Shown piece after piece: positions 1 through 64,000 of a DNA stretch of 64,000 nt. The notes below the pieces were generated by a model. The model was not told where the DNA came from. It made no database searches and saw only the letters and a list, made by a program, of their open reading frames with translations. Position 1 is the first letter of the stretch. Each line of letters begins with the position of its first letter. The DNA comes from Candidatus Moraniibacteriota bacterium. GTDB lineage: Bacteria; Patescibacteriota; Minisyncoccia; Moranbacterales; UBA2206. Both the position numbers and the translations under genes were made by a program. The stretch is taken from positions 103,411 to 167,410 of the forward strand of contig JAUSNP010000003.1 of the NCBI GenBank assembly GCA_030645735.1, given 5' to 3'.

Positions 1-313
1 CTTTCGCTGTACCACTTTGAATTTTTAGATTTTGCTCCACAACTTCCATAATAATATTCTCTCCGTGTGGTAAATTATTCACAAAATTACTAATGAGCTT
101 GGCGGGAATGGTTATTTTACCCTCCTTTTCTATTTTGGCACCAATTTGCACTGAAACTCCAATTTCCAAATTAGTTGCTGAAAGTTTCAAACCGCCCATT
201 TCTATTTCAAATAAAATATTATTTAAAATAGGGAGGGTGTTTTGTTTAGAAACCATTCTTTCTGAATTGAAGATAGCTTTCTTGAAATTTTCCTGAGTAC
301 AAATTAGTTTCAT
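1..313 (-). CDS. dnaN: DNA polymerase III beta sliding clamp, N-terminal part (gene continues beyond window start)
   Basis: Minus-strand translation from ATG (cat at 311..313) gives MKLICTQENFKKAIFNSERMVSKQNTLPILNNILFEIEMGGLKLSATNLEIGV..., a typical beta-clamp N-terminus. Sits immediately downstream of dnaA in the canonical dnaA-dnaN order. Confidence 0.75.
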   Translation of the reverse strand, partial: MKLICTQENFKKAIFNSERMVSKQNTLPILNNILFEIEMGGLKLSATNLEIGVSVQIGAKIEKEGKITIPAKLISNFVNNLPHGENIIMEVVEQNLKIQSGTAK

Positions 314-586
314 AGTATTAATATAATAATCTATTAAATATATTTATAAAGTTATTGTTTATTATATAGTAAATCAATTTCTGGGGATATGTGTTTTTAA
401 TGGCTTGATAGAAGCAAAAAATCTGTGCATAACTAGGTGGATAAGGTTGACTAGTGATAGTTAACGTCAGAGGGGATAATTTTTTAGTGTGGCTAGGTTG
501 TTTTTTAATTCACAGGTTGGGTAGTGTTTGGGGTGGGTTATGCGCAGGGATGTTCAGGGGTTAAACTACAGGTTATACACAGTTTA
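314..586. promoter_or_regulatory. dnaA-dnaN intergenic spacer with DnaA-box-like 9-mers (possible second oriC module / dnaN promoter)
   Basis: GGTGGATAA at 437..445 is one mismatch from TGTGGATAA. Further degenerate boxes lie near 473 and 485. AT-rich. Confidence 0.3.
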
Positions 587-1975
587 TTAGCTAACGGCGT
601 ACAATTGTTCCTTAATTAGGTTGATTTCGGAAATAAGCTTTTCATTGTATTCAAGTTCTTTAGAAATTTTGTCATGAGCATGGATGGCAGTGGTGTGATC
701 GCGCCCACCCAACTTCTCGCCGATACCAGGGTAGGAATATTGCAATTCACTGCGCATAAGATACATGGCGATTTGTCTGGGCTTAGCCACCTCTTTCTTG
801 CGATTTTTTATAATCAAATCAGCCGAGTTAATATCATAAAAAGAAGAAACAATATCAATGATGTGTTTGTGGGTGATACCTTTCTTTTTCCCACTAGCAA
901 TTAGCTCGGAAAGTAGGGTTTTAACATATTCCAAGGAGAGTTCGCGATTACTTAATTGCGCAGAAACAGAAACACGGTTAAGGGCGCCTTCAAGCTCGCG
1001 AATATTATTGGTGATGTTTTGGGCAATAAAACTCAAAGCCTCGATGGAAATGGCTAGGTTTTCGTCGGTCGCTTTTTTGCTTAAAATAGCCATTCTTGTC
1101 TCAAAATCAGCCTTAGAAACATCAGCAATCATACCACCCTCAAAGCGGGAGCGCAGGCGCTCTTCAAGGGTTGGAATAGCTTTTGGCGCTCTGTCACTGC
1201 TGAGTACAATTTGTCGATTCAGTTGATAGAGATAGTTAAAGATATGAAAAAACTCTTCCTGCGTCTTTTCTTTGCCAGAAAGAAATTGAACATCGTCAAT
1301 AATTAAAAGGTCAATTTTTTGGTAATGTTCTTTGAATTCATTGATTTTTTGGGTGCGAATCGAGTCAATAAGCTCATTAGTAAAGCGCTCTGAAGTGATA
1401 TACTTCACTTTTCTGGTTGGATCGTGCTTGAGGATTTCATTGCCAATAGATTGTAAAAGATGGGTTTTGCCCAAGCCCACCCCGCCATAAATGAAAAGTG
1501 GGTTATAGATCCGGCCAAGGTTTTGTGACACGGCATAACAAGCGGCGCGTGCCAACTCATTGCTCCCGCCAATAATAAAATTCTCGAAGGTATATTTGGG
1601 GTTTAGATTGTTTTCTTGGCTTATTTGAAAGGTTCTTTCAATAAATGGCTTGACGGGAACATGTTTTTTAGGAGGAATGATGGCGTCAATAGATTGTTCA
1701 TTTTTATTGCCGTCCTGGCCAGTTTCTATGGCGCAGGCGACCTCTTTGATGTCACTTTGAATGTTTCGTAGCGCGCGTAAGATGTAAATATTGTATTTAT
1801 TTTCCAACCATTCTTTAGCAAAACCATTTGGCACGCCGATAACCACCTTGCCATCAGTATTCGACTGAATTGAGGTATTTTTGAACCATGTGATGAAATT
1901 AGCTTTCGAGATTGAAAGCTCTATTTCCCCAAGTGCCGCTCGCCAAAGCTCTTCATTAGTCATAATTGGAAGCAA
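587..1975 (-). CDS. dnaA: Chromosomal replication initiator protein DnaA
   Basis: 462-aa ORF with AAA+ Walker A (GGVGLGKTHLLQSIGNE), Walker B (LLIIDDVQF) and a C-terminal DnaA-box-binding helix-turn-helix (HTTAIHAHDKI). Placed in the rpmH-dnaA-dnaN context. Confidence 0.95.
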   Translation of the reverse strand: MLPIMTNEELWRAALGEIELSISKANFITWFKNTSIQSNTDGKVVIGVPNGFAKEWLENKYNIYILRALRNIQSDIKEVACAIETGQDGNKNEQSIDAIIPPKKHVPVKPFIERTFQISQENNLNPKYTFENFIIGGSNELARAACYAVSQNLGRIYNPLFIYGGVGLGKTHLLQSIGNEILKHDPTRKVKYITSERFTNELIDSIRTQKINEFKEHYQKIDLLIIDDVQFLSGKEKTQEEFFHIFNYLYQLNRQIVLSSDRAPKAIPTLEERLRSRFEGGMIADVSKADFETRMAILSKKATDENLAISIEALSFIAQNITNNIRELEGALNRVSVSAQLSNRELSLEYVKTLLSELIASGKKKGITHKHIIDIVSSFYDINSADLIIKNRKKEVAKPRQIAMYLMRSELQYSYPGIGEKLGGRDHTTAIHAHDKISKELEYNEKLISEINLIKEQLYAVS

Positions 1976-2248
1976 AATTAAGTATAAGATGTTTGTAAAA
2001 TAAAGTATATCACGCAGAAAATCGAATGTCTAAGAAAAACGGGGATAAAGGTGTTGGTAACCTGTGGCTAACTTAATAAAAACCCCATATCTAATGTATA
2101 TTATGAAACTAAAAATAATGCAAGTCCCTAAGTACAAGCGTAGAGACGCGATTAATCACGTCTCTACGCACAAACATTGACTTTAGTGTGGATAATTGGT
2201 AAACTCCTAAGTAGCAAATAAAGGATAATTTATAAATCATATAATACT
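1976..2248. promoter_or_regulatory. oriC candidate / dnaA-rpmH divergent promoter region
   Basis: Perfect DnaA box TGTGGATAA at 2187..2195. Degenerate boxes at 2041..2049 and 2063..2071. AT-rich. Lies between divergent dnaA and rpmH. Confidence 0.45.
2140..2167. repeat. Hairpin with GTAGAGACG / CGTCTCTAC arms (member of a 3-copy hairpin family)
   Basis: GTAGAGACG-cgattaatca-CGTCTCTAC. The same 9-nt arms recur at 9150..9178 and 30061..30089. Confidence 0.4.
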
Positions 2249-2386
2249 ATGAGCCAGACATATCAACCATCAAGCACTCGACGAAAAAACAGACACGGTT
2301 TTCGTAAGAGAAACGAAACTGCCACAGGGCAAGCTGTGCTTAAAAGACGCCGAACAAAGGGCAGAAAGCGACTAACTACGGTTTAA
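2249..2386 (+). CDS. rpmH: 50S ribosomal protein L34
   Basis: 45-aa ORF, shorter than the ORF-track cutoff: [45 protein letters not shown]. Canonical L34 immediately upstream of rnpA. Confidence 0.9.
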
Positions 2387-2405
2387 TTGGCCTAAGTTTT
2401 TAGTC

Positions 2406-2768
2406 ATGTTACCCTTTAAGAATCGTCTAACCAGAAAAAAGGATCACGAACAAGTTCAAAAACTTGGTAATTTTGTGTCTCTGGATAATATTGCTATCAA
2501 GTTTATGCCCAATGATTTGCGCGATGTTCGCGTGGGCATTGTGGTGGGCTTGAAATATTCTAAAAAGGCGGTTGAGAGAAACCTAGTCAAAAGAATGATT
2601 CGAGAAATTGTCCAAGCTGAATTGAAAAATATGGAAAAGGGCGTGGATATCGTGATTATGGCGAGAAAGCGCGAAGAAGAAAAAACTCGTAACATCAATT
2701 TCAAGAAAAATATCCAAGAAGCGTTGACTCGCGGACAATTATTAATAAAAACCAAAGAAAAGGCTTAA
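2406..2768 (+). CDS. rnpA: Ribonuclease P protein component
   Basis: 120-aa basic protein following rpmH. FKNRLTRKKD...VRVGIVVGLKYSKKAVERNLVKRMIRE is RnpA-like. Confidence 0.85.
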   Translation: MLPFKNRLTRKKDHEQVQKLGNFVSLDNIAIKFMPNDLRDVRVGIVVGLKYSKKAVERNLVKRMIREIVQAELKNMEKGVDIVIMARKREEEKTRNINFKKNIQEALTRGQLLIKTKEKA

Positions 2769-2794
2769 ACAAAGCTTTGTAATAAAACAAAAAA

Positions 2795-3559
2795 ATGGGA
2801 AATTTATTCGATATTGCTATTTATAATCCAATTTATAACCTACTGATTTTTATCTATAATATCGTGCCTGATTTTGGAGTTGCAATCATTTTGGTTACTG
2901 TTTTTATAAAATTCCTATTGATTCCCCTTAGCAAAAAGCAAATTGAGTCACAGAAAAAAATGCAGGAATTGCAACCAAAAATCAAGGAAATTCAAGCTAA
3001 ATATAAAACTGACAAAGAAAAACAAAGTCGCGCGATGATGGAGCTGTACAAAGAAAGCAAATCCAATCCATTTTCCGGTTGTTTGCCAATGATAGTGCAG
3101 CTGGTGTTTCTAATCGCGATTTATCGCGTGTTATTTAATATTTCACAGGCTGGACTCGTTGTTAATAATGCTGATCTATATGCATTTATTCAAAATCCGG
3201 GGCAAATTAATAAGATATTTTTAGGGATGGTGGATCTTTCCTCTGCGATTAACTTTTCCAGCCTAACCTTGAGCAGCTTGCCACACATTATTCTAGTGAT
3301 TTTGGCAGCTGGAGCGCAATTTGTGCAAACTAAAATGATGATGGCCAAGCAAGCAGTCAAACCCAGCAAGGCAGATGAAGCAGACTTTGCTCAAATAATG
3401 TCTAAACAAATGTTATTTCTTGGGCCGATCATGACACTGTTTATTGGAATCAAGTTTCCGGCCGGACTCGCGTTGTATTGGTTGGTTTCAACAGCGTTTA
3501 TGATTATCCAACAGAAATACATGGAGAAAAAAGAGATGGCAGTTGTGGTTGCTAAATAG
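2795..3559 (+). CDS. yidC: Membrane protein insertase YidC (short Gram-positive/CPR type)
   Basis: 254 aa, multi-TM, YidC/Oxa1-like. Canonical position after rnpA. Confidence 0.85.
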   Translation: MGNLFDIAIYNPIYNLLIFIYNIVPDFGVAIILVTVFIKFLLIPLSKKQIESQKKMQELQPKIKEIQAKYKTDKEKQSRAMMELYKESKSNPFSGCLPMIVQLVFLIAIYRVLFNISQAGLVVNNADLYAFIQNPGQINKIFLGMVDLSSAINFSSLTLSSLPHIILVILAAGAQFVQTKMMMAKQAVKPSKADEADFAQIMSKQMLFLGPIMTLFIGIKFPAGLALYWLVSTAFMIIQQKYMEKKEMAVVVAK

Positions 3560-3590
3560 ACCCTAAGATTAATCGCTAATTTTAAATACT

Positions 3591-4091
3591 ATGGAGAATC
3601 AACAAGAACGAAGCTTAGAGGAGGTGGTGCGTGAAGTCGTGGAAGGCTTATTGCAAAAAATGGGATTTGCTTGTGAAATTGAAGTTGCTCGAGAAAAAGA
3701 GGAAGAAAAAGATGGTGAAACTAAAGAAGTGGTTGTGTGTAACATTAAAACTGAAGAATCAAACTTTTTGATTGGTCAATATGGCGTGAACTTGCAGTCC
3801 TTGCAACACATTGCGCGAGTTTTGGTGCGCAAGTGTATAGATGATCGAGCCAACTTCATTTTAGATGTAAACCACTACCGCAAAGAAAAGAACATTTCTA
3901 TTGTAACGCTAGCTAAAAATGTGGCTGAGCAGGCCTTGAATGAAAAAAGAGCGATTGTGCTTCGCCCAATGTCACCGTATGAAAGAAGACTGGTACACAT
4001 GGAGCTTTCAAAAAATTCAGCGGTTGTCACAGAAAGCATTGGTGAGGGCGAAGACCGCAAAGTTGTGGTCAAGCCTGCAGAAACAATATAA
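3591..4091 (+). CDS. jag: Jag/KhpB-like RNA-binding protein (KH + R3H domains)
   Basis: C-terminal R3H-like segment (RRLVHMELSKNSAVVTESIGEGEDRKVVV). Canonical position after yidC. Confidence 0.8.
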   Translation: MENQQERSLEEVVREVVEGLLQKMGFACEIEVAREKEEEKDGETKEVVVCNIKTEESNFLIGQYGVNLQSLQHIARVLVRKCIDDRANFILDVNHYRKEKNISIVTLAKNVAEQALNEKRAIVLRPMSPYERRLVHMELSKNSAVVTESIGEGEDRKVVVKPAETI

Positions 4092-4133
4092 ACTAATTTT
4101 GTAGTTTTTAATTTTGTAAGTTTCTAAGTTTTT

Positions 4134-4161
4134 TAGAAATTAGAAATTAGAAATTAGAAAT
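4134..4161. repeat. Tandem 7-mer microsatellite (TAGAAAT)x4
   Basis: tagaaattagaaattagaaattagaaat lies directly upstream of the flippase gene start (4170). Confidence 0.6.
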
Positions 4162-4169
4162 TTTAAAAC

Positions 4170-5612
4170 ATGGTTATTGCTCGAAAAATAGCCTACAATG
4201 TTGTTGTCAGCACTGTTTCTAAGGTGTTTTCGACAATTCTTGCGCTGGTATCAATCGGTTTTATTACGCGGTATCTTGGCAAGGAAGGTTTTGGAAATTA
4301 CGCCACTGTGTTGGCGTTTTTGTCTTTTTTTGCTGCTGTTTCTGATCTGGGTCTATATTACATCACCACTCGGGAGATTTCCCGCGCTGGCGCTGATGAA
4401 GAAAAAATTCTCGGCAACATCTTTTCTATTCGCCTGCTTTCCAGCTTAGCTATCTTTTTGATTTCGCCAATTGTGACACTATTCTTTGCTTACCCCAAAG
4501 AAGTCAACGAAGGCATCATCATTGTAGCTGCTTCTTTTCTATTCTCTTCTAGCTATCAAATTTTAAACGGTGTTTTTCAAAAGAATTTAGCGATGGACAA
4601 GGTGGCGGTGGGCGAGCTCATTGGCAAGATTGTACAGGTGGGGGTGGTTATTGCAGCGGTTAAATTGAATTTGGGATTTGCTTGGATAATCTCGTCGCTA
4701 TTGTTTAATATGGTAGCTAGTTTCTTGATTGTTTTTGTGTGGGCCAAGAAATATGTACGTATCCACCTGCGTTTTGATTTTGACTATTGGAAAGTTTTTT
4801 TGAAAGAGTCTATACCAATGGGTGTGGCCACAATCATCACTTTCGCCTACTTTAAAATGGACACCATCCTTTTGTCAGTCATGAAAACCGGCGCTGATGT
4901 GGGAATTTATAATGCAGCTTACAAAGTTTTAGAAAATATTACTTTTTTTCCAGCTATGATTGCGGGACTAGTTATGCCAATCTTGGCGCACAGCATTTTT
5001 ATTAATCGAGATCGTTTCGAAGAAATAGCTAACAAAACTTTTAAGGTTTTTGTGGTGCTGGTGGTGCCATTGGTAGTGGGAACCTTGTTTTTGGCAGATG
5101 ATGTGATTCGGCTCATCGGTGGCGCAGGCTTTGTGGAGTCTGGGCAGGTTTTGCGTATTCTGGTGTTTGCGTTAGCGTTTATTTTCTTTGGCCAATTTTT
5201 CAACACCTTGCTCATCGTGGGCAATTTGCAAAAAAGACTAATGTGGACACTGGGCGTTGCAGCGATAATTAATATTGTCCTGAATTTAATTTTTATTCCT
5301 AAATTTTCCTATACTGCTGCCGCCTACATTTCCGTGGGCACAGAATTTGTGGTGGTGTTGCTAACAGCATATATGACTGTAAAAAAATTGAAGTATAGGC
5401 CATCCCTGGAAAAAACTCCCGCGATTGTTTTGGCGGGGGCTGTGATGGCAGTTCCACTTTTCGTCTTTAAGGGGTATAATTTCTTTATGCTAGCTATTGC
5501 AAGCTCAATAGTATATTTCGTAGCTCTGTGGCTTTTCAAGGCCATCGAAACTTCCGAAATAACCAGCCTAATTAGTAAAAAAGGCGTGCAGGAATATGAC
5601 GAATTACCCTAA
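4170..5612 (+). CDS. Polysaccharide biosynthesis protein / Wzx-type oligosaccharide flippase (MOP superfamily)
   Basis: 480 aa, about 12-14 TM helices. N-terminal motif typical of Wzx/polysaccharide biosynthesis proteins. First gene of a glycosylation operon. Confidence 0.75.
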   Translation: MVIARKIAYNVVVSTVSKVFSTILALVSIGFITRYLGKEGFGNYATVLAFLSFFAAVSDLGLYYITTREISRAGADEEKILGNIFSIRLLSSLAIFLISPIVTLFFAYPKEVNEGIIIVAASFLFSSSYQILNGVFQKNLAMDKVAVGELIGKIVQVGVVIAAVKLNLGFAWIISSLLFNMVASFLIVFVWAKKYVRIHLRFDFDYWKVFLKESIPMGVATIITFAYFKMDTILLSVMKTGADVGIYNAAYKVLENITFFPAMIAGLVMPILAHSIFINRDRFEEIANKTFKVFVVLVVPLVVGTLFLADDVIRLIGGAGFVESGQVLRILVFALAFIFFGQFFNTLLIVGNLQKRLMWTLGVAAIINIVLNLIFIPKFSYTAAAYISVGTEFVVVLLTAYMTVKKLKYRPSLEKTPAIVLAGAVMAVPLFVFKGYNFFMLAIASSIVYFVALWLFKAIETSEITSLISKKGVQEYDELP

Positions 5613-6465
5613 AGTTTTTGTAATAATCTTAAATTACAATGGCAAGGATGTTATAAAGAAATGTCTGACCAGTGTTTTTAAATTAGACTATCCGAATCTG
5701 GAGGTTGTTTTGGTAGACAATAATTCGGCTGACGGTTCTCTAGAGATGGCTAAAGCTGCTTTTTCTAAAATCAATTTTATAAAAAATGAGGAGAACCTGG
5801 GCTTTGGCGCAGGTAATAATATTGGAATTCGCTTCGCTTTGGAGCGCATGGCAGATTTTGTGTTGTTGTTGAACAATGATACGGAAGTTGATAAAGATTT
5901 TTTAACTAAACTCATAGAAGTGGCGCAAGCGGATGAAAAAATCGGCGTACTTAGCCCAGTTATTTTTGACGGCAATTCAAAGCAAATCTGGTTTGCAGGC
6001 GGTAAAATAGATTGGTTGCGGATGCGAACGAGACACCTACAAAAAGCCCAGACGGAAGATTATTATGATTCAGATTTTATAACCGGCTGCAGTATGCTGG
6101 TGCGGGCGGAAGTTTTCAAACAGATTGGTTTGTTAGACGAAGATTTTTTCTTGTATTGGGAGGATGCCGACTTCAGTGTGCGGGTCAAAAAAGCTGGTTT
6201 TAAAAATGTAGTTGTATCTGGCAGTTGGATTTATCACTTTGAAAAAAGTGAACAGGCCAAGAGCAATAAAATTTATTGGCTGGTTATTTCGGGCTTGATA
6301 TTTTTTAAGAAAAACACCCCCTTTTGGTTGAAGCCTTGGATAAAAACATATGTAGCCAGTAGAAAAATTAAGAATTGGCTTGACGTTATGCTTAAAAAGC
6401 AGGAAATGGCTTTGACAGTACAAAAGGCCTACAAAGATTATCAGTCTTATGCAAAACTCAAATAA
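5596..6465 (+). CDS. Family 2 glycosyltransferase
   Basis: N-terminus VFVIILNYNGKDVIKKCL...VDNNSADGS with DxD (NNDTEVD) is a GT2 signature. Overlaps the upstream gene by 17 nt, suggesting translational coupling. Confidence 0.8.
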   Translation: MTNYPKVFVIILNYNGKDVIKKCLTSVFKLDYPNLEVVLVDNNSADGSLEMAKAAFSKINFIKNEENLGFGAGNNIGIRFALERMADFVLLLNNDTEVDKDFLTKLIEVAQADEKIGVLSPVIFDGNSKQIWFAGGKIDWLRMRTRHLQKAQTEDYYDSDFITGCSMLVRAEVFKQIGLLDEDFFLYWEDADFSVRVKKAGFKNVVVSGSWIYHFEKSEQAKSNKIYWLVISGLIFFKKNTPFWLKPWIKTYVASRKIKNWLDVMLKKQEMALTVQKAYKDYQSYAKLK

Positions 6466-7231
6466 GCTATCCATCATCATCGTTAACTATCGTAGTGAGA
6501 AATATTTAGAAAAATGTTTGTCTTCGATTTATGGCGTGTGGGGAGAGAGCTTGGAGATAATCATTGTTAATAATGATGTAAACGAATCATTGGCGAAGAT
6601 TGCAACGAGCTTTCCAGCCGTAAAAATTATTCAGCAAGGCAGTAACGTTGGTTTTGGAACAGCTCATAATGCTGGATCACGCCTAGCCGGCGGAAAATAT
6701 TTGTTATTTCTAAATCCAGACATGGCAGTATTGGACAGTATGGAGAAGATTTTGGATAAATTTGAAGAGGATGACACAGTCGGCATAATTGGCGCCAGAT
6801 TGGTGAAGCTAGATGGACAAAATCAAGCTTGGAGCGCTGGTTACGAAGCTAATATCTTGAGCATTATAAAAAATAAAATAAAACTTTCGGAACGGGAAAT
6901 GGTTTGGAACAGCGCTCAGACCAAAGAAGTTGATTGGGTCAGTGGTGGCGCGATGTTTATCCGCAAAGAAATTTTTGATAAGGTATCTGGGTTTGATGAA
7001 AACTTTTTTATGTATTTTGAAGACATGGATCTTTGTAAAAGAGTGCGAGCTCTGGGCAAAAAAGTCATTTACTTCCCTAGTGTTCGCATAGAACACGTAG
7101 AAGGCGGTAGCAGAGAAAACAAAAACAAACAAAAAAAGAGCTATTATGCTTCGCAGGATTATTATTTCAGCAAGCATTTTGGGTCAACTCAGGCAACACT
7201 TGTGAAATTATTGAGAAAAATTTTTGTTTAA
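6449..7231 (+). CDS. Family 2 glycosyltransferase
   Basis: LSIIIVNYRSEKYLEKCL...NNDVNES plus a DxD-type motif (NPDMAV). GT2 fold. Overlaps the upstream gene. Confidence 0.8.
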   Translation: MQNSNKLSIIIVNYRSEKYLEKCLSSIYGVWGESLEIIIVNNDVNESLAKIATSFPAVKIIQQGSNVGFGTAHNAGSRLAGGKYLLFLNPDMAVLDSMEKILDKFEEDDTVGIIGARLVKLDGQNQAWSAGYEANILSIIKNKIKLSEREMVWNSAQTKEVDWVSGGAMFIRKEIFDKVSGFDENFFMYFEDMDLCKRVRALGKKVIYFPSVRIEHVEGGSRENKNKQKKSYYASQDYYFSKHFGSTQATLVKLLRKIFV

Positions 7232-7243
7232 TAAAAAACGAAC

Positions 7244-8524
7244 ATGTTTAATGTTTTTCTATTGCTAGTCGGTTATTTGCCTTTTCAATTAGCGCTGAAT
7301 CCAACGACAGGTATTGATTTGGCGTCTATCCGGGTTTTTATTCTGTTTTTATTTTTTGGGTGGCTGGCGCAAGGACTAAAAAAGAAAAACATCCGATTAA
7401 ACAATAATCTACAAACCTGGCTCGTGGCGTCTTTTCTGTTTCTGAATTTATTCTCTGCATTGGTAGCGAAAAATTCGGATTGGTCAATGCGGAAACTGTT
7501 GTTTTTGTTTTCCATTTTTCCGATTTATTTCGTAGCCAGTCAATTAATTACGAATAAGGAGCGATTATATAGGGCTGTTAAGACAATAGTCGCCAGTGCG
7601 GCAGTGGTTGCTGGCGTCGGAATTGTGCAATTTTTACTGCAATTTATAATTGGCTGGAAGTCCACCTATACTTTTTGGGCTAAATTTGTAATTATGCCCT
7701 TTTTGGGGAGTAGCTTCGGTGAAGCAGTCTTGAAAAATCCGAGTTGGTTGGTAAATATTGGTGGCAAAACCTATTTGCGCGCCACTTCGCTTTTCCCTGA
7801 TCCACATATGCTAGCTTTTTATTTGGGCTTGGCATTGCCACTCGCCTTTTGGTTTATGCTGCACACAGACAAAAGAAAAAAACTAGCTATATTTGGATGC
7901 GGGTTGATTTTATTGGCGGATTTGTTAACCTTTTCTCGTGGCGGGTATGTGGGCATATTTTCTGGTTTGGTTTTTGTGGGGATATTTTTCTGGAAAAAAA
8001 CAGAACGGAAATATAAAGTTGTAACAAGCATTGTTTTACTGATGGGCTTATCGATTTTGTTAGTTCCATCGCCAATTTCACAAAGATTTCTTTCCAGTTT
8101 TGATTTGCAAGAAGGCTCAAATCAGGGTCGAATGGCTATGTGGGGAAAAGCCATGGAGGTGACGCTGGAGCACCCGTTGCTAGGCGTGGGGATTGGCAAT
8201 TATCCGCTAGAAGTGAATCCCGTGGCAACGTATCGCGATCCAATTTATGCCCACAATACTTATTTAGATGTTGCCGCGGAAACTGGCCTCATAAATATGC
8301 TTGTGTGGATTGGAATTTTGCTGGTGACGGGGTTGGGTTTTTTGCAAAAATCTAAGCAAGAAAACCTTTTCTTTTTCAGTGCAATTAGTTTGGTTATTTT
8401 TTCGGCGCATTCTTTGGTTGAAACCGCCATCTATTCGCCAGTAGTGCTAACTTTGTTTTTGATTATTTTAAGCCTGTATAATTTTCCCATCGTAGAGACG
8501 AAACAAAATGAAAAAGTTATTTAA
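7244..8524 (+). CDS. O-antigen ligase (Wzy_C) family membrane protein
   Basis: Polytopic membrane protein. Periplasmic-loop motif MAMWGKAMEVTLEHPLLGVGIGNYP...AHNTYLDVAAETGL is typical of WaaL/Wzy_C. Confidence 0.65.
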   Translation: MFNVFLLLVGYLPFQLALNPTTGIDLASIRVFILFLFFGWLAQGLKKKNIRLNNNLQTWLVASFLFLNLFSALVAKNSDWSMRKLLFLFSIFPIYFVASQLITNKERLYRAVKTIVASAAVVAGVGIVQFLLQFIIGWKSTYTFWAKFVIMPFLGSSFGEAVLKNPSWLVNIGGKTYLRATSLFPDPHMLAFYLGLALPLAFWFMLHTDKRKKLAIFGCGLILLADLLTFSRGGYVGIFSGLVFVGIFFWKKTERKYKVVTSIVLLMGLSILLVPSPISQRFLSSFDLQEGSNQGRMAMWGKAMEVTLEHPLLGVGIGNYPLEVNPVATYRDPIYAHNTYLDVAAETGLINMLVWIGILLVTGLGFLQKSKQENLFFFSAISLVIFSAHSLVETAIYSPVVLTLFLIILSLYNFPIVETKQNEKVI

Positions 8525-9683
8525 CCTAGAAAATTTTATATTTATCACTATAATTTTCCTGCCACTGTATCTAGTAAAGGTAGTTATTTTGGGTGTGCCA
8601 AGCAATCTTTTTGAGTTGATAGTAGTGTTTGCGATATTAGCGTTCGCTATGGCATCTGTGGGCTCAAAAATTGAGCTACAAGACTATAAAAAGTATTTTA
8701 TACCCATAGTGCTGATAATCTCTGGATTGCTCATTTCAACCATCTACAATGACGCCTACCGCGTCGGATTTGGCATAATAAAGAGCTGGTTTGTGGTTCC
8801 AATCATCTTTGCTTTCGTGGCCGTGAAGACCTTGGGCAAGGCAAAAAAAGAAACTGTCTTGAATGTCATATATCTGTCAGCTCTGGGGGTGGCGTGTGTT
8901 TCTCTGGCCTATTTTTTTCTAGGTTTAGTAACTTTTGATGGTCGCCTACAAGCCTTTTTCAACTCACCGAATTATTTGGCGATGTTTTTGACACCAGCGA
9001 TTGTGATTGGCGTGGCTAAGCTGGCTGAAAATAAAAAATTGTATGGCACTTCCTTACTAATTATGCTTATTTCGCTGTATTTAACATTTTCATATGCTGC
9101 TTGGTTGGCATTATTTAGCTCATTGGTAATTCTATTTTTAAAAAAAGAAGTAGAGACGAGGCACGGCCTCGTCTCTACGAAGATTTCAAAAAAACTTTTT
9201 TGGGTAGCGTTTTTTGGTTTATCGATTATTTTTTTACAGATTGGCTCTGATAAAATGCAAAACCTAACGCATGTAGATAGCAGGTCATCATTAGCATCGC
9301 GCGCGATGATTTGGCGCTCAGCTGGCAAGATGATTGCGGACAATCCAATTGTCGGCATCGGTCCAGGTAATTTTCAAAACAAATATTTGGCATATCAACA
9401 ATATTTCCCACCCTATTTGGAGTGGGCCGTGCCACAGCCACATAATATTTTCTTAGCTTTTTGGTTGCAAGCAGGGATTTTGGGATTAGTAGGTTTTATA
9501 TATCTGATGTCTGTGTGGTTTATTGATGTATTTAGAAAAAAAGATGACGTAAGTATTGTTTGCATGGCAATTATGACGGGCATTATAATCCACGGACTAT
9601 TTGACACGACATATTTTAAAAATGATTTAGCCGTTATTTTCTGGCTAATCTTTTTCCTTGGTATAAAAAATCGTAATAGCTAA
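8508..9683 (+). CDS. O-antigen ligase (Wzy_C) family membrane protein, paralog 2
   Basis: MIWRSAGKMIADNPIVGIGPGNFQNKY...HNIFLAFWLQAGILGLVGF. Overlaps the upstream ligase gene. Confidence 0.7.
   Translation: MKKLFNLENFIFITIIFLPLYLVKVVILGVPSNLFELIVVFAILAFAMASVGSKIELQDYKKYFIPIVLIISGLLISTIYNDAYRVGFGIIKSWFVVPIIFAFVAVKTLGKAKKETVLNVIYLSALGVACVSLAYFFLGLVTFDGRLQAFFNSPNYLAMFLTPAIVIGVAKLAENKKLYGTSLLIMLISLYLTFSYAAWLALFSSLVILFLKKEVETRHGLVSTKISKKLFWVAFFGLSIIFLQIGSDKMQNLTHVDSRSSLASRAMIWRSAGKMIADNPIVGIGPGNFQNKYLAYQQYFPPYLEWAVPQPHNIFLAFWLQAGILGLVGFIYLMSVWFIDVFRKKDDVSIVCMAIMTGIIIHGLFDTTYFKNDLAVIFWLIFFLGIKNRNS
9150..9178. repeat. Hairpin GTAGAGACGAGGC-acg-GCCTCGTCTCTAC inside the ligase CDS
   Basis: 13-bp perfect stem. 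Same terminal 9-mers as the hairpins at 2140 and 30061. Translated as VETRHGLVST. Confidence 0.4.
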
Positions 9684-9712
9684 TTGACAATGGTGCTATT
9701 TATAGATATATT
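9684..9712 (+). promoter_or_regulatory. Candidate sigma70-type promoter for the CHAP-hydrolase gene
   Basis: TTGACA (9684..9689), 17-nt spacer, TATATT (9707..9712). The ATG at 9832 is preceded by aagaggagaagg (Shine-Dalgarno). Confidence 0.3.
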
Positions 9713-9831
9713 CAAGTTTGCTTCTTAACAATTCAACAATTAAAAAAAGGGAGGTGAAAAGCATGACGAACTAGAAATAGCGAAAAATAAGGAGTATCAA
9801 GTTAATAATCTAAAATCAAGAGGAGAAGGCA

Positions 9832-11166
9832 ATGAGAAAAGCATTTTCGGTATTAATGCTTATCAGTATGTATTTTCTGTCCATGATTTCTGATGTCTCT
9901 GCATATTCGTATCTGCAGAACTTCGATGCCCTTTCGGTCGGATCTCTTTCCGGACAATTGGCCGAGATTCAAGCAACTGGTAACCCAATCATATCCGAAA
10001 ATGCATCTTATACGCCAGGAAATGCTCTGCGGCTGTATAAAAACAATTCTGATTTTAATTTCAATTCAACTGCACGATTGTATTTTGGGAACGGAAATTT
10101 CTATTCCCCCTTTACTTCTGCAGACGACACGATATCTTTCTGGTATTATCCGTCATATATCCGATATCAAACAAATACCTGTAATTTGCTGAGCATGGTC
10201 GGTTTGTATGGCCAAACTTCTGATTTGAAAATTATGGGAGTTCGCGCCACCTCGACCAATAACGGAACCTTTTATCTTGATTCTAGTAATTGTACCAAGG
10301 GAACTGCTATCGGCAATGTGTCTGCTGGCAATTGGTACTTCATAGAGGTAAAATTCGATTTTACCAATCACAACTACAAAGCTCGGATTAATGGTGGCGA
10401 TTGGTCTGTGCCTCTGCCTATTAGCTCTATTGTAAATCATATCTATTCATTAACATTTCAAACTGCCGGCACAGCCGTCATTAGTTCTGATTATTATGTT
10501 GATAATCTGATTGTGGGGCCCCTTGGCACGGCCTTCCCTGATCCACAATTGACTATTGTTCGTAATCCAGCAGAAGGCGGTGGCGTGTCGGATTATCCGG
10601 CTGGTGAGAACATTTATTGCGGAATTGATAATTATGAAATTTGCCAGGCCTCATTTGAATTAAACACGGAGGTCACCCTTGATGCCTATCCCAATGCTGA
10701 CTGGGCTTTCGCTTACTGGGATGATGGAACTACATGTCTCTATGACAACCCGTTGACAGTGACCATGGACAGCGCAAAGACGCTGACGACAAAGTTCTTT
10801 AAGACATTTACGAATAGAGTCGGAAACTTCCAAGCCAGTGTAGGATCCACAATAGACACTGGTCAGTGTGTTCCGTATGTTCGCTACGAAACTGATGTTC
10901 CGATATATGGAGATGCCTACACATGGTATGGGCAAGCAGTTTCTGCAAATTACGCAACAAGTGCAACCGTTCCCAGGGTTGGATCCATCATCGTGTTTGC
11001 CATTCAAAGCGGCATGACTTACGGGCATGTTGGAATCGTAACCTCAATTAATGGGAGCAGTTTGGGCATACGAAGCCAAAATTGGAATAATGATGAAAAA
11101 GTAAGTGACGACACTATCGATGTAAGTGGCTACACAATTATTGGGTATATCTACTATACGCCATAG
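9832..11166 (+). CDS. Secreted cell-wall hydrolase: N-terminal lectin-like domain + C-terminal CHAP domain
   Basis: Signal peptide. C-terminus GQCVPYVRYE...GHVGIVTSINGS carries the CHAP catalytic Cys and His motifs. Confidence 0.7.
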   Translation: MRKAFSVLMLISMYFLSMISDVSAYSYLQNFDALSVGSLSGQLAEIQATGNPIISENASYTPGNALRLYKNNSDFNFNSTARLYFGNGNFYSPFTSADDTISFWYYPSYIRYQTNTCNLLSMVGLYGQTSDLKIMGVRATSTNNGTFYLDSSNCTKGTAIGNVSAGNWYFIEVKFDFTNHNYKARINGGDWSVPLPISSIVNHIYSLTFQTAGTAVISSDYYVDNLIVGPLGTAFPDPQLTIVRNPAEGGGVSDYPAGENIYCGIDNYEICQASFELNTEVTLDAYPNADWAFAYWDDGTTCLYDNPLTVTMDSAKTLTTKFFKTFTNRVGNFQASVGSTIDTGQCVPYVRYETDVPIYGDAYTWYGQAVSANYATSATVPRVGSIIVFAIQSGMTYGHVGIVTSINGSSLGIRSQNWNNDEKVSDDTIDVSGYTIIGYIYYTP

Positions 11167-11194
11167 AAATCCAAGAAACATCTCTTGAACAGAA

Positions 11195-11226
11195 GGGTAG
11201 GACTAGCAACTAGTCCTACCCTTTTA
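11195..11226 (+). terminator. Rho-independent terminator
   Basis: GGGTAGGACTAG-caa-CTAGTCCTACCC followed by TTTT. Confidence 0.6.
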
Positions 11227-11261
11227 ATTTGAAAAACTCAGATGATGGTAGCTAGATAGTA

Positions 11262-12161
11262 TTAAAGAATTGTTTTTGCCTGCTTATTTTGCTCATCGTA
11301 ACACTTATTTATTATTTTAGATGGAAAATTAAATGGCTCAATAATGTCACAATTTGGAATGTCTTGTCCATTAAATACAACTTTCCAATTTCCATTTTTT
11401 CTTACTGCCAAAAAATAGGGCGCACTAATATTTTTTGATCCCCCAACTAGCATTGTCCCATTAAAATAACCCTTGGCGCTTTTGTTAATGCGAACATATA
11501 AGTTATTATTTAAGTAATAAGTTGAATGCGTAGGATCATTTTTTATATAAGAAATAAATGCTTGCACAAGTTCCTTTTTGTCTGTTTTTATAAATCCATC
11601 CTTATAAAACAACGCAGGATTTGGAGTATCAACTAAAACATTTTTTTCATCGTCCCAACAATCAGGCGTCATATCAGCTGGAAAATTGTATTTTTTGAAA
11701 TTTTGACATATTCCGTTGTAGCCCGCATAGCTGATACTTGTTAACGTCCATATGTCATTAAGCCCTGCTGCAAACCAAATTCCTTTTGCTGCATTATGGT
11801 ATTTGTTTGACTGATTATTGTCATAAGCAAATTCTCCAAAAGCATGGCTTCCATTATTTTTTTCAACGGTTGTGGTTACGCTATAATTTTTAACCTTCCA
11901 CTCCGGAAATTTTTTGAAAATAGCTTGTCTTATTATTCCCTCCAAGCTCACGCCAGGTTGCATTGTAACTGTTGGAAACTCTTCTCCTTCAAAACTATTC
12001 TGAACGCCTTGATTTTTTTGTTGCACATTATTCACCATCTGACTTTGTTGCGTTTGTTCAGATTTCCCATTTTCATAAATCCACATCAATGATACTGCCG
12101 TTATCGCAAATATAACAATAATTGCAACGCCTAATTTGGTATCGACTTTTTGATTTTTCAT
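11262..12161 (-). CDS. Hypothetical secreted / membrane-anchored protein
   Basis: 299-aa ORF with an N-terminal TM/signal anchor. No recognisable motif. Confidence 0.5.
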   Translation of the reverse strand: MKNQKVDTKLGVAIIVIFAITAVSLMWIYENGKSEQTQQSQMVNNVQQKNQGVQNSFEGEEFPTVTMQPGVSLEGIIRQAIFKKFPEWKVKNYSVTTTVEKNNGSHAFGEFAYDNNQSNKYHNAAKGIWFAAGLNDIWTLTSISYAGYNGICQNFKKYNFPADMTPDCWDDEKNVLVDTPNPALFYKDGFIKTDKKELVQAFISYIKNDPTHSTYYLNNNLYVRINKSAKGYFNGTMLVGGSKNISAPYFLAVRKNGNWKVVFNGQDIPNCDIIEPFNFPSKIINKCYDEQNKQAKTIL

Positions 12162-12299
12162 TTTTATATTTTGATTTGTTGATTATTTTTATATTATGCC
12201 AAACAATGCAAAAATTGTAAACGGAGGGAAGCATTCTAAAAATGATGAACCTTAATAAATATTTATGGCAGGCGAGAGATTTAGAAAAGAATTATTGAA

Positions 12300-13454
12300 T
12301 TATTTGCCTTGCAATGTTATGCGGTAGAGTTTGCCGTCGATTTTGTTTACGAAAAACAAGATACTTTCATCCGGACTGAGGAATAGGTTAGTGGCATCAT
12401 AAGTTTGAGTTATTTTGTCCAAATCAACCAGGCGAGTTTTTTCACCAGTGGTGGTGTTGACCATCCAAAAAGTGTCACTGGTAGTAATTTTGTTGTCATT
12501 GTAATCATTAGGCATCGTAGCTCCCTCCGGAATTGAGCTAGGTAGGGCATAATAAATATTCTTATTGCCCTTGGACCATGCACACTTGGAAACTAAAGTT
12601 GGGATGCCAAGGGTTTTGTATTCTCCACCAAAACTATTCATAACTCCCAATTGCAGTTTTGATCCGCCAGCTGTTTCCACGCTACTTTCTAAAAGCATAT
12701 TGCCATCATCGCTCCAAAGATAGTCAGCGCCAAATTTTTCACTGGCAAGCGTTTTTAGTTCGCCGCCAAAGACTGGCACAGTTTGCAGAAGAGTTTTGTT
12801 AAATGAATCAGCTTTGCTCCAGAAAGAAATCAGACCAGTCTTGGGAATAGCGGCAATGGCAATGTCTTTCATCGAAAGATCAATTATTTTTTTCCAATTG
12901 GCGCCATCTGGGTCAGCGACATTCAGAGTTCTTTCTTTGGTTTTAGCATCAAAATATTTATAGATTATTTTGTTGTTATTTTGCCAGACAACTGAATCTA
13001 AATTATCTTTCAATTGCACGCCTTTGTTTTGAGCATAGTCGTAGGAAAAGAATTTGGATGACAGACTGTTGATTGGAAAACCAGAAATAACACGCGACTT
13101 GTCGGGTGACCAATTGATACTGGACAAGTTGACGAGTTCTTTGCCGGAAATTGTTTTTTTGGCTTCGCTAAGGATGTCAATTTCAAAAGCTTTGCCCGTG
13201 GTTTTAGAATAATATCTGACAGCATCGCCATTAATAGAAAGTGTTGGCGACAAAACGGCCTCATCAACTAGGACTGCGATTTGGGCAGCTTTTTTGGCAA
13301 GTATATCTGGCGCTATTGCCTCAATAGCATCTGACGGAACATTGGAATTTGAAATGGGGGTCTTTTTGAAGGAAAGAATGTACACGCCCCAAAGAAGTAG
13401 AACCACAACAAGAGCAATTGAGGAAATTAGAAAAATTTTTTTAGGCAAAGACAT
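12300..13454 (-). CDS. Secreted beta-propeller protein (TolB-like repeats)
   Basis: N-terminal signal anchor. Repeated WSPD / SPDES...DGKLYRI motifs resemble TolB-type propeller blades. Confidence 0.5.
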   Translation of the reverse strand: MSLPKKIFLISSIALVVVLLLWGVYILSFKKTPISNSNVPSDAIEAIAPDILAKKAAQIAVLVDEAVLSPTLSINGDAVRYYSKTTGKAFEIDILSEAKKTISGKELVNLSSINWSPDKSRVISGFPINSLSSKFFSYDYAQNKGVQLKDNLDSVVWQNNNKIIYKYFDAKTKERTLNVADPDGANWKKIIDLSMKDIAIAAIPKTGLISFWSKADSFNKTLLQTVPVFGGELKTLASEKFGADYLWSDDGNMLLESSVETAGGSKLQLGVMNSFGGEYKTLGIPTLVSKCAWSKGNKNIYYALPSSIPEGATMPNDYNDNKITTSDTFWMVNTTTGEKTRLVDLDKITQTYDATNLFLSPDESILFFVNKIDGKLYRITLQGK

Positions 13455-13484
13455 AAAATATTAAAATAAAAAAGTTAGACATAC

Positions 13485-14366
13485 TTAGTTGTGACAAGCA
13501 TAACAGATATCCCAATGATCTTCTTCTACTGCATAAATATTGCCCGACGTATCTTTGTACATAGCTGCTCCGTCGGAGCGAGTTCCTGCAGGTGTATAAT
13601 TATTTTTAACATAAGAAGTCAAGCTGCTATTTAATCCCAAGTCAGCTTTGTAGCCATTGGCATGATTATAGATAGTGGTAGATGCATGGCCGTCTTCTGA
13701 GCCACCAGTTAGAGTGAGATTGCAATTGCAAGCCGTTTTTAAATTGGCAAGGCCGTTTATAGTTGACTCACGCAAGCCGGCAGTGCTAGTACAACCAGTT
13801 CCTTGTCCCACAGGGCAAGAATTAGGCCTATTAACACTAATGCCAGCCCCTGCTAGACGTTGTCTGACATCTGCCTCAATCCCAGTTGGCATCACAGGTT
13901 GCTTAGCTGGCACCGTTGTTGTCGGCGCTGAACTGGAAATAATATTCCCTCTATTCAAGCGCACTAAATTCGGATTGATTTCATATAATAGGAGAAAAGA
14001 AACTAACGCTAAAATCAAACCCACAATGGCATCAGTAATCACCCCCTTAGCCTTTTCCGCGCTAACCACATTGGCCGCTGACATAATATACATATAACCG
14101 CCGATAGTTATCATGAGCAAGGCCGAAACTCCCACTGCCCAAATCCCAAACTTGTAAACACCGGCAATATAAGTATAGAAATTGCTACCTGTATCAACAC
14201 CCGGGATTTGCTCCATCGGCACATAGGAAAGATTAAGAGCCGCCAAGGTTATGGTTGGGAAGAGTGATGGGATAAACAATAATAAAAACTTTTTCAAAGT
14301 AGGTATTATATAAAAATATTTATTAAATTTAAAATTGACTAGATAGCGCACAAAGCAATATCGCAA
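13485..14366 (-). CDS. VirB2/TrbC-pilin-like two-TM N-domain fused to a Cys-rich C-terminal domain (paralog 1)
   Basis: The N-terminal 120 aa are near-identical to the downstream paralog (signal peptide plus two hydrophobic helices). The C-terminus has more than 8 Cys (CPVGQGTGCTS...CNCN...CYACHN). The true start is probably the TTG near 14297, at the LKKFLLLFIPSLFPTITLAA signal peptide. Confidence 0.5.
   Translation of the reverse strand: MRYCFVRYLVNFKFNKYFYIIPTLKKFLLLFIPSLFPTITLAALNLSYVPMEQIPGVDTGSNFYTYIAGVYKFGIWAVGVSALLMITIGGYMYIMSAANVVSAEKAKGVITDAIVGLILALVSFLLLYEINPNLVRLNRGNIISSSAPTTTVPAKQPVMPTGIEADVRQRLAGAGISVNRPNSCPVGQGTGCTSTAGLRESTINGLANLKTACNCNLTLTGGSEDGHASTTIYNHANGYKADLGLNSSLTSYVKNNYTPAGTRSDGAAMYKDTSGNIYAVEEDHWDICYACHN
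13909..14265. repeat. 357-nt direct repeat, copy 1 (about 96% identical to 14904..15260)
   Basis: The two sequences were aligned by eye. They encode the shared pilin-like N-domain of the two tandem paralogs. Confidence 0.85.
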
Positions 14367-15304
14367 GCGTAGTCTTTAACGGTGCACATATTAGTTTTGG
14401 GGTCCGGGCCAGGATTTATGGGACAAGCCCATTTTGGAATATTGTCGGCCTTACAATCAACACTAAGTGAGTTTGGGTTTGAGTTGTCGGCACAACAATT
14501 ATAAGAAGCGGCAGCCATTTCAACTGCAGTTACGCTTGGATAGTTAAATTGTTTGATTGAATTTAATTTAGCTTCAAATGTTGCCACTCCAGCCTTGATG
14601 TTTGTCTCTGGATCGAACAAATTGCCAAATCGTGTGTCGCTAGAACATGACCCAGATGGCATGACTTGCATAAGTCCGCAGGCGCCAACAGGGCTAACTG
14701 AACTTGGGTCGCCCGTGGATTCATGGCAAATAATGGATCTAATTAGTTTCGCAGGTACGGAAGCTGTTTGATATTTATTTATAAGCGCCTCATATTGTCC
14801 AAGATTGGTGCAGGTCTTCTCGCAACTGCCAGTGCAAATATCAGCCAAGTTTGAAGCTGCGTTAGTACACGGCGGACTTTTTTGTCCAACTGGAACTGGA
14901 GCCGGCACTGTCGTCGTCGGTGCTGAACTGGAAATAATATTCCCTCTATTCAAGCGCACTAAATTCGGATTGATTTCATATAACAAGAGAAAAGAAACTA
15001 ACGCTAAAATCAAACCCACAATGGCATCAGTAATCACCCCCTTGGCCTTTTCCGCGCTAACCACATTGGCCGCTGACATAATATACATATAACCGCCGAT
15101 AGTTATCATGAGTAAGGCTGAAATCCCCACTGCCCAAATCCCAAACTTGTAAACGCCGGCAATGTAAGTATAGAAATTGCTACCCGTATCAACACCCGGG
15201 ATTTGCTCCATCGGCACATAGGAAAGATTAAGAGCCGCCAAGGTTATGGTTGGGAAGAGTAATAAAATAAAGATAGCAATGGATAGAAATTTTTTCTGAT
15301 TCAC
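14339..15304 (-). CDS. VirB2/TrbC-pilin-like N-domain fused to a lytic transglycosylase (SLT, VirB1-like) domain (paralog 2)
   Basis: Signal peptide plus two TM helices, then a C-terminal ES...GACGLMQVMP SLT catalytic motif. Confidence 0.6.
   Translation of the reverse strand: MNQKKFLSIAIFILLLFPTITLAALNLSYVPMEQIPGVDTGSNFYTYIAGVYKFGIWAVGISALLMITIGGYMYIMSAANVVSAEKAKGVITDAIVGLILALVSFLLLYEINPNLVRLNRGNIISSSAPTTTVPAPVPVGQKSPPCTNAASNLADICTGSCEKTCTNLGQYEALINKYQTASVPAKLIRSIICHESTGDPSSVSPVGACGLMQVMPSGSCSSDTRFGNLFDPETNIKAGVATFEAKLNSIKQFNYPSVTAVEMAAASYNCCADNSNPNSLSVDCKADNIPKWACPINPGPDPKTNMCTVKDYACDIALCAI
14904..15260. repeat. 357-nt direct repeat, copy 2
   Basis: See 13909..14265. Confidence 0.85.
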
Positions 15305-15341
15305 TTTTTGTTTTTTGTTTATGGCGTCGGCCTATTTTATT

Positions 15342-18300
15342 TTACACCCGATTTTGTTTTGGGAAAAGTGAAAACATTGTGCGAACAAGAAATAGTATCA
15401 ACCCCATAGTCAATATGACTCGGAAAAGGAAATTGATATAGCTTGGGATGGCCGAGAATAAGCTCGCCATAATTTTTTGTTGTGGCGTTCTAGCTTTCCC
15501 AATAACTCGGGAACCGCTAAGCGTATCAGTCATTTGAATTTCTATAGATTGAGAGACATTTTTTTCATAGAAGGCTGTTTGCGGAACCTCCCAGGTAGCA
15601 TTCAGCGCTCGTTTGACTAGATTTGTTTGAGTATAAAGTGAACCAAAGGTAATGTTATATTTCTCGCCTGTTGGTTTTTCGGCGACAAATACAAGCGTAC
15701 CATCATCCTTGATTTCAGTTATGCCAAGATCAGCCATATTAGCAGGCGTCACTGGCACGCCATCGAAAAACCAAGTCTTGTTTTCATAGCCAGAATTTGC
15801 TATGGGTTCACCATTAAGAAACCAAGCTTCATTTTTATGGAAAAGCGGATTGAGGGTTGGTTTGATTTCAATAGTTTCTCCTGTTAGAGCTTCAAATAAA
15901 TTATCACTAAGATCTGGCCACATATTTTCATTTACACCGTCTTTTTCATGATCAGGGTTTGCATTGATAGGATCAACATAGAAGCCAAGAAGCGTTGGGG
16001 CGCAAGTGCTAAGGTTAACGGATTTAAGAGCTATGGCTGGATCAGTGACTTTGAAGTTCTTGATTAAACTGGTTTTTTCACCTGTCACTGTGTTGGCAAC
16101 ATTAAGAGACAGGGTGTGCGGGGTGTTTCTTTCGGCAAGAATTGGGAAATAGGCTATATTTTTGTCAGTTTCTGCAATCGGTTTATTATCAAATGACCAG
16201 AGAAACTCATAATCCTTTAGTTTGTCTGGTTCCACAATAAACTTAGCCCCCATTATTTCATTTTTTGCCACAGGACAAGTGATGGCATCAAGATTATTTT
16301 CATCTGGAGCTGTCACACATCGCTCGGTTGTTGTGTCTAGGCTGACAGCTAGAGTGTCTGACACAGTTGTTGAAAAAATTTGGAGGGAGTTAGCGGACAT
16401 TTGAATAGGGATAATAACAGTTCCGACACCTTCCTTCTTTTTTGCACCGACGCCATCAACTGCTTTCAGCACAACTTTAGCATAAAAAAGATTGGGGTTT
16501 TCACTGGCTATTGCTTTAGCCTCACGTAAAAATTGTTCTGTAAAATTCAATTTCATTTGAAGACTATCTAGGCCAATGCCGGATAATTTTTTAACACCAG
16601 TTTCAGGTAGTGTGAGTAAATGCCAATCTTTGTCGGTGGCTGCAATATCAGAGCTGAGATAAATTTGCCAAGCATAATTCAGAAAGTCCTTATTGCCCTC
16701 GCTAACTATAGATGAGTTTATGTTGAGTTGATCTGCATTATCACCGATTGAATTTACTGGTGCGTTAGGAAAATAGGAAAGATTAATTTCCATTTTTTGA
16801 GCAGCAGCTCCTTCACTTGGCTCAAGAATATTAGCCATTAGACAATCATTTATGCTCTGCACACCCTTGCTTGCTGTGAAAATTTTGCCTGTTTGCGTAG
16901 CTGCAGACAAGGCTGGGTTATCAGCCAGTTCTTGTGTTGTGTAGGTTGCATATGTCCCATCGCTTTTTTTGTAACCGATTAACTCTGGGTGTTCTGTTTT
17001 GTTCACAGTTTCATATGAATCGGATAAATATGTGTATCCAGAACCGTCAAGACTTTCGGCGAATACCTTAGTTTTATCTTCCTTGTAATGTTTTGTTTGG
17101 GTGGAAACGGTGATTGTCACTATTTCGGCTGGGCCAGTCCCATGATCAGCAATAACATAAGGTCCATCTGAATATGTCTTAGTGTAAACAGTTTCATTAA
17201 CAGATTTATAATAAACATTAACATAAGTCGCCTCATGAGTTATTGGGTCTAATTTCGGCAAACCAGTAGCGCTGTCCAGTATCGGAGTAGTTTCTAATGG
17301 GCTGGTTAAATGGTATGTTGGATCCTCAGTCACAACAGAAGGCGCTTCTTCTCGTTTGGTTTTTTCGGGATCAGCTGTACACATATTTTTTGGCAATGCC
17401 CACATGGTCATATAGGAAGAGTCTTGGTAACCAGTAGCTTCCACAGAAATACCTTCAACCACCACACCGACCTTATCGCCTGTGGCATAATTCCAATTGA
17501 AAGTGAATTTTCCGAGTCCAGCCACAGCGGCTTCATCTACTGTGCCGCTACCTGCCGTGTCTTTGGAAGCTGGATTGGTGCGCCAAAACTCTTCTTCTTT
17601 CAGGGAAAATCGATTATCACCTCCAGCCGTGGTTTCCCCAGGAGCATTGGGAAAAAGATGTTCACAACTTGGAAACTCATATTCATTGCCACTAGAAAAA
17701 TTGTGCAAATAGCAGTGTTCATTCTTTGATGGCGTGCTTCTTTGATCATCGCCTCCAATGACGGCTTTATAGCTATCATCATCCCCAGTTTTATTTTTAT
17801 ATTGATTGTCCAAGGTGCAATAAGCTGGTTTTTGATCAGCGCTTACGGAGGCGTCTTTACAAAGAGGCGCGTCTTTACCTAGGGCTTGTTGCCAGTCAAA
17901 ACCGCCATTAGCAATAAGTCTCATAGCCTCAATTTTGTAATCTTCAACATCGATTCTTTTGTCATTATTCCAGTCTGTATTGCCATCTTTAGTTTTGTGG
18001 CCTTCACTGTCAGTTGCATCTGGTTTGCCAGTGTTATGTTGCAGATACCAAGTATAATATTGCACATTGGGGTCATTCATAAAATAAGTGGCAATAGCAC
18101 TGGCCGTGACTTTTTCTCCCGGAGTTGGATTTGTAGGCGTAAATGTTATGGCGACCTGAGGCGGTTCTTTTTTCTGACGAGCGGTATTCATCATCTGAAC
18201 TGTGTTTTTCGTTTCAGTTGAGCTTGCGCCAGATTCTTCTTTTACGGCAGCCATAAGTTTGTCGCGCACGGCATTGCCAACTTCGTCACCAGTGATATTG

Positions 18301-18386
18301 GTCTCGGCCAAGGCATATGGCAGACTCATTGAGAAAAGTATGTTGAAAATTAAAACAAAGACAAAAAGTTTTTTTATAAAATGCAT
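15342..18386 (-). CDS. Large (1014 aa) surface protein: N-terminal signal peptide, C-terminal TM anchor
   Basis: Long ORF with signal peptide MHFIKKLFVFVLIFNILFSMSLPYALA and C-terminal hydrophobic anchor LFRVILTMGLILFLVRTMF. Thr/Ser/Asn-rich, no recognisable catalytic motif. Inside the T4SS-like cluster. Confidence 0.55.
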   Translation of the reverse strand: MHFIKKLFVFVLIFNILFSMSLPYALAETNITGDEVGNAVRDKLMAAVKEESGASSTETKNTVQMMNTARQKKEPPQVAITFTPTNPTPGEKVTASAIATYFMNDPNVQYYTWYLQHNTGKPDATDSEGHKTKDGNTDWNNDKRIDVEDYKIEAMRLIANGGFDWQQALGKDAPLCKDASVSADQKPAYCTLDNQYKNKTGDDDSYKAVIGGDDQRSTPSKNEHCYLHNFSSGNEYEFPSCEHLFPNAPGETTAGGDNRFSLKEEEFWRTNPASKDTAGSGTVDEAAVAGLGKFTFNWNYATGDKVGVVVEGISVEATGYQDSSYMTMWALPKNMCTADPEKTKREEAPSVVTEDPTYHLTSPLETTPILDSATGLPKLDPITHEATYVNVYYKSVNETVYTKTYSDGPYVIADHGTGPAEIVTITVSTQTKHYKEDKTKVFAESLDGSGYTYLSDSYETVNKTEHPELIGYKKSDGTYATYTTQELADNPALSAATQTGKIFTASKGVQSINDCLMANILEPSEGAAAQKMEINLSYFPNAPVNSIGDNADQLNINSSIVSEGNKDFLNYAWQIYLSSDIAATDKDWHLLTLPETGVKKLSGIGLDSLQMKLNFTEQFLREAKAIASENPNLFYAKVVLKAVDGVGAKKKEGVGTVIIPIQMSANSLQIFSTTVSDTLAVSLDTTTERCVTAPDENNLDAITCPVAKNEIMGAKFIVEPDKLKDYEFLWSFDNKPIAETDKNIAYFPILAERNTPHTLSLNVANTVTGEKTSLIKNFKVTDPAIALKSVNLSTCAPTLLGFYVDPINANPDHEKDGVNENMWPDLSDNLFEALTGETIEIKPTLNPLFHKNEAWFLNGEPIANSGYENKTWFFDGVPVTPANMADLGITEIKDDGTLVFVAEKPTGEKYNITFGSLYTQTNLVKRALNATWEVPQTAFYEKNVSQSIEIQMTDTLSGSRVIGKARTPQQKIMASLFSAIPSYINFLFRVILTMGLILFLVRTMFSLFPKQNRV

Positions 18387-18395
18387 AGAAATGAA

Positions 18396-19055
18396 TTATT
18401 TAAAAATATGAATTATATAGGCATCTAAAAAGGTCATAAAAATCAAACTCATTAAAAATGAATATACAAATGAGCGACTTTTGTAAGTTGCGATTCCACC
18501 AGTAAAGGCCAGGATAATGGTTGGAGCCAGATGCCAGTCAAGAGAGCCTGTAGAGAGTGTAAATAAAACAAAAACCAGAGCCTGAATAATCGCTGAGGCC
18601 AGACTGAATTTTTTGGCGAGAGTGAAGAGGACAAATCCTTTGAAGAAAAAGTCATTGATAAATAAAAGCAAAGCCACTAGTACAAGTTCATTTAAAAGAA
18701 AGGCCCAGAAGTAGGTGCCTAGATAGGCCGGAATGGTATACTTGTTGGCAAAATCAAAGAATTGAAACAAGATAGAGACACTTAGAACGGAGACGACTAG
18801 CATCATTGCCGCCCAAACCAAGCCAAGTCTGGGATTTTGCAAATTGAGACCAAAATCACGCAAGTCTTTTTTGAGCACAAGTTTGATGTAGAGTGCAGGC
18901 AAGATAAACAAGAAAAGCAGATATTTACTGAAGTCTTGCAAAACCCCTTGCACTGGGAAAAAAACAAGCAGTATTATGCAAATCAAAACAACCACAGAAC
19001 TAATGATTTCTGTCTTCCAGTCAGAGAGGAATTGTGTAGTGGTATTGCTTTGCAT
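18396..19055 (-). CDS. Polytopic membrane protein (possibly degenerate CPBP/Abi-type)
   Basis: 219 aa, about 6 TM. Weak CPBP-like motifs (NELVLVALL, SLDWH). Confidence 0.4.
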   Translation of the reverse strand: MQSNTTTQFLSDWKTEIISSVVVLICIILLVFFPVQGVLQDFSKYLLFLFILPALYIKLVLKKDLRDFGLNLQNPRLGLVWAAMMLVVSVLSVSILFQFFDFANKYTIPAYLGTYFWAFLLNELVLVALLLFINDFFFKGFVLFTLAKKFSLASAIIQALVFVLFTLSTGSLDWHLAPTIILAFTGGIATYKSRSFVYSFLMSLIFMTFLDAYIIHIFK

Positions 19056-19126
19056 ATATTTTGTTGGTGCAAAAGGAGCTAAGCTCCTGAAAAGTTATGG
19101 CCTGGCTGGAGCTTAGCTCCCAATAA

Positions 19127-19714
19127 TTAAGCGACTTGTTGTGCAGTTGTAGTTGTATATTCTGAATCCGGATTTGGTTTTCGAGTTTGATTTTGCTGAG
19201 CCAATTCTTGCGCCTCTTCTCTTGCTTTGTCAGCAGCTACTTTTCTTTCAACGAGGGTTAGCCAGATAATGATAATAACTGCGAGCGTTTCTAGTGGTAG
19301 TACGTCAATGCCAGGAATAAATTCTATGATAGTTGTTCCAGCTAAAACTGAGATTTTCTTTGCAATTTTGCGTCCAACCTTGGAATTGCCGGATGCGCTG
19401 GTAATAAACATTGCAACAGCAATCACAATTGATGCCATGCCAGTTGATACAAATATTAATACAACGCCAAGTCCTCCCAATGCAATTAGTGCTGTATCAA
19501 CTAAATCAAGAATGTCCTTTAGTGCGGCAGCTGCCAAGGCAAGCCCAAATACCCAATCAGTTATAAGTTCAAGATGGGTCATGAGGGACCCGATGTTTTT
19601 AGCTGCATCAATGTTTTTCTTAGCATTTTGCAATGAATTTTTCAATGATCCAGCGCGGGAAGCGCTTAGGTTATCTTTGTTTTGATGTTCTGTTTGTTCG
19701 CTCATAATTTTCAC
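19127..19714 (-). CDS. Small membrane protein of T4SS-like cluster
   Basis: 195 aa with 3-4 hydrophobic helices and a charged C-terminal tail. Confidence 0.45.
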   Translation of the reverse strand: MKIMSEQTEHQNKDNLSASRAGSLKNSLQNAKKNIDAAKNIGSLMTHLELITDWVFGLALAAAALKDILDLVDTALIALGGLGVVLIFVSTGMASIVIAVAMFITSASGNSKVGRKIAKKISVLAGTTIIEFIPGIDVLPLETLAVIIIIWLTLVERKVAADKAREEAQELAQQNQTRKPNPDSEYTTTTAQQVA

Positions 19715-19722
19715 TTAGCGTT

Positions 19723-19775
19723 TTGGACACTGGGTGTCTTGAATTCTTAATGCCACTTGGACACCCAGTGTCCAA
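19723..19775. repeat. 16-bp inverted repeat TTGGACACTGGGTGTC / GACACCCAGTGTCCAA (21-nt spacer); each arm is itself a GACACnnnGTGTC palindrome
   Basis: Perfect 16-bp arms at 19723..19738 and 19760..19775. Lies between the VirB4 stop and the next gene's start. A related pair is at 43481..43528. Confidence 0.5.
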
Positions 19776-19788
19776 GTGATAGTTCTGA

Positions 19789-21639
19789 CTATTCTTCATC
19801 CTCGAAATCTTTTTTAGCCTGTTCTATTTCCAATAACTGCGACGGGTCAGTGGTGATGATCTGATCTTCGCTATAGGACGCCACCACTTTGATGGCCACA
19901 TGCTTGGTGCCAGCGAAGAAGATGCCTTCTCCCACATTGCTTTCCAGTAACAAGAATTTTTCCTGATCAGTTAGATAGAATGTGTCAGCAATCACATCAA
20001 TCGCGGCGGGAGATTGTTTTAGAAGAAGCTGAATTGATGAGTTGGTCACAATTGGCTTGCCATAGCGCGAGGATAGAAAATCATTCACATCCTGCGTAAT
20101 GGTGGTAAGTCCAGTATAATATTTTCTGCATCTTTTCGCAATTCCAAAAAGGAAAGATGCGGCGTCGTCTGATTTCATCATCACCCAAGCTTCATCTACC
20201 AAAACCATTCGCTTTTTGACATTGGTGCGCATTTCATTCCAAATAAATTGCAAAACGATATACATAGCAATAGGTCGCAATTCATCTTCCATATCGCGAA
20301 TATTGAAGACCACTAGCTTGTTGTCAGCCTTGATGTTGGTGGTGTTGTTGAGAAATCCAGCAAAAATTCCTTCCGTATATTTTTCTAGGCGAATAGCCAA
20401 GTCCTCACTGCCATCCATGTTGCGCAAAACATTGTAGAGGTCTGACATAGTTGGATAGGATTCTTTGGGCAATTCATTGAAATTGGTTTGGCCGGTGATG
20501 TCGCGAATTGCATAAGTTTCGTGTACGGCTCTGTCCAAAATTGAATCTTCCTCTGGAGTGATATTTCCCAGCATCAAATGCAAAAGTCCAAGCAGTCCGG
20601 CAATGTTGTTGCGCAAAATGTCTTCCGGATCTTCATCTTCGGCAATTTTTGGCAAATCAAAGGGATTCAAATGATTGGTTGAATTCAGGGAAATCTTGAT
20701 GAAAGCTCCGCCAACTGTGTCACACAGATGCTTATATTCATTTTCTGGGTCAATGATGATGACATCGGTGCCAACCATCAAAGAGCGCAAAACTTCCAAT
20801 TTAACAGTATAACTTTTGCCACCTCCGGATTTGGCGAAAACCACCATATTGGCATTTTCCATTTTGAAGCGGTCAAAAAGAACCAAGCTATTATTATGTC
20901 GGTTGATGCCATAAAGAATGCCTTCATCATTGGAAAGGCTGGATGAAACAAAAGGAAATGTTGTAGAAAGCGGGGCAGAATTCATGTTGGTTCCAATATT
21001 CAACTCATCATTGGCCAGTGGAATAGTTGAATTGAAGCCTTGTTCCGTTTTGAAGATAGACGGCTTGATATAAACCAATTGTGCTTCCAGAATTGATTCG
21101 ATAGCGCGCGTAGTCTTGTCCAATTCTTTTTCATCTTGGCCATAGATAGTTATGTATAATCCAAAACGGAAAAACTTTTCTGTGCCTTGTTGCAGTTTGT
21201 CGCGCAACTCATCAATGTCTTGCATAGCGGTTTCCAAGGATGGATCGCGAATCATTCCATTTTCTTGCTCAATGTGGAGCTGGGATTGCACTTGGGTCGC
21301 GCTTTTTCGGAGTGTTTTCAAGATATCCACGGTTTCAATCGGGTGCACGAACATGGAAATGTCGATGGACATATCAATGTTGATGATGGGTGAAAACCAA
21401 TTGCTGTTCAAAAATCTAGGATAAGAGATGACAAAAATTGTGCGCGCCAAAGTCTCGCCCAATTGGATGGACTTGGGCAAAATCTTAATAGCGGCTGGCG
21501 CCAAAAGATCTTGCAATTTGGCCACACCCTCTTGATAGAATTTTTCTGACTCAATCACATCATCAAGAATCACCGCTTTTTTCGGTTGAGTTGAGGGATC
21601 TTTTTTGCTTAGGAAATCAAACATAATTGTCAGAACCAC
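19789..21639 (-). CDS. Type IV secretion ATPase VirB4/TrbE/CagE family
   Basis: Walker A (VVFAKSGGGKSYTVKLE) and Walker B (MVLVDEAWVMM). The C-terminal domain architecture is typical of VirB4. GTG start at 21639, with an alternative ATG at 21624. Confidence 0.8.
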   Translation of the reverse strand: MVLTIMFDFLSKKDPSTQPKKAVILDDVIESEKFYQEGVAKLQDLLAPAAIKILPKSIQLGETLARTIFVISYPRFLNSNWFSPIINIDMSIDISMFVHPIETVDILKTLRKSATQVQSQLHIEQENGMIRDPSLETAMQDIDELRDKLQQGTEKFFRFGLYITIYGQDEKELDKTTRAIESILEAQLVYIKPSIFKTEQGFNSTIPLANDELNIGTNMNSAPLSTTFPFVSSSLSNDEGILYGINRHNNSLVLFDRFKMENANMVVFAKSGGGKSYTVKLEVLRSLMVGTDVIIIDPENEYKHLCDTVGGAFIKISLNSTNHLNPFDLPKIAEDEDPEDILRNNIAGLLGLLHLMLGNITPEEDSILDRAVHETYAIRDITGQTNFNELPKESYPTMSDLYNVLRNMDGSEDLAIRLEKYTEGIFAGFLNNTTNIKADNKLVVFNIRDMEDELRPIAMYIVLQFIWNEMRTNVKKRMVLVDEAWVMMKSDDAASFLFGIAKRCRKYYTGLTTITQDVNDFLSSRYGKPIVTNSSIQLLLKQSPAAIDVIADTFYLTDQEKFLLLESNVGEGIFFAGTKHVAIKVVASYSEDQIITTDPSQLLEIEQAKKDFEDEE

Positions 21640-21745
21640 TGATTATCACATGAAAACACTGATTTCACATGATTGTGGATTATTTTTTATTTTAAATTTT
21701 TTCAGGTGGCGTCATGTGTACTCAGGTGTTAATCAGTGGTTCTGA
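21630..21745. repeat. 116-bp element bracketed by perfect 16-bp inverted repeats TCAGAACCACTGATTA ... TAATCAGTGGTTCTGA
   Basis: Arms at 21630..21645 and 21730..21745. The 84-bp core holds an internal direct repeat (TCACATGA x2). The element exactly fills the gap between the upstream ORF's stop (21747) and the VirB4 start. Confidence 0.5.
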
Positions 21746-21746
21746 T

Positions 21747-22427
21747 TTATTTCAATTCTAGTTCTTCAATATTCCCAATCTTTGTATCATTAAAAATATT
21801 CGGGTTGTAGGAGTTGTACATCAATTCGATCAATTCTTGAGTTTTGAGGGGTGTCATGCGAGCGCCAATGCCAGATAGTGAGGCGGAAATGTGGTCAACT
21901 CTTTGAAAGAGCTGGTTTTTGTAAGTTTCAAAGTCCTCTCTTTTGTGCGTGATGTCCTTTTTAGCACTGCTGAAAAGATTGCCCAAAAAACTGCGGTCTT
22001 GATTTTCAACTGGAGCAAATGGCACAATCACATAAAAACTTTTGTCCATAATGTTGGACACAGAAACTAATTGGCGGATGAAATTTTTGTATTCATAAAT
22101 CTGCAAACGCAAAAGCTCGCTGTCCTGCTCTTTTTCTTTTTTCTCGACATATTCAATATACTTATCAATATTCATTCGGCGCGAGCTGATCAAAATTTGA
22201 ATCGGAAAGTCCAAGGAATTCAAGAAATTTTGATACTGATTGATGATAGCTTCTTGTTCGTCGGATGATTTCAAATCAAAGTTGATGGCTGACACGGCTA
22301 AAACTGCTCGCAAGGCGCCACTTTTTAGCACAATTACATCTTCCTTGATTTCAGCCACATCCAAAAACTGCTGACTGGGATTAGTCGTGGTTTGTTTGGT
22401 TATCTTGGGTGAATTTAGTGTTTCCAT
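21747..22427 (-). CDS. Hypothetical protein (possibly a separately encoded VirB4 N-terminal-like domain or T4SS accessory protein)
   Basis: 226-aa cytoplasmic ORF directly upstream of VirB4. The combined length (226+616 aa) matches full-length VirB4 proteins. Confidence 0.4.
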   Translation of the reverse strand: METLNSPKITKQTTTNPSQQFLDVAEIKEDVIVLKSGALRAVLAVSAINFDLKSSDEQEAIINQYQNFLNSLDFPIQILISSRRMNIDKYIEYVEKKEKEQDSELLRLQIYEYKNFIRQLVSVSNIMDKSFYVIVPFAPVENQDRSFLGNLFSSAKKDITHKREDFETYKNQLFQRVDHISASLSGIGARMTPLKTQELIELMYNSYNPNIFNDTKIGNIEELELK

Positions 22428-22903
22428 TATCTTTTATTTATTTCTAATAATTTGGAAATATCTTCAATTTTCTGTCTGGAAATTTCTTTTTTTGGAACAA
22501 TGGCGGCAGCGGCAGCTTTTTTCTGCGCGGCTGTTTTTGGCTTGGCGGGCCTGGAAAAGGCTTTTATGTCAGCCACTCTTCTCCAGACATACATTTTGGG
22601 TTTGGTGAAAAATGAGACCGCCGACAAAAGAAACAGTATGAATGGTTGGCCGTGTGGCTTGAAAAAAGCCAGCGCACCAAAAATCATAGTCAAGATGACG
22701 GCAACGATAATAAACAAGGACATATCAAGGATGCTCCAAGCCACCAACAAAATCACGCCTTCCGCTCCCAACCAGCCCAATTGCTTGGCGGTCAACGGCC
22801 CGACGATCTTATCCTCTATGTCAATAAATTGTGGGACGTTGAACATGCCCATACTTTTTTTAAAATCACAAATTACAAAATACAAATAACAAACAAATTT
22901 CAA
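22427..22903 (-). CDS. Small two-TM membrane protein, VirB3/PrgI-like
   Basis: 158 aa with two adjacent TM helices following a short cytoplasmic N-terminus. Position upstream of VirB4 matches Gram-positive PrgI/VirB3. Confidence 0.35.
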   Translation of the reverse strand: MKFVCYLYFVICDFKKSMGMFNVPQFIDIEDKIVGPLTAKQLGWLGAEGVILLVAWSILDMSLFIIVAVILTMIFGALAFFKPHGQPFILFLLSAVSFFTKPKMYVWRRVADIKAFSRPAKPKTAAQKKAAAAAIVPKKEISRQKIEDISKLLEINKR

Positions 22904-22922
22904 ATTTCAAAATTAGAAAAAA

Positions 22923-24059
22923 CTATTGTTCTCGTAGATTTACTACATTCTTTCCTAGTGCTCTAGGGTCTGGTCTATTTTCAGCGGGTTGTGGTCTGGT
23001 CTGAGTTGCTGGCGTAATTCGGTATGGTTGATCTTGTGGCATGTCTTTTCTTTCATAAGCCAATTTCTGTGGTGAGGAAAAACTAATTTTATTAACCGGA
23101 GCATCAGTCAGGGTCGGTTTAGTCATTTGGTCATTCGTCATTGGTGCTTGATTCGAAATTCGAAATTCTGAATTTGAAATTTGTCTATCTTGCTTAGGTT
23201 CTTCAACCGAACTAGTAACACTAAATATAATTTTCTTCGAAACCTTATCCACCGTGACCACGCTTTTCTCATCAAACGCTTTCAAAATATATGACAAATT
23301 TTCTCGATCACTTGAGCTCAAGCCCTGCGCATTTTTGCTGTGGAACAGATAATTGCTACGAACCATGGGGCTATGTGTTTCTTGACCAAGAGTGTGAGTA
23401 TAATCAGCCAGCCAATTTTTGATTGATGGTCTAACTGGTTCTGGAAAGCTCATGATCTTAATGCGGTTGGAAGTTATGACTTGTTCACCCAGTTCGGGAA
23501 ATTGTTTCATGGCATCAGCAAGTGACGCTTGCATCAAATCGGCTAGTGCTGTAGTTGGTTGGAATTTTTCTGGACGTGTGTTTATGCTGGATGGATTGGC
23601 ACTGATGTATATTGGGAAACGCAAAATTTGCATAACCGTATCAGTTAATCCGGAAATAGTTACGGATAATAAATAATCATACATACGGAAAATACGCATC
23701 AATCTTCGCTGATTAATTTTATCTAATTTTTGTGTTTCACTATCAGTTGAAACAAATTGAAAAAATGTATCAGAAGTGCGCTCAATATTATTATATGTTT
23801 TACGATAGCGATCAATCCATTGATTCACAGAAGCTGGTCCAACCATTTGTTCATTTGACCTGGCAGCAAGATTTAATGCTTTACGAAGATTTTCTCTAGC
23901 TGGGTAGGGAAGAAAAACAAATCTCGTGATCATCTCACCTTCTAAAAAAGTTTCATCTTCCAATGCTTCTAACAGATTGTTTTTTAGCACAGCAATGCAT
24001 TCCTCATTCGGGATATCTGCAAATTTTTTTATTTTTTCTTGAAATGAAAGTAAGGGCAT
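22923..24059 (-). CDS. Hypothetical cytoplasmic protein of T4SS-like cluster
   Basis: 378-aa ORF, no TM, Pro/Gln-rich C-terminal tail. Confidence 0.45.
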   Translation of the reverse strand: MPLLSFQEKIKKFADIPNEECIAVLKNNLLEALEDETFLEGEMITRFVFLPYPARENLRKALNLAARSNEQMVGPASVNQWIDRYRKTYNNIERTSDTFFQFVSTDSETQKLDKINQRRLMRIFRMYDYLLSVTISGLTDTVMQILRFPIYISANPSSINTRPEKFQPTTALADLMQASLADAMKQFPELGEQVITSNRIKIMSFPEPVRPSIKNWLADYTHTLGQETHSPMVRSNYLFHSKNAQGLSSSDRENLSYILKAFDEKSVVTVDKVSKKIIFSVTSSVEEPKQDRQISNSEFRISNQAPMTNDQMTKPTLTDAPVNKISFSSPQKLAYERKDMPQDQPYRITPATQTRPQPAENRPDPRALGKNVVNLREQ

Positions 24060-24090
24060 ATTTATGAAAGATTAAATTTTAGTTCTCTTT

Positions 24091-26181
24091 TTATGTTTTT
24101 GGTTTTGGCTTTGCTAAGTTTTCCGATGTTGTTATAAAACTATCAATATTCTCCGCTTGTTCTGGGAATTTCTTTTTGAGTTCTTTGAGTTTTGCCGTAA
24201 TAACTGGGTCGTTAGAAGGTGCCCTGAAGTCAGTGCGGGATCTCTTAAGTTGTTCAATTACAGCTGGATTAACCATTTGACTAAAAAACATTTCGCCCAG
24301 TTCGGTAAGTCCTTCTAACTCCATCTTTTTTGTTTCAGCATTCCACTTGCGTTTGTAGATTGCGTCAGGATGCAATTTTTTCATCAACTCTTGTGGTTCG
24401 ATATTCTTTAACTTACCAAGAGCTGCTTCAGCATGCTCCCGACGCGTGTTACGTGCAAAGGTGCCATCCTTATTGATCTTAATAGCTCCATACAATCCAG
24501 CATTGCCACTGCTGAGGCCAATCTCCCCAAGCTGATACATTTGCCTATAGGCCTCTTGGTCACTTAGTCCAGTTGCTTTTAGATCTTGAAGCATTTCAAA
24601 TGCTGTTCCATCCTGAGCGATACCATCTTTTTCATTTTCCACCGTTCCAAAAGCATTAAGATCTTTTTGTTTGAAATGCATAAGGTCATTTGTGTCATTG
24701 GATTTGGCTAGTGTACGCTGGGCGGCAATAGTTTGATATTGAGCTACAAGACCTTTGCGACCCTTATTCTTTTCTATGAGTTCAATTAATTCTTCCGAAC
24801 TGTGGTAAATTAGAGATTGTTCTTTTTGCTTTTCAGCTATTTGACCTTCAATGGCAAATTGTTCATAGTGAGTTTCTTCACCACCAAAAATCTTATTCAA
24901 TCTATCATTCCATGCCCCAGATCCAACAGCCAACTTATCTTTTTCTGCTCGATCAGTAGTTTCTTTCCAAGCTTTCATGAATTGTCTCGGACTAACTTTC
25001 CATCTAGCTAAGGTATTTCGATCAATGGCTTTAAGTCCTGCTATGCTACTCTTTTTCATTAGACCACCTGTCCATTTGGACAATCCTTGCACCATAGAGC
25101 CACCTTCTATGCCCATCTTTTGGGCGATGCCCATGGCCATCCAGAGGACGACGATTGGAATGGACATGTTGGCCATGGCGGAAAGGGGGTCGTTACTTTG
25201 AGCTAGTTGAACAGAGCTACCAACGGCTTCCATTAGCGCGACAGAGAGGCTCAAAGCTAGAACCATGATTGGTCCAAAAAGGGCATACTTGAAAAGATAA
25301 TCCCACCAACCAAAGTCTTTGCCGGCGATGTTGCCTACAAATGCCACTGGTGAGAAAATGATGAGGGCTGCCAAAGCCACCATACGAATGAGAAACATCA
25401 GAGCCAGTGCTAAGAATGTCATAGCTAAAAGAAAAGAGAAAATGACTGCCGCGAGAAGCTGTGAGATGGAAGCATTCTTGGCTTCCAGAATTATTTTCAT
25501 AGCTGATCCGCGAGTGATGTTGGTAAAAAAAATAGTTGGATCTGCCGCTGTATCGGGCATCAACTGCGTGAGCAGAGTGTACATCAGAGAATTGGAAGCA
25601 TCAATGATGACACGCGTGATGGGAAAACTGAAATTAACTAGCAGTGCCATCAGAACAATAGTCAAAATGATTTTTTTCTCGCCATATTTGCCACCAATTT
25701 GAAAGATGATGGAAAAAGCTGAATAAAGTAAAAATAAGATGAAGCCGATATTTAGGACATCGCGAATTTGTCCCCAAGCGGTATAGAGAACTTCGTTATT
25801 AAGCACAGCGCTGAGCCTGTCCACATCCACCGCTACTCCGAAAATTCCCGCAGAAACTCCCAAAAGCATGGCGTTAAATTCCAGAACAAGACTGAGTGGG
25901 CAAGTAATTAATACTTTAAAATCGCCAGTTAAAATACTACTGGAACAAGCAGCATTATCATCTGTATTGGCAGCGTTGCCATCGCCCTTGAAAGCATTTT
26001 GTACATAGTTTCGTACATTTGGATTTGTGGCAGCTCCGATTATCATGGGAATAGTTTGAAGGACTGCTTTGGCGGGTTGTGGATAAAACACAAAGCTAGC
26101 AAAGATTATAAAAATTGCTAGGAATACGCTGGATATTTTATTGTGGCTTTGGTTTTTCAAATTTTTGAATATTTCCAACAA
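24091..26181 (-). CDS. VirB6/TrbL-like polytopic membrane protein with long C-terminal soluble extension
   Basis: 696 aa. The N-terminal ~350 aa carry at least 6 TM helices; the C-terminal ~300 aa are hydrophilic. Same size and topology class as TrbL/VirB6. Confidence 0.5.
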   Translation of the reverse strand: MLEIFKNLKNQSHNKISSVFLAIFIIFASFVFYPQPAKAVLQTIPMIIGAATNPNVRNYVQNAFKGDGNAANTDDNAACSSSILTGDFKVLITCPLSLVLEFNAMLLGVSAGIFGVAVDVDRLSAVLNNEVLYTAWGQIRDVLNIGFILFLLYSAFSIIFQIGGKYGEKKIILTIVLMALLVNFSFPITRVIIDASNSLMYTLLTQLMPDTAADPTIFFTNITRGSAMKIILEAKNASISQLLAAVIFSFLLAMTFLALALMFLIRMVALAALIIFSPVAFVGNIAGKDFGWWDYLFKYALFGPIMVLALSLSVALMEAVGSSVQLAQSNDPLSAMANMSIPIVVLWMAMGIAQKMGIEGGSMVQGLSKWTGGLMKKSSIAGLKAIDRNTLARWKVSPRQFMKAWKETTDRAEKDKLAVGSGAWNDRLNKIFGGEETHYEQFAIEGQIAEKQKEQSLIYHSSEELIELIEKNKGRKGLVAQYQTIAAQRTLAKSNDTNDLMHFKQKDLNAFGTVENEKDGIAQDGTAFEMLQDLKATGLSDQEAYRQMYQLGEIGLSSGNAGLYGAIKINKDGTFARNTRREHAEAALGKLKNIEPQELMKKLHPDAIYKRKWNAETKKMELEGLTELGEMFFSQMVNPAVIEQLKRSRTDFRAPSNDPVITAKLKELKKKFPEQAENIDSFITTSENLAKPKPKT

Positions 26182-26186
26182 AAAAG

Positions 26187-27263
26187 TTATTGGTTTTTGA
26201 ATATTGATCCCACCCCTTGAGTCTTGGCCGTTTCGTTTACTTTTGTTGTAGCTTTAGCCTTGGTATCTTGAACTTTCTTTTGGACAACCTCGCTAGCCTT
26301 GCCGATACCTTTCTGAATAGCAGAAGTAATCATTTGTTGCACAAGACCCGTGACTACACCCTTGATATCTTGGGCAGTTGCTAGCGCGGTGCTACCAATA
26401 TTTTGCACATTGGCCATAGCGTCTTTGACGAGAATTCCTGGTGAAACAGTTAATCCATCTTTTTTAGTTCCGGGAAATCCTTGTGAGGCCGTTCCTTCAA
26501 CCTGAGCTGTTTGTTTTTCTTCAGCTAGTTTTGTTTGGTAGGCCATCGTAGCATTGGCATTGAAGCCCCATGAATTGCAAATGCCAGAAAGATATAGGCG
26601 TAGATTGGCATACCCACCGCGCGCATCATTGATGTCTCCTTGTGTGCATTTTGCCAGTGTAGGTGGTGTCTTTCCAGTGGTGTTGGCTTCAGCTGTTTCT
26701 TTGCTGGCGGCGGCATCGGTTGAGCTGGGTTCAGCGCCCGCTAAATTGCTAGCTTGCGCCATGTAAGAAAACTTTCCAAAACTCGAGTTGTTCATCGCCA
26801 TGCCATAACCAAAGGAGCCATTGCCCACCCCTTCATAGTTGGAAGCAAACAGGCTTGAGCCAACCTTTTTGACATAGCCAGAAGCCGAAGCGCGACCAGC
26901 CGTGACTGTTTGACTCAGATAGTCATTCATATATTTGTCAGCATTTTCTCGTGGTTTGTCATGCAAATAGTCTTTCCAGTCCGTGATAAAGGCTGGCGCT
27001 GATGAAAAGGAACCGCCAATGACACTATTCATTTCTTGGTTGATGGCTTTGATGGCAGCTGTTTTCAAAGCGCTAACAACGATAGACATGATGTTGGTTT
27101 TAATAAATTCTAGAACGGTTTTGAATATTTGTTGTGGAAACTCGCCCCAAGCCGCTTGAGCTGGTTGGGCATAGATTGGGCCAAAAACCAAAGAAGTCAT
27201 CAACAATATGACGAGCAGTCCCTTTTTAAATTTGGTGATGTTTATTTTTTGAAACAATTTCAT
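26187..27263 (-). CDS. Secreted protein (signal peptide; Ala/Gly/Thr-rich)
   Basis: 358 aa with an N-terminal signal anchor. The start overlaps the next gene by 4 nt. Confidence 0.5.
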   Translation of the reverse strand: MKLFQKINITKFKKGLLVILLMTSLVFGPIYAQPAQAAWGEFPQQIFKTVLEFIKTNIMSIVVSALKTAAIKAINQEMNSVIGGSFSSAPAFITDWKDYLHDKPRENADKYMNDYLSQTVTAGRASASGYVKKVGSSLFASNYEGVGNGSFGYGMAMNNSSFGKFSYMAQASNLAGAEPSSTDAAASKETAEANTTGKTPPTLAKCTQGDINDARGGYANLRLYLSGICNSWGFNANATMAYQTKLAEEKQTAQVEGTASQGFPGTKKDGLTVSPGILVKDAMANVQNIGSTALATAQDIKGVVTGLVQQMITSAIQKGIGKASEVVQKKVQDTKAKATTKVNETAKTQGVGSIFKNQ

Positions 27264-27265
27264 GC

Positions 27266-28306
27266 TTATTGAAATAGCATTTGGATTAAATCAGGATTGG
27301 GCGCAGTAGCTCCGTAGGAAGTCAATTTATTCTTAACTGAATCATCGTAGGTAAGCCCATAGGTGTTGAATTTTTCATTCAAGTCATCAGAAAAAGTTGA
27401 AGCATAATCAATGAAACTAGAGGCTTTGGAAAAATTAGCAATGTTGGCAATGGGATCGTTTGGATCTTGCGTCAACAATTCATCTAGGTTTTGTGAATAT
27501 TTAGCAATGCGCAAAGCTTCAATGTGCGTGTCAACCAATTCTGCTGGCACGGGAATGCTTTTCATTTGTTCCACAATTTTTTGTTCAGTGCCAAGCACGC
27601 TTCTGATAGAAGATGTGTTTTGGGTGAGTATGCCCGTGGTGAAATCCTGCGAAAGAGAAGTGGATATATTGGTGAGATCGGTGGCAGAAGTGATGGGCGT
27701 AGGAGAATTGCTAGACATGACATAGGAAACACCAGTGATATAGTCAGCGAAATCTTCTTTTTTGATTTGTGTAATTTGAGCATCACTTAGGCCTGTTGTT
27801 GCAGGTTGTTCTTTGATAGTGATTTCATCTTTACTGACGGCTGGAAACTCATCCGTAGAAACCTTCGTATTCAAAGACTCATCCACAATGGCCTTCACTT
27901 GTTCCATAGTCACTTCCTGATTGTTTGGGTCTGCATCTTGAACTAGTGTTGAGATTCTTTGTGTAACCTCCTCCGTCATGTTTGTAGCATTGGGGTTAGT
28001 GGAAACATTTTCTGTATTGATAGATTTGATCTCTGGGGTGACTCTGTCTCCCGGAGCAGGCTTGAGGGGATTGTAGCCAGATTGAATTTCAGCGCCATCG
28101 GAATAGCCATCGCCATCAGTGTCGGCCACTTGTGGGTTGGTGCCATAAGTTTTTTCCTCCTCATCAGAAAGGCCATCCTGATCGCTGTCTAAAAAGATGT
28201 TTTTGTTGGTGCTAGCTTGTTCTTCAGCCATGGCGAAAAAAGAAAAACTAGCGATTGTTAGCGCAAATAAAACTATAAGAGATAGTTGAACTTTTTTTAT
28301 TTTCAT
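27266..28306 (-). CDS. Secreted protein with thrombospondin-type-3-like Ca-binding repeats
   Basis: Signal peptide, then DSDQDGLSDEEE...DTDGDGYSDGAE repeats matching the DxDxDGxxDxxE pattern. Confidence 0.5.
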   Translation of the reverse strand: MKIKKVQLSLIVLFALTIASFSFFAMAEEQASTNKNIFLDSDQDGLSDEEEKTYGTNPQVADTDGDGYSDGAEIQSGYNPLKPAPGDRVTPEIKSINTENVSTNPNATNMTEEVTQRISTLVQDADPNNQEVTMEQVKAIVDESLNTKVSTDEFPAVSKDEITIKEQPATTGLSDAQITQIKKEDFADYITGVSYVMSSNSPTPITSATDLTNISTSLSQDFTTGILTQNTSSIRSVLGTEQKIVEQMKSIPVPAELVDTHIEALRIAKYSQNLDELLTQDPNDPIANIANFSKASSFIDYASTFSDDLNEKFNTYGLTYDDSVKNKLTSYGATAPNPDLIQMLFQ

Positions 28307-28413
28307 TAATAGAATTATACCACAAAAAAGTAAAACAAATAAACCACTTTGCCTGTGTATAACTCATGACTTAAATGGTTGCGAAAAAGTGTCAAGATTG
28401 ATACTGTATATGT

Positions 28414-30057
28414 ATGAATAGATTCAAAAAAATAGTTACAAGTATCGATAGTTTTGTAGAAAAAATATTCGCCTTGCAAATTAATGTCACATTTTTAGTG
28501 GGGAGCTTTTTTGGTATAATAACTTTGCGTGTTTTTGAAGAAAGATTTTTGGCCTCAACCGATGTGGCTATTTTGGGAACAATCAACGGCTTCCTATATA
28601 ATTTCTTCTTTTTTGTCATTTTATATCTATTGCTTTGGTTTTTGCTTAGCTTGGTGCTCAAAATCAAACCCATGCAGTTGTCTGGCGTCCTACTGTGGTC
28701 ATTTTGGCTAGTCTTATTGCCACCAATCTTTGATATGGTTAAAACTGGCGGGAGTGTCTATTGGAGCTTCTATGCCTTGGATGATTTGGCGGGTCTGTGG
28801 CAAGAGTTTTATACCTTTTTTGGTCATTTACCCAGCGGAATTGTCTATTTTGGCACTAAAATCATTTTCATTCTAACAATATTTCTAGTTGGCGCCTTGG
28901 TCTTGGCTAAAACAAAGAGTTTTTTCAAGGCTTTGGGGAGCGCTTTTGCGACCTATGTCACGATGTTTGTTCTGGGTACTTTGCCATCATGGCTTACAAT
29001 GGTCTATTATTTTTTTGAAGGATCTAAAGATGTTATCAAAGTCACTGAAATTGATGCGGTTCAGTTTTTTGGCTCAGTGCATCCAATCTTTGGAATCGAA
29101 AGCGACAGCTTGAAATATGCCTTTACAAATAACCTTAATAGCGCCTACTTCCTACTGCTACTTTTTTTGTTGGGAGTTGTCTTTATTTGGGAAAGTAGAG
29201 AAAAAGCCGGGGAAATGGCAAGAAATGTCAGATTGCCTCAAATAATCTATCATGCCGGCTTGCTAGTAGTTGGAATCGGCCTGGGCCTCTTTGTTTATCC
29301 TCAGAATTTGCACCTCAACGTGTTTTCAGTTGGCGCAGTTTTGATTGTTTTGCTCAGTGTTTGGCTAGCTTGGCTGACTTCCGTAGTGGTGAATGATTTG
29401 AATGATTATAAAATTGACAACATAAGCAACAGCAGCCGTCCATTGCAGAAAAACATCTTCACCCAAAAAGAATATGCTGATTTGGGTAAAATTTTGTTTG
29501 GACTTTCACTTTTAGGTGGCTTGGTGATTGGCTTGAAATTCGCAATGCTGTTGTTTATTTATCAAATCCTAGCGTGGCTCTATTCAGCTAAACCATACCG
29601 CCTAAAAAGATTTCCAATCATAGCAACATTTTTTAGCGCTCTGGCCTCAGTGGTAATAATTTTTACTGGTTTTAGCTTATTTTCTGGGGATGACAATATC
29701 AAACTTTTCCCATGGAGAATAACCTTTTTGATGTTGGCAGCTTTAACTTTGTCATTGCCCATCAAAGATTTCAAGGATGTGGCAGGTGACAAGGCAGACG
29801 GCGTGTGGACCATCCCAGTTTTGTTTGGAATGGAAATGGGCAAGCTCATTGTGGCTTCCGGCATTTTCATCTCCTACATGCTAAGCGTATTCTTTTTGAA
29901 TGAAAAGAGGCTTTTTTGGTGGGCCTTGCTACTAGGTGGAATAGCTTTTTTGATAATGACCCACAAAAAAACAAAACCATATCAGATGATGTGGTTAGTT
30001 TTGGGAATCACGGCTATTTATGCAGTGGTTTTGGTGGAAATTGTTTTTATAAAATAA
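28414..30057 (+). CDS. UbiA-family prenyltransferase with extra N-terminal membrane domain
   Basis: The C-terminal half has NDLNDYKIDNI (NDxxDxxxD) and DFKDVAGDKADG (second Asp-rich motif), 8-9 TM. The N-terminal ~250 aa form an additional polytopic membrane domain. Confidence 0.6.
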   Translation: MNRFKKIVTSIDSFVEKIFALQINVTFLVGSFFGIITLRVFEERFLASTDVAILGTINGFLYNFFFFVILYLLLWFLLSLVLKIKPMQLSGVLLWSFWLVLLPPIFDMVKTGGSVYWSFYALDDLAGLWQEFYTFFGHLPSGIVYFGTKIIFILTIFLVGALVLAKTKSFFKALGSAFATYVTMFVLGTLPSWLTMVYYFFEGSKDVIKVTEIDAVQFFGSVHPIFGIESDSLKYAFTNNLNSAYFLLLLFLLGVVFIWESREKAGEMARNVRLPQIIYHAGLLVVGIGLGLFVYPQNLHLNVFSVGAVLIVLLSVWLAWLTSVVVNDLNDYKIDNISNSSRPLQKNIFTQKEYADLGKILFGLSLLGGLVIGLKFAMLLFIYQILAWLYSAKPYRLKRFPIIATFFSALASVVIIFTGFSLFSGDDNIKLFPWRITFLMLAALTLSLPIKDFKDVAGDKADGVWTIPVLFGMEMGKLIVASGIFISYMLSVFFLNEKRLFWWALLLGGIAFLIMTHKKTKPYQMMWLVLGITAIYAVVLVEIVFIK

Positions 30058-30060
30058 ATC

Positions 30061-30089
30061 GTAGAGACGCCCCAGCGGGGCGTCTCTAC
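30061..30089. terminator. Bidirectional hairpin GTAGAGACGCCCC-agc-GGGGCGTCTCTAC between convergent genes
   Basis: 13-bp GC-rich perfect stem between the convergent UbiA-like (+) and ksgA (-) genes. Third member of the GTAGAGACG hairpin family. Confidence 0.5.
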
Positions 30090-30093
30090 ATCG

Positions 30094-30885
30094 TTAGAAT
30101 ATTTCAACCAATCTTTGCCAATCTGCAACATCCAATTCTTGCGCGCGAGCGTTTTCTGAAATCGAAAGCGCTTTTAATTTTTCGCTAACTATAGACTTAT
30201 CCAATTGTAGACTGTTGCTCAGATTGTTGGCCAGAGTTTTTCGTTTAGCAGAAAAACCGGCTTTCACCAAGCGAAAGAATTTTTTGTCCAGCTCTTTGTC
30301 GAATTTGCGATTCGGTGTGATTTTTATAATAGCGCTATCAACCTTGGGCACTGGAAAAAAAGCATTTTTGCTGACTTCGAACAATATTTCTGCGGTAGCA
30401 TAATATTGTACGGAAATAGATAATATACTCATCTGGCCAGTAGACGCCGTGATTCTTTGAGCTACTTCTTTTTGGACCATCAACAAAATTTCTTGTGGTT
30501 GGGTTTCTTGTTCTAAGAATAATCGAATGATTGGTGAAGTTATGTAATATGGAATATTTGCTATTAGTTTGTAGTTTGTAGTTTGTAGTTTGTAGTTGCT
30601 AATCAATGCTGGTAAATTTATATTCAAAATATTCGCGTGAATAAATTCAACATTCTTTTGCGTGGCAAATTTTTCAGTTAGCTTGGGAAGCAGGTCAGAA
30701 TCTAATTCAATAGCGATGACTTTCTGAGCATGCTTTGCTAATTGTTCAGTTAACACACCTTCGCCAGGTCCAATCTCAATCACAAAATCATCTGACTTTA
30801 AATCAGATGCTTCAATTATTTTTTGCAAAACTTTTTCATCGCGCAGAAAGTTTTGTCCTAATGATTTTTTTGGCTTATTTTCCAT
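30094..30885 (-). CDS. rsmA: 16S rRNA (adenine1518/1519-N6)-dimethyltransferase RsmA/KsgA
   Basis: SLGQNFLRDEKVLQKI..IEIGPGEGVLT (SAM motif) ... ANIPYYITSPI (NLPYNIS-type motif). Confidence 0.85.
   Translation of the reverse strand: MENKPKKSLGQNFLRDEKVLQKIIEASDLKSDDFVIEIGPGEGVLTEQLAKHAQKVIAIELDSDLLPKLTEKFATQKNVEFIHANILNINLPALISNYKLQTTNYKLIANIPYYITSPIIRLFLEQETQPQEILLMVQKEVAQRITASTGQMSILSISVQYYATAEILFEVSKNAFFPVPKVDSAIIKITPNRKFDKELDKKFFRLVKAGFSAKRKTLANNLSNSLQLDKSIVSEKLKALSISENARAQELDVADWQRLVEIF
30565..30598. repeat. Tandem 7-mer (TAGTTTG) x4.8 inside the ksgA CDS
   Basis: tagtttgtagtttgtagtttgtagtttgtagttg encodes an NYKLQTTNYKL insertion just before the conserved (N/I)PY motif. Confidence 0.6.
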
Positions 30886-31851
30886 TTAATTTAAAACTTG
30901 TTCCACTTTTACATTATTTAAAATTCCTTGTCCAAGATCTCCAATTTTTGCAAAAGATGCATAACTCAAATCAATTATGCGTTGCGGTGATTGTGGTCCG
31001 AAGTCATTGATTTTGACGATAGTTGATTTGCCATTATCTAGGTTGGTCACCTTGGCAAATCCGCCACGTGGAATCGTTCGGCTAGCGTTCAATTCTCCCC
31101 AACCCGAAGCATAGTAGCTGGCATCACCCCGGCCAGCCTTGCCGAGTTTCATGTATGTTCCTTGTACAACTATTTCTGGAGTTGGTTCCTGAACAACATT
31201 TTCTGCTAGAATTTTGCGTGAAATCTCTTTGCCATCATGGCTGACTACTTTGTAGGTTATTTCTTTTATCCCTCGAATTCCTTGCTGTTCAACTTTTTTA
31301 ACTCGCCAACCCAGAGAATCATCCTCCTTTGAGATTGTTTTGAAATCAATTGGCTTGGGCAAGATTTCCTCTTTGATTTCCACGCGAGTGATGGAAATTT
31401 TCAGATCATTTTTTAGTAAAGTCGACATAGCTGGAACCACTAGGTCATCTTCGCCTAGAGTTATGTGACTATCGATAATAGCGCTTTCAACAGTCTTAGT
31501 CAAGGTGAAAACATCTTGTGTTTCTCCATCGGCGGAAATTTTTACTTTTATGGCTCGATCAATTTTGATGTTTATGCCTGGATAGAGTTGCGAATCTTTG
31601 GTTGGAATAATGGCGTCATACTCACCTAGTGCAATCTTTTTTTCTTGCAACATATCATTGACAGTTTTTGCGGAAGTATCTGTTTCAAATAGCAGACCGT
31701 TATCATTGATGGAAATTGATTTGTTTATATTAAAATTTAATTCTTTGGATGAATTATTGAAAAAGATAAAAACTTTTACAACAAAGAAAAAAAGTAACAA
31801 TGTAGAAATTGGTAATAATAATTTTCTGAATTTTTGTGATGGGATAGTCAT
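30886..31851 (-). CDS. YabE/RpfB-like protein: G5 domain + RlpA-like (3D/DPBB) domain
   Basis: N-terminal TM. G5-like segment (YKVVSHDGKEISRKILAENVVQEPTPEIVVQGT). C-terminal DPBB (GDASYYASGWGE...KVTNLDNGKSTIVKINDFGP). Upstream of ksgA, as in Bacillus yabE-ksgA. Confidence 0.6.
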   Translation of the reverse strand: MTIPSQKFRKLLLPISTLLLFFFVVKVFIFFNNSSKELNFNINKSISINDNGLLFETDTSAKTVNDMLQEKKIALGEYDAIIPTKDSQLYPGINIKIDRAIKVKISADGETQDVFTLTKTVESAIIDSHITLGEDDLVVPAMSTLLKNDLKISITRVEIKEEILPKPIDFKTISKEDDSLGWRVKKVEQQGIRGIKEITYKVVSHDGKEISRKILAENVVQEPTPEIVVQGTYMKLGKAGRGDASYYASGWGELNASRTIPRGGFAKVTNLDNGKSTIVKINDFGPQSPQRIIDLSYASFAKIGDLGQGILNNVKVEQVLN

Positions 31852-31854
31852 AAA

Positions 31855-31960
31855 AGTCTAAAGTCTAATTGCTAAAATCAAAAAGTATAAAGTTAATAAA
31901 TATTTTGAACTTTAGACTTAAATGCTTCTTTTAGACTTCGGTCTTTAGAAGTTAGACTTC
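31855..31960. repeat. Cluster of AAGTCTAAAG / CTTTAGACTT 10-mers in the 5' region of the yabE-like gene
   Basis: aagtctaaagtctaa (31855..31869), ctttagactt (31910..31919), ttttagactt (31929..31938), gttagacttc (31951..31960). The same motif recurs at 39351..39381 and 45165..45174. Confidence 0.4.
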
Positions 31961-31967
31961 TAGTAAG

Positions 31968-33494
31968 TTATTCTGCCTTAAACCGATATTGAATCGCCTC
32001 GGCAATATGTGATGGCTGGATGTCAGAAACTTCGGCTAGGTCAGCAATTGTCCTGGCAACCTTAATAATACGATAATAAGCGCGAGCACTCAAGTGCAAG
32101 GAAGAAACGGCACTTTTCATGAGCTCTAGGCAATTTTGATCCAAGGAGCAGAACTTTTTTATTTCTGGCCCACCCATCTCGCTATTTGTTATGATACGAG
32201 ACCCATGGAAGCGTTGAGTTTGGATGTTTCTGGCTCTTTCGACTCGTTCGCGTATTGAAATGGAGCTTTCTGAGATTGAGTCTTCAGCTAATTTTTCAAA
32301 TTTGATGCGTGGCACCTCAACATGCAAGTCAATACGATCAAGAATTGGACCCGAGATTTTTCGTTGGTACTTGATAATTTGGGCTGGATTGCAAGAGCAG
32401 GCTTTTTCTGGATCAGTGGCGTTGCCACACGGACAAGGATTCATAGCAGCCACGAGTGTGAAGCGTGCAGGGAACTCTAACGTACCTTGGGCGCGCGAAA
32501 CGGTGATGATACCATCTTCTAAAGGCTGGCGTAGATTTTCTAGAACGGAGCGAGAAAACTCTGGGAATTCATCCAGAAATAATACGCCACGATGTGATAG
32601 GCTGATTTCTCCAGGCTTAGGATATGTTCCACCACCCACCAGTGAAACAGCGCTGGCGCTGTGATGTGGGGAGCGAAATTGACGGTGTGTCATCAAGGCC
32701 GTTTCTTTAGGCAATTGACCTGAAACAGAAAATATTTTAGTAACTTCAAGCGCCTCTGGCACAGTTAGCTTGGGCAAAATAGAGGGCATAGTTTTGGCCA
32801 AAAGACTCTTGCCTGACCCAGGCGGGCCGTTCAAAATGACATTGTGACCACCAGCTGCTGCAATCTCTAGCGCGCGCTTAGCATGTTCTTGCCCCTTAAT
32901 GAAGGACATTTCACATAAGTGCTCCTCATGAGTGAATAAATTGTTTAAATCTATTGCAGGAAAAGTTGCAATTGATCGTTGATTGGTTAAATGAGCAATG
33001 AGAGAAAGCAGATTGTCTACCGGATAAATATTTAATCCTTCAATAACCGAGGCTTCAGCGGCATTTTCACGTGGAATAAAGATATCTTGAATGTTTTTTT
33101 CTTTGGCCAAGATGGCCATTGGCAATACGCCTTTGACTGGGCGGACTGTGCCATCCAATGCCAGCTCACCTAGAAAAATTTTGTTAGTGTAGTCGAATTT
33201 TATTTGTTTGGTGGTCAAAAGAAAGCCTAGCGCAATTGGCAAGTCATAAACAGGCCCTTCTTTTTTGAGATCGGCGGGCGCCAGGTTGACGGTTATGCGC
33301 CCGCATTGATGCGGTGGTTTGAATTTGCTGTTGCGAATGGCCGCTGCCACACGATCCTTGGCCTCTTTGACGGCAGCGTCTGGCAAGCCAACAATGTTAA
33401 ATTGATGCAGCCCGGCCGACACCGCATCAACCTCAATTTCGATGAGCTCGCTCTTGAGGCCAATGGTGGCAGCAGATAAGATTTTTGAAGACAC
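31968..33494 (-). CDS. comM: ComM/YifB-family Mg-chelatase-like AAA+ ATPase
   Basis: 508 aa. Walker A (LNGPPGSGKSLLAKTM), Walker B (VLFLDEFPEF), C-terminal zinc-finger-like CPCG. Confidence 0.8.
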   Translation of the reverse strand: MSSKILSAATIGLKSELIEIEVDAVSAGLHQFNIVGLPDAAVKEAKDRVAAAIRNSKFKPPHQCGRITVNLAPADLKKEGPVYDLPIALGFLLTTKQIKFDYTNKIFLGELALDGTVRPVKGVLPMAILAKEKNIQDIFIPRENAAEASVIEGLNIYPVDNLLSLIAHLTNQRSIATFPAIDLNNLFTHEEHLCEMSFIKGQEHAKRALEIAAAGGHNVILNGPPGSGKSLLAKTMPSILPKLTVPEALEVTKIFSVSGQLPKETALMTHRQFRSPHHSASAVSLVGGGTYPKPGEISLSHRGVLFLDEFPEFSRSVLENLRQPLEDGIITVSRAQGTLEFPARFTLVAAMNPCPCGNATDPEKACSCNPAQIIKYQRKISGPILDRIDLHVEVPRIKFEKLAEDSISESSISIRERVERARNIQTQRFHGSRIITNSEMGGPEIKKFCSLDQNCLELMKSAVSSLHLSARAYYRIIKVARTIADLAEVSDIQPSHIAEAIQYRFKAE

Positions 33495-33506
33495 TTCTTT
33501 AGAGTT

Positions 33507-33911
33507 TTAATTTTTATTTTTTGCAATTGAGTATAATGTTATTATAACACCAATTGTAATAAATGCATCAGCCAAATTGAAAATTGACCAAAAACCAATA
33601 TTTATAAAATCAATTACACAGCCAAAATACAGGCGATCAATAACATTTGATATGGCTCCGGCTAATATCATATAAAGTGCGGGCTTGTAGATTGAAATTT
33701 TGTGACTACCTATCGCATAAATAATCAGGCCAACAATAAAAAACCAAAAAAACCAAAATAGTATTGTAGGCAGCACAATGCTGAATGAAATTCCTGAATT
33801 GCAAATATAAAATCCGCCCAAATGGCGGACTAAATATTTACTTAACTGGTCAATAAAAACCAATAAAGTTAAAAGTGAAAATAATTTTATGTTCGTAGAT
33901 TCGTGTAACAT
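33507..33911 (-). CDS. lspA: Lipoprotein signal peptidase II
   Basis: 134 aa, 4 [17 protein letters not shown] and FNLADAFI motifs. Confidence 0.75.
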
Positions 33912-33930
33912 TCGTAGTTTCGCATCGGCC

Positions 33931-34275
33931 TTAGCATTTTATACAGGTCTGCGCTGATGGATTGGCCTGTAATCTTTCGATAGCAATTTCTTGTTTACAA
34001 TTGTCGCAAATCCCATAAGTGCCATTTTCCATTTTAGCTAAAGCGCTAGTAACCTCATGTAGTTTTTTTACCAATGTTTGTTCCACTGGCAGATTATCGG
34101 TATATTCTTCAACTTCAGTGGTATTGTCTTCGCGATCATTGCCAATTTCATCAAAAGTGGTGGTATATTCACCATCAGTTGGTTTGGCAATTCTGTTTAG
34201 ATTGCTTTCCAATTCAGCTTTCTCAGTTAATAGAGCCTCTTTGAGTTCAGCTAGTGTTTTTGAATCAATCGTCAT
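33931..34275 (-). CDS. DksA/TraR-family C4-type zinc-finger protein
   Basis: C-terminal [25 protein letters not shown] four-Cys zinc finger after a coiled-coil N-terminal region. Confidence 0.65.
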
Positions 34276-34331
34276 ATGTTTAAATTTAAGAATATTAATA
34301 AGCTAAGTATATCAATTTAGCGTGATACTGT

Positions 34332-34733
34332 CTATAAGCTCTGGATATGTTTGATTTTGGCCATCCTAGTCTCAAAATTGAGCCAGACCGAGACAGCATC
34401 AAAGCGATAGGTATAATCAGTTATTCGGTGTTGGCGCAGATAGATGGTGGCTATTTTATCTAGTTTTCGGAGTTTTTGATAGGTCACATTCTCTTCTGGT
34501 AGAGTATCTTTGTATTTGTTATATTCCCGAGTCTTGACTTCCACAAAAACAATTTCATCTTGTGTTAAATCTTTGGCGATAATATCAATTTCACCCAATC
34601 GTCGTCCAGAGTCATTTTGAAAGTTCATATCTAAAATTTCATAGCCCTTGCCTTTGAGAAAATTGGCCGCCGCTTGCTCGCCCGCTTGTCCAGTTGTCGC
34701 CTTGTTATTTAGCATAAGAATTTGGTGGCTCAA
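34332..34733 (-). CDS. YraN-family (UPF0102) endonuclease-like protein
   Basis: GEQAAANFLKGKGYEILDMNF...GEIDIIAKD...VFVEVKTR is a YraN/PD-(D/E)xK-type signature. Confidence 0.7.
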   Translation of the reverse strand: MSHQILMLNNKATTGQAGEQAAANFLKGKGYEILDMNFQNDSGRRLGEIDIIAKDLTQDEIVFVEVKTREYNKYKDTLPEENVTYQKLRKLDKIATIYLRQHRITDYTYRFDAVSVWLNFETRMAKIKHIQSL

Positions 34734-34789
34734 TTGGTCTCATGTATCCAATCAATCCTATTCCAATTCTACCATTTTAAAAACAAAAA

Positions 34790-35400
34790 AACACCCTTCA
34801 AGGTGCAATTCAATTGTTGTATAGATGGGGTTTTGTATAGAAACCCCGGACACTGCCGGATAATAGCCAAATAATATATAAATTGCTAATGCGGACAGTG
34901 CCCGAAGGTGTTCGTCAATGTGGGTACGCGTCGGTCTTTTTTGTACTTTTTGATTCCGGGTGAGGAAATCATTTTAGTCACAGAAGACTAGCGTGTGATT
35001 CTTTGATCACGCACATTGCTTTTTGTGTTATTCTAACTTTTTTTAACACTTTTTTCTCCTTACCGTTCTCTGGCATAAAGCCTTTTGGGTGGCCAGTAAC
35101 TACCTGGAAGAGCATTTTTAATGGAAATTGCTACTCGAGGTAGTTACCAACCGTTTTAAAGAACATTTTTTACTTTTTATTTTTATTTTTAGTAAAATTT
35201 TTATTTTTGTTTTTAGGGTCCGCTGGTTAGAATTCAGCGGCGGCTTCGATTCGTTGATCGAAACACTTGAACAGTAGAGAGGTTTCAATCGCAAATAGGG
35301 GGAAATTGCGATTGAAACTCCGCTACCATTCAAAGAGCCTTGTTTTCGGCTCGGATTAAGTTTTCAAAGTTCACTATACAATAATTATAGCAGAAAAATA
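34790..35400. other. About 600-nt ORF-poor, locally GC-rich intergenic region with multiple stable hairpins (candidate structured ncRNA(s), identity unresolved)
   Basis: Hairpins: ggggttttgtatagaaacccc; ccgctggttagaattcagcgg; gtttcaatcgcaa-N9-ttgcgattgaaac (13-bp stem); gtaactacct-N31-aggtagttac; gagcc-N8-ggctc. The 71-aa track ORF here is Lys-rich junk. Confidence 0.25.
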
Positions 35401-35551
35401 TGCCTCGGTCAATATTAGTTGCTGTATATTGCGATAATACTAATAATTATTGCAATATAAAACATTTGTGCATATTTTTTTCAAAAATCAAAATATCAAT
35501 CAAAAATAATAAGTAAATTTCTTTTTCTAGAATGGCCTATTTTAAGGAAAA

Positions 35552-36955
35552 TTACTCTTTATTCAACAAGTTATCCACAGGTTGCTCAGTATTTCCTGTT
35601 GTTGTCGGTGCCATTGCAGATGTAGCGGAAGTTTTTGGCTGAATAGTTGTTGTTGCGGGAGCAATTTTATCTATAATTGATCGCAAAGTCATTTTAGTTG
35701 TTCCAATAACTAGTTGTTTGTCAGTTAATGCGTAATCAATGGATAAATTTTCTGGAGAAACTATATTTTGATAGCGAATATCGATTCCATTGTAAATACT
35801 TTTGCCAAAAACAGCAGTTGGCAGTTCATAAATTGTCGACAACAACAGCGCCGATATATTTTTAGCTAAAATAGGCTCTTCTTTCAATAGGACAGGCTTT
35901 AATTTAGCTGAATTGGCGAAATCAACAGTCAACCCTAAGCGCATATTTCCATTGTCATTGAATATAAAGAGGCTAAAATTCTTATTTAAATAAGTCAATA
36001 TATTTTTGGATAGTGTTAAGCCCATTTTTTGTGAAAAGGTCGCAAAGTCGATTGGATTATTTTGTGTATCAGTAACTATGAATTCAATTGGAGTTGTCAC
36101 AGCTGATTTTTTGATATCTTCTGCAAATTTATTAATAGCTTCTTTGATCTGAGTATTGTCAATGGCAGTGGTATCTATAGATAAGTAATTAGGCTTGTCG
36201 TTAGAAAAGCTCAATTCTGGCACAATTATAACTTCTGGCTCTGGAATAGTCACAGTCTCAGGTTCTATTGTTGGTTCAACTATAATCACATCTTGGCGAA
36301 GCAATAGCAAATAATATACACCTATGCCAATAATTAGCGCAATAAAGGTGATGACAATAAATGCCAGCATTTTGGTTGGTTTTTTTTGAGGTAGTGCCTT
36401 GTTTAATTCTGGAAGGGGTCTTCTTATTTCAACTGCTTTTTGTTCCTCAATCCCTTGGGTAGATTTTTTTTGCGCTGCTAATTTTTCAGCCTCGACTCTT
36501 TCCATTTCAGCTGCCTTTTTTATTTCAGCAGTCCTTTGCTCAATTACTTTTTGTTCAGCAATTTTTTGGGTTGCCAAATTTTCTGCTTCAGCTGCTTTTT
36601 GAACTACAATTTTTTGAGTAGTTGGATTTTTTGGCGCAGACCCAAAAAGAGAACTAAAAAACGAATGTTTCGGTGTTTTTGGTTGAGAGGTGTTTGCTTG
36701 AAGTTGAGGTTGCTGATTTAAATCGGCAGTTGTATTGAAAAAGGGACTATTATTTTGCGTAGCAGAAGCATTTTTTGATACTGATTGTGTTGCAATTGGT
36801 TGGGATTGTTTGCTACCAGGGTGTTCAATTTCTTCAATATCTTTAGCCATTGTATGGATGGGAATATCCTCAATTTTCAAATCTTTTGCTTGATTAAAAT
36901 CTTGTCGTTGTGAATTAGCCTCTTCAGCATCGAAAACATTTTGATTTTTGAACAT
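35552..36955 (-). CDS. Hypothetical bitopic membrane protein with Gln/Ala/Glu-rich coiled-coil N-domain
   Basis: 467 aa. Single TM (MLAFIVITFIALIIGIGVYYLLLL). Repetitive AEKLAAQKK / AEIKKAAEMERVEAEKLA segments. Confidence 0.5.
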   Translation of the reverse strand: MFKNQNVFDAEEANSQRQDFNQAKDLKIEDIPIHTMAKDIEEIEHPGSKQSQPIATQSVSKNASATQNNSPFFNTTADLNQQPQLQANTSQPKTPKHSFFSSLFGSAPKNPTTQKIVVQKAAEAENLATQKIAEQKVIEQRTAEIKKAAEMERVEAEKLAAQKKSTQGIEEQKAVEIRRPLPELNKALPQKKPTKMLAFIVITFIALIIGIGVYYLLLLRQDVIIVEPTIEPETVTIPEPEVIIVPELSFSNDKPNYLSIDTTAIDNTQIKEAINKFAEDIKKSAVTTPIEFIVTDTQNNPIDFATFSQKMGLTLSKNILTYLNKNFSLFIFNDNGNMRLGLTVDFANSAKLKPVLLKEEPILAKNISALLLSTIYELPTAVFGKSIYNGIDIRYQNIVSPENLSIDYALTDKQLVIGTTKMTLRSIIDKIAPATTTIQPKTSATSAMAPTTTGNTEQPVDNLLNKE

Positions 36956-37009
36956 TTTTTTTTGTTTTAATTCCGCATTTTAGCTGTGCGAAAAGATATT
37001 TTTAAAAAA

Positions 37010-37045
37010 TAAAATAGAGACAATTTTACTTGTCTCTATTTTACA
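37010..37045 (-). terminator. Rho-independent terminator downstream of pnp
   Basis: ATAGAGACAA-ttttac-TTGTCTCTAT, with a T-run on the minus strand and an A-run on the plus strand. Confidence 0.55.
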
Positions 37046-37067
37046 ATAAAAATTCGTTTTTGACTAT

Positions 37068-37197
37068 CCCGCACTAACTTTGTATCAACGCCAGAGGCGT
37101 TCACGTGAGTTAATGCGGATTATTCAGTCAAATATTGAATGTTATGAATGTATATTCTTTGCGAGTAAGTGTAAATCAAATACAAAGTTAGTGCGGG
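37068..37197. repeat. 130-bp element bracketed by perfect 17-bp inverted repeats CCCGCACTAACTTTGTA / TACAAAGTTAGTGCGGG
   Basis: Arms at 37068..37084 and 37181..37197, abutting the pnp stop codon (37200). The core contains hairpin ACGCCagaGGCGT. Confidence 0.45.
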
Positions 37198-37199
37198 AA

Positions 37200-39317
37200 C
37201 TACTCCGTTTTTTTCGCCGCCGCTTTCATAGAAAGATTGATGCGTCCTTGGGCGTCAATTTCTTTCACTTTGACTGGCACGATGTCTCCAACTGAGACAA
37301 TGTCTTCAACTTTTTCCACGCGTGCTTCAGCTAGTTCGGAAATGTGAATCAAACCTTCTTGTCCAGGAAGAATTTCAGCAAAAGCTCCAAAGGTCATAAT
37401 TTTTGTGACCTTAGCTTGGAACAATTCACCAGCTTTTACTTCATGAGTCAGGTTGTCAATCCATTCTTGCGCTTTTTTGGCAGCTATTGCATCTGGAGAA
37501 GTGATGAAAATTGATCCATCATCTTCAATATCAATTTGCACGCCTGTTTCATCGATGATGGCATTGATAATTTTGCCACCTGATCCAATCACGTTTCTGA
37601 TCTTGTCAGGGTTGATATGCATAATGATGATTCTTGGAGCATATTGGCTCATTTCGGCGCGAGGTGTAGGAATGGCAGTGGTGATTTTCTCCATAATTTC
37701 CATTCTGTTGCCTTTGGATTGAATCAAAACAGCTTTGAGCATTTCCAAAGTCACACCTTGCACTTTCACGTCCATTTGCAAAGCTGTGATTCCAACAGTG
37801 GTTCCAGCGGCTTTGAAATCCATGTCGCCATAATGATCTTCCAATCCTTGGATATCAGTCAAAACTTTGAATTTGCTGTCATTGGCTTGGTCAACAATGA
37901 TTCCCATAGCAATTCCTGATACGGGGCGTGTGATTGGCACACCAGCATCCATCAAAGACAAGGTTGAACCACAAGTTGATGCCATAGAAGATGAACCATT
38001 GGATTCAAGCACTTCTGACACCAACAAAATAGTATATGGAAACACTTCTTTAGCTGGTAAAACTGGAATCAAGGCTTTTTCTGCCAAAGCGCCGTGTCCG
38101 ATTTCTCTTCGCCCAGGACCACGCATTGGTCGCACTTCCCCCACTGAATATGGTGGGAAATTGTAATGATGGATATAGCGTTTCTTCATATCAACTTCCA
38201 TGGTGTCAATGATTTGTTCGTCTCCAGGTGAACCCAAAGTGGTCACAGTCAAAGCTTGAGTCTCGCCACGGGTGAAAAGTCCGGTGCCGTGAGTTCTTGG
38301 CAAGATGCCAACTTGGCAATCAATGTGACGGATTTGGTCCAATTTTCGGCCGTCTGGGCGTTGTTCTTTTTCCAAAATGTTTTTGTGTACGATTTCATCA
38401 GAAACCTCTTCAAAAACTTGTTGCCCGATTTCTTTTAGTTTATCAATGCCTTCGGTGAAGTTGGCGGTGATATATTCACCAACTTTTTCGTTGATAGTCT
38501 TGGTTTTTTCTTCAATCACAACCTTGCTTGGGTCATACAACGCTGACTCCAAGCCTTCAGCCAACAAAATTTCTTTGACTTTCGCTTCAAATTCAGGAGT
38601 TCCTTGCAAAAGAGTTGGTATGGCCTTTTCTTTGCCAATTTCTGCTACAATTTCTTCAATGAAAGTGGCAATCTTGGTGATGGCTTCTTGTCCAAAAGCA
38701 AAAGCCTCAACGATCGTCTCTTCTGGTACTTCTTTGGCACCAGCTTCTAACATATTGATCTTGTCTTTGGTTCCAGAAATCACTAGATCCAATTTGCTAT
38801 CAGCCAACTCACCATTGACTGGGTTCAAAATGAATTCTCCATTCTCAGCTTGGGCCACACGCACTGCTGCTACTGGTCCATTCCAAGGAATGTTTGAGAT
38901 AGCCAAGGCGGCTGAAGCGGCAATCACAGAAATTGTATCTGGATCATTCTCGCCATCAATCGACAAAACAGTCACAATCACTTGGACTTCATTGCGCATT
39001 CTGGCATTGAAAAGTGGGCGGATTGTTCGATCCACTACGCGACCAGTCAAAACTGCGTCGTCAGATGGACGACCTTCTCTCTTGATGAATCTTGAACCTT
39101 TGATTTTGCCGGCTGCATAATATCTTTCCTCAAAATCAACCATCAATGGGAAATAACCACTGATACGGGACGCTCCCTTGCTCATGGTGGCAGCTGCCAA
39201 CACCACTGTGTCGCCATAACGCACAGTTACAGATCCATTGGCTTGTTTCGCCAACAGACCGGTTTCGATCTCCAACACTCGGCCTCCAATTTGGAGTGAC
39301 CATTTTTTTTGTGCCAT
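37200..39317 (-). CDS. pnp: Polyribonucleotide nucleotidyltransferase (PNPase)
   Basis: Two RNase PH domains plus KH and S1 domains. The likely true start is MAQKKWSLQIGG at 39317; the track start at 39398 adds 27 unlikely residues. Confidence 0.9.
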   Translation of the reverse strand: MAQKKWSLQIGGRVLEIETGLLAKQANGSVTVRYGDTVVLAAATMSKGASRISGYFPLMVDFEERYYAAGKIKGSRFIKREGRPSDDAVLTGRVVDRTIRPLFNARMRNEVQVIVTVLSIDGENDPDTISVIAASAALAISNIPWNGPVAAVRVAQAENGEFILNPVNGELADSKLDLVISGTKDKINMLEAGAKEVPEETIVEAFAFGQEAITKIATFIEEIVAEIGKEKAIPTLLQGTPEFEAKVKEILLAEGLESALYDPSKVVIEEKTKTINEKVGEYITANFTEGIDKLKEIGQQVFEEVSDEIVHKNILEKEQRPDGRKLDQIRHIDCQVGILPRTHGTGLFTRGETQALTVTTLGSPGDEQIIDTMEVDMKKRYIHHYNFPPYSVGEVRPMRGPGRREIGHGALAEKALIPVLPAKEVFPYTILLVSEVLESNGSSSMASTCGSTLSLMDAGVPITRPVSGIAMGIIVDQANDSKFKVLTDIQGLEDHYGDMDFKAAGTTVGITALQMDVKVQGVTLEMLKAVLIQSKGNRMEIMEKITTAIPTPRAEMSQYAPRIIIMHINPDKIRNVIGSGGKIINAIIDETGVQIDIEDDGSIFITSPDAIAAKKAQEWIDNLTHEVKAGELFQAKVTKIMTFGAFAEILPGQEGLIHISELAEARVEKVEDIVSVGDIVPVKVKEIDAQGRINLSMKAAAKKTE

Positions 39318-39350
39318 AAACACTTTGCGCCTTGTACTAATGGCAAAAAG

Positions 39351-39381
39351 AAGTCTAAAGTCTAAAGCTGAAAGTCTAAAG
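39351..39381. repeat. AAGTCTAAAG repeats in pnp 5' leader
   Basis: gaagtctaaagtctaaagctgaaagtctaaag, followed by tcaaaac repeats and tttatggacttt x2. Lies 35-130 nt upstream of the pnp start. Confidence 0.4.
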
Positions 39382-39605
39382 TCAAAACTACAAGTCAAAA
39401 CTTAATGTTTAAGTTCTAAATTGTGGTTTTGCGCTTTATGGACTTTACGAACTTTATGGACTTTCGACTAAGTTTGCGCATTAAACAAGGCAAATATTAA
39501 ATTATTAAGTGCTTAAAGTGTAGCTTTTTTGCGCTGTTTTGTCAATCCAAGTAAAACAAAAACCCGCCGGAACGGGTTTTTGAGTAGTATCTTTATTTTG
39601 ATAAA

Positions 39606-40007
39606 CTATTTTTTATCTGGACCTAGATCTTTCCAATGGTCATTATACTCTTTCTCCAATCTGGTAATATCCCTACTGACAGAGTCTATAATTTTGCGTA
39701 AATCTGTGAAGTCTCCAATAACAACAGCTTCTCGAGTCCGTGTAGCAATGGCTTTTTCTAGACGCTTCATTCTATTCAAAAATTCTTCAGTTAAGCCTGT
39801 TCTTGCTTCGCGCATCCATTGTTCTTGTTGTTCAAAATCTTCATGCATTTCATCTTCTGCAGCATTTTTTTGTTCAGGTGTTAAATCTAGTCGTGGCTTA
39901 TCTGCACCTTCGTCCATAACAAGCTTGGCGCCTTTTCTGGACAATTTATCCGCTTCAGCATTTCTTTTTTCTTGGGTGATTAGGTTTTGTGGTGTCCATT
40001 GTTCCAT
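39606..40007 (-). CDS. Hypothetical charged coiled-coil protein
   Basis: 133-aa ORF between the NYN gene and pnp. No motif recognised. Confidence 0.45.
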   Translation of the reverse strand: MEQWTPQNLITQEKRNAEADKLSRKGAKLVMDEGADKPRLDLTPEQKNAAEDEMHEDFEQQEQWMREARTGLTEEFLNRMKRLEKAIATRTREAVVIGDFTDLRKIIDSVSRDITRLEKEYNDHWKDLGPDKK

Positions 40008-40027
40008 ATTTTTATTTTTTAAATTGA

Positions 40028-40525
40028 TTATATCAAAAACTTCTTCTTATCCGCGCTGATGTTGGTGAATTCGTCAACTTCTTCGACGAGTTTTGAGCTG
40101 GTTGATTCCAAGAAGGCCATGACTTCAACTCGGCATCCAGTGGTGCTTTGGATATATTTGACCAAGGGAATGTAGTCGCCGTCACCAGACATCAAAATGA
40201 TGACGTCGAGGCTTTTGGACATCTTGATGGCGTCCACGGTGATTCCCACATCCCAGTCACCCTTTTTGGCTCCGCCAGGGAAGATTTGTAGGTCTTTGGT
40301 TTTGACTTCAAAGCCTTGTTTGCCAAGAGCCTCGAAGAATTTTTCTTCTTGGCCTTCCAAAGTCTTGATGCCATAGGCAATGGCGCGGATGAGTTTGCGA
40401 TCATCCACTCCGGCGGTCAAGAGTGCGCCAAAATTAGCCTTCTTTTTGTGCAGGACTTTGGCGGAATAGTATAAGTTTTGGATATCGACGAGCACGCCGA
40501 CACGTTGTTCTTTGAATTTTGACAT
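40028..40525 (-). CDS. NYN-domain (LabA-like/DUF88) putative RNase
   Basis: MSKFKEQRVGVLVDIQNLYYSAK... with conserved acidic residues (D14, D..IILMSGDGD). Matches the NYN/LabA fold signature. Confidence 0.65.
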   Translation of the reverse strand: MSKFKEQRVGVLVDIQNLYYSAKVLHKKKANFGALLTAGVDDRKLIRAIAYGIKTLEGQEEKFFEALGKQGFEVKTKDLQIFPGGAKKGDWDVGITVDAIKMSKSLDVIILMSGDGDYIPLVKYIQSTTGCRVEVMAFLESTSSKLVEEVDEFTNISADKKKFLI

Positions 40526-40534
40526 TTTTTTGTT

Positions 40535-40636
40535 CTGTCATTCCGGCATTGAGCCGGAATCTGCCCACTGTATCATGAATCTAAATTTGCTTCAGTGAAA
40601 CGCAGAGTAGATCCCGGGTCAAGCCCGGGATGACAG
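40535..40636. mobile_element. MITE-like 102-bp element with CTGTCAT...ATGACAG termini and about 30-bp imperfect terminal inverted repeats
   Basis: Left arm CTGTCATTCCGGCATTGAGCCGGAATCTGC. Right arm reverse complement CTGTCATCCCGGGCTTGACCCGGGATCTAC. Each arm holds a sub-hairpin. Lies just downstream of rpsO. Confidence 0.4.
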
Positions 40637-40689
40637 CTTTTTGTTTTATTTAAAAAAATAAAAGCAGGCTTTCACCCGCTTTTATAACA

Positions 40690-40959
40690 CTAACCTTTAA
40701 TTTCAAGTTTTTTTACAATTGCTTTGTAAGCCTTTTCATTGGTCTTCTGTAAATAGGTCATCAATCTTTTTCTTTTCGAGATCATCTTTAGAAGTCCTCG
40801 TCTAGAATGGAAATCTTTGGCATTTTTCTTCAAGTGAGAAGTCAATTGCTTGATTTTCTCGGTGAAGAGTGCGATTTGGTACTCTGGAGAACCAGTGTCC
40901 TTTTCGTGTCTTTTGACCTCAGCGGTCACTTTGGTCTTTTGCTTGTTTGTAAGCGCCAT
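40690..40959 (-). CDS. rpsO: 30S ribosomal protein S15
   Basis: MALTNKQKTKVTAEVKRHEKDTGSPEYQIALFTEKIKQLTSHLKKNAKDFHSRRGLLKMISKRKRLMTYLQ. The track ORF includes 19 extra N-terminal codons, which form the leader hairpin TCCGCCagaGGCGGA. Confidence 0.85.
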   Translation of the reverse strand: MALTNKQKTKVTAEVKRHEKDTGSPEYQIALFTEKIKQLTSHLKKNAKDFHSRRGLLKMISKRKRLMTYLQKTNEKAYKAIVKKLEIKG

Positions 40960-41127
40960 ACTTTTTCGGCTAAACATGCGTTGGGTCTCCGCCAGAGGCG
41001 GACAGGTATGCCACAACCAATGTCTGCTAATAATTTATTACCTTTCTATTGTAGCATGGATGCGGGGAATTGTCCAGTCTTGATGGTTCTACGATAAGCA
41101 ATAGGATACATTTACCCATTTTTAACT

Positions 41128-41249
41128 CTGTCATTGCGAGCGAAATGAAATGTAGCGAAGCAATCTCGTAGTATTACATCTATCCCACAGTATTCAGGGA
41201 TTGCCACGGTCAATATCGATTGTCATCGATATTTCCCTCGCAATGACAG
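41128..41249. mobile_element. MITE-like 122-bp element with CTGTCATTGCGAG(C/G)GAAAT terminal inverted repeats
   Basis: 19/20-bp terminal inverted repeats with the same CTGTCAT/ATGACAG ends as the 40535 element. Contains an internal ATATCGAT-tgtc-ATCGATAT palindrome. Lies between divergent rpsO and pcrA. Confidence 0.4.
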
Positions 41250-41300
41250 CGGGGTGCGGAAATCGTTTTTTTGCCCTTAATATGCTAAAATTAAAAAACT

Positions 41301-43466
41301 ATGGAAAACATTATACAAAACTTGAATCCAGCGCAAAAAGAGGCAGTTGAGACCACGGAAGGGGCCGTTTTGATTATTGCCGGAGCGGGCTCGGGCAAGA
41401 CCAAAGCGTTGACTCATCGCGTGGCCTATTTGATTCGTGAAAAAGGAGTAGCACCACGCAACATTTTGGCCGTGACCTTCACCAACAAAGCGGCGCAAGA
41501 AATGAAAGAGCGCATTTTGCATTTGTTAGATGGCAACAAAGATCGTTTGCCGTTGATTGGAACTTTTCATTCCATTTGTGTGCGAATTTTGCGCCAGGAA
41601 ATTGAAAAAGTTGGCTATACCAAGAAGTTCAATATTTTTGATACGCAAGATCAAGAGGTGTTGATGAAAAAGGTGATGAAAGAATTGGAAATAAACACTG
41701 ATCAATTCAAGCCCAAGGCCATGCTCGGCGCAATTTCCAAAGCCAAGAATGAATTGTTGAGCGCGGATGGTTTTCAAAAACAAATCGGTGGCTACTATGA
41801 AGAAATCATTTCCAAAGTCTACACTTTTTATCAACGAAGATTGCAAGAACAAGACGCCTTGGACTTCGATGACATTCTGATGTTGATGGTGACAATTTTG
41901 CAGAAGTTTCCAGAAGTCTTGGAAAAATATCAAAATCTTTTTCGTTATATCATGGTGGATGAATATCAGGACACCAATCACGCGCAATATTTGTTCATCA
42001 AAATGTTGGCGCAAAAATGGGGCAACATTTGTGTGGTGGGCGATGACTGGCAAGGCATCTATTCTTGGCGCGGAGCCAACATTCAAAACATTTTGGATTT
42101 CGAAAAAGATTATCCATTGGCCAAGGTGATCAAATTGGAACAGAATTATCGTTCCACGCAGAACATTTTGGATGCCGCCTACGGAGTGATTTCCAAAAAT
42201 GTGAATCGCAAGGACAAAGAAATCTGGACGGAGAACAAAGGTGGACATTTATTGAGCGCCTATGAAGCCTACAATGAAAGAGATGAAGCAGAATTTGTAG
42301 TTTCAGAAATTTTGAATTATAAAACAAAACACGAATGCAATTTGAATGACTTTGTCGTGCTGTATCGCACCAATGCACAGTCCCGCATTGTGGAAGAGGC
42401 GATGTTGCGCAATTCCATTCCATATCGCATCATCGGTGGTTTGAAATTTTATCAACGCAAAGAAGTGAAAGATGTGATTGCCTATTTGCGTTTGATTCAA
42501 AACTTCAATGACGAAGTGGCACTGGAGCGAATTATCAATGAGCCTCGACGTGGTGTGGGGGAGGTGAGTCTCAAGAAATGGTTGGATTTTGCCCGTGAAA
42601 ACGCTTTGAATTATGTTGACGCCGGATTCAAAATCGATGAAACTTCAAAACTAAATCCAAGCAAGATTTTAGAAATAAAAAAATTCTGCAGTTTCATTTT
42701 GCGGGGAAAAGAAAAAATCGCGCAAACGAAAGTGACGGATTTGATTGAATTTGTTTTTGTAGAAAGTGGTTATGAAAAGTTTTTACTAGACGGCACTGAT
42801 GAGGGGCAGGCGCGCTATGAGAATGTCAAAGAGCTTCTAACTGTGTCTAAGAAATATGATGAGTATCTTGGCGAAGAAGGCTTGAGTTTGTTTTTGGAAG
42901 AAGTGGCCCTCATTGCTGACACGGACAACATTGATCAGGCTACGGAGTCAGTGCATTTGATGACTTTGCATAGTGCGAAAGGTTTGGAATTCAAGGTGGT
43001 GTTTATTGTTGGATTGGAAGAGGGGATTTTGCCACATTCACGCAGTTTGATTGATCATAGTGAAATGGAAGAAGAAAGGCGCTTGATGTATGTTGGCATC
43101 ACCCGTGCCAAAGAAAAAGTTTTCTTGTTGTACACTCGCGAGCGAAACATCTATGGCTCATTGCAAATAAATTCACCTTCAAGATTCCTAGATGACATTC
43201 CGACGCATCTTGTGCAGGAAGATGAAAAATCAAATAATATCAATACAAAAAATCAATCATACAATTTTTCCAAGGGACCAATGAAACCTATCGTTGCAGA
43301 AGTTGCCAGACCAGCTGTTGATTATAAAGATGGAGATCGCGTTAAGCATGAAATGTTTGGTGATGGTCTGATCATTTCAACCCAAGGCGACATTCTAACG
43401 ATTGCATTTTCTCGCGTGGGACTCAAAAAACTTTCCGCCTCGATTGCACCATTGCAAAAATTATAA
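41301..43466 (+). CDS. pcrA: ATP-dependent DNA helicase PcrA/UvrD (SF1)
   Basis: AGAGSGKTKALTHRVAYL (Walker A), TFTNKAAQEM, VDEYQDTN, and a C-terminal VGITRAKEKVFL motif. Confidence 0.85.
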   Translation: MENIIQNLNPAQKEAVETTEGAVLIIAGAGSGKTKALTHRVAYLIREKGVAPRNILAVTFTNKAAQEMKERILHLLDGNKDRLPLIGTFHSICVRILRQEIEKVGYTKKFNIFDTQDQEVLMKKVMKELEINTDQFKPKAMLGAISKAKNELLSADGFQKQIGGYYEEIISKVYTFYQRRLQEQDALDFDDILMLMVTILQKFPEVLEKYQNLFRYIMVDEYQDTNHAQYLFIKMLAQKWGNICVVGDDWQGIYSWRGANIQNILDFEKDYPLAKVIKLEQNYRSTQNILDAAYGVISKNVNRKDKEIWTENKGGHLLSAYEAYNERDEAEFVVSEILNYKTKHECNLNDFVVLYRTNAQSRIVEEAMLRNSIPYRIIGGLKFYQRKEVKDVIAYLRLIQNFNDEVALERIINEPRRGVGEVSLKKWLDFARENALNYVDAGFKIDETSKLNPSKILEIKKFCSFILRGKEKIAQTKVTDLIEFVFVESGYEKFLLDGTDEGQARYENVKELLTVSKKYDEYLGEEGLSLFLEEVALIADTDNIDQATESVHLMTLHSAKGLEFKVVFIVGLEEGILPHSRSLIDHSEMEEERRLMYVGITRAKEKVFLLYTRERNIYGSLQINSPSRFLDDIPTHLVQEDEKSNNINTKNQSYNFSKGPMKPIVAEVARPAVDYKDGDRVKHEMFGDGLIISTQGDILTIAFSRVGLKKLSASIAPLQKL

Positions 43467-43480
43467 ATATCAAAAGTAAG

Positions 43481-43528
43481 ACACCAAGTGTCCGATGCGA
43501 ATTAAGAATGAGAGACACTCGGTGTCCA
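43481..43528. repeat. Paired GACACnnnGTGTC palindromes (GACACCAAGTGTCC ... GACACTCGGTGTCC)
   Basis: Two 13-14-bp internally palindromic sites 20 nt apart, between convergent pcrA and the LysM-CHAP gene. Same motif class as 19723..19775. Confidence 0.4.
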
Positions 43529-43591
43529 GCACTCCATGCAATAAAAAAAGACTTGGCATTATCGCCAAGTCTTTTTTTATTTCCCCGAGTA

Positions 43592-44773
43592 TTAGTATAT
43601 GAATCCTTTAATCGCTCGACTGCCAGTGCTGACAGTTCGGTAGGATTTTTTAGCAAAGCCTTTGTAATTCATTTCAGAAACTGTAAATGATCCGCCGGAA
43701 ACACTTTCTACGATTCCAACATGACCCCACCATGATTCAGAAGAAACCATGATTGATCCGACTTTTGGAGTTCGTCCCGTCGCATAGCCCATAGACTTAG
43801 CATGATATAACCAAGTTCCAGCGTTTCCACCCCATGGCACATACTTTCGTTGCGCAACATACCAAGTACAATATCCATATGGGAATTTGTGTCCAGCGCC
43901 AGCACTGCCACTGAGTTTCTTGCCAATAGTTTCAAATGATTCATATTGACGAGCAACAATGCCAGTTGTGGCAGTTGGTTTAGGTACAGCAGGTTGGATA
44001 ATTTCTTTTTGACCATCTGGGATAACAATTTCTTGGCCAGCTTTCAATTCACCATTTGCTGGCAAATCATTGAAAGAAATAATTTTAGCTTCATCAGCTT
44101 TATATTTTTTGGCGATAGAATCAATCGTGTCACTACTTTTGACTGTGTAGGTTAGGCCAGCCACTGGCAGGATGAAGATTTTGTCGCCAGGCATAATTGA
44201 ATTGATGTCATCAATTTCATTAGCCCAAAGAATGGTGTTGGTTGTGATGTGAAACTTTGAGGCAATAGCACCCACAGTGTCACCTGACTGCACTTCATAA
44301 ATTGTTACACCACCATCTTCTTCCGGATCCTTTTTAACTGGACTAGTTCCGGCAATTAGGGCTTGACCTTGCATAGTGACCAATTCTGATTCACTTTCAT
44401 CATTCGGTTTCTTTTCAGGGTCAGGTGCAGTGCTAGATTGCAAAAGTGGCACCATAGCCAAATCTTTCTTGTTGTCAGTCCCCACAAACATCTTGTTCTC
44501 CAAGGGACTTGCATAGTTGTCAGCGGTTGAACCAAGATAACCAAACAGGAATCCACTGGATTCTTTGCCAGCAGCTAGGTTTGTGGCGGAAACCAAAATA
44601 GCGCTCGAGATGACTACGATAAGCGCTGAATAATGTCGGAAGATGTGTAGAAGTTTGATAGTCCGACGCTCTTTGATGAAATTGATGATATTCTTTTGTC
44701 CAATATGGATCTGCGCGAGCAGACTTTTGAAGTTGTCTCGACCCAATAGGCCAGTCGAGAGTGCAATAATCAA
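43592..44773 (-). CDS. LysM (x2) + CHAP domain peptidoglycan hydrolase
   Basis: YEVQSGDTVGAIASKF and YTVKSSDTIDSIAKKY LysM repeats. C-terminus GYCTWYVAQRKY...GHVGIVESVSG is CHAP. N-terminal TM. Confidence 0.7.
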   Translation of the reverse strand: MIIALSTGLLGRDNFKSLLAQIHIGQKNIINFIKERRTIKLLHIFRHYSALIVVISSAILVSATNLAAGKESSGFLFGYLGSTADNYASPLENKMFVGTDNKKDLAMVPLLQSSTAPDPEKKPNDESESELVTMQGQALIAGTSPVKKDPEEDGGVTIYEVQSGDTVGAIASKFHITTNTILWANEIDDINSIMPGDKIFILPVAGLTYTVKSSDTIDSIAKKYKADEAKIISFNDLPANGELKAGQEIVIPDGQKEIIQPAVPKPTATTGIVARQYESFETIGKKLSGSAGAGHKFPYGYCTWYVAQRKYVPWGGNAGTWLYHAKSMGYATGRTPKVGSIMVSSESWWGHVGIVESVSGGSFTVSEMNYKGFAKKSYRTVSTGSRAIKGFIY

Positions 44774-45115
44774 TTTACTAATGAGGTTGATCCTTCTTTT
44801 CAGCTGTGGTCTTAGAGTGCGTCCGCCGAAGCGTCTTTACCCATCATTCCAGAGCCCTAATTTTTAATAATAACTAGTATACAGGGGCTAGCCGGGGCTG
44901 TCAAACCCAAAATAGGGTCGAATCTGGCAAGTCGGCTAAGCCCTTGTTTTGGGTAGAAACGGCACTTTTTGGGAAAAAGCTGGGAATTGTTTATTTTTTT
45001 GGGTTTTTAGAGTACTATAAACATAGCAGTGTCGCACAATTTAACTCATGTAGCATATATCATGTAGCATGAAACAATGCGTATCACACGATTTAGTGAA
45101 AATGACTGAGTTTTT

Positions 45116-46108
45116 GTGGTAACAATATGTTTCATGTTTCATGTTTCATGTTCTATGTCTCTAAGAAGTCTAAAGGATCAATTCCTGGAATATTTAGAAA
45201 TCGAACGAGGTCGTTCCAGAAAGACCATTGAGAATTATAACCATTATTTGGATCGGTTTTTCGATTGGGCGCATATCAGTGAGCCTAGCCAGATCAATGA
45301 TGACTTGATGCGAGGTTTCCGGGTCTATCTAAATCGATTTGAGGATACCAATGGTCATCCACTTAAAAAAAATACGCAAAACTATTACATCATCTCTATC
45401 AGGAGCTTTTTGAAATATTTGGCTAAGCGGGATATCGAGACATTGAAGGCTGAAAAGGTGGAGGTCGGAAAAAGCTCGAAGCGAGAAGTTGAGTTTTTGG
45501 AAGCTGAAGAGGTGGAACGGATTTTGGCAGCGGCAGGTGGAGCAGATTTCAAATCTTTGCGAGACAAAGCTATTTTGGAATTGTTGTTTTCAGCCGGCCT
45601 TCGTGTTTCTGAGCTGATCAACATCAATCGCGATCGTTTGGATTTGAAAAGCCGTGAATTCAGTGTGCGTGGCAAGGGCGACAAAGTTCGCGTGGTCTTT
45701 GTGTCAGATGGCGCGGCCAAAGCTTTGCAAAGATATTTGGAAAAAAGAATTGACATTGATCCAGCGTTGTTTGTGCAAGATGAAAAATCACAAGCCAAGT
45801 TTCAAGGCAAAAAAACCAAAGTGGTCAGCAAAAAGGGCAAAGCCAGTGGTGACTTGCGACTCACTCCTCGAACCATTCAACGCATCGTGAAGCATTATGC
45901 CGCCAAAGCTGGCATCATCAAAGATGTTCATCCCCACACCCTGCGCCATTCCTTTGCTACTGACCTTTTGATGAATGGGGCTGACATTCGCAGTGTTCAA
46001 GAGATGCTCGGCCACTCCTCCATCACAACCACGCAAGTTTATACTCATGTTACCAACAAACAACTCAAAGAAGTCCATCAAGCCTTTCACGCGAGGAGAA
46101 GAAAATAA
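45116..46108 (+). CDS. xerC: Tyrosine site-specific recombinase XerC/XerD family
   Basis: LRHSFATDLLMNGADIRSVQEMLGHSSITTTQVYTHV with the catalytic Tyr. N-terminal core-binding domain LKDQFLEYLEIERGRSRKTIENY. The true start may be the Met at 45155. Confidence 0.8.
   Translation: MVTICFMFHVSCSMSLRSLKDQFLEYLEIERGRSRKTIENYNHYLDRFFDWAHISEPSQINDDLMRGFRVYLNRFEDTNGHPLKKNTQNYYIISIRSFLKYLAKRDIETLKAEKVEVGKSSKREVEFLEAEEVERILAAAGGADFKSLRDKAILELLFSAGLRVSELININRDRLDLKSREFSVRGKGDKVRVVFVSDGAAKALQRYLEKRIDIDPALFVQDEKSQAKFQGKKTKVVSKKGKASGDLRLTPRTIQRIVKHYAAKAGIIKDVHPHTLRHSFATDLLMNGADIRSVQEMLGHSSITTTQVYTHVTNKQLKEVHQAFHARRRK
45126..45153. repeat. Tandem 7-mer (ATGTTTC)x3 plus a degenerate copy at the 5' end of the recombinase ORF
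   Basis: atgtttcatgtttcatgtttcatgttct. Confidence 0.5.
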
Positions 46109-46172
46109 AAACTCTTGAAAATATTCAAGAGTTTTTATATTGTTTATTGTCAGCGTAATTTGAGAGAATTTT

Positions 46173-46430
46173 TTATCGTTTTTTATGGATCAACTTTAAT
46201 ATTAATAAAGATAGTGTAAGAGATGCTTCAATTGTTGTAAAAATCATTATGGGACGGCTACTTATACCAATCCCGTATATTACGAATAAAATCAGCCCTG
46301 CTAAAAGCAAAGAATTCCACAGCAAAGAAATATCTTCTGTTGATTTAGTTGTCCATGATTTAATCACCTGAGGTATGAGGGCTGATGCGATGATTGCTGA
46401 ACCAGCAAAACCTACAATTTCAATGTTCAT
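46173..46430 (-). CDS. SemiSWEET (PQ-loop) sugar transporter
   Basis: 85 aa, 3 TM. ALIPQVIKSWTTKSTEDIS...ILFVIYGI matches the bacterial SemiSWEET PQ motif. Confidence 0.55.
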   Translation of the reverse strand: MNIEIVGFAGSAIIASALIPQVIKSWTTKSTEDISLLWNSLLLAGLILFVIYGIGISSRPIMIFTTIEASLTLSLLILKLIHKKR

Positions 46431-46534
46431 AATTATTTTTATGTTAAATAATAAAAAATTTTATTTCGTCACAATTTGTTTATTTAAGCTCAGTGTTAGT
46501 TGTTAACTAAAATTTTTTAGGTTTTACAAACTTG

Positions 46535-46607
46535 TGGGCCCAGCTGGAGTCGAACCAGCGACCAAACGATTATGAGTCGTCCGCTCTAACCACTGAGCTA
46601 TGGGCCC
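46535..46607 (-). tRNA. tRNA-Met (anticodon CAT; could be initiator, elongator or tRNA-Ile2)
   Basis: Folded by hand into a cloverleaf: GGGCCCA acceptor, D-arm GCTCAGTGGTTAGAGC, anticodon loop CTCATAA, T-arm GCTGGTTCGACTCCAGC. No CCA encoded. Confidence 0.85.
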
Positions 46608-46688
46608 GATAATAGGTTTTGGATCTTGTAAATTGAATATTGGGGCTTGTTTGGAATTTGATGTTTGGGATTTGAGATTTTATCCGGG

Positions 46689-46762
46689 TGGGTCTGTGCA
46701 GACTCGAACTGCATACCTCTACAATGTCAATGTAGCGCTCTAACCAAGTGAGCTACAAACCC
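46689..46762 (-). tRNA. tRNA-Val (anticodon GAC)
   Basis: GGGTTTG acceptor, anticodon loop TTGACAT, T-arm TGCAGTTCGAGTCTGCA. No CCA encoded. Confidence 0.85.
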
Positions 46763-46852
46763 TTTGTTGCAGCGACCTACTAATCTTAATTAAAAAAGGC
46801 CGTTGAGTCAAACAAAAACTGCTATGGCTAGCAGTTTTTGTTTATATAGGTT

Positions 46853-48823
46853 CTATTGTATATTTTTGACTGACACAGGCTCAGTTGCTGGTTCTGCTTC
46901 TGGTGCAGTGGCCCCATCTTTTTCTTCAGCTGGAGCATTTTCGGCTTCCGGTTTGATGATAGGCTCTGGCTGATCCATATCAGGTTTGACCGGTGCGGAT
47001 TCTCGGGGTTTGATACCCATGATTTCATTGAATTCTGCTTGTTCCATGTTTTCCTTTTCCATCAAGGCTATCACAATTTTTTCCAATTGCTCTTTTTTCT
47101 CAGTCAAAACTTTTTCGGCCACTATATAGGCATCAGCGATAAATTTCGTCACTTGCTTGTCGATATCATCGGCAGTGTTTTCAGAATAGTTCTTTTCCTC
47201 ATGCATTTCTTTGCCCAAGAAAACCAACTCTTCTTTGTGGCCAAAAGTGCGTGGCCCAAGTTCACTCATGCCATATCGAGTCACAAGATTTCTGGCCATG
47301 GCAGTGGCACGCTCCAAATCGTTGGAAGCACCAGTCGTCACATCACCAAAAGCCAATTTTTCACTGACATAACCTCCCAACAAAACAGAAAGCTCATCAA
47401 TAAAATAGGCGCGGGACAACAATCGCTTGTCTTTAGATGGCGCGCTCAAAGTGTATCCACCCGCATGACCGCGTGAGATGATAGAAATCTTTTGAATTGG
47501 ATCAGCGTTTGGCAAAACTGCTCCAATCAAAGCATGTCCAGCTTCATGGTAGGCAATGATTTTCTTTTCTTCGGCATCAATGATGCGACTCTTGCGAGCT
47601 GGTCCAAGAATCACTTTTTCAATTGCCTCAGTCAATTCTTCCATGCTGATTTCTTTCTTGCTTCTACGGGCTGTCAAAATTGCGGCTTCATTCAAAAGGT
47701 TAGCTAGGTCAGCGCCAGAGAAACCAGAAGTTCGCTCAGCGATGGCACGCAAATCGATATCAGCTCCAAGAGGTTTGTTTTTGGAATGAATTTTCAATAT
47801 CAAAGCTCGTTCTTCAATGTCAGGTAAATCCATAGTCACGCGTCGGTCAAAGCGACCTGGTCGCAACAATGCTGGATCAAGTACGTCTGGTCGATTGGTA
47901 GCCGCAATCACAATCACATTGGTGTTGGTGTCGAAACCATCCATCTCAACTAAGATTTGATTCAAAGTTTGTTCACGTTCATCATGTCCACCACCAAGCC
48001 CTGCTCCACGGTGTCGACCAACTGCATCGATTTCATCAATGAAAACAATAGCTGGTGCGCTTTTCTTGGCTTGCTTGAATAGATCACGCACACGAGAGGC
48101 TCCAACTCCGACAAACATTTCCACAAACTCAGATCCAGAGATATTGAAGAATGGCACATTAGCTTCGCCAGCAACAGCCTTAGCAATCAAAGTCTTGCCA
48201 GTTCCAGGAGGCCCAAGCAAGAGCACGCCCTTGGGAATTTTGGCGCCGAGTTTCAAGAATTTGTTGGGGTGTTTCAAGAATTCCACGATTTCAGACAATT
48301 CTTCCTTAGACTCCTTAGCTCCTGCAATATCTTTGAAAGTGATGCGAAATCTTTTGTCCTTTGGATCAGTCACTCGCGCGCGAGAAGAACCAAATGACAT
48401 TGCTTGATTGTTTCCCTTTTGCGCTTGCTTCAACATGAACCAGACAAAACCAGCAATCAACAAGAACGGCAACAGAAATGGCAAGACGGTGCTCAGCCAA
48501 AAACTGGAAGACGCATTATCTTTGATGATGATGTTTACTGCTTTGAGTTTTTCAGTGTCAACATTATAATTTTTTAGAGACTCAGTTAGGCCTGCCTCAG
48601 CCTCCTTGTTAGCCTTTTCTGTTTTGTTGTCATTCATGATAATGGCCAGACTATCCGCATCTACGGTGATTTCTTTGACTTTGCCATCATTGATTTGCGA
48701 AACCAAGGTGCTCAAAGAAACATCCTCGGGTTTCTCAGCTGGCTTGTTATATAGGATAAATAAGCCTGCAATAAGCAAAAAAGTTAGAACCAACAGGCTG
48801 ATATTCTTGGTTAGATTCTTCAT
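46853..48823 (-). CDS. ftsH: ATP-dependent zinc metalloprotease FtsH
   Basis: N-terminal 2 TM, AAA+ module ([19 protein letters not shown]; IVFIDEIDA), HEAGHAL zinc motif, acidic C-terminal tail. Confidence 0.9.
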
Positions 48824-48843
48824 TATATTATTATATTTTAAAA

Positions 48844-49803
48844 TTAATTATAACTAATAGTAACTTTATCACCTTTTCGCGTCATTTTCAATCCTTGGAG
48901 GGAAAAGGTCTGATTTTTGCCCTTAGTGCTTTTCAAAGCCTTCAAAATCTCTTCAATATGGGACAATTCAATATTTTGCGTATCCAACTTTTTTTCAGCA
49001 ATCGCTTGGAGCAATACCCTCCTCTGAATAGCCGGATGTAGGGCTAGTAATTTGGAAACTGAAAGATCTTTATTTTTTTGATAAACTTTTTTAGCCACTT
49101 CATTAATATAATCATAATCTTGCGCAATCGAAACAGTTGCATCAAAAATAGTTTTGCGAATACTTGGATTATAATTTTTTTCTAGTTGCGGAATAAGTTT
49201 GTTTCTGATTTTATTTCGCAAAAATAAACTTCCCGCATTCGTCTTATCCGTCCTATAAGTCAGATTCCCATTGCGTAAAAACTCTAAAATTTCTTTCCTG
49301 GAAATTCCCAACAATGGTCGAATGATTTTTCCATTGCTGAATTTTATCGCCGACAATCCTTGCAATCCGGCTCCACGCAGAATGCGCATCAAGAATGTTT
49401 CCACTTGATCGTCACTGTTGTGTGCCACTGCAATCAAATCGATTTTTTTTTCTGTTCGAATTTTCTCAAAAAAGTTGTAGCGAATTTCACGCAATGAATT
49501 TTCTGAAACTTTGAGAGTGTTTTCTTTGGCAACTTGCAAAACTTCGATTGCAATATTATTTTTCACAGCAAGGGCGCGCACAAACTTTTCATCCGCCTCA
49601 CTATCTTTCCCGCGCAAACCATAGTTAACATGGGCTACGATCAATTCTAGCGGATATTTTTTTTGCAATTGCAGAAAGACATGCAGTAAACAAATTGAAT
49701 CTGGTCCACCCGAAACACCCAAAATAATCTTGGAATTTTTCTTCCACAGATTTTGTTGATGTGCCGTGTCTTGAATTTTTTTAACTAGATTTTTCATTTG
49801 CAT
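48844..49803 (-). CDS. tilS: tRNA(Ile)-lysidine synthetase
   Basis: PP-loop SGGPDS (ILGVSGGPDSICLL). Canonical position upstream of ftsH. Confidence 0.8.
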   Translation of the reverse strand: MQMKNLVKKIQDTAHQQNLWKKNSKIILGVSGGPDSICLLHVFLQLQKKYPLELIVAHVNYGLRGKDSEADEKFVRALAVKNNIAIEVLQVAKENTLKVSENSLREIRYNFFEKIRTEKKIDLIAVAHNSDDQVETFLMRILRGAGLQGLSAIKFSNGKIIRPLLGISRKEILEFLRNGNLTYRTDKTNAGSLFLRNKIRNKLIPQLEKNYNPSIRKTIFDATVSIAQDYDYINEVAKKVYQKNKDLSVSKLLALHPAIQRRVLLQAIAEKKLDTQNIELSHIEEILKALKSTKGKNQTFSLQGLKMTRKGDKVTISYN

Positions 49804-50359
49804 AAATAAACTCTACGATTTTTTCAAAAACTTCCTGGATAGTTAGGTTAGTCGTATTCACAACTAAATCATAATTAGAAACTTCATCTTGGCGAATGCC
49901 ATAGAAAGAAAAATAGCGCTCACTATCCTCTGCTCTTCTTTTCAAAATACTTTGCTCAATGTTTTCTACGCAGTCAAGTGTTGCATCCTCGTTGCCACGA
50001 TTGTTTTTTTCACTCAAGTTTTTGAAAATTCGCTCAGCGGCAATTTTGGAATCAACCTGCAAATAAATTTTGATGGACTGTGGAATGAAGTGCCAAGCTG
50101 TGCGACTTTCAATAACAAAACTTGAATTTTTTTCTGGTAAGGCAGTGACATAATCATCTACTTTGCGGTCGATGCTGGGGTCTTGATCGCAAACCTTGCG
50201 AAACTCTGGCAGAGTCATCCCCTTCTCAGCAGCCATATCACGAAAAATTTGTCCCATATAGAAACGTGGAATGTTGAGTTTTTCAGCTAGCATCGTGGCA
50301 ATGGTGCTTTTACCTGAGCCTTCTTGGCCATTGAGGGAGATTATAATGTCTTTGCTCAT
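49781..50359 (-). CDS. cmk: Cytidylate kinase
   Basis: IISLNGQEGSGKSTIATMLAEKL P-loop. Adjacent to rpsA, the conserved cmk-rpsA pair. Confidence 0.8.
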   Translation of the reverse strand: MSKDIIISLNGQEGSGKSTIATMLAEKLNIPRFYMGQIFRDMAAEKGMTLPEFRKVCDQDPSIDRKVDDYVTALPEKNSSFVIESRTAWHFIPQSIKIYLQVDSKIAAERIFKNLSEKNNRGNEDATLDCVENIEQSILKRRAEDSERYFSFYGIRQDEVSNYDLVVNTTNLTIQEVFEKIVEFIYANEKSS

Positions 50360-50464
50360 ATATTTTTATAAATTTGAGATTATACTATTATAGTAGCATT
50401 AAAACAAATAATCAATAAACAAAAAAGCTCCATTGCTGGAGCTCCTTTGTTTATCAAAGGGATA

Positions 50465-51730
50465 TTATTCCTCGATTTTTTCTTCAGTCTTCTCTTTCTT
50501 CTCTTTTTTGGCTTTCTTTTCCTTCTTTTCTACCAAAGAAAGTCCCATACGATGCTCCTTTGGTTCAATAGAAAGGATTTTCCAATCATATTTGTCGCCA
50601 ACTTTGATGATTTCATCGATATTCTTGCCTGGGAACATTTCTGACATTTCGCTAACATGCGCTAGGCCATGGATGTCTCGGTCAAGATAAACAAAAGCTC
50701 CAAATGGATTGATTCTATTTACTGTTCCTTCTACTACATCACCGATGTTGTATTTCTCAGTTACAATGCTCCAAGGATCTTTCTGCAAAGCTCGAATTGA
50801 AAGAGAAATCTTGTCATTATCAATCCCAATAATCTTAGCTTGAACTTTGTCTCCAACTTTCGCGATATCGCGTGGGTTTTCGATCAATTGCCAAGCCAAT
50901 TCAGAGATGTGAACCAAGCCTTCCAGTCTTTCTTCCTCAGATCCTTCAGTTTTGTCTGATTTTGGTTGAGTGAATTTAACAAACACACCAAAGTCCACCA
51001 CACCACTGATTTCTCCATCCACTACATCTCCAACCTTCAAGTTTGAGATTGTTTCGCGGTCTTTCTCGCTTTGTGCCGCTTTTTCGCTGACAATAAGCTT
51101 TTCTGACTCACGATCCGCATCTAGGATGCGAACATCCAATTCTTGGCCAACCAATTTCTTGAGTAGAGTGAGGATTTTGTTCTTGTCACCATCGTCAACG
51201 CGTGGATAGTTCTTGCTGGAAAGTTGTGAAACTGGCAAAAAGCCGGAAATTCCATTAACTTCAACCAAAAGACCTCCCTTGTTAGCACTAAGAACCTTGG
51301 TTCCGATCTTCTCTTGAGTATCTCGTTTGCTTTCGATGTCTTCCCAAGCCTTTTCGTAGGAAGCTTCACGCACAGAAAGTTCGATATATCCATCTTCGTT
51401 CTCCAAGTCCATGATAGTAGCAGAAACTCGGTCGCCTTCCTTCAACTTGCCAGAACCCATACCGTCTTTGATTTCTCGTCCTAAGACGATTCCAGTTCCA
51501 AATGGGTCAATGTCTAGATAAATGGCATTAGAGCCAACTTCGATGACTGTTCCCTCCACAACATCACTTACTTTGGGGAACTTCACATCTTCTGAGGCTA
51601 GAAGTTGTTCCATAACTGACATTTCTGCAGCTTCAGGTTCAACAGTGGCAGTTTTTTTGCTTGTTTTGGCTGGTTTTGAGGTTTTGATTTTATCAACCTC
51701 AGTAGCCAACCGGTCTAAAATATCGGTCAT
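50465..51730 (-). CDS. rpsA: 30S ribosomal protein S1 (four S1 domains, Lys/Glu-rich tail)
   Basis: Repeated S1-domain blocks (G.V.G.V..I..FGAFV...GLVHISE). cmk-rpsA synteny. Confidence 0.85.
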   Translation of the reverse strand: MTDILDRLATEVDKIKTSKPAKTSKKTATVEPEAAEMSVMEQLLASEDVKFPKVSDVVEGTVIEVGSNAIYLDIDPFGTGIVLGREIKDGMGSGKLKEGDRVSATIMDLENEDGYIELSVREASYEKAWEDIESKRDTQEKIGTKVLSANKGGLLVEVNGISGFLPVSQLSSKNYPRVDDGDKNKILTLLKKLVGQELDVRILDADRESEKLIVSEKAAQSEKDRETISNLKVGDVVDGEISGVVDFGVFVKFTQPKSDKTEGSEEERLEGLVHISELAWQLIENPRDIAKVGDKVQAKIIGIDNDKISLSIRALQKDPWSIVTEKYNIGDVVEGTVNRINPFGAFVYLDRDIHGLAHVSEMSEMFPGKNIDEIIKVGDKYDWKILSIEPKEHRMGLSLVEKKEKKAKKEKKEKTEEKIEE

Positions 51731-52035
51731 ATACTTATTTTGTAGAAAATGGCTTATTTAAAGCTATTTTCTGAGCGACTGGTATAACATCGCATTAATA
51801 TTTAAATATACCCTTGCTTTGGCTCAGAAAAACAAAAAATTTCCCTGAAAAAGGAAACTATTAAGAATTCAGATTAGAGATTAAAGCATCTCTATATTCA
51901 ATTTTTCTTAATAATTAACTATAAAGCAAGCTTACACTAAGTTAACGGATTTGGCAAGTGCTTTGGTTTTTTATCTCGACAGTGGGTTTTTTGTGTGATA
52001 AAATACCTTTGTAACTATAAAGTATAAAATTTCCT

Positions 52036-52689
52036 ATGAATATTCAATATTATGGTCATTCTTGTTTTAAAATAACCACCAAGCCGGCTGGCCGAGGTCA
52101 AGAAGATGTAAATGCCTTCATTGATCCATTCGACAAAACTATTGGTTTGCGTCCACCACAAGGACAGGCTGACTTGGTCTTAGTCACTCACAACCATTCA
52201 GATCATAACAACGTTAGCGCGTTAAAAGGAGAGCCATCTATAATTGATATCCCTGGTGAATACTCTGTCAAAGGCATCAATGTGGTTGGTTTTCAATCTG
52301 AACATGGGCCAACAAAAAATCCAACACCTAATACTATCTTTATTATTGAATCAGAAGATATCAAAATTTGTCACTTAGGTGATTTGGGCACTGATTTAAC
52401 TGAAAAACAACTGAGCGAGATTGATGGTGTAGATATTTTGATGATCCCAGTTGGTGGAAACTTTACGATTGATGCTAAGAAAGCGATTGACATTGTAAGA
52501 AAGTTGGAACCTAAGATTGTAATCCCAATGCACTACAAAATGAATGGAACCACCTCTGACATCGCCGATGAAAAACAATTCTGCAACGAAATTGGCAATT
52601 GTTCAGAGAATAAGGTTTCTAAACTAAACATAAAGAAGAAGGATTTGGAAGAAAAGAACATGGAAGTTGTAGTTATGGGCATAGAATAA
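52036..52689 (+). CDS. MBL-fold metallo-hydrolase
   Basis: LVLVTHNHSDHNN (HxHxDH) motif. 217 aa. Confidence 0.7.
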   Translation: MNIQYYGHSCFKITTKPAGRGQEDVNAFIDPFDKTIGLRPPQGQADLVLVTHNHSDHNNVSALKGEPSIIDIPGEYSVKGINVVGFQSEHGPTKNPTPNTIFIIESEDIKICHLGDLGTDLTEKQLSEIDGVDILMIPVGGNFTIDAKKAIDIVRKLEPKIVIPMHYKMNGTTSDIADEKQFCNEIGNCSENKVSKLNIKKKDLEEKNMEVVVMGIE

Positions 52690-52713
52690 CACATCGCCTA
52701 ATATAAACTGATA

Positions 52714-53004
52714 ATGAGTATTGCTGATAAAATAGAACAAATTCGCCAGAAGCCAGAACATATTCGCTTGCGATATGTTTGGTTTTTTGTTTTTGTGAGT
52801 ATGTTTTTAGTTCTGACTGTATGGTATTTTTCTACAAAGACGCAGATGATGCAATTTAATGGCGCTGCTAATGACGCGATTATAACAGAGGATTTGGGTT
52901 CAGCAATTAGCGAGTTTAGCCAACAAGGCGAATCAATTAAAGACGCTGTGAGCAAAACAAAGAGTTCTTTGATGAATGACCAAGTCAACAATAGTCAAAA
53001 ATAA
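52714..53004 (+). CDS. Small single-TM hypothetical protein
   Basis: 96-aa ORF with one hydrophobic helix (VWFFVFVSMFLVLTVWYF). Confidence 0.4.
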   Translation: MSIADKIEQIRQKPEHIRLRYVWFFVFVSMFLVLTVWYFSTKTQMMQFNGAANDAIITEDLGSAISEFSQQGESIKDAVSKTKSSLMNDQVNNSQK

Positions 53005-53025
53005 TTTTTTTTATAGACTCTGCTA

Positions 53026-53057
53026 GTAATTTCATAATCAATTGATTATGAAATTAC
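53026..53057. promoter_or_regulatory. 32-bp perfect palindrome GTAATTTCATAATCAA|TTGATTATGAAATTAC upstream of gyrA
   Basis: Exact dyad symmetry centred on CAATTG, about 100 nt upstream of the gyrA start. Confidence 0.5.
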
Positions 53058-53159
53058 AATCAGGTTCTAAATACAAATTTAATAAATAAATTTCAGCTTT
53101 GTTTTTAACTCCCCGTCTTTAGCGGTGGAGTTGATTACGGAGAAGATTCAATAATCACA

Positions 53160-55592
53160 ATGGAAATTGGAAATATTCATGCACGAGAAATAACCAAGGA
53201 AATGTCACAGTCCTATTTGGACTATGCGATGAGTGTCATTGTTTCACGTGCTTTGCCAGACGTGCGCGATGGATTAAAGCCGGTGCACAGAAGAATTTTA
53301 TATTCCATGTGGAACACTGGTTTGCGTTCAACTGCTAAATTCCGAAAATCAGCGACAGTTGTCGGAGAGGTTTTAGGAAAGTATCATCCACATGGCGATG
53401 TGGCTGTGTATGATTCCATGGTGCGTATGGCACAAGACTTTTCATTGCGTTATCCAATGGTGCGAGGCCAAGGAAACTTTGGTTCAATGGATGGTGACAG
53501 TGCGGCTGCCTATCGTTATACTGAAGCCAAGCTTTCCGCGATGGCCGAAGAAATGTTGAGCGACATTGAAAAAAATACTGTGGACTTTGTGCCAAACTTC
53601 GATGGTCAGCACAAAGAGCCCACCGTTTTACCGGCTAATCTGCCTCAACTCCTTTTGAATGGTTCAATGGGAATCGCAGTTGGAATGGCGACGAATGTGC
53701 CACCACACAATCTTTCTGAATTGATTGACGGAATTTCTCATTTGATTGATCATCCCAATGCTACAATTGAAGACCTGACCCAATTTATCCAAGGACCTGA
53801 TTTTCCAACAGGCGGAATCATTTATAACAAAAAAGACATCATCGAAGCTTATAAAACTGGGCGGGGCAAAATTTTGACTCGTGCCAAAGCGGACATTCTA
53901 GAGACCAAGGCTGGAGCTTTCCAAATCGTCATCACTGAAATGACTTATGCCACCAACAAAGCCACAATGATTGAAAAGATGGCTGACTTGGTGCATGAAG
54001 GCAAGATTGTGGGTATCAAAGACATTCGCGATGAATCCGACAAAGATGGTGTCCGTCTCGTGATTGATTTGAAAAAAGATGCCTATCCACAAAAGGTTTT
54101 GAACAAGCTTTTCTCTTTGACTGACTTGCAAAAGAATTTCAATGTGAACATGTTGGCACTGGTAGATGGAATTGAACCAACCGTATTAAACTTGAAAGCT
54201 ATTTTGGAATACTATATCGCCCATCGAAAGATTGTTATCACTCGCAAAACTCAATTTGAATTGGATCGCGCCAAGGAAAGAGCGCATATCTTGGAAGGTT
54301 TGAAAATTGCTTTGGATCACATTGATGCCGTCATCAAAACTATTCGAGAATCTCAAACCAAAGAAATCGCTCATGCCAATTTGATGAAGAAATTCAAATT
54401 GTCTGATCGACAAACTACTGCCATCTTGGAGATGCGCTTGCAAACACTGGCTGGTTTGGAAAGAAAGAAAATTGAAGATGAATTGAAAGAAAAATTGGCG
54501 CTCATCAAAGAATTGGAAGCTATTTTGAAGAGTGTGGTGAAAATTTTGGCGATTGTGAAGGACGAATTGTTGCGGGTGAAAGAAAAATTTGGTGATGAGC
54601 GACGAACTAAGGTGGTGAAATCGGGTGTGGGTGAATTCAAACAAGAAGATTTGATTCCCAATGAAGAAGCCATCATCACGATCACTGAACAAGGTTACAT
54701 CAAACGCATGGATCCAACCGTATACAAAGTGCAAAAGCGCGGCGGCAAGGGTGTGATTGGTGCAGTGACCAAAGAAGAAGACGGAATCAAGAAAGTTTTG
54801 GCAGTTATGACGCATGATGATCTTCTCTTCTTCACTGATAGTGGAAAAGTTTTCCAAACCAAGGCTTATGAAATTCCCCCATCCTCTCGCATTGCCAAAG
54901 GTCAATCAGTGGTGAATTTCTTGCAACTTTCACAAGAAGAAACAGTGACTGCCATCATTCCTTTCAACAAAGAAGATGGTTTCAAATATTTCTTGATGAC
55001 CACTGAGATGGGAACGGTGAAGAAAACTCCAATGGAAGACTTTGACAATGTGCGTCGATCAGGTTTGATTGCTATCAATCTGACCAAGGGTGACACCTTG
55101 AAATGGGTTGAAGCCACTACTGGTGAAGATGAAATCACTGTCACCACTTCCAAAGGTCAAGCCATTCGCTTCAAAGAAAAAGATGTGCGCCCAATGGGAA
55201 GAAGTGCGACAGGTGTGCGTGGCATCAAATTGAGAAAAGATGACAAAGTGGTTGGTATGGACGCCGTGTTCAAGAATCAGAAAGGCAATCAATTGCTAAT
55301 TATCACTGAGAATGGTTATGGCAAACGTTCAGACTTGAAAGCCTACAAGATTCAGAAACGTGGTGGCTCTGGTATCAAGACAGCCAATGTTACTAGTAAA
55401 ACTGGATCAGTAGTAGGTGCCAACATCGTGAATGTGGACGAAATGGAAGAAGATTTGATCTTGAGTTCTGAAAAAGGTCAGATCATCCGAATTCCATTGA
55501 ACAGTGTCCCCGTTCTCGGACGAGCCACTCAAGGAGTTCGCGTCATGCGTCCATCCACCGGTGACAAAGTTTCTGCAACAACTGTGCTATAA
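53160..55592 (+). CDS. gyrA: DNA gyrase subunit A
   Basis: [28 protein letters not shown]-terminus with active-site Tyr region. GyrA-box QKRGGKGV in the C-terminal beta-pinwheel. Confidence 0.9.
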
Positions 55593-55617
55593 GAAGATAA
55601 CTCAAACATATAAAAAA

Positions 55618-55645
55618 CCATCCCACTTGCTCGGGATGGTTTTTT
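55618..55645 (+). terminator. Rho-independent terminator after gyrA
   Basis: CCATCCC-acttgctc-GGGATGG followed by TTTTTT. Confidence 0.7.
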
Positions 55646-55743
55646 GATGCGGAACTCTTGACAAATCAATTTATTGTTGCTAGAATTTTTAGTTCTTTAA
55701 AGAGTTGTTGAAATAAACCCTAAAAACCATTGAGGAGCTGGCT

Positions 55744-56061
55744 ATGTGTAATCTGAATGAGATTTTTCACAAGACGCTCCATAATATACGGGGTGTGAGA
55801 AGGCATGGTCGATATCTTGTCATAGATATCGAGGACATGAGGTCTATTTTTAGTATCAAGGACCTGTGCTTCGTGGTTTTCTATGGCAAATCTGGGCGTG
55901 AAATTGGCGAGGGTATAATCACTCTCAAAAATCTAAACGGCCGAGATGTTCTTACGGCTGGCCGATTTGCAAGAAATTGGCGGGTTAAAAGCGTTAGAAT
56001 TGCTCTTCTGGCCAAGGAAGAAACAAGAAGAATTTCAACAGATAAGTTGGCTGTAAAATGA
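55744..56061 (+). CDS. Hypothetical protein
   Basis: 105-aa ORF, no recognisable motif. Followed by the hairpin at 56062..56091. Confidence 0.4.
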   Translation: MCNLNEIFHKTLHNIRGVRRHGRYLVIDIEDMRSIFSIKDLCFVVFYGKSGREIGEGIITLKNLNGRDVLTAGRFARNWRVKSVRIALLAKEETRRISTDKLAVK

Positions 56062-56091
56062 AAAAGGGAGTGCGTACTGCGCCTCCCTTTT
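56062..56091. terminator. Bidirectional terminator-like hairpin between convergent genes
   Basis: AAAAGGGAG-N12-CTCCCTTTT. Confidence 0.4.
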
Positions 56092-56095
56092 AAAA

Positions 56096-56542
56096 TTATA
56101 GTTTTTCAAGCTCTCTTTTGAGTATCGCAAGTCTTTGAAGCTCTGTTTTGTATTTCTCTCTAGATGTATTATCTCGGTTTTCTGGTGTGAGTTCTCGCGG
56201 TTGAATATCTTCGTAGTCTAAAATTTCCTGGATTCTAACAAGTGCAGATATTTTTTTAATATCCCTTAGGGCAGGATCGGTCATGCGTCGTATACTCTGG
56301 GCGATTACCTCAAATTCTTCACGTGCAGCTTTCAATTTTTCAAAATTAGTTACAATATTTGCGATTGTTGGAGCACCAGTATTGATTATTTCTCCACCAG
56401 ATTTACTTATTCTAGCTGCCTCAGCCTTTCCGTCTTGTTTTGATTTTGAGTCCCGAAGATCTTCTTGTTTATGTAAAATTTCGAATTCTAAACCAGCGCC
56501 ATCACTGTATGTTGTTGGAATTTTTTCTGCTGGAAAACCCAT
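56096..56542 (-). CDS. Hypothetical protein
   Basis: 148-aa hydrophilic ORF. Confidence 0.45.
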   Translation of the reverse strand: MGFPAEKIPTTYSDGAGLEFEILHKQEDLRDSKSKQDGKAEAARISKSGGEIINTGAPTIANIVTNFEKLKAAREEFEVIAQSIRRMTDPALRDIKKISALVRIQEILDYEDIQPRELTPENRDNTSREKYKTELQRLAILKRELEKL

Positions 56543-56636
56543 AATATTAGTCTTTAGCGAATTATATAATCATTATAGCATATCTAAACGCAAAAATCAA
56601 GGACTAGCTATATTATAATATAAAATAATGATATTG

Positions 56637-58313
56637 TCAAATAGAAATCAGAAATGCTAGAGCCATCCATAATATCATCTGTCCTTGCTGAATGTCCCAG
56701 AGGTAATGATCAAAAAGCATGATAAATGTGAGACCAAGGAATAGTCCTTGAAATAGCCTAATTACAATCGACGGAAATGTTCCACGTGGAACATTTTTGA
56801 TCGGCTCATATGTTTCACAATGAGAATTGTTCCACGTGGAACATTTTATGCTCGATTCTGGCGCAACTCTCTTTTTTTCAAATTGTTCCACGTGGAACAA
56901 TTTCCACAACATCCAGATAAATAATATCAGTCCAACCAATCCCAACTCACTCCAGATTAGCAAAAAGACATTGTGCACTGGCTGAAATTGCCAGTCAGAA
57001 AGTGCTTGGTTTGTGTTATTGCGCATATTGGCCACGAATTGGCCTGATCCAATGCCAAATATTGGGTTCTGCGAAATTGTTCCACGTGAAACATTTAGGT
57101 ATAGTATACGTTCATCGAGTGACTTGAAAAAAAGTGAGTTGATGTCAGGCTGGATAATAACTATCAACGCGACGAATATTCCTAGCAGGATGATTAATTT
57201 ACGACCAATATGTTCCACGTGGAACAATTTTGTTGCGTAAGTCTTGACACTTGTCCAGTATGCATAGCCAATAGCTATAATTAGGCCTAGAATAGCTGAT
57301 TTTGAGAATGTTAGGATTATAGCAACTATTTGGATTGCTAAAATTATTGAATATGCTCGATCATGGATTGCTTTGGGTATGATGCTTGAAATTGTTCCAC
57401 CCGCCTCGACTCGTGGAGACGACCACTCGTCGACGCGAGGCGGGCGCGGAACATTTTCGGTGGGTTTGTATGTTTCACAGTGAGAATTGTTCCACCCGCC
57501 TCGACTCGCAGAGACTGCTTGTCGATGCGAGGCGGGCGTGGAACATTTTATGTCTAACTTGGAAGTTTTATTTTGTTCCACCCGTCTCGACTCGTGGAGA
57601 CGACCACTCGTCGACGCGAGGCGGGCGTGGAACATTTTTCGGTATACCAATGTTAGTATAATTGAGAATAACAAGAAACCACCTAGAATGTTGGGATGTG
57701 GAAATAAGCCATAAGCGCGGATTATTTTCTCTTGGTTGAAGATGAGTTTGGCTACGCCAGCTATTTCTGGTGAAATTAGGCTTTCTTTTAGCCAAAAAAG
57801 TCCAATTGAATGTTGGACAAGGATTTGCCAAGTGCCAACAATGACCTGGATTAGACTAATTGAGATAAGTATTCTAAAAGTATTACGTAAAATTGTTCCA
57901 CGTGGAACAATTTTGATTATTAAATATAAGAACAAGATATAATATTCAAGTAATTTGATAGATCTGAATAAAGTAATGTTCTGGTTGTCTGACCAAGATA
58001 TTGAGATAAATGACCAAACCACGAGTAGTAAAGGTAGTAAAAATGTTCCACGTGGAACATTAGCAGTTCTTATTATTGACAAAAGAGACTGTTTATTGCA
58101 TAATATCGAAATAAGCCAGCTAATCGCGATTGCGAGCAAAAAGAGGTCACTGATGTATAGATAGATGCCCGTATATTCGTTAAATTGTTCATTGATGGGA
58201 TAAAAAAATAAAACCTTACGCACAGAGAGGGTGAAGGTGGTTAAAAAGCCATAAAAAAACCAAACATCAGGTTGTGTTTTGAAATCATTCCAAATTTTTC
58301 GTAGCAGATTCAT
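56637..58313 (-). CDS. O-antigen ligase (Wzy_C)-like membrane protein interrupted in-frame by multiple palindromic-element insertions
   Basis: 558-aa continuous ORF. The C-terminal half has a Wzy_C-like loop (NPIFGIGSGQFVANMRNN...HNVFLLIWSELGLVGLILFIW). The palindromes are translated in three frames as VPRGT, CSTWN and FHVE(Q/H). Confidence 0.6.
   Translation of the reverse strand: MNLLRKIWNDFKTQPDVWFFYGFLTTFTLSVRKVLFFYPINEQFNEYTGIYLYISDLFLLAIAISWLISILCNKQSLLSIIRTANVPRGTFLLPLLLVVWSFISISWSDNQNITLFRSIKLLEYYILFLYLIIKIVPRGTILRNTFRILISISLIQVIVGTWQILVQHSIGLFWLKESLISPEIAGVAKLIFNQEKIIRAYGLFPHPNILGGFLLFSIILTLVYRKMFHARLASTSGRLHESRRVEQNKTSKLDIKCSTPASHRQAVSASRGGWNNSHCETYKPTENVPRPPRVDEWSSPRVEAGGTISSIIPKAIHDRAYSIILAIQIVAIILTFSKSAILGLIIAIGYAYWTSVKTYATKLFHVEHIGRKLIILLGIFVALIVIIQPDINSLFFKSLDERILYLNVSRGTISQNPIFGIGSGQFVANMRNNTNQALSDWQFQPVHNVFLLIWSELGLVGLILFIWMLWKLFHVEQFEKKRVAPESSIKCSTWNNSHCETYEPIKNVPRGTFPSIVIRLFQGLFLGLTFIMLFDHYLWDIQQGQMILWMALAFLISI
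56778..58059. repeat. Cluster of 10 copies of the 16-bp perfect palindrome TGTTCCACGTGGAACA (7 simple, 3 split by a 45-nt GC-rich palindromic insert)
   Basis: Simple copies at 56778, 56828, 56884, 57078 (variant TGTTCCACGTGAAACA), 57211, 57904 and 58044. Expanded copies TGTTCCAC-CCGCCTCGACTCGTGGAGACGACCACTCGTCGACGCGAGGCGGGC-GTGGAACA at 57393..57453, 57488..57545 and 57574..57634. A composite unit (palindrome-TTTT..TATGTTTCACAATGAGAA-palindrome) is duplicated at 56778..56843 and 57449..57545. Confidence 0.8.
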
Positions 58314-58418
58314 AGTATTTCTTAGTGTTATTATACATTAAATAATATTGATTGACTAAGATTTTATAATTGGTATGATTGATAGGTTGCGAGCCACGGC
58401 GCTCGCGATTGAAGTGGT

Positions 58419-58491
58419 GGGGATATAGCTCATCTGGTAGAGCGCTTCCATGGCATGGAAGAGGTGTGGGGTTCGATTCCCCATATCTCCA
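58419..58491 (+). tRNA. tRNA-Ala (anticodon GGC)
   Basis: GGGGATA acceptor with the G3:U70 identity pair, anticodon loop ATGGCAT, T-arm TGGGGTTCGATTCCCCA. No CCA encoded. Confidence 0.9.
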
Positions 58492-58582
58492 CAAATAGAA
58501 AACTTTGTGTTTACATAACCATTTTCTTTTGTTAGAATGGTTTGTTGATGATATTGTGTATATAGAGATAAATTTAATCATT

Positions 58583-58654
58583 GCCTTCATAGCTCAATGG
58601 ATAGAGCAAATCCGTCCTAAGGATGAGATGTAGGTTCGATTCCTACTGAGGGTA
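58583..58654 (+). tRNA. tRNA-Arg (anticodon CCT)
   Basis: GCCTTCA acceptor, D-arm GCTCAATGGATAGAGC, anticodon loop GTCCTAA, T-arm GTAGGTTCGATTCCTAC. No CCA encoded. Confidence 0.85.
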
Positions 58655-58664
58655 CTAAAAAAAT

Positions 58665-60170
58665 ATGATTACTAAAATTCCCAAACAAGTAATCGAGGTC
58701 TTGCAGAAAATTGAAGAACAAAATTTTGAAGCGTACATTGTAGGTGGCTGTGTGCGTGATTTGATTATGGATAAAATTCCCAATGACTGGGATGTGACAA
58801 CCAACGCGACGCCGGAAAAAATTCAAGAAATTTTTCCAGACAATTTTTATGAAAACAATTTTGGTACCGTCGGAGTGAAGGTGGAAAAATTCACTGAAGG
58901 TGAAGGCGAACATGATGTAGTGGAGGTGACGACATATCGTATTGAATCAAAATATTCTGATAAGCGCAGGCCGGATGAAGTTGCGTTTGCGAAAACTTTG
59001 CAAGAGGATTTGTCGCGAAGAGATTTCACGATGAATGCACTAGCGTTACGCATAACGCATAACGTGGAACGTGAAACGCAAATCAAAAAGCGATCCACGG
59101 TCCACGATCCACGTTTTGAGATCGTTGATTTGTATGATGGGCAAAAAGATATTGAACAAAAAATAATTCGCACCGTGGGTAATGCGGAAGAAAGATTTGA
59201 TGAGGATGCTTTGCGCATGATGCGAGCGATTCGTTTTCATTCACAATTGGGTTTTGCAATTGAGGAAAAAACTTTGCAGGCCATCAAAAAATTTGCGGGA
59301 CACATGCAACACATTTCGCAAGAGAGAATCAAAGATGAATTGGTGAAAATCATTTTGTCAGACAATCCTGCGGAAGGTATTGAGATGTTGCATGAGACTG
59401 GCCTGCTACAATTTGTGATTCCGGAATTGGAAAGTGGTGTGGGCATCGCGCAAAATCGTCATCACATTCACACGATCTATAAACATTGTGTTTTGGCGTT
59501 GCAATTTTGTCCGTCGAAAAAAATGGAAGTGCGCTTGGCTTCACTGTTGCATGACATTGCCAAACCGCAAACCAAACGCGGTGAAGGAGAGTTTGCAACA
59601 TTCTACAATCATGATCATGTTGGTGCGCGCGTGGCCAGAAAAATTTTGCAACGTTTGCGATTTTCAAATGAGATTATTGAAAAAGTTTCGATGCTGGTGG
59701 ACAATCATATGTTCTATTATAATCCGGAAGAAGTGGGTGAATCATCAGTGCGACGTCTGATTCAAAAAGTTGGTTTGGAGAATATGAAAGATTTGATTGA
59801 TGTGCGCATTGCCGATCGTCTGGGATCTGGCACACCGAAAGCCAAGCCATATAAATTGCGCCACTTGGAATATATGATCGACAAATTGTCGCAAGACGCG
59901 GTGTCAGTCAAAATGTTGAAAATAAACGGTCGGGATTTGATGCAAGATTTGGGCATGACTCCCGGACCAAAAATTGGTGCTATTTTGGATGTGCTACTTT
60001 CCGAAGTGATTGAAGACGCCGCTAAAAATGAAAAAGAATTTTTGCTCACTCGTGCCAAAGAACTCGACCAAGAAGACTTGCAAAAATTGCGTGAGATGGC
60101 CAAAGAGAAAATTGAAGAAAAGAAAGAGGAGGATGACAAAGAAATTCGGGATAAACATTGGGTTAAATAA
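58665..60170 (+). CDS. cca: CCA-adding tRNA nucleotidyltransferase with HD domain
   Basis: GGCVRDLIMDKIPNDWDVTT (polymerase beta nucleotidyltransferase motif), RRDFTMNALAL, C-terminal HD (HDIAKP...DNHMF). Confidence 0.8.
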   Translation: MITKIPKQVIEVLQKIEEQNFEAYIVGGCVRDLIMDKIPNDWDVTTNATPEKIQEIFPDNFYENNFGTVGVKVEKFTEGEGEHDVVEVTTYRIESKYSDKRRPDEVAFAKTLQEDLSRRDFTMNALALRITHNVERETQIKKRSTVHDPRFEIVDLYDGQKDIEQKIIRTVGNAEERFDEDALRMMRAIRFHSQLGFAIEEKTLQAIKKFAGHMQHISQERIKDELVKIILSDNPAEGIEMLHETGLLQFVIPELESGVGIAQNRHHIHTIYKHCVLALQFCPSKKMEVRLASLLHDIAKPQTKRGEGEFATFYNHDHVGARVARKILQRLRFSNEIIEKVSMLVDNHMFYYNPEEVGESSVRRLIQKVGLENMKDLIDVRIADRLGSGTPKAKPYKLRHLEYMIDKLSQDAVSVKMLKINGRDLMQDLGMTPGPKIGAILDVLLSEVIEDAAKNEKEFLLTRAKELDQEDLQKLREMAKEKIEEKKEEDDKEIRDKHWVK

Positions 60171-60306
60171 AATTTGGTCATCAGTCATTAGTAATCGGTC
60201 ATTGATATATAATAGTTGGAAAAATAAAGAAGCCAGTAACCGCGAGGGGTTACTGGCTTTTTTGAAGTTGACTGCAAGTCTTAGGAATATGATAATGCTT
60301 TTTTGT

Positions 60307-61473
60307 TTATCCTAATAATTTTTCACTTTGCTTTACCAAATCATTGTAATAATTCATGTATGAGGTAGCTAGTGCTTGATTATTGATTTCTATAACAGTA
60401 GGAACAGTATCAAAAATCTGCAAAACCACGGCACCATCATCGTGGATATTTATATTAGCCAAGTTTTTGACATGGCTCGGGAGAATGTAATATTCATTGA
60501 TGTCTGGGCGTTCCCTAACAAGCCTTTTTTCCTTACTGCCGATTTCATACATCAGCATTCTATACTTGATATTTTTTCTTTTGCGAGTGTCATCAAACTC
60601 TTTATACTTATCTCCCATTGAACTAAACCAAGTATCGCCAACTCCACCTATGACAGTAACAACACTTTTTTCCGGTATTCTATTTATAAAAGCCATGTGA
60701 TATGCCTGAAATTCTTCTTGGCCAGAATAAATTTTAACATCTAATGTTCCCAGGGAAGCACTCCTAATAAAACTACTTATGCGCTTATTTTCAGTTTCTA
60801 ATAAAAACTCATAGGGCTTGCCCTGCTTGATGATCTTTCCTCCATCAAGAAAGCATACATTATCCGCACTCGACAAAGCAAAATCGATATCATGAGCAAC
60901 CATGATGATGCCAACTCCCTTCTCCTTGATTTTTACTAGATGGGATAAAATAATTTCAGCTTGTTCTACATCCAGCGAGGATGTTATTTCATCCAGTAAT
61001 AAGTAATCTGGCTTAAGAGCGAGCGCGCGTACTAATGCCCCGCGTTGTCTTTGTCCAAGGGAGACTTCATTTGGATATCGGTCTATAAACTCCTTCATGT
61101 GAAACATTTTATACAATTCTTCAAGATAGGCCTTGTTTTCTTGCAATAACCCCTTTAGTTTCAATGGTAATTCAATATTTTCGCGTATGGTTAAATGGGG
61201 CCAAATAAATAGCTGTTGAAAGACCACGGAAATTTTTGGCCAAGGAGGTGTTATATTTGAATCATCCTCGGGAAAATTGTATGTTTTGTCATCCAAAACA
61301 ATACTGCCAGATTGTGGTAGTTCGAGCATAGACAATGCCTTCAAAAGAGTTGTTTTTCCACTTCCACTCGGTCCAATAATGGATGTGATCTTGCCTTGCT
61401 CCACTTCTACACTCACATCATCCAAGACAATTCGATTCTCGTATTTTTTTATTATGCCAGATGCTTTTAACAT
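60307..61473 (-). CDS. ABC transporter ATP-binding protein with about 150-aa C-terminal extension
   Basis: GPSGSGKTTLLKAL Walker A, LSGGQRQRGALVRALA signature-like, LLLDEITSSLD Walker B. Confidence 0.8.
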   Translation of the reverse strand: MLKASGIIKKYENRIVLDDVSVEVEQGKITSIIGPSGSGKTTLLKALSMLELPQSGSIVLDDKTYNFPEDDSNITPPWPKISVVFQQLFIWPHLTIRENIELPLKLKGLLQENKAYLEELYKMFHMKEFIDRYPNEVSLGQRQRGALVRALALKPDYLLLDEITSSLDVEQAEIILSHLVKIKEKGVGIIMVAHDIDFALSSADNVCFLDGGKIIKQGKPYEFLLETENKRISSFIRSASLGTLDVKIYSGQEEFQAYHMAFINRIPEKSVVTVIGGVGDTWFSSMGDKYKEFDDTRKRKNIKYRMLMYEIGSKEKRLVRERPDINEYYILPSHVKNLANINIHDDGAVVLQIFDTVPTVIEINNQALATSYMNYYNDLVKQSEKLLG

Positions 61474-61474
61474 A

Positions 61475-62131
61475 TTATTTTTCAGATAAATTTCTGGTAT
61501 ATTTATTTTTTAAATAGTAGGCAAGCAAGTTTAAGGGTAAAGAAACAGCCACAAATAACAAAGCTAAGGCTGTGTATATTTCCACTGGTCTATATATTTG
61601 CGAATTTATCTGTTGTGATATTCTAAATATTTCCTCCACTGATATCAGGCTTCCAAACAAAGACATGTGCATAATGGAAACCTGCAAGGTAATTATCCCT
61701 GGTAAAACTTGTCTAAAGATTATAGGCAATTTAATTTTTAAAAATATATTTTTTTCTTCGATACCACAAACCCTTGCAGCTAATACATATTGAAAAGGAA
61801 AATTTTCTAAGGCCTTTTTAATAAGCTCACCGGTAAGTACGATATTGATAGCTGAAAGCGCTACAATCGTTGTGATTAGTGGGTTTATGACAACACTTAG
61901 TAGGGCTTGGGCTGGATAATGAAGCCAGAAAAGCAAGACTAGGACAGGAATACTTATCAATAAAAAAGAACTGGCTGATAATATTCTGGAGAAAGTTTTG
62001 CTTTTTTGTGCGAGATATCCAAAAATTATTCCACCTAAAACACCAATGGACCAGGCACTACTACAAATAATTAGTGTAGTGCCCAGTCCTCTTATGATGG
62101 CTATTCTATATTCAATCAGAATATTTAGCAT
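61475..62131 (-). CDS. Amino-acid ABC transporter permease (His/Glu/Gln/Arg family)
   Basis: 218 aa, 5 TM, EAA-like loop region. Placed in an SBP-permease-ATPase operon. Confidence 0.75.
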   Translation of the reverse strand: MLNILIEYRIAIIRGLGTTLIICSSAWSIGVLGGIIFGYLAQKSKTFSRILSASSFLLISIPVLVLLFWLHYPAQALLSVVINPLITTIVALSAINIVLTGELIKKALENFPFQYVLAARVCGIEEKNIFLKIKLPIIFRQVLPGIITLQVSIMHMSLFGSLISVEEIFRISQQINSQIYRPVEIYTALALLFVAVSLPLNLLAYYLKNKYTRNLSEK

Positions 62132-62148
62132 TATCTTTTAGATAATTA

Positions 62149-63021
62149 TTATTGAATAGAATATGGCGTAGCTACTGGATAGAATGAATTTCCGAATGTA
62201 TCATACTTTTTAAGTAATTCATCGATAAATCCGCTGTTTATTTCTTCCTTCAAGACGGTGTCTAACATATTTTTGAAGCCAGTCTCATTGGAATTAAACA
62301 TAATAGAATTTCCATCCACTCTAACAATTTTGTTTTCAACTATTTTGAATTTGGCATCAGGATTATTTTTCATGAAAGTGTTGGCAACAAATGGATCTAT
62401 GAACAAGACATCAGCTTTCTTGGTGGAAACATTCAGAAGAAGATCAGATTGTGCTGAAAGTTGAGGCAAGGCAACGACCTGAGCATCTGAGAATCTTTGC
62501 TTGGTCAAGTATTGAGCTGTTGTTCCATCAACAACAGTAACTTTGATGTCTTGTGAATTGATATCCTCCAACTTGTTCAATCTATTATCATCTGCTCGGG
62601 CATAGGCATACATAACATTGTAGGTCACTGGTGTTGAGAAATCTGCTTTGAGCGCGCGGGCGCCATTTGCCCAGACAGGAGAACCAACCATGTCATAGCG
62701 ACCTTGATTCAATCCTTCGATCATTGTTCCCCAACCAACCTCTTCTGTCCATTCAATTTTTAAATTCAACTTTTTGCCAGCTTCTTCGACAACATCATAG
62801 AACATACCACTCAATTGACCTGTGTTTGGGTCCTTAGCTAATTGTTGTGATGTAGTGGCTAGGTAGCCTACTCGTATTTTACCTGCGTTGATTACGCGCT
62901 CTTTTAGTGTCTCTTGCTTTTGGGGTGTTGCATTTTTATTAGCAAAGAATTTTGCAGATGCAAAAGATACTAGAATAATAACAGCTAACACTCCTACGAT
63001 CTTATATATTTTCTGATTCAT
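62149..63021 (-). CDS. Amino-acid ABC transporter substrate-binding protein (SBP_bac_3-like)
   Basis: N-terminal signal peptide. Periplasmic-binding-protein type II fold hallmarks (KIRVGYLATTSQ...). Confidence 0.75.
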   Translation of the reverse strand: MNQKIYKIVGVLAVIILVSFASAKFFANKNATPQKQETLKERVINAGKIRVGYLATTSQQLAKDPNTGQLSGMFYDVVEEAGKKLNLKIEWTEEVGWGTMIEGLNQGRYDMVGSPVWANGARALKADFSTPVTYNVMYAYARADDNRLNKLEDINSQDIKVTVVDGTTAQYLTKQRFSDAQVVALPQLSAQSDLLLNVSTKKADVLFIDPFVANTFMKNNPDAKFKIVENKIVRVDGNSIMFNSNETGFKNMLDTVLKEEINSGFIDELLKKYDTFGNSFYPVATPYSIQ

Positions 63022-63442
63022 ATTTTTTATAAATTGGATTAAGAATTTAATGGCTTGTTTGTTTGTGATAAATCGACCAATATTATCACCCTTCTACTTA
63101 TGGGCAGTGTAATGTTAAAATTTTTCATTACAATAGATTAGTATACACCTAAATGGGCAATCAGTCAATAATGTTAATACAGTTAAATTCGATATATTGC
63201 CTGTATATAGCCATAATCTATGTATAAAATATATAGTGTTGTAAATAATTTACATATAAAACATGTGATATAAACAGTCTTATTGTGTGTTTGGTGCTCG
63301 TACCCAGTCTTTAAATGCTGTGGGTAACTAATGCGTTACTATAGATATTATAACATTATTTGGTGGGATGTGTAAGCATTTTAGGTGGCATGCACATACA
63401 ATAACCAATTATATTAGCCGTGTATCAAAGTCAGTAAGGAAA

Positions 63443-63476
63443 TAAAAACCCCAAACTGAATGTTTCCAGTTTGGGG
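63443..63476 (-). terminator. Rho-independent terminator of the methyltransferase gene
   Basis: Minus strand: CCCCAAACTGG-aaacattc-CAGTTTGGGG followed by TTTTT. Confidence 0.6.
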
Positions 63477-63500
63477 ATCATGCTTTCACAGAAGGTCGGA

Positions 63501-64000
63501 TTATTTGTGGGCTATGAATCCCACATATAGGCAATCTTCCTCGAAGCCTTGCCAATAGTCCTGACCTAGCTTCTGTAGTCCAGCTTCTTCGACTTTCAGG
63601 CGTATCCATTCAACTCCTTGGAATCCACCGTCGATGGCAGTCTGCTCATAATCAGTTGTCGAAAAATCTGAATACTCAGCTGAACAGCTGATTTGCTGGT
63701 CTTTATCTAAAAAATCGACCTGCATTTTACCACTCGCCAATCTTGTAAATCGACGATTGTACAGGATTTGTCCTAATCTTTTGAAATTAGGATTGACCAA
63801 TATGCAAACAAATTTGCCATCATCTCTGAGTGCTTGGCAGGTTGATGCGAAAAACTGTGCCAGATGCTCTTTGTCTCGAGCATAATGCAGGACCAGAACC
63901 GAAACCGCTTTGTCGAATTTTTCGGTGGCTTCAAATTCACTGGGATCAGCTACTACATATTGAATGCCTAGCGAATCGTTTTTTTCTACTTTCTGTGCGT
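63501..64000 (-). CDS. SAM-dependent methyltransferase-like protein, C-terminal part (gene starts beyond window end)
   Basis: The reading frame stays open upstream of the track ORF's Met: ...VEKNDSLGIQYVVADPSEFEATEKFDKAVSVLVLHYARDKEHLAQFFASTCQALRDDGKFVCILVNPNFKRLG... This is typical of the class I methyltransferase C-terminal region. Confidence 0.55.
   Translation of the reverse strand, partial: AQKVEKNDSLGIQYVVADPSEFEATEKFDKAVSVLVLHYARDKEHLAQFFASTCQALRDDGKFVCILVNPNFKRLGQILYNRRFTRLASGKMQVDFLDKDQQISCSAEYSDFSTTDYEQTAIDGGFQGVEWIRLKVEEAGLQKLGQDYWQGFEEDCLYVGFIAHK

Follow-up and report, generated by a model that had tools for sequence, protein, structure and literature searches.

Two neighbouring genes in a Candidatus Moranbacteria type IV secretion locus share a pilin-family module and carry different, putatively wall-cutting, heads

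Pilins and wall hydrolases of type IV secretion

The one species tested requires the Patescibacterial type IV secretion system (T4SS) and its VirB2-like 'pilins' for epibiotic growth (PMC10633639, PMC11665869). A survey across the phylum found VirB1-type hydrolases to be mostly absent, or unlinked to virB4, with pilus biogenesis independent of them, and in Gram-positive bacteria SLT and peptidase domains occur together in the VirB1-like hydrolases (PMC12102498). The Patescibacterial pilins so far described (PF18895; PMC10633639, PMC12102498) are short and stand-alone, and their arrays are divergent, with mean identity of 25% and a maximum of 54%. Where, then, are the wall hydrolases?

A stretch of 64,000 nucleotides ('the window') from a Candidatus Moranbacteria chromosome, near dnaA, contains two genes, here A and B, which are pertinent. 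Coordinates are those of the window and all features given are on its minus strand. Like the described pilins, A and B have an N-module of the same family, in which a signal peptide precedes two hydrophobic helices, and are tandem paralogues adjoining VirB4, TrsD and PrgI near dnaA. Unlike them, each module bears an enzyme-type head of 139–186 amino acids, and the two modules are 99% identical at the protein level.

Two genes sharing one module

Gene B (14339..15304; 321 amino acids, GTG start) begins with a signal peptide (15236..15304; MNQKKFLSIAIFILLLFPTITLA) for which sequence and hydropathy predict cleavage after TLA. There follow a T4SS_pilin-like module, whose two-helix region is placed by hydropathy at 14975..15151 (helix 1, 15074-15151; helix 2, 14975-15037; between them, at 15038-15073, a short Lys-rich loop, AANVVSAEKAKG), a linker (14882..14959; VRLNRGNIISSSAPTTTVPAPVPVGQ) within which the repeat shared with gene A ends, and an SLT head. 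Gene A (13485..14297; 270 amino acids) has a signal peptide (14241..14297; MKKFLLLFIPSLFPTITLA), a near-identical module with its two-helix region at 13980..14156 (helix 1, 14079-14156; loop, 14043-14078; helix 2, 13980-14042) and, directly after helix 2, an INPNL motif (13965-13979) that is near-invariant in the family. Its linker (13905..13964; VRLNRGNIISSSAPTTTVPA), the last codon of which is the end of the repeat, is Pro/Thr-rich, as is that of gene B, and leads into a Hedgehog/DD-peptidase-like head. The start of gene A is most likely the TTG at 14297, giving 270 amino acids; read from there it is identical to a 270-residue NCBI protein, Q7T51_01135 (P0012), and the mechanical open reading frame start, at 14366, would make it overlap with gene B.

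The module and its kin

To what family does the module belong? The first-pass annotation had called it pilin-like, and profile searching supports this, pointing to the T4SS_pilin family (PF18895, VirB2-like). The window proteins themselves score 16.5 and 18.9 bits against Pfam T4SS_pilin, under the gathering threshold of 26.6 bits. PF18895 is present in relatives with 50–67% identity (P0003, P0005, P0006 and P0008), and is matched by 123 of the 147 best matches to the N-module profile (best E 1.8e-25), a profile against which gene B scores 217.8 bits and gene A 216.5 bits. Hydropathy shows the layout of the family, a signal peptide and then two hydrophobic helices with a short KAK loop. AF2, run on the N-module of gene A only, that of gene B being near-identical, predicts a helical hairpin (helices at residues 39-72 and 77-107; pLDDT 65). 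Canonical TrbC/VirB2 (PF04956) gave no match at E up to 10, searching PDB sequences with the profile of the N-module turned up no pilin and nothing relevant, and the top 50 Foldseek matches to the model (pLDDT 65) held no pilin, just generic helical hairpins. A holin-endolysin-type or simple signal-anchor identity was rejected as main label on two grounds, the family membership and the synteny with T4SS genes, which is conserved.

The joining of such an anchor to a lytic transglycosylase was at first thought unusual. Within the phylum it is not, as 109 of the 150 best representatives of the N-module family (which has ~35,500 in all) have a C-terminal head of at least 90 amino acids, and the heads are mostly peptidoglycan hydrolases. 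The classes among those best 150 are SLT, SLT_3, NlpC/P60, C39 and several LAS-like groups, as delimited by single-linkage clustering at E 1e-8 with low-complexity masking (at E 1e-4, unmasked, all heads were merged via their linkers). Though the module-plus-head layout is common in the group, no description of it was found in the literature searched. In some relatives 3–4 concatenated modules precede one SLT head, which suggests that modules associate side by side.

The two heads

That gene B encodes an SLT domain, as was initially proposed, is upheld: the catalytic domain (14483..14779, residues 176-274) matches Pfam PF01464 with 59.8 bits against a cut-off of 21.3 bits (E 2.3e-16), and the Glu-Ser of its HES motif (14717-14725) aligns to the QES of E. 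coli Slt70 (1qsa; E 8e-5), the Glu of which we take to be the catalytic residue. This head has 14 cysteines.

The sequence motifs reported at the outset for the two proteins, GACGLMQVMP, CNC and CYACHN, are all there. However, the head of gene A (13488..13904; 139 amino acids) has 6 cysteines and not the 'at least 8' then counted, and on motifs, profile and Foldseek its description as a Cys-rich domain is better replaced by that of a Hedgehog/DD-peptidase-like (LAS) metallopeptidase-type domain. Hh/DD-peptidases have a cell-wall peptidase context and a zinc motif defined as H-x6-D / H-x-H (PMC6027127; Roelink 2018), in which the third ligand comes from H-x-H. Like members of that group (LAS, MEROPS M15A-like, including the bacterial Hedgehog-like ones), the gene A head has H-x6-D (HANGYKAD, 13641-13664), a preceding conserved His (13686-13688), a Glu 3–4 residues before the last motif (EEDHWD, 13509-13526) and, going by the order of its Foldseek matches, what appears to be a shared fold class. 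Unlike them, it has H-W-D for H-x-H, no Pfam M15 or HH_signal match, weak fold similarity and extra disulfide-type cysteines. The H-x6-D motif keeps its His and Asp in all of 24 heads and 61 homologues, and the upstream His is also invariant across the head superfamily. Replacement of H-x-H by H-W-D, with loss of the canonical second His, is common to gene A and more than 60 close homologues, and in sister heads borne by the same module family the aligned position is H-x-H. Alignment of the gene A head with those H-x-H heads by hhalign gave 99.2% (E 7e-20), and the head-superfamily profile matches the Sonic hedgehog N-domain at E 2.5e-4 over 33 residues only, on the zinc motif. With an AF2 model of this head (pLDDT 79), the ten top Foldseek matches are all Hedgehog N-domains, though weak ones (E 0.3–0.9, TM 0.40–0.46). 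Pfam, even at E 10, and NCBIfam gave no family for it, and PDB searches with the head alone or with an A-type-only profile gave no matches. As it has no second His, no Pfam match and weak fold matches, it could alternatively be a non-catalytic binding domain.

Setting of the genes

VirB4, TrsD and PrgI are 4.5–7.6 kb upstream of the pair and on the same strand. Pfam and NCBIfam identify PrgI/VirB3 (22427-22903), the TrsD-like N-part of VirB4 (21747-22427), VirB4 (19789-21639) and a CPBP protease (18396-19055); there are also genes for a 195-amino-acid protein (19127-19714) and a 1014-amino-acid surface protein (15342-18386). On the other side a 384-amino-acid beta-propeller-like gene (12300..13454) is the downstream boundary of the slot in all related loci. 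The order VirB3/TrsD/VirB4, slot, beta-propeller gene is shared unchanged by 8 Moranbacteria loci, with the slot occupied by 1–2 head-bearing genes whose heads differ, and the CPBP-family intramembrane protease is conserved in the locus. Neither the 64-kb window nor up to 10 kb of flank of the related loci showed a stand-alone pilin open reading frame, and over this same span the head-bearing fusions are the only pilin-family genes seen in the Moranbacteria locus. Every GEGC-type head is followed by a head-specific partner gene; beside A and B no partner or immunity-like gene was found in the window.

What the pair might do

Gram-positive VirB1-type hydrolases (PrgK of pCF10, TraG of pIP501 and the CD419/TrsG class) are, like A and B, membrane-anchored, extracytoplasmic and encoded in a T4SS locus, and they have lytic transglycosylase plus peptidase activity, as is predicted for A and B together. 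They differ in having both domains in one polypeptide with a simple transmembrane anchor, whereas A and B are two genes with a shared anchor of the pilin family, and their putative peptidase is of LAS/Hedgehog type and not CHAP, NlpC/P60 or M23. Since the two putative activities are on separate genes, the pair would be a functional analogue of PrgK/TraG and not a member of that class.

The reading that we consider most likely, and which on the sequences available we hold to be somewhat more probable than its negation, is that A and B are two extracytoplasmic peptidoglycan hydrolases of the Patescibacterial T4SS, VirB1-equivalent and co-docked via their shared module. On cleavage of the signal peptide the module would insert as a hairpin, with its Lys-rich loop cytoplasmic and the head outside. 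The substrate of the gene B SLT head would be the glycan strand, and that of the gene A head presumably the peptide stem or cross-link. With the shared module both enzymes would be docked at one place, be it the membrane complex of the T4SS or a homo-oligomer or polymer that the module itself forms. A and B would so jointly supply the two-activity 'VirB1' function that is provided by a single multidomain protein in Gram-positive T4SSs, and would open the wall of their own cell and/or that of the cell to which it is attached.

Could the module instead be a true polymerising pilin, with a T4SS filament presenting the heads, or serving as their conduit, so that they attack the wall of the host bacterium and do not remodel that of the producer? 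Head diversity would then mirror host-range adaptation or conflict, and the heads are indeed diverse, swapped between lineages and mostly muralytic. An armed filament of this sort we think unlikely. In the Saccharibacterial T4SS, where the VirB2-like pilins are essential, a pilus is suspected (PMC10633639; PMC12857230), yet no pilus has been observed in the present lineage. That A and B are the sole pilin-family genes of their locus is in favour; that their module has no detectable similarity to solved pilins, and that concatemers of 3–4 modules are easier to picture in a membrane assembly than in a filament, is not. Hydropathy leads one to expect the head outside the membrane, and the ends of solved VirB2-type pilins face the outer side of the membrane, but a head of 14–19 kDa on each subunit fits the VirB2-type lattice poorly. 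The partner gene behind every GEGC-type head is placed as an immunity gene would be, but the window genes are without any such neighbour. The comparison with polymorphic toxins and modular effector systems is similarly mixed. The A/B family resembles them in having a conserved N-module that tracks the genome while heads are exchanged at the linker and, for some heads, a dedicated downstream partner gene; it departs from them in that A and B have a small membrane hairpin and not a large secreted stalk, lack an immunity-like gene, and have heads of the wall hydrolase kind only and not a broad toxin repertoire.

It is also improbable, in our estimation, that the N-modules are the real T4SS pilin subunits, and the only ones in the locus, so that either a wall-cutting 'drilling' pilus would act at the host or a pilin-hydrolase precursor would be cleaved. 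Were this so, the modules would be kept identical because both products must enter one polymer. In the precursor version the cut would come after the near-invariant INPxL, perhaps by the CPBP-family intramembrane protease, and the outcome would be a mature pilin and a free VirB1-like enzyme.

The present results suggest that the pilin-family module is itself joined to many of the wall hydrolases that had seemed 'missing'. Patescibacterial 'pilins' would then have to be reread, as enzyme carriers or anchors, or as an enzyme-bearing filament. The heads, the linker, the INPxL motif and the CPBP protease are concrete targets for learning how ultra-small bacteria breach a cell wall.

Sameness of the modules

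The similarity between A and B extends to the nucleotide level. Blastn aligns 13905-14268 with 14900-15263 over 364 ungapped nucleotides with 16 mismatches (95.6% identity), essentially the 357-nucleotide, 96%-identical repeat (13909-14265 and 14904-15260) of the first-pass annotation, and identity over such a length is far above chance for 64 kb. By blastn and codon analysis, the copy in gene B (copy 1, 14900..15263) spans codons ~15-135 and that in gene A (copy 2, 13905..14268) codons ~11-131. Its 5′ edge is inside the signal peptide, in the last ~8 residues (LFPTITLA), and from the end of that peptide it continues through the mature N-segment, both hydrophobic helices and then the linker as far as ...APTTTVPA. 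The signal peptides of A and B are unlike in their n- and h-regions, and each copy reads in frame into a complete domain, which is not the same in the two genes. Codon analysis shows 14 of the 16 substitutions to be synonymous (dS 0.18, dN 0.007, dN/dS ~0.04).

Is this sameness a peculiarity of one genome? The pattern is seen in all three of the available genomes with two slot genes, with nucleotide identity of the within-genome repeat being 95.6% in the window, 100% in L008 and 92.1% in L002. When the same head type is compared across genomes, the modules are only 64–84% identical, and an N-module identity matrix groups by genome, not by head type. Window gene A and its counterpart in L011 have modules 84% and heads 54% identical, and for L012 both values are 67%; judged by sequence, module and head similarities are incongruent. 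As paralogue modules are 92–100% identical against 64–84% for cross-genome modules with the same head, the modules track the genome and the heads are exchanged at the linker. We suppose that recombination within the genome, by gene conversion or module re-duplication, homogenises the N-modules and that strong purifying selection then preserves them, which would account for their near-identity, while across lineages recombination at the linker would exchange heads. A series of independent duplications, each with a later change of head, would look the same as gene conversion. The initial suggestion of recent duplication or gene conversion thus stands as regards within-genome recombination or duplication, the pattern recurring in two other Moranbacteria genomes, but not as regards being very recent, as dS of 0.18 implies that the last homogenisation in the window was not.

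A simpler proposal, that a neutral duplication accompanied acquisition of the second head and that identity reflects recency alone, without selection or gene conversion, fits the differing identities (100%, 95.6% and 92%), as for events of different ages, and the accumulation of synonymous differences (dS 0.18). It is nevertheless distinctly unlikely. It would need independent recent events in all three two-gene lineages, with repeat boundaries that match module plus linker each time; dN/dS of ~0.04 is a mark of strong constraint on the module; and the window and L008 both have A-type and SLT heads, on modules that differ and are specific to each genome.

Then there is the idea of a cassette system. 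The same N-domain does carry different heads in different genomes, and to that extent the original conjecture holds. A programmed switch onto one expressed anchor, in the manner of pilin antigenic variation or shufflons, has in its favour the 364-nucleotide homology block beside different heads in both genes, and is still very improbable: neither gene is truncated, and A and B each have a start codon and a signal peptide of their own; no silent cassette lacking a promoter, nearby recombinase or invertase gene or significant inverted repeat was found (near A and B inverted repeats and terminator-like sites are at chance level only); and 16 fixed differences speak against frequent exchange. A promoter-like TTTAAA-17-TATAAT (14305..14333; 10/12 in a consensus scan, which is not evidence of function) is in the 41-nucleotide gap before gene A, and if functional it too would speak against a switch. 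Head swapping is evolutionary.

An assembly or binning artefact, for which the metagenome-assembled source and the 100% identity of the L008 repeat might be cited, is effectively refuted for the window, since 14 of the 16 differences are synonymous; in addition both copies run in frame into different complete domains and independent assemblies show the same architecture.

A metagenome scan yielded no additional genome with two slot genes, L015 having the sequence of L002 and L014 that of L004, and did yield further orthologues of gene A. The H-W-D type of head has more than 2,600 homologues, and amounts to a previously unannotated Hedgehog/DD-peptidase-like family; the named ones among the best matches are from Nocardioides (Actinobacteria).

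A shared pilin-family module and its heads

The neighbouring minus-strand genes B (14339-15304, 321 aa) and A (13485-14297, TTG start, 270 aa) both open with a signal peptide, followed by a conserved mature N-segment, Y-x-P-M-E-x-I-P-G, and two hydrophobic helices with a short Lys-rich loop (AANVVSAEKAKG) between them and a near-invariant INPxL after the second. The mechanical ORF of gene A reaches 14366, overlapping gene B; the 270-aa reading matches Q7T51_01135, an NCBI protein from a Candidatus Moranbacteria MAG, at every residue. Is this N-module the VirB2/TrbC-like pilin for which the first-pass annotation took it? In the HMM search which that annotation advised, the window's modules score 16.5-18.9 bits against Pfam T4SS_pilin, under the 26.6-bit threshold; PF18895 is present in relatives at 50-67% identity and, among the 35,504 cluster representatives recovered by exhaustive profile search at E up to 1e-3, is matched by 123 of the best 147 hits. 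The family assignment comes through relatives. Neither sequence nor fold search connected the module with canonical TrbC/VirB2 or with solved pilins, so that the label 'VirB2-like' follows the Pfam family and literature usage (PMC12102498).

In gene B the head belongs, as had been read, to the SLT lytic transglycosylases (PF01464, E 2.3e-16), and its HES motif aligns on QES in E. coli Slt70. The gene A head (13488-13904), without a match in Pfam or NCBIfam, had been called Cys-rich with at least 8 Cys; 6 are counted (the gene B head has 14), and the domain reads as Hedgehog/DD-peptidase-like. Its homologues number more than 2,600, and those best hits that carry a name are all secreted Nocardioides proteins of ~160 aa, 44-57% identical (P0010-P0130 compared), which suggests transfer of this head family between CPR bacteria and Actinobacteria. 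Among heads on the same N-module family it groups with those of the form 'GG-x-E..H...H-x-x-G-x-A-x-D ... H-x-H', with which hhalign aligns the A-type family at 99.2% probability (E 7e-20), H-W-D falling on H-x-H. A profile of the head superfamily matches the Sonic hedgehog N-domain in PDB (E 2.5e-4) exactly at the zinc motif, ...E-x-G-H...H-Y-x-G-x-A-V-D-I, and with an AF2 model of the gene A head (pLDDT 79) the Foldseek PDB top 10 are all Hedgehog N-terminal domains, weakly matched (E 0.3-0.9, TM 0.40-0.46). Hh/DD-peptidases are defined by H-x6-D plus an H-x-H motif, the ligands in Shh being H141, D148 and H183 and the catalytic residue E177 (PMC6027127). Gene A retains H-x6-D (HANGYKAD), an invariant upstream His and Glu residues directly preceding the last motif (EEDHWD), where the last His of H-x-H has become Asp, a substitution kept throughout its subfamily. 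Because of this motif retention, and of the hhalign, profile and Foldseek matches, the head is read as a Hedgehog/DD-peptidase-like (LAS) domain with a variant third ligand, and as a probable metallopeptidase. As an H-W-D variant of the Hh/DD-peptidase family it is unannotated.

A pilin-like anchor fused to a lytic transglycosylase had been thought unusual. However, 109 of the best 150 of the 35,504 family representatives carry a C-terminal extension of at least 90 aa, so that the fusion is an architecture common in Patescibacteria and not an oddity of the window. The heads in this census are LAS/Hh-like (33 members), SLT (24), SLT_3 lysozyme-like (23), 'SISD' H..D..H-x-H (9), 'EPWPPTV' M15-like (7), NlpC/P60-like (7) and GEGC (6), with a few C39-like peptidases. 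Four relatives from outside the window have 3 or 4 tandem pilin-family modules per polypeptide. Three finish with an SLT-type head (P0132, P0243 and P0131, the only one in which Pfam SLT is confirmed), and P0160 with a Cys-rich region of no assigned family. Such concatenation hints that the modules pack side by side and associate laterally.

A fixed slot in the T4SS locus

The window is from a Patescibacterial chromosome close to dnaA, its T4SS cluster, up to 28306, being within ~10-28 kb of dnaA (587-1975), rnpA and yidC, in agreement with the origin-proximal placement of T4SS in Patescibacteria (PMC12102498). Upstream of the slot occupied by genes B and A, on the same strand, are PrgI/VirB3, a TrsD-like ORF that is the N-terminal part of VirB4 (21747-22427, minus), directly followed by the VirB4 ATPase gene (19789-21639, minus), a 195-aa protein, a CPBP-family intramembrane protease (18396-19055, minus; NCBIfam MrtA-like, E 3.7e-11) and a 1014-aa surface protein with signal peptide and C-terminal TM anchor (15342-18386, minus); downstream is a 384-aa beta-propeller-like gene. 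Gene order is the same in eight Moranbacteria loci (L001-L008), and the separate TrsD-like ORF is kept in all related loci, which fits the TrsD observation of PMC12102498. The CPBP protease, conserved in seven (L001-L006, L008), wherever that part of the locus was covered, is a candidate for the enzyme that processes the pilin-family modules. The 1014-aa protein, for which no family match was found, is directly upstream of the slot in 8/8 loci at 38-47% identity and could serve as an adhesin or as a structural part of the T4SS.

Between the 1014-aa and propeller genes are one or two genes of N-module plus head, and inspection of other genomes, also advised at first pass, reveals heads that vary by locus: SLT then Hh-like in the window, Hh-like then SLT in L008, a lysozyme-like 'GEGC..CGYSQ' head then an 'EPWPPTV' M15-like one in L002, GEGC alone in L001, L005 and L007, and SLT alone in L003, L004 and L006. 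No stand-alone pilin-family ORF was found in the window or in the flanks, of up to 10 kb, of L001-L008. Every GEGC-head gene is followed by one for a ~230-aa protein with signal peptide and C-terminal TM anchor (L001 10835-11530; L002 9290-9979; L005 ~10867-11502; L007 ~3863-4417). Neither the window nor the loci with SLT or Hh-like heads have this protein, which may act as an accessory or immunity protein specific to the head.

What might the pair do? With the domain make-up, the locus, the pattern's recurrence and the evolutionary behaviour of modules and heads established, we propose that the hairpin loop is cytoplasmic, by the positive-inside rule, and the head outside; that one shared module would dock both enzymes, at the T4SS or within a module oligomer; and that the two genes would jointly supply glycan-cutting and peptide-cutting activity, the wall cut being the producer's own or that of an attached host. 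In Gram-positive T4SSs the two activities are united in a single VirB1-like protein (PrgK, TraG; PMC12102498), whereas genes A and B would have one each. That the module and head instead form an enzyme-bearing pilus or effector is plausible, and the head-specific partner of GEGC heads speaks for it.

Modules follow the genome, heads vary

The first-pass reading is supported in part; the observation on which it was built, a direct repeat with near-identical N-domain and different C-terminal domains, is confirmed. Nucleotide alignment of the two genes, a further check it named, gives an ungapped block of 364 nt (13905-14268 versus 14900-15263) with 16 mismatches, 95.6% identity. By codon 14 differences are synonymous and two non-synonymous, L/S in the signal peptide at the repeat edge and I/V (Nei-Gojobori dS 0.18, dN 0.007). 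The 5′ limit is within the signal peptide, the n- and h-regions being unlike in the two genes, and the 3′ limit is the exact end of a Pro/Thr-rich linker (...APTTTVPA), past which they are unrelated.

Three genomes with two slot genes permit comparison of modules within a genome. Nucleotide identity is 95.6% in the window, 100% in L008 (399 nt) and 92.1% in L002 (342 nt), where the repeat spans an intervening gene; the protein cores are 99, 100 and 94% identical, respectively. Between genomes the cores are 64-85% identical, whatever the head type, and go up and down with VirB4 identity. Module and head similarities are incongruent: the N-module of window gene A is 84% identical, and its head 54% identical, to that of locus L011, both are 67% identical to those of L012, and the modules of L011 (Hh-like head) and L001 (GEGC head) are 90% identical, their heads being unrelated. 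Modules that track the genome, with heads that do not, carry the signature of intragenomic homogenisation, by gene conversion or module re-duplication, together with linker recombination that exchanges heads.

Recent duplication or ongoing conversion had been suggested, and the pattern in three genomes favours homogenisation, but the dS of 0.18 indicates that its last round in the window genome was not very recent; a dN/dS of ~0.04 indicates strong constraint on the N-module. That the near-identity reflects a neutral recent duplication of the module is unlikely. As for a cassette system swapping heads on a common anchor, heads do seem to have been exchanged between lineages, but the search turned up neither silent cassettes nor a recombinase nor any meaningful inverted repeat, and programmed switching is effectively excluded. 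The extent of the repeat and its mostly synonymous differences, with unlike signal-peptide n- and h-regions and heads, rule out chance and effectively exclude an assembly artefact.

Known components, new combination

Patescibacterial VirB2-like pilins have been described as short, divergent, stand-alone arrays (mean 25%, maximum 54% identity), with VirB1 homologues mostly unlinked to virB4 and pilus biogenesis seemingly independent of them (PMC12102498, PMC12857230, PMC10633639); the window's modules, in contrast, bear heads and have 99% identical protein cores. No description of a pilin-module/hydrolase fusion was found in the literature searched. Database curators may have seen the architecture, as the adjacent accessions PF18895 and PF18896 suggest. 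The T4SS_pilin module, SLT and LAS peptidase are known, and as a common, coherent architecture the fusion is ordinary; new are the combination, a pilin-family module as common carrier for exchangeable wall hydrolases, the placement of that carrier in a fixed T4SS slot, and concerted evolution at the module level. The fusion bears on the role of the essential Patescibacterial T4SS 'pilins', and qualifies the published inference of missing VirB1 functions.

Neighbouring genes

Just outside the T4SS locus, a 444-aa secreted protein encoded on the other strand (9832-11166, plus) combines an InlB B-repeat-like domain with a CHAP domain at the C-terminus and is a candidate for another wall hydrolase. 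Between origin and T4SS, two adjacent Wzy_C (O-antigen ligase-like) genes (7244-9683, plus), come after a flippase-like gene and two genes for GT2 glycosyltransferases, and the five look like a small surface-polysaccharide cluster.

What the first reader, a model, noticed from the sequence alone, without database searches (positions are those of the whole stretch)
21630..21745. 116-bp element bracketed by perfect 16-bp inverted repeats, positioned exactly at the VirB4 start codon
TCAGAACCACTGATTA at 21630..21645 and its exact reverse complement at 21730..21745 flank an 84-bp AT-rich core containing an internal TCACATGA direct repeat.

The left arm overlaps the first codons of VirB4 (GTG start at 21639). 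The right arm ends 1 nt before the stop of the upstream ORF.

This geometry is what an invertible promoter switch looks like (fimS-like). Alternatively it is a MITE that inserted between, and possibly split, VirB4 coding segments. A tyrosine recombinase gene (45116..46108) exists in the window.
Basis: partly seen in the sequence, partly recalled or inferred. Interest (0 to 1): 0.6.

Follow-up and report, generated by a model that had tools for sequence, protein, structure and literature searches.

The report
Dispersed palindromic repeat inside T4SS operon
The 116-bp inverted-repeat element is one copy of a roughly 90-120-bp hairpin-forming repeat family scattered between genes of Moranbacteria (candidate phyla radiation) genomes. 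It was recently inserted into the few bases between the stop codon of trsD and the start codon of virB4, it is not an invertible promoter switch, and it did not split the gene.

Summary
The inverted repeat is real and far beyond chance: perfect 16-nt arms at 21630-21645 and 21730-21745, extending to a hairpin of about 43 bp. The genes are on the minus strand and virB4 starts at ATG 21624, 5 nt outside the repeat, not at GTG 21639.

The "split VirB4" is the known, conserved Patescibacteria arrangement prgI/virB3 - trsD - virB4. All 120 listed homologues are about 600-646 aa, and trsD lies directly upstream in 77 of 79 relatives' loci.

The element is a recent arrival. The junction is TAATG in a 90%-identical relative and a 16-nt spacer in a 94%-identical one. 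It is also not unique. At least 37 copies with the same ends and the same CAC(N)TGATT sub-repeats occur in other Moranbacteria/Parcubacteria genomes and in metagenome contigs, in unrelated gene contexts.

These copies almost always sit between a stop codon (0-8 nt upstream) and an ATG (3-9 nt downstream), in one polarity relative to the genes. I found no promoter or terminator consensus on the gene strand, no nearby invertase, no covariation, no strand-specific G-U bias, no Rfam match and no parent IS.

Verdict: a new family of a known kind (MITE/ERIC/Correia-like intercistronic palindromic repeat), probably co-transcribed as an mRNA hairpin. Its effect on virB4 expression is inferred, not shown.

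The parts
21630..21745 (-). The 116-bp palindromic element. In gene orientation it reads TCAGAACCACTGATTA...TAATCAGTGGTTCTGA and is one copy of a dispersed family.
   Evidence: structure. (family; the nhmmer profile built from 28 copies hits only this site in the window, E = 6e-18).
21730..21745 (-). The 5' terminal arm in gene orientation (TCAGAACCACTGATTA). It begins 1 nt after the trsD stop codon.
21630..21645 (-). The 3' terminal arm in gene orientation (TAATCAGTGGTTCTGA). It ends 5 nt (CAATT) before the virB4 ATG.
21646..21729 (-). Sub-terminal stem built of 8-11-nt sub-repeats (CAC(N)TGATT-type, including TCACATGA twice) plus an A/T-rich loop of about 29 nt.
21747..22427 (-). trsD, a 226-aa protein homologous to the N-terminal part of VirB4. 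It is a separate conserved gene in Patescibacteria.
   Evidence: NCBIfam TrsD NF041427, and positions 3-119 of CD1110-type VirB4. PF26593 TraC-like on the orthologue. PMC12102498.
19789..21624 (-). virB4 ATPase, 611 aa. The true start is ATG 21624.
   Evidence: positions 181-734 of 752 of CD1110-type VirB4.
22427..22903 (-). prgI/virB3-like gene, whose end overlaps the trsD start.
   Evidence: (PF12666).
28304..28322 (-). Candidate operon promoter. The extended -10-like box TGGTATAAT ends 7 nt before the ATG of the first minus-strand gene (27266..28306) in the series of same-strand ORFs that continues to trsD-virB4.
   Evidence: gene spacing. Consensus match only, not tested.

Best explanation
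The element is a copy of a previously uncatalogued family of small non-coding palindromic repeats, mostly 87-128 nt (three longer copies reach 159-169 nt). They are carried by Moranbacteria/Parcubacteria (CPR) genomes.

Family consensus, in the direction of the flanking genes:
[stop codon, usually TAA] 0-8 nt | TCAGAACCACTGATTA - 2-3 further CAC(N)TGATT-type sub-repeats - A/T loop - the inverted sub-repeats - TAATCAGTGGTTCAGA | CA(A/T)TT | ATG.

In the window's lineage a copy inserted recently into the very short spacer between trsD and virB4, two genes that were already separate. It lies inside a long run of same-strand, closely spaced genes, so the whole element is most likely transcribed as part of the polycistronic mRNA.

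There it would form a hairpin of about 43 bp (about -41 to -45 kcal/mol) whose base lies 1 nt after the trsD stop and 5 nt before the virB4 AUG.

Shown: family membership, recent insertion, polarity, placement, and the absence of promoter, terminator and invertase signatures.

Inferred by analogy with ERIC, Correia and REP elements and with classical translational coupling:
- The hairpin occludes the virB4 initiation region.
- virB4 translation would then depend on ribosomes finishing trsD, which melt the stem.
- The hairpin may also act as a processing or stability determinant of the mRNA.

How the family moves is unknown. No target-site duplication and no autonomous partner were found.
For: 1. 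Other copies exist.
- The 16-mer scan of metagenome contigs plus 80 virB4 loci gave at least 37 distinct full copies with the same termini and sub-repeat layout.
- They occur in unrelated contexts, for example between enolase and gpmI in L158 and upstream of gyrB in L085 and L186.
- They also occupy other junctions of the T4SS operon in L003, L004, L013, L014 and L042.

2. The insertion is recent. The same junction is TAATG in L001 (90% aa identity), a 16-nt spacer in L201 (94%) and a different AT-rich filler in L202 (95%). The native TrsD C-terminus and VirB4 N-terminus are unchanged.

3. The split predates the element.
- All 120 listed homologues are 594-646 aa and cover only 69-73% of the concatenated query.
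- trsD is found directly upstream in 77 of 79 relatives' loci; the other two loci lack the upstream sequence.
- TrsD and VirB4 together tile full-length VirB4 models.
- PMC12102498 describes TrsD next to VirB4 across Patescibacteria.

4. Placement and polarity.
- In 21 of 29 copies that carry the terminal asymmetry TCAGAACC...GGTTCAGA, that polarity matches the direction of the flanking genes.
- In most of these the downstream ATG lies 3-9 nt away (mode 5; 36 nt in L140). In about three quarters of them the upstream ORF's stop lies 0-8 nt away.
- One or two copies are opposite and the rest are ambiguous. Binomial p = 7e-5 for 21 versus 2.

5. No promoter on the gene strand and no terminator in 21400-22000. 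No Rfam family: the best hit is 27.9 bits against a 120-bit cutoff, generic hairpin noise.

6. Operon context. The same-strand ORFs from 28306 down to 15342 are separated by gaps of 31 nt or less, or overlap, except three gaps of 71-122 nt. Two of those three hold hairpins.
Against: - Only one copy occurs in the 64-kb window, so multi-copy status in this particular genome is not shown.
- No target-site duplication could be recognised, and no longer element with the same ends was seen in the fetched loci (about 1.5 Mb). Mobility is therefore inferred only from presence/absence and dispersal.
- The terminal 24 nt are more conserved (81-96% at the unascertained 3' end) than the flanking coding DNA (68-76%) at orthologous junctions. 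The polarity is also strict. Both fit a host-selected function better than a purely selfish MITE.
- Ascertainment used an exact 16-mer of one arm, which inflates the apparent conservation of that arm.
- Co-transcription and any effect on translation are not tested.
Confidence: 0.8

Rival explanations
1. Host-maintained intercistronic module. The family is not merely selfish DNA but a conserved cis-element. It would be either an array of binding sites for a conserved protein or an RNA hairpin that couples or meters translation and mRNA stability across operon junctions. Purifying selection would keep it at orthologous junctions.
For: - Copies sit at the same junction in different species: eno|gpmI in L158, L175 and L191; upstream of gyrB in L085 and L186; prgI|trsD in L013, L042 and L004. 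The terminal 24 nt are 81-96% identical at the unascertained 3' end, while the flanking CDS is 68-76% identical.
- Polarity and stop/start adjacency are strict.
- Both arms hold conserved sequence motifs at a period of about 10 nt, with 0 compensatory pairs out of 21. This looks like sequence-specific recognition.
- The genome has no Shine-Dalgarno signal, so structure near the AUG should matter.
Against: - Presence is patchy even among close relatives at the trsD|virB4 junction.
- The downstream genes have no common function.
- About 40% of every junction in this operon carries some unrelated insert of 60 nt or more across species, as expected for opportunistic colonisation of permissive sites.
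- Conservation of the ends could equally reflect a transposase requirement or recent spread.
- There is no G-U strand bias (55 versus 58) and no energy difference between strands, so RNA-level selection is not demonstrated.
Confidence: 0.2
2. Outward-reading promoter carrier, as in Correia elements. The 3' arm would supply a -10-like box (TGTGATAAT, with GATAAT ending 17 nt before the virB4 ATG) and give the downstream gene its own transcript.
For: - GATAAT with an upstream TG is visible in the 3' arm of the window copy. GATAAT occurs in about 17 of the 28 aligned copies.
- This genome seems to use short or absent leaders, for example TGGTATAAT ending 7 nt before an ATG at 28304-28322.
Against: - The consensus scan found no promoter on the gene strand, and there is no -35 element.
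- By symmetry the same box faces outward at the other end, into the antisense of trsD.
- About 30% of copies have GCTAAT instead.
- Nothing was tested experimentally.
Confidence: 0.08
3. Invertible promoter switch (fimS-like) controlling virB4.
For: Perfect 16-bp inverted repeats flank a segment just upstream of a gene start. A tyrosine recombinase gene exists in the window.
Against: - No internal promoter on the gene strand.
- The recombinase is Xer-like and lies 23 kb away among uvrD, ftsH and gyrA.
- The arms pair nearly up to a loop of about 29 nt.
- It is a dispersed family with one fixed polarity, and the loop orientation is the same in the window and L158 copies.
Confidence: 0.02
4. The element split an intact virB4 into two ORFs, as a gene-disrupting or gene-splitting insertion.
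For: The 226-aa and 611-aa products tile a full-length VirB4, and the element lies exactly between them.
Against: - The two-gene arrangement is present in all 77 relatives' loci that include the upstream region.
- Most of them lack this element, and five have a TAATG stop/start overlap.
- All 120 listed homologues are about 600-646 aa.
- TrsD is a recognised separate protein family (PMC12102498).
Confidence: 0.01
5. Integron attC-like recombination site: an imperfect palindrome between ORFs with AAC...GTT near its ends.
For: - Size of 87-128 nt for most copies, conserved ends with a variable centre, and fixed polarity between co-directional ORFs.
- ...GAAC at the 5' end and GTTC... at the 3' end.
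- Single genes are bracketed by two copies in L013, L042 and L122.
Against: - The ends do not fit RYYYAAC/GTTRRRY.
- There is no integron integrase; TIGR02249 scores 132 bits against a 265-bit cutoff.
- The flanking genes are conserved housekeeping or T4SS genes in conserved order, with or without the element.
Confidence: 0.02

Closest known systems
Correia elements (CREE/NEMIS) of Neisseria
   Same: Non-coding elements of about 100-155 bp with long terminal inverted repeats. They are dispersed and often lie just upstream of or between genes. They are co-transcribed and fold into long mRNA hairpins. (From general knowledge.)
   Different: Correia elements have a TA target duplication, an IHF site, demonstrated promoters and RNase III cleavage. 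None of these is shown here. No target-site duplication was detected, and I recognise no resemblance to the Correia terminal repeat (from memory, not aligned). The host is a CPR bacterium.
ERIC/IRU and YPAL elements of enterobacteria
   Same: Imperfect palindromes of about 70-127 bp in transcribed intergenic regions of operons. Their effects on the stability of flanking mRNA depend on orientation. (From general knowledge.)
   Different: No sequence relation was looked for beyond Rfam, plasmid and phage searches, which found none. The family here shows a much stricter stop/start adjacency and polarity, and its arms are built of tandem sub-repeats of about 10 nt.
REP/REPIN elements mobilised by RAYT transposases
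   Same: Extragenic, hairpin-forming inverted doublets that are dispersed, sometimes at high density. Their conserved sequence is maintained by a trans-acting protein.
   Different: No GTAG-type 5' tetranucleotide. The arms are not short GC-rich REP palindromes. No RAYT gene was identified (not searched genome-wide).
fimS-type invertible promoter switches
   Same: Inverted repeats bracket a segment just upstream of a gene.
   Different: No internal promoter, no dedicated recombinase, multi-copy, fixed polarity.
Integron attC sites
   Same: Imperfect palindromes of similar size between co-directional ORFs, with conserved ends, a variable centre and fixed polarity.
   Different: The core sites do not match, there is no IntI, and there is no cassette behaviour.

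Membership tests
MITE (miniature inverted-repeat transposable element) | Small (under about 500 bp), non-coding, with terminal inverted repeats | tested here: met
   116 bp with 16-nt perfect and 30-nt imperfect TIRs. Only a mechanical 46-aa antisense ORF is present.
MITE (miniature inverted-repeat transposable element) | Multiple dispersed copies in different genomic contexts | tested here: met
   At least 37 distinct copies in other genomes and contigs, up to 3 within 7.8 kb (L042). Only 1 copy in this 64-kb window.
MITE (miniature inverted-repeat transposable element) | Presence/absence polymorphism at orthologous sites | tested here: met
   Filled in the window, empty in L001 and L201, and holding a different filler in L202.
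MITE (miniature inverted-repeat transposable element) | Target-site duplication flanking the element | tested here: inconclusive
   No direct repeat flanks the window copy or the other copies. The flanks are A-rich on the 5' side and CA(A/T)TT on the 3' side. CAATT is also present at the empty site in L201.
MITE (miniature inverted-repeat transposable element) | A related autonomous IS with the same ends | tested here: not met
   No convincing arm pair 0.3-6 kb apart in the fetched loci (about 1.5 Mb). None in viral contigs, plasmids or phages. This sampling was not genome-wide.
Invertible promoter switch (fimS-like) | Promoter inside the invertible segment | tested here: not met
   No site on the gene strand. 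One chance-level site on the other strand.
Invertible promoter switch (fimS-like) | Dedicated site-specific recombinase nearby | tested here: not met
   The only recombinase is Xer-like and lies 23 kb away.
Invertible promoter switch (fimS-like) | Both orientations present in a population | not testable with these tools
   No reads are available. Indirectly, the family polarity is fixed and the loop orientation is the same in the window and L158 copies.
REP/REPIN | Inverted doublet of short REP palindromes with a conserved 5' GT(A/G)G, plus a RAYT gene in the genome | tested here: not met
   The consensus lacks a GTAG-type head and REP-type palindromes. Presence of a RAYT gene was not searched genome-wide.
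Integron attC | R''/R' core sites RYYYAAC/GTTRRRY, an IntI integrase, and mobile cassettes | tested here: not met
   The ends are TCAGAAC/GTTCAGA. The IntI model scores below its cutoff. Gene order is conserved.
Structured RNA family (Rfam) | Match to a curated covariance model, or covariation supporting an RNA structure | tested here: not met
   Best Rfam hit is 27.9 bits against a 120-bit cutoff. 0 of 21 pairs are compensatory. G-U counts are 55 sense versus 58 antisense.
TrsD + VirB4 (Patescibacteria / MPF-FATA type IV secretion) | Separate TrsD gene (VirB4 N-terminal homologue) immediately upstream of a shortened VirB4 ATPase, preceded by PrgI/VirB3 | tested here: met
   PMC12102498.

The most novel reading that the evidence does not exclude
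The family is a domesticated intercistronic device rather than junk. It would be a sequence-conserved hairpin that holds the upstream stop codon and the downstream AUG at the base of one stem. In these Shine-Dalgarno-less genomes, translation of the downstream cistron would then occur only by hand-over from the terminating ribosome (obligatory coupling or shunt-like reinitiation). Alternatively the element is the docking site of a conserved protein that meters operon expression. Between trsD and virB4 it would tie production of the two halves of an ancestrally single ATPase together.
Probability: 0.15. Interest if true: 0.7.

Novelty: new member of a known kind. Interest (0 to 1): 0.38.

Why it matters
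For this locus the result is mainly corrective. There is no phase-variable switch on the Patescibacteria type IV secretion system, and the two-piece VirB4 is the normal TrsD-VirB4 arrangement. That system is reported as essential for the epibiotic lifestyle in the one species tested (PMC12102498).

More broadly, gene junctions in Moranbacteria operons are heavily colonised by hairpin-forming repeats of about 100 nt from several unrelated families. About 40% of each junction examined carries an insert of 60 nt or more across species.

The family found here has unusually strict polarity and stop/start adjacency, and its ends are better conserved than the neighbouring coding DNA. I found no description of such elements for CPR bacteria in Rfam or in the searched literature.

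They are relevant to gene calling, since false long ORF starts such as GTG 21639 arise from them. They are also relevant to assembly, and possibly to how these minimal genomes tune operon expression.

Tried and rejected
- Rfam, E-value mode, on 21400-22000: only sub-threshold generic hairpin (miRNA precursor) hits.
- Sigma-70 promoter and intrinsic terminator scan: nothing on the gene strand.
- RNA-level selection tests. Sense versus antisense MFE over 37 copies differs by -0.28 +/- 0.74 kcal/mol, and G-U pairs number 55 versus 58. RNAalifold on 28 copies gives 0 compensatory pairs. There is therefore no evidence that the structure is selected on one RNA strand.
- Hypothesis that the trsD|virB4 junction is a special hotspot: rejected. 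The neighbouring junctions (g378|prgI, prgI|trsD, virB4|g195) carry inserts of 60 nt or more just as often, at 41-45%.
- Search for an autonomous parent (arms 0.3-6 kb apart): only noise.
- Exact 15-mer scan of viral contigs followed by a profile search: no true copy.
- blastn against plasmids and phages: no match.
- attC/integron idea: rejected on core-site pattern, integrase score and conserved gene order.
- PDB sequence search with TrsD: no significant hit.
- The local Pfam copy lacks the TraC-like model and found nothing for TrsD. NCBIfam resolved it.
- Literature searches for palindromic, MITE or hairpin repeats in Moranbacteria, Patescibacteria or CPR found nothing relevant.
Full report
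**1. The observation**

The window carries TCAGAACCACTGATTA at 21630-21645 and its exact reverse complement at 21730-21745. Pairing continues inward: the arms are 30 nt at 87% complementarity, and the folded hairpin is about 43 bp with an A/T loop of about 29 nt.

As RNA, a 156-nt stretch folds at -45.3 kcal/mol (z = -7.7) on the gene strand and -47.6 (z = -6.3) on the other. None of 200 shuffles folded as well. A perfect 16-nt inverted repeat within 200 nt is expected 0.005 times per 64 kb in a first-order Markov simulation.

The TCACATGA direct repeat is real. It later proved to be part of the family's sub-repeat pattern.

**2. Gene geometry**

All relevant genes are on the minus strand. Reading 5' to 3' on that strand, the order is:
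- a PrgI/VirB3-like gene at 22903..22427 (PF12666);
- a 226-aa ORF at 22427..21747 ending in TAA;
- one A;
- the element;
- CAATT;
- ATG 21624, opening a 611-aa VirB4 ATPase.

Three lines of evidence place the start at ATG 21624:
- The NCBI protein for this gene is 611 aa and 100% identical (P0001).
- Relatives start MFDFL.
- In L001 the start overlaps the upstream stop as TAATG.

The repeat therefore does not overlap VirB4 codons.

**3. The "split VirB4" is ancestral and already described**

- NCBIfam places the 226-aa protein on the TrsD model and on the N-terminal 3-119 of CD1110-type VirB4 and 18-170 of TIGR00929. It places the 611-aa protein on positions 181-734 of 752 of the CD1110 model.
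- The orthologue in L201 carries PF26593 (TraC-like).
- All 120 listed homologues of the concatenated query are 594-646 aa and cover only 69-73% of it.
- trsD lies directly upstream of virB4 in the 77 of 79 relatives' loci that include that region.
- PMC12102498 reports TrsD as a remote homologue of the VirB4 N-terminus. It is the most abundant T4SS component in Patescibacteria, with 1,664 homologues associated with VirB4.

The element did not split the gene.

**4. The insertion is recent**

The trsD|virB4 junction differs among close relatives:
- TAATG in L001 (90% aa identity);
- TAA-TTTTCAATTATCAATT-ATG in L201 (94%);
- a different AT-rich filler in L202 (95%).

The TrsD C-terminus (...ELELK*) and the VirB4 N-terminus (MFDFL...) are the same with and without the element.

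**5. The element belongs to a dispersed family**

An exact 16-mer scan of metagenome contigs returned mostly chance single hits. About 40 of the fetched loci nevertheless carry a matching second arm 87-169 nt away with the same internal layout. Further copies lie in the virB4 loci of named Moranbacteria/Parcubacteria genomes: L003, L004, L013 (2 copies), L014 and L042 (3 copies).

Contexts are unrelated. Examples are enolase|gpmI in L158, L175 and L191, upstream of gyrB in L085 and L186, and four different junctions of the T4SS operon.

The consensus from 28 copies is:
TCAGAACCACTGATTAnCACnTGATTAnCCTGATTnCACnTGAAT - loop - TCAGTGnAATCAGTGnAATCAnGTGATAATCAGTGGTTCAGA.

Each arm is thus three or four CAC(N)TGATT-type units at a period of about 10 nt.

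A profile built from these copies finds only this one copy in the 64-kb window. It finds none in viral contigs, and blastn finds none in plasmids or phages. Rfam has no such family, and literature searches found no description for CPR bacteria.

**6. Placement and polarity**

Most copies are asymmetric at position 3, reading TCAGAACC at one end and GGTTCAGA at the other. That gives them a defined polarity.
- In 21 of 29 such copies the polarity matches the direction of the flanking genes.
- In most of these an ATG opening a long ORF lies 3-9 nt after the 3' end (mode 5; 36 nt in L140). In about three quarters of them the upstream ORF's stop, usually TAA, lies 0-8 nt before the 5' end.
- One or two copies (L108, perhaps L094) are opposite. 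The rest are ambiguous because of contig ends, divergent genes or poor ORFs.
- The binomial p for 21 versus 2 is 7e-5.

The 3' flank starts with CA in 21 of 37 copies, whereas C at position -5 occurs in only 4 of 43 gene starts in the window. However, CAATT is also present at the empty L201 site. I therefore cannot say whether CA(A/T)TT is part of the element or a preferred target.

No target-site duplication is visible.

**7. What the element is not**

- *Not a promoter or terminator by consensus.* There is no sigma-70-type promoter or intrinsic terminator on the gene strand.
- *Not linked to an invertase.* The tyrosine recombinase at 45116-46108 is XerC/XerD-like (252 and 250 bits). It scores 132 bits against a 265-bit cutoff on the integron-integrase model, and it sits among uvrD, ftsH, gyrA and pnp, 23 kb away.
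- *No sign of inversion.* The window and L158 copies have similar loops in the same orientation relative to the downstream gene.
- *No evidence of a structure selected on one RNA strand.* There are 0 compensatory pairs out of 21. G-U pairs number 55 (sense) versus 58 (antisense). The energy difference between strands is -0.28 +/- 0.74 kcal/mol.

The conserved paired positions are conserved sequence motifs. This fits recognition of the sequence by a protein (a transposase or a host factor) at least as well as it fits an RNA structure.

**8. Baseline for the junction**

In 79 relatives' loci the trsD|virB4 gap is bimodal: 47 loci have -1 to 50 nt and 32 have 61-275 nt. Most long gaps are strong hairpins of unrelated sequence. 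Examples are L017 (z = -11), L023 (z = -10.5) and L042 (z = -9.5).

The neighbouring junctions are occupied just as often. The proportions with inserts of 60 nt or more are 43% for g378|prgI, 43% for prgI|trsD, 41% for trsD|virB4 and 45% for virB4|g195.

This junction is therefore not a special hotspot. Operon junctions in these genomes are generally colonised by several hairpin-repeat families.

**9. How it most likely works**

*Shown:*
- It is a recently inserted member of a dispersed, polar, non-coding palindromic family.
- It lies inside a run of same-strand ORFs from 28306 down to 15342. Their gaps are 31 nt or less, or overlaps, except three of 71-122 nt, two of which hold hairpins.
- A -10-like box, TGGTATAAT, ends 7 nt before the first ATG of that run.

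*Inferred:*
- The element is co-transcribed and forms a hairpin of about -41 to -45 kcal/mol. Its base is 1 nt from the trsD stop and 5 nt from the virB4 AUG.
- This genome shows no Shine-Dalgarno signal.
- Such a stem should block independent initiation at virB4. Translation of virB4 would then depend on ribosomes terminating at trsD, which melt the stem (classical translational coupling).
- By analogy with REP, ERIC and Correia elements, the hairpin may also act as a processing or stability element.
- None of these inferences was testable here.

**10. Conservation that hints at more**

At orthologous junctions the terminal 24 nt of the 3' arm, which was not used for ascertainment, are 81-96% identical. 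The flanking coding DNA is 68-76% identical.

Together with the strict polarity, this leaves room for a host-selected function (rival 1 and the novel case). An outward-facing -10-like box, TGTGATAAT, 17 nt upstream of the ATG is a further untested possibility.

**11. Verdict**

- The invertible-switch reading is not supported.
- The MITE reading is supported, except that the element did not split virB4.
- The element is a new family of a known kind of element. It has some unusual regularities worth a genome-wide census.

Noticed in passing
Loci L002-L080, the trsD|virB4 junction (e.g. L017 2842-3001, L023 2908-3001, L042 2838-3016, L013 2909-3001): In about 40% of related genomes this junction, and each neighbouring operon junction, holds a 60-275-nt insert. 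Most are strong hairpins from unrelated families: TACGAAT-repeat palindromes, a GTCATCCTGAGCGAAG... type, and AT-rich AAATTT-type elements. Like the family studied here, several have arms built of short tandem sub-repeats.
   Followed up: partly
window 56778-58059 (inside minus-strand ORF 56637..58313): The perfect palindrome TGTTCCACGTGGAACA occurs 7 times (0.03 expected) inside a Wzy_C/O-antigen-ligase-like ORF. It is read in three frames (NVPRGTF, LFHVEHI/LFHVEQF, KCSTWNNSHCETY), and the protein also has an odd hydrophilic insert. This looks like in-frame palindromic element insertions, as with Rickettsia palindromic elements.
   Followed up: partly
window 37067-37198: A second element of similar geometry. 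It has perfect 19-nt inverted repeats (TCCCGCACTAACTTTGTAT) 94 nt apart and begins 1 nt after the TAG stop of the PNPase gene (37200..39398). Its sequence is unrelated to the family studied.
   Followed up: no
window 41128-41249: A 122-bp element with 19-nt inverted repeats (CTGTCATTGCGAGCGAAAT) upstream of uvrD/pcrA. It is the same GTCATTGCGAG... type seen in the junction inserts of L009, L037, L042 and L076.
   Followed up: no
window 19723-19775: A perfect 16-nt inverted repeat (TTGGACACTGGGTGTC) with a 21-nt loop, in the 74-nt gap right after the virB4 stop. It has no T-run, so it is not a canonical terminator.
   Followed up: no
L004 2089-2209; also the junction inserts of L030 and L037: The L004 family copy carries a nested mini-palindrome (CCTGCCTACCGGCAGGCAGG) inside its 5' arm. 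Nearly the same mini-palindrome occurs in the trsD|virB4 inserts of L030 and L037, so elements insert into elements.
   Followed up: no
L042 1503-1661 and 4820-4936: In these two copies the 5' end reads TCTGAACC, and the upstream ORF (virB4 itself in the second case) runs into the element and stops at its TGA. The element therefore supplies the stop codon.
   Followed up: no
window-wide; 28304-28322 (minus strand): Gene starts in this genome lack a Shine-Dalgarno motif and have A/T-rich upstream regions. The first gene of the T4SS-containing gene run has TGGTATAAT ending 7 nt before its ATG, which suggests a leaderless or near-leaderless mRNA.
   Followed up: partly
window 53002-53081: An 80-bp AT-rich near-palindrome (41-nt overlapping arms, 80% complementary) about 80 nt upstream of gyrA (53160).
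   Followed up: no

What the first reader, a model, noticed from the sequence alone, without database searches (positions are those of the whole stretch)
56637..58313. Stop-free 16-bp palindrome (TGTTCCACGTGGAACA) inserted 10 times, in all three reading frames, within one O-antigen-ligase-like ORF
Seen directly: seven simple and three expanded copies within 1.3 kb. The expanded copies carry a 45-nt GC-rich, itself palindromic, insert CCGCCTCGACTCGTGGAGACGACCACTCGTCGACGCGAGGCGGGC.

The 558-aa ORF stays open, which is very unlikely by chance in this AT-rich genome. The palindrome is translated as VPRGT, CSTWN(N) or FHVE depending on insertion phase.

Being palindromic and stop-free, it is open in all six frames. 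That is the property of Rickettsia palindromic elements (RPEs), which colonise coding regions.

A composite unit (palindrome-spacer-palindrome) is also duplicated. No copy was found elsewhere in the 64 kb, so proliferation is local.

Three explanations are possible:
- an RPE-like selfish element;
- a recombination or phase-variation substrate in a surface-glycan gene, since copies in different frames allow frame-switching deletions;
- a dense array of binding sites for a CACGTG-recognising protein.

Any of these would be novel for this lineage.
Basis: partly seen in the sequence, partly recalled or inferred. Interest (0 to 1): 0.85.

Follow-up and report, generated by a model that had tools for sequence, protein, structure and literature searches.

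The report
parS centromere array inside one gene
The repeated 16-bp palindrome is parS, the standard bacterial chromosome-partition (centromere) site bound by ParB. It is packed ten times into the loop-coding parts of one membrane-protein gene of a Moranbacteria (CPR) genome, and three copies are split by a separate small GC-rich hairpin element, so this is a known kind of site in an unusually dense, gene-embedded and conserved arrangement.

Summary
There are seven simple and three split copies of TGTTCCACGTGGAACA in 1.28 kb, all inside one intact 558-aa Wzy_C-family ORF, read in all three frames, with none elsewhere in the window.

The palindrome is not a new element. It is the canonical chromosomal parS site, identical to Pseudomonas parS2/3. 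It occurs in more than 120 genomes of many phyla, often beside parB. The array lies about 55 kb from dnaA/oriC, and Moranbacteria encode canonical ParA and ParB.

The arrangement is new. In at least 107 of the 120 best homologs, and in every homolog gene with parS-type peptides whose DNA I read, this same gene carries the parS sites (usually 7-12). They sit in indel-rich loops, with synonymous positions frozen. No parS was found in the gene flanks or near parAB. A lineage whose protein lacks the motifs (P0025) keeps only decayed relics at the same positions.

The 42-45-nt inserts are a different thing. They belong to a widespread GC-rich hairpin family of 39, 42 or 45 nt that sits in frame in housekeeping genes of CPR-like contigs.

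Verdict: a new variant of a known kind. ParB binding itself is inferred.

The parts
56637..58313 (-). Host gene: intact 558-aa Wzy_C (O-antigen ligase/polymerase-like) polytopic membrane protein
   Evidence: ORF; Pfam PF04932 E=3.1e-16; more than 500 homologs; conserved blocks and invariant R402/H447
56778..56793 (.). parS, perfect; translated VPRGT (aa 508-512); part of the simple F-C-V module
56811..56818 (.). Half-parS TGTTTCAC in the module spacer
56828..56843 (.). parS, perfect; translated CSTWN (aa 491-495)
56884..56899 (.). parS, perfect (24-bp palindrome with flanks); translated FHVE (aa 473-476)
57078..57093 (.). parS with one mismatch, still within consensus TGTTNCACGTGNAACA; translated VSRGT in the conserved Wzy_C loop (slot present in 42/60 homologs)
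57211..57226 (.). parS, perfect; translated FHVE (aa 364-367)
57393..57453 (.). Split parS: half TGTTCCAC + 45-nt GC-rich hairpin element (57401-57445) + half GCGGAACA; peptide VPRPPRVDEWSSPRVEAGGT
57471..57478 (.). Half-parS TGTTTCAC in the spacer of the expanded module
57488..57545 (.). Split parS: halves + 42-nt hairpin element (57496-57537), apical stem GCAG/CTGC; peptide CSTPASHRQAVSASRGGWN
57574..57634 (.). Split parS: halves + 45-nt hairpin element (57582-57626); peptide FHARLASTSGRLHESRRVE
57894..57909 (.). parS, perfect (26-bp palindrome with flanks); translated VPRGT (aa 136-140)
58044..58059 (.). parS, perfect; translated VPRGT (aa 86-90)
587..2794 (-). Context: dnaA (587-1975) and the flanking DnaA-box-rich region, the probable oriC, about 55 kb from the array
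   Evidence: Pfam; 7 of 25 DnaA-box-like hits lie in the first 2.5 kb; monotonic GC skew

Best explanation
The 16-bp palindromes are chromosomal parS sites, the centromere-like loading sites of the partition protein ParB.

Shown:
- Seven intact sites and three interrupted ones form an origin-proximal cluster, about 55 kb from dnaA, written into the loop-coding segments of a Wzy_C membrane-protein gene.
- The same gene hosts the parS array across Moranbacteria/Parcubacteria relatives.
- The sites are held constant at the DNA level, whatever the reading frame.
- The lineage encodes canonical ParA and ParB with the GERRFQA CTP-binding motif and the HTH.

Inferred:
- ParB dimers load at each intact site as CTP-dependent clamps and build one partition complex over this locus. 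ParA then segregates it, and it probably recruits SMC.
- The many closely spaced sites (41-56 bp apart within modules) make a strong, redundant centromere, in the manner of F-plasmid sopC.
- The sites sit in a gene because these genomes have almost no intergenic space and this protein's inter-helix loops tolerate insertions.
- The array grew by duplication and gene conversion of a three-site module (FHVE...CSTWN...VPRGT).

The three 'expanded' copies are parS sites interrupted at the dyad centre by an unrelated, dispersed 39/42/45-nt GC-rich hairpin element. This probably inactivates them as full sites and leaves half-sites. The insert probably spread between neighbouring parS copies through their shared flanks.
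For: Identity with parS:
- The 16-mer equals P. aeruginosa parS2/parS3 and the P. putida consensus. It fits TGTTNCACGTGAAACA.
- AWTGTTCCACGTGGAACAWT occurs in more than 120 genome loci of many phyla, where I estimated about 2 by chance. In 30+ of those loci a Spo0J homolog lies within a few kb.

Position:
- dnaA, yidC, jag and DnaA boxes lie at 0.1-4 kb of the window.

ParB in the lineage:
- ParB/Spo0J proteins named Candidatus Moranbacteria / Moraniibacteriota / Parcubacteria carry the LGRGL, GERRFQA and HTH motifs, with ParA adjacent.

Conservation of the arrangement:
- 107/120 homologs carry 1-11 parS-encoded peptides.
- At the DNA level there are 12, 12, 10, 8, 8, 7 and 7 sites in the genes of L121, L122, L066, L126, L156, L125 and L127. 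None lies in up to 10 kb of flanks.
- In about 0.8 Mb of unrelated CPR-like loci, parS occurs only in three loci, all homologs of this gene.
- No parS lies within 3-17 kb of parAB.

DNA-level selection:
- All 13 VPRGT peptides are encoded by GTTCCACGTGGAACA. All five codons are four-fold degenerate at the third position, and the expected frequency of that codon combination is about 0.003.
- All three frames are used.
- Homologs whose proteins lack the motifs show decayed relics at the same slots.

Loops:
- Sites fall in low-occupancy alignment slots between conserved blocks. They also fall in low-pLDDT inter-helix segments of the AlphaFold model.

The insert is a separate element:
- The insert core was searched without requiring parS flanks. 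It gave 126 copies in 120 metagenome loci, and only 3 of them are flanked by parS halves.
- Lengths are 39/42/45 nt in 86 of 97 unique copies.
- It lies in frame in GyrA/B, UvrA/B, SecA, Mfd, TopA and others.
Against: - ParB binding is not tested.
- No parB gene lies in the 64-kb window, and the rest of the genome cannot be read here. So ParB in this very genome, and the absence of other parS clusters, are assumed from relatives.
- Genome size is unknown, so 'origin-proximal' rests on 55 kb being small relative to a typical genome of about 1 Mb.
- The homolog search picks candidates by shared 5-mers. This favours proteins containing VPRGT/CSTWN/FHVE, so the 107/120 fraction is inflated. The independent DNA scans do not share this bias.
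- Frozen synonymous sites could also come from recent copying rather than purifying selection.
- Why this particular gene hosts the array is unexplained.
Confidence: 0.85

Rival explanations
1. The 16-bp palindrome (with its A/T flanks) is itself a selfish RPE-like or MITE-like element that colonises coding sequence.
For: It is palindromic, stop-free and present in three frames. It sits in indel-rich loops, and multi-site modules are duplicated between loops. Nested parS-in-parS forms exist in homologs.
Against: It is confined to one gene. There are 0 copies in the other 62 kb of the window, 0 in the 10-kb flanks of six homolog loci, and 0 in about 0.8 Mb of other CPR-like DNA. The sequence is exactly the pan-bacterial ParB site. 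No target-site duplication or terminal repeats beyond the site itself were seen.
Confidence: 0.05
2. The copies are a recombination or phase-variation substrate that switches the surface-glycan gene on and off by deletion or inversion between copies.
For: There are many identical palindromes in different frames within a surface-polysaccharide gene. This rests on inference only. No tool result supports it.
Against: The ORF is intact in all 120 listed homologs, with the same conserved blocks. No truncated or rearranged variants were seen among the loci fetched. 16-bp repeats are short for RecA-dependent exchange.
Confidence: 0.03
3. The sites serve another CACGTG-recognising factor, such as a transcription factor, or the restriction-modification enzyme of a CACGTG system, rather than ParB.
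For: The CACGTG core is a known restriction site (Eco72I is used to score parS mutations in PMC4368675).
Against: Conservation covers all 16 bp plus flanks, not just the hexamer. Six other CACGTG in the window lack the flanks. The 16-mer is the ParB site in tested species.
Confidence: 0.03
4. It is an ordinary protein repeat selected at the peptide level.
For: The peptides recur in homologs.
Against: One DNA word gives three unrelated peptides. Synonymous positions are invariant. The segments are low-confidence loops.
Confidence: 0.01

Closest known systems
Chromosomal parS clusters (P. aeruginosa parS1-4, M. xanthus 22 sites, C. glutamicum, B. subtilis)
   Same: Same 16-bp palindrome (identical to P. 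aeruginosa parS2/3). Multiple sites in the ori domain. Intragenic location is common: 9 of 10 P. aeruginosa sites are in coding sequence, PMC4368675.
   Different: Here 10 sites (12 in relatives) lie in about 1.3 kb of a single ORF. They are read in three frames in protein loops. The host gene is conserved as the carrier across a CPR order. The sites are not next to parAB. I found no description of this in the searched library.
F-plasmid sopC and similar plasmid centromeres built of many closely spaced ParB-type sites
   Same: sopC is an array of 16-bp inverted-repeat binding sites at 43-bp spacing, 12 sites in all (PMC3597684). Here module spacings are 41, 50 and 56 bp.
   Different: sopC is non-coding, strictly tandem and uses a different sequence. 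Here the units are interspersed with conserved coding blocks.
Rickettsia palindromic elements (RPE; own knowledge: Ogata et al. 2000)
   Same: Palindromic DNA tolerated in frame inside protein-coding genes. This fits the 39-45-nt GC-rich hairpin found in GyrA/B, UvrA/B, SecA and others.
   Different: RPEs are about 100-150 bp and AT-biased (own knowledge). No sequence relation was tested. The 16-mer itself is not dispersed, so it is not RPE-like.
REP/BIME elements and MITEs
   Same: Short hairpin-forming repeats present in many copies.
   Different: The hairpin family has no target-site duplication and no terminal inverted repeats beyond its own stem. It is largely intragenic, and no Rfam family matches it.

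Membership tests
Chromosomal parS (ParB/Spo0J centromere site) | 16-bp palindrome matching TGTTNCACGTGAAACA / TGTTCCACGTGGAACA | tested here: met
   Six perfect sites plus one single-mismatch site. Identical to published P. aeruginosa and P. putida parS.
Chromosomal parS (ParB/Spo0J centromere site) | [quoted passage not shown] | tested here: met
   dnaA at 587-1975 with clustered DnaA boxes. The array lies about 55 kb away. Caveat: genome size is unknown.
Chromosomal parS (ParB/Spo0J centromere site) | A cognate canonical ParB (ParB_N with GERRxRA, HTH_ParB) is encoded by the organism | tested here: inconclusive
   Not in the 64-kb window. Present in Moranbacteria/Moraniibacteriota/Parcubacteria relatives with all motifs. 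The rest of this genome cannot be read.
Chromosomal parS (ParB/Spo0J centromere site) | Bound by ParB, with CTP-dependent loading and spreading | not testable with these tools
   Needs EMSA or ChIP-seq.
RPE-like in-frame selfish palindromic element (applied to the 16-mer) | Copies dispersed through many unrelated genes of the genome | tested here: not met
   All copies lie in one gene. None lies in flanks or in about 0.8 Mb of other CPR-like DNA.
RPE-like in-frame selfish palindromic element (applied to the 42-45-nt insert) | Dispersed copies inside unrelated ORFs, with the reading frame preserved | tested here: met
   126 copies in 120 loci. 54% lie in stop-free stretches of at least 600 nt. 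Lengths are 39/42/45 nt. There is a clean 13-aa insertion in GyrA.
RPE-like in-frame selfish palindromic element (applied to the 42-45-nt insert) | Sequence homology to Rickettsia RPE families | not tested
The length and GC content differ from what I recall of RPEs.
MITE | Terminal inverted repeats plus target-site duplication | tested here: not met
   For 125 hairpin copies, a 2-nt direct flank repeat occurs in 7, a 3-nt repeat in 2 and a 4-nt repeat in 0. The flanks are not complementary above chance.
Wzy_C / O-antigen ligase family (host gene) | Pfam PF04932 above the gathering score; polytopic membrane protein with conserved loop Arg/His | tested here: met
   59.9 bits against a cutoff of 31.7. 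Invariant R402 and H447. Helical bundle model.

The most novel reading that the evidence does not exclude
In Moranbacteria the chromosome's centromere has been housed inside this one polytopic membrane-protein gene because the location is functional, not incidental. One possibility is that co-transcriptional membrane insertion of the nascent Wzy_C protein (transertion) tethers the ParB-parS complex to the membrane. Another is that ParB occupancy couples expression of the surface-glycan enzyme to the replication and segregation cycle. A corollary is that the hairpin-split sites are regulated sites, with cruciform extrusion re-joining the two halves, rather than dead ones.
Probability: 0.1. Interest if true: 0.85.

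Novelty: new variant of a known kind. Interest (0 to 1): 0.55.

Why it matters
- It gives a first concrete picture of centromere organisation in an uncultured CPR lineage: a record-dense parS array about 55 kb from oriC and away from parAB.
- It is a clean natural case of dual coding. One 16-bp protein-binding word is kept invariant while being translated in three frames within the loops of a conserved membrane protein.
- It offers a marker gene for locating the ori domain in fragmented Moranbacteria MAGs.
- The side result is a 39/42/45-nt GC-rich hairpin family sitting in frame in essential genes of CPR-like genomes and invading the centromere sites. It may be an undescribed analogue of Rickettsia palindromic elements. 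It would explain some of the odd insertions seen in CPR proteins.

Tried and rejected
- Other TGTTCCAC half-sites in the window (27567, 30899, 32625, 34079) have no partner half or hairpin. I treat them as chance.
- Rfam, at a permissive E-value over 56500-58700, returned only the two tRNAs and spurious miRNA-type hairpin hits.
- Looking up the contig of the exact protein failed: it is not on record. The rest of the 233-kb contig could not be read.
- Literature searches for parS in CPR/Patescibacteria, for parS with O-antigen ligase, for the hairpin core sequence, and for RPE-like elements in CPR found nothing relevant.
- A viral-contig scan for the hairpin gave 0 hits.
- The idea that the hairpin targets palindrome centres in general is rejected. 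Flanks of 125 copies are not complementary above chance.
- The idea that hairpin orientation is forced by stop codons is rejected. The insert is stop-free in all six frames (read directly from the sequence).
- Covariation in the outer stem could not be assessed, because my search pattern fixed those bases.
- Livny et al. 2007 (PMC2168934) is not held in the library.
Full report
**1. The observation**

The sequence is as described.
- Six perfect copies of TGTTCCACGTGGAACA start at 56778, 56828, 56884, 57211, 57894 and 58044. One single-mismatch copy (TGTTCCACGTGAAACA) starts at 57078.
- About 0.03 matches with up to 2 mismatches are expected by chance in the window.
- Several copies extend to perfect palindromes of 20-26 bp through A/T flanks.
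- In three further copies the two 8-bp halves are separated by a GC-rich insert of 45, 42 and 45 nt: 57393-57453, 57488-57545 and 57574-57634.
- All ten lie in one open 558-aa ORF on the minus strand (56637-58313). That ORF is a bona fide Wzy_C family gene, Pfam E=3e-16.
- From the coordinates, the simple copies are read as V(P/S)RGT four times, FHVE twice and CSTWN once. The split copies use one frame each.
- The only other near-match in the 64 kb is a 2-mismatch hit inside gyrA at 53301.
- The duplicated composite unit is real: 56785-56835 versus 57445-57495, 84% identical.

**2. What the palindrome is**

A scan of one genome per species for AWTGTTCCACGTGGAACAWT stopped at its 120-locus limit. 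I had estimated about 2 hits by chance. The hits came from Bacteroidota, Acidobacteriota, Nitrospirota, Firmicutes, Proteobacteria, Planctomycetota and CPR. In more than 30 of these loci a Spo0J/ParB homolog lies within a few kb.

The literature search for the exact 16-mer returned only ParABS papers.
- It is parS2/parS3 of P. aeruginosa (PMC4368675).
- It is the P. putida consensus and fits the general consensus TGTTNCACGTGAAACA (PMC7022226).
- It is used as the parS probe in PMC3597684.

So the 'novel palindrome' is the canonical chromosomal centromere site bound by ParB. Intragenic parS sites are already known: nine of ten in P. aeruginosa lie in coding sequence.

**3. Context in the window**

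dnaA lies at 587-1975, followed by yidC and jag. Seven of 25 DnaA-box-like matches fall in the first 2.5 kb. GC skew is monotonic across the window.

The array is therefore about 55 kb from the probable oriC. That is inside the usual 'ori domain' for any genome of ordinary size (rule quoted). It sits between gyrA (53160-55592) and two tRNAs plus the CCA-adding enzyme.

No ParB homolog is encoded in the window. The lineage has one, however.
- A hairpin-bearing CPR-like contig (L141) encodes Soj and ParB.
- Its homologs include proteins that NCBI names ParB/RepB/Spo0J of Candidatus Moranbacteria, Moraniibacteriota and Parcubacteria.
- These carry the N-terminal LGRGL motif, the GERRFQA CTP-binding box and the HTH, with ParA adjacent.

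**4. The arrangement is conserved, and that is the new part**

The exact protein is annotated from a Candidatus Moranbacteria MAG.
- Of the 120 best homologs (39-64% identity), 107 contain 1-11 parS-encoded peptides.
- The word-based candidate filter of that search favours such proteins, so the fraction is biased. Two independent DNA routes agree with it.
- First, the genome scan for parS pulled out two CPR loci with many copies (L072, L066). Both turned out to be homologs of this gene.
- Second, among about 0.8 Mb of loci fetched for an unrelated reason (the hairpin), parS with up to 1 mismatch occurs only in L156, L168 and L246. All three are homologs of this gene.
- At the DNA level the homolog genes carry 12 (L121), 12 plus one split (L122), 10 (L066), 8 (L126), 8 (L156), 7 (L125) and 7 (L127) sites.
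- None lies in up to 10 kb of flank on either side.
- The synteny CCA-adding enzyme / Wzy_C / gyrA is kept.
- No parS with up to 2 mismatches lies within 16.8 kb around parAB of a Moraniibacteriota genome, nor in the two other parB loci.

**5. Selection acts on the DNA word**
- All 13 VPRGT peptides in seven genes are encoded by exactly GTT CCA CGT GGA ACA. Yet all five codons are four-fold degenerate at the third position. Background usage predicts that combination at about 0.003.
- The same word yields three unrelated peptides.
- In a 60-sequence alignment the sites fall in about eleven recurrent, gap-rich slots between fully conserved blocks. A three-site module (FHVE...CSTWN...VPRGT) recurs in up to three different loops of one protein.
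- Homologs without the exact motifs still show decayed relics at the same slots: NVSRRT, KTFRMEH and LFRVKQ in P0025, and a degenerate nested form in P0016. The P0025 locus has only one weak site in 21 kb.
- In the AlphaFold model (mean pLDDT 60, so only coarse use) the site-encoded peptides coincide with low-confidence inter-helix segments: 73-85, 136-138, 230-312, 362-366 and 478-511.
- One site, the VSRGT slot at 57078, lies in the conserved Wzy_C loop and is present in 42 of 60 homologs. It may be the ancestral seed (inference).

**6. The 'expanded' copies**

The insert is a separate entity. I searched metagenomes for its core (GCCTCGCGTCGAC-N10-22-GAGTCGAGGCGG) without requiring parS flanks.
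- The scan hit its 120-locus limit and gave 126 copies. Only three (L156 twice, L168) are flanked by parS halves, and these are again in the Wzy_C gene.
- The host contigs are AT-rich (median GC 0.395).
- 54% of copies lie in stop-free stretches of at least 600 nt, against 59% for random positions.
- The ORFs are recognisably GyrB, GyrA, UvrA, UvrB, SecA, Mfd, PheT, DnaE, LeuRS, TopA and RNR (my reading of the translations).
- The unit CC[N]GCC...GGCGGG is 39, 42 or 45 nt in 86 of 97 unique copies.
- In GyrA it appears as a clean 13-aa insertion relative to the window's own GyrA.
- There is no target-site duplication, and the flanks are not palindromic.
- No Rfam family, no paper and no viral contig matched.
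- The copies fold as strong hairpins: -19 to -23 kcal/mol as DNA, z-scores -4 to -7.
- The apical stem differs compensatorily between copies: GTGG/CCAC, GCGG/CCGC, GCAG/CTGC.
- In the window, GC-rich hairpins of this kind occur only in the three parS sites.

All three sites of one F-C-V module carry the insert. Composites of the same form recur in six homologs (L122, L124, L126, L127, L156, L168). In these the extra GC lies on the same side with respect to the gene, while the core is inverted in L168. This suggests spread between parS copies by duplication or by gene conversion through the shared halves (inference). Homologs also show nested forms: half-site, GC arm, a whole parS, GC arm, half-site. 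I cannot explain these mechanistically.

**7. How it most likely works**

Shown: a dense cluster of canonical parS words near oriC, conserved at the DNA level, in a lineage with canonical ParAB.

Inferred:
- ParB-CTP clamps load at the seven intact sites and form the partition complex, which ParA moves and SMC uses.
- The many sites at 41-56-bp spacing act as a redundant high-avidity centromere, like sopC (12 sites at 43 bp).
- The three split sites are probably inactive as full sites. They still provide GTTCCAC half-sites, which some ParBs bind.
- Placement in a gene follows from the compactness of these genomes and the tolerance of this protein's loops.

**8. Rivals**
- A selfish 16-mer fails on dispersal.
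- Phase variation has no support: ORFs are intact everywhere.
- Another CACGTG-binding factor does not explain conservation across all 16 bp.
- A protein repeat is excluded by the codon data.

**9. Verdict**

The motif is already known. The gene-embedded, conserved, three-frame array, and its invasion by an in-frame hairpin family, make it a new variant of a known kind. The main open points are direct ParB binding, the remainder of this genome, and why this particular gene hosts the array.

Noticed in passing
L128-L247 (e.g. L149 GyrB, L200/L223 UvrA, L203 SecA, L208 Mfd, L181 GyrA, L210 TopA); in the window only 57401-57445, 57496-57537 and 57582-57626: A widespread family of 39/42/45-nt GC-rich hairpins (CC[N]GCCTCGCGTCGAC..loop..GAGTCGAGGCGGG). 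They are inserted in frame in essential housekeeping genes of AT-rich, CPR-like contigs and give peptides such as PASTRGDASSTRGG or PPRVDE..RVEAGG. They have no TSD and no Rfam or literature match. This may be an undescribed RPE analogue.
   Followed up: partly
L125 10451-10582, 11128-11259, 11589-11650; L127 1475-1533, 1792-1938; L126 10255-10313; L122 10270-10305: Nested palindromes in homolog genes: parS half, GC-rich arm, a complete parS with A/T flanks, partial complementary arm, parS half. Other GC hairpins (GCCTGCCTGC...GCAGGCAGG) are also capped by parS halves. The mechanism is unknown.
   Followed up: partly
window 53301-53316 (inside gyrA): TATTCCATGTGGAACA, a 2-mismatch parS-like word with one perfect half-site, 3.4 kb from the array. 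It could be chance (about 0.03 such matches expected per window) or a weak site.
   Followed up: no
window 53026-53057: A perfect 32-bp palindrome, GTAATTTCATAATCAATTGATTATGAAATTAC, about 100 bp upstream of the gyrA start. It is the longest perfect palindrome in the window and could be an operator or a terminator.
   Followed up: no
window 7244-8524 and 8508-9683: Two further Wzy_C-family paralogs sit in a polysaccharide-synthesis cluster next to the origin region, and neither has any parS. Only the gyrA-adjacent paralog hosts the array.
   Followed up: partly
L123 10001-11440 (P0025) and P0016/P0033/P0043: Orthologs whose proteins lack the parS motifs keep degenerate relics at the same loop positions. 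This implies that the centromere was lost or relocated in some lineages.
   Followed up: partly
L005 4091, 4472, 5409; L028 140, 706, 1180, 1509: In other CPR lineages (a Patescibacteria MAG and Kerfeldbacteria), perfect parS sites form looser clusters of 3-4 within 1.3-1.4 kb. They are mostly outside long ORFs, and one lies beside a tRNA gene.
   Followed up: partly
L149 (GyrB ORF): The hairpin-bearing GyrB also appears to contain an intein-like insertion (C...HN-flanked segment of about 300 aa). This is my reading of the translation only.
   Followed up: no
window 11262-26181: A run of large minus-strand ORFs without Pfam matches surrounds a TraG/VirB4-like P-loop ATPase (19789-21639) and an SLT transglycosylase (14339-15304). 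It looks like a type IV secretion or pilus-like cluster.
   Followed up: no
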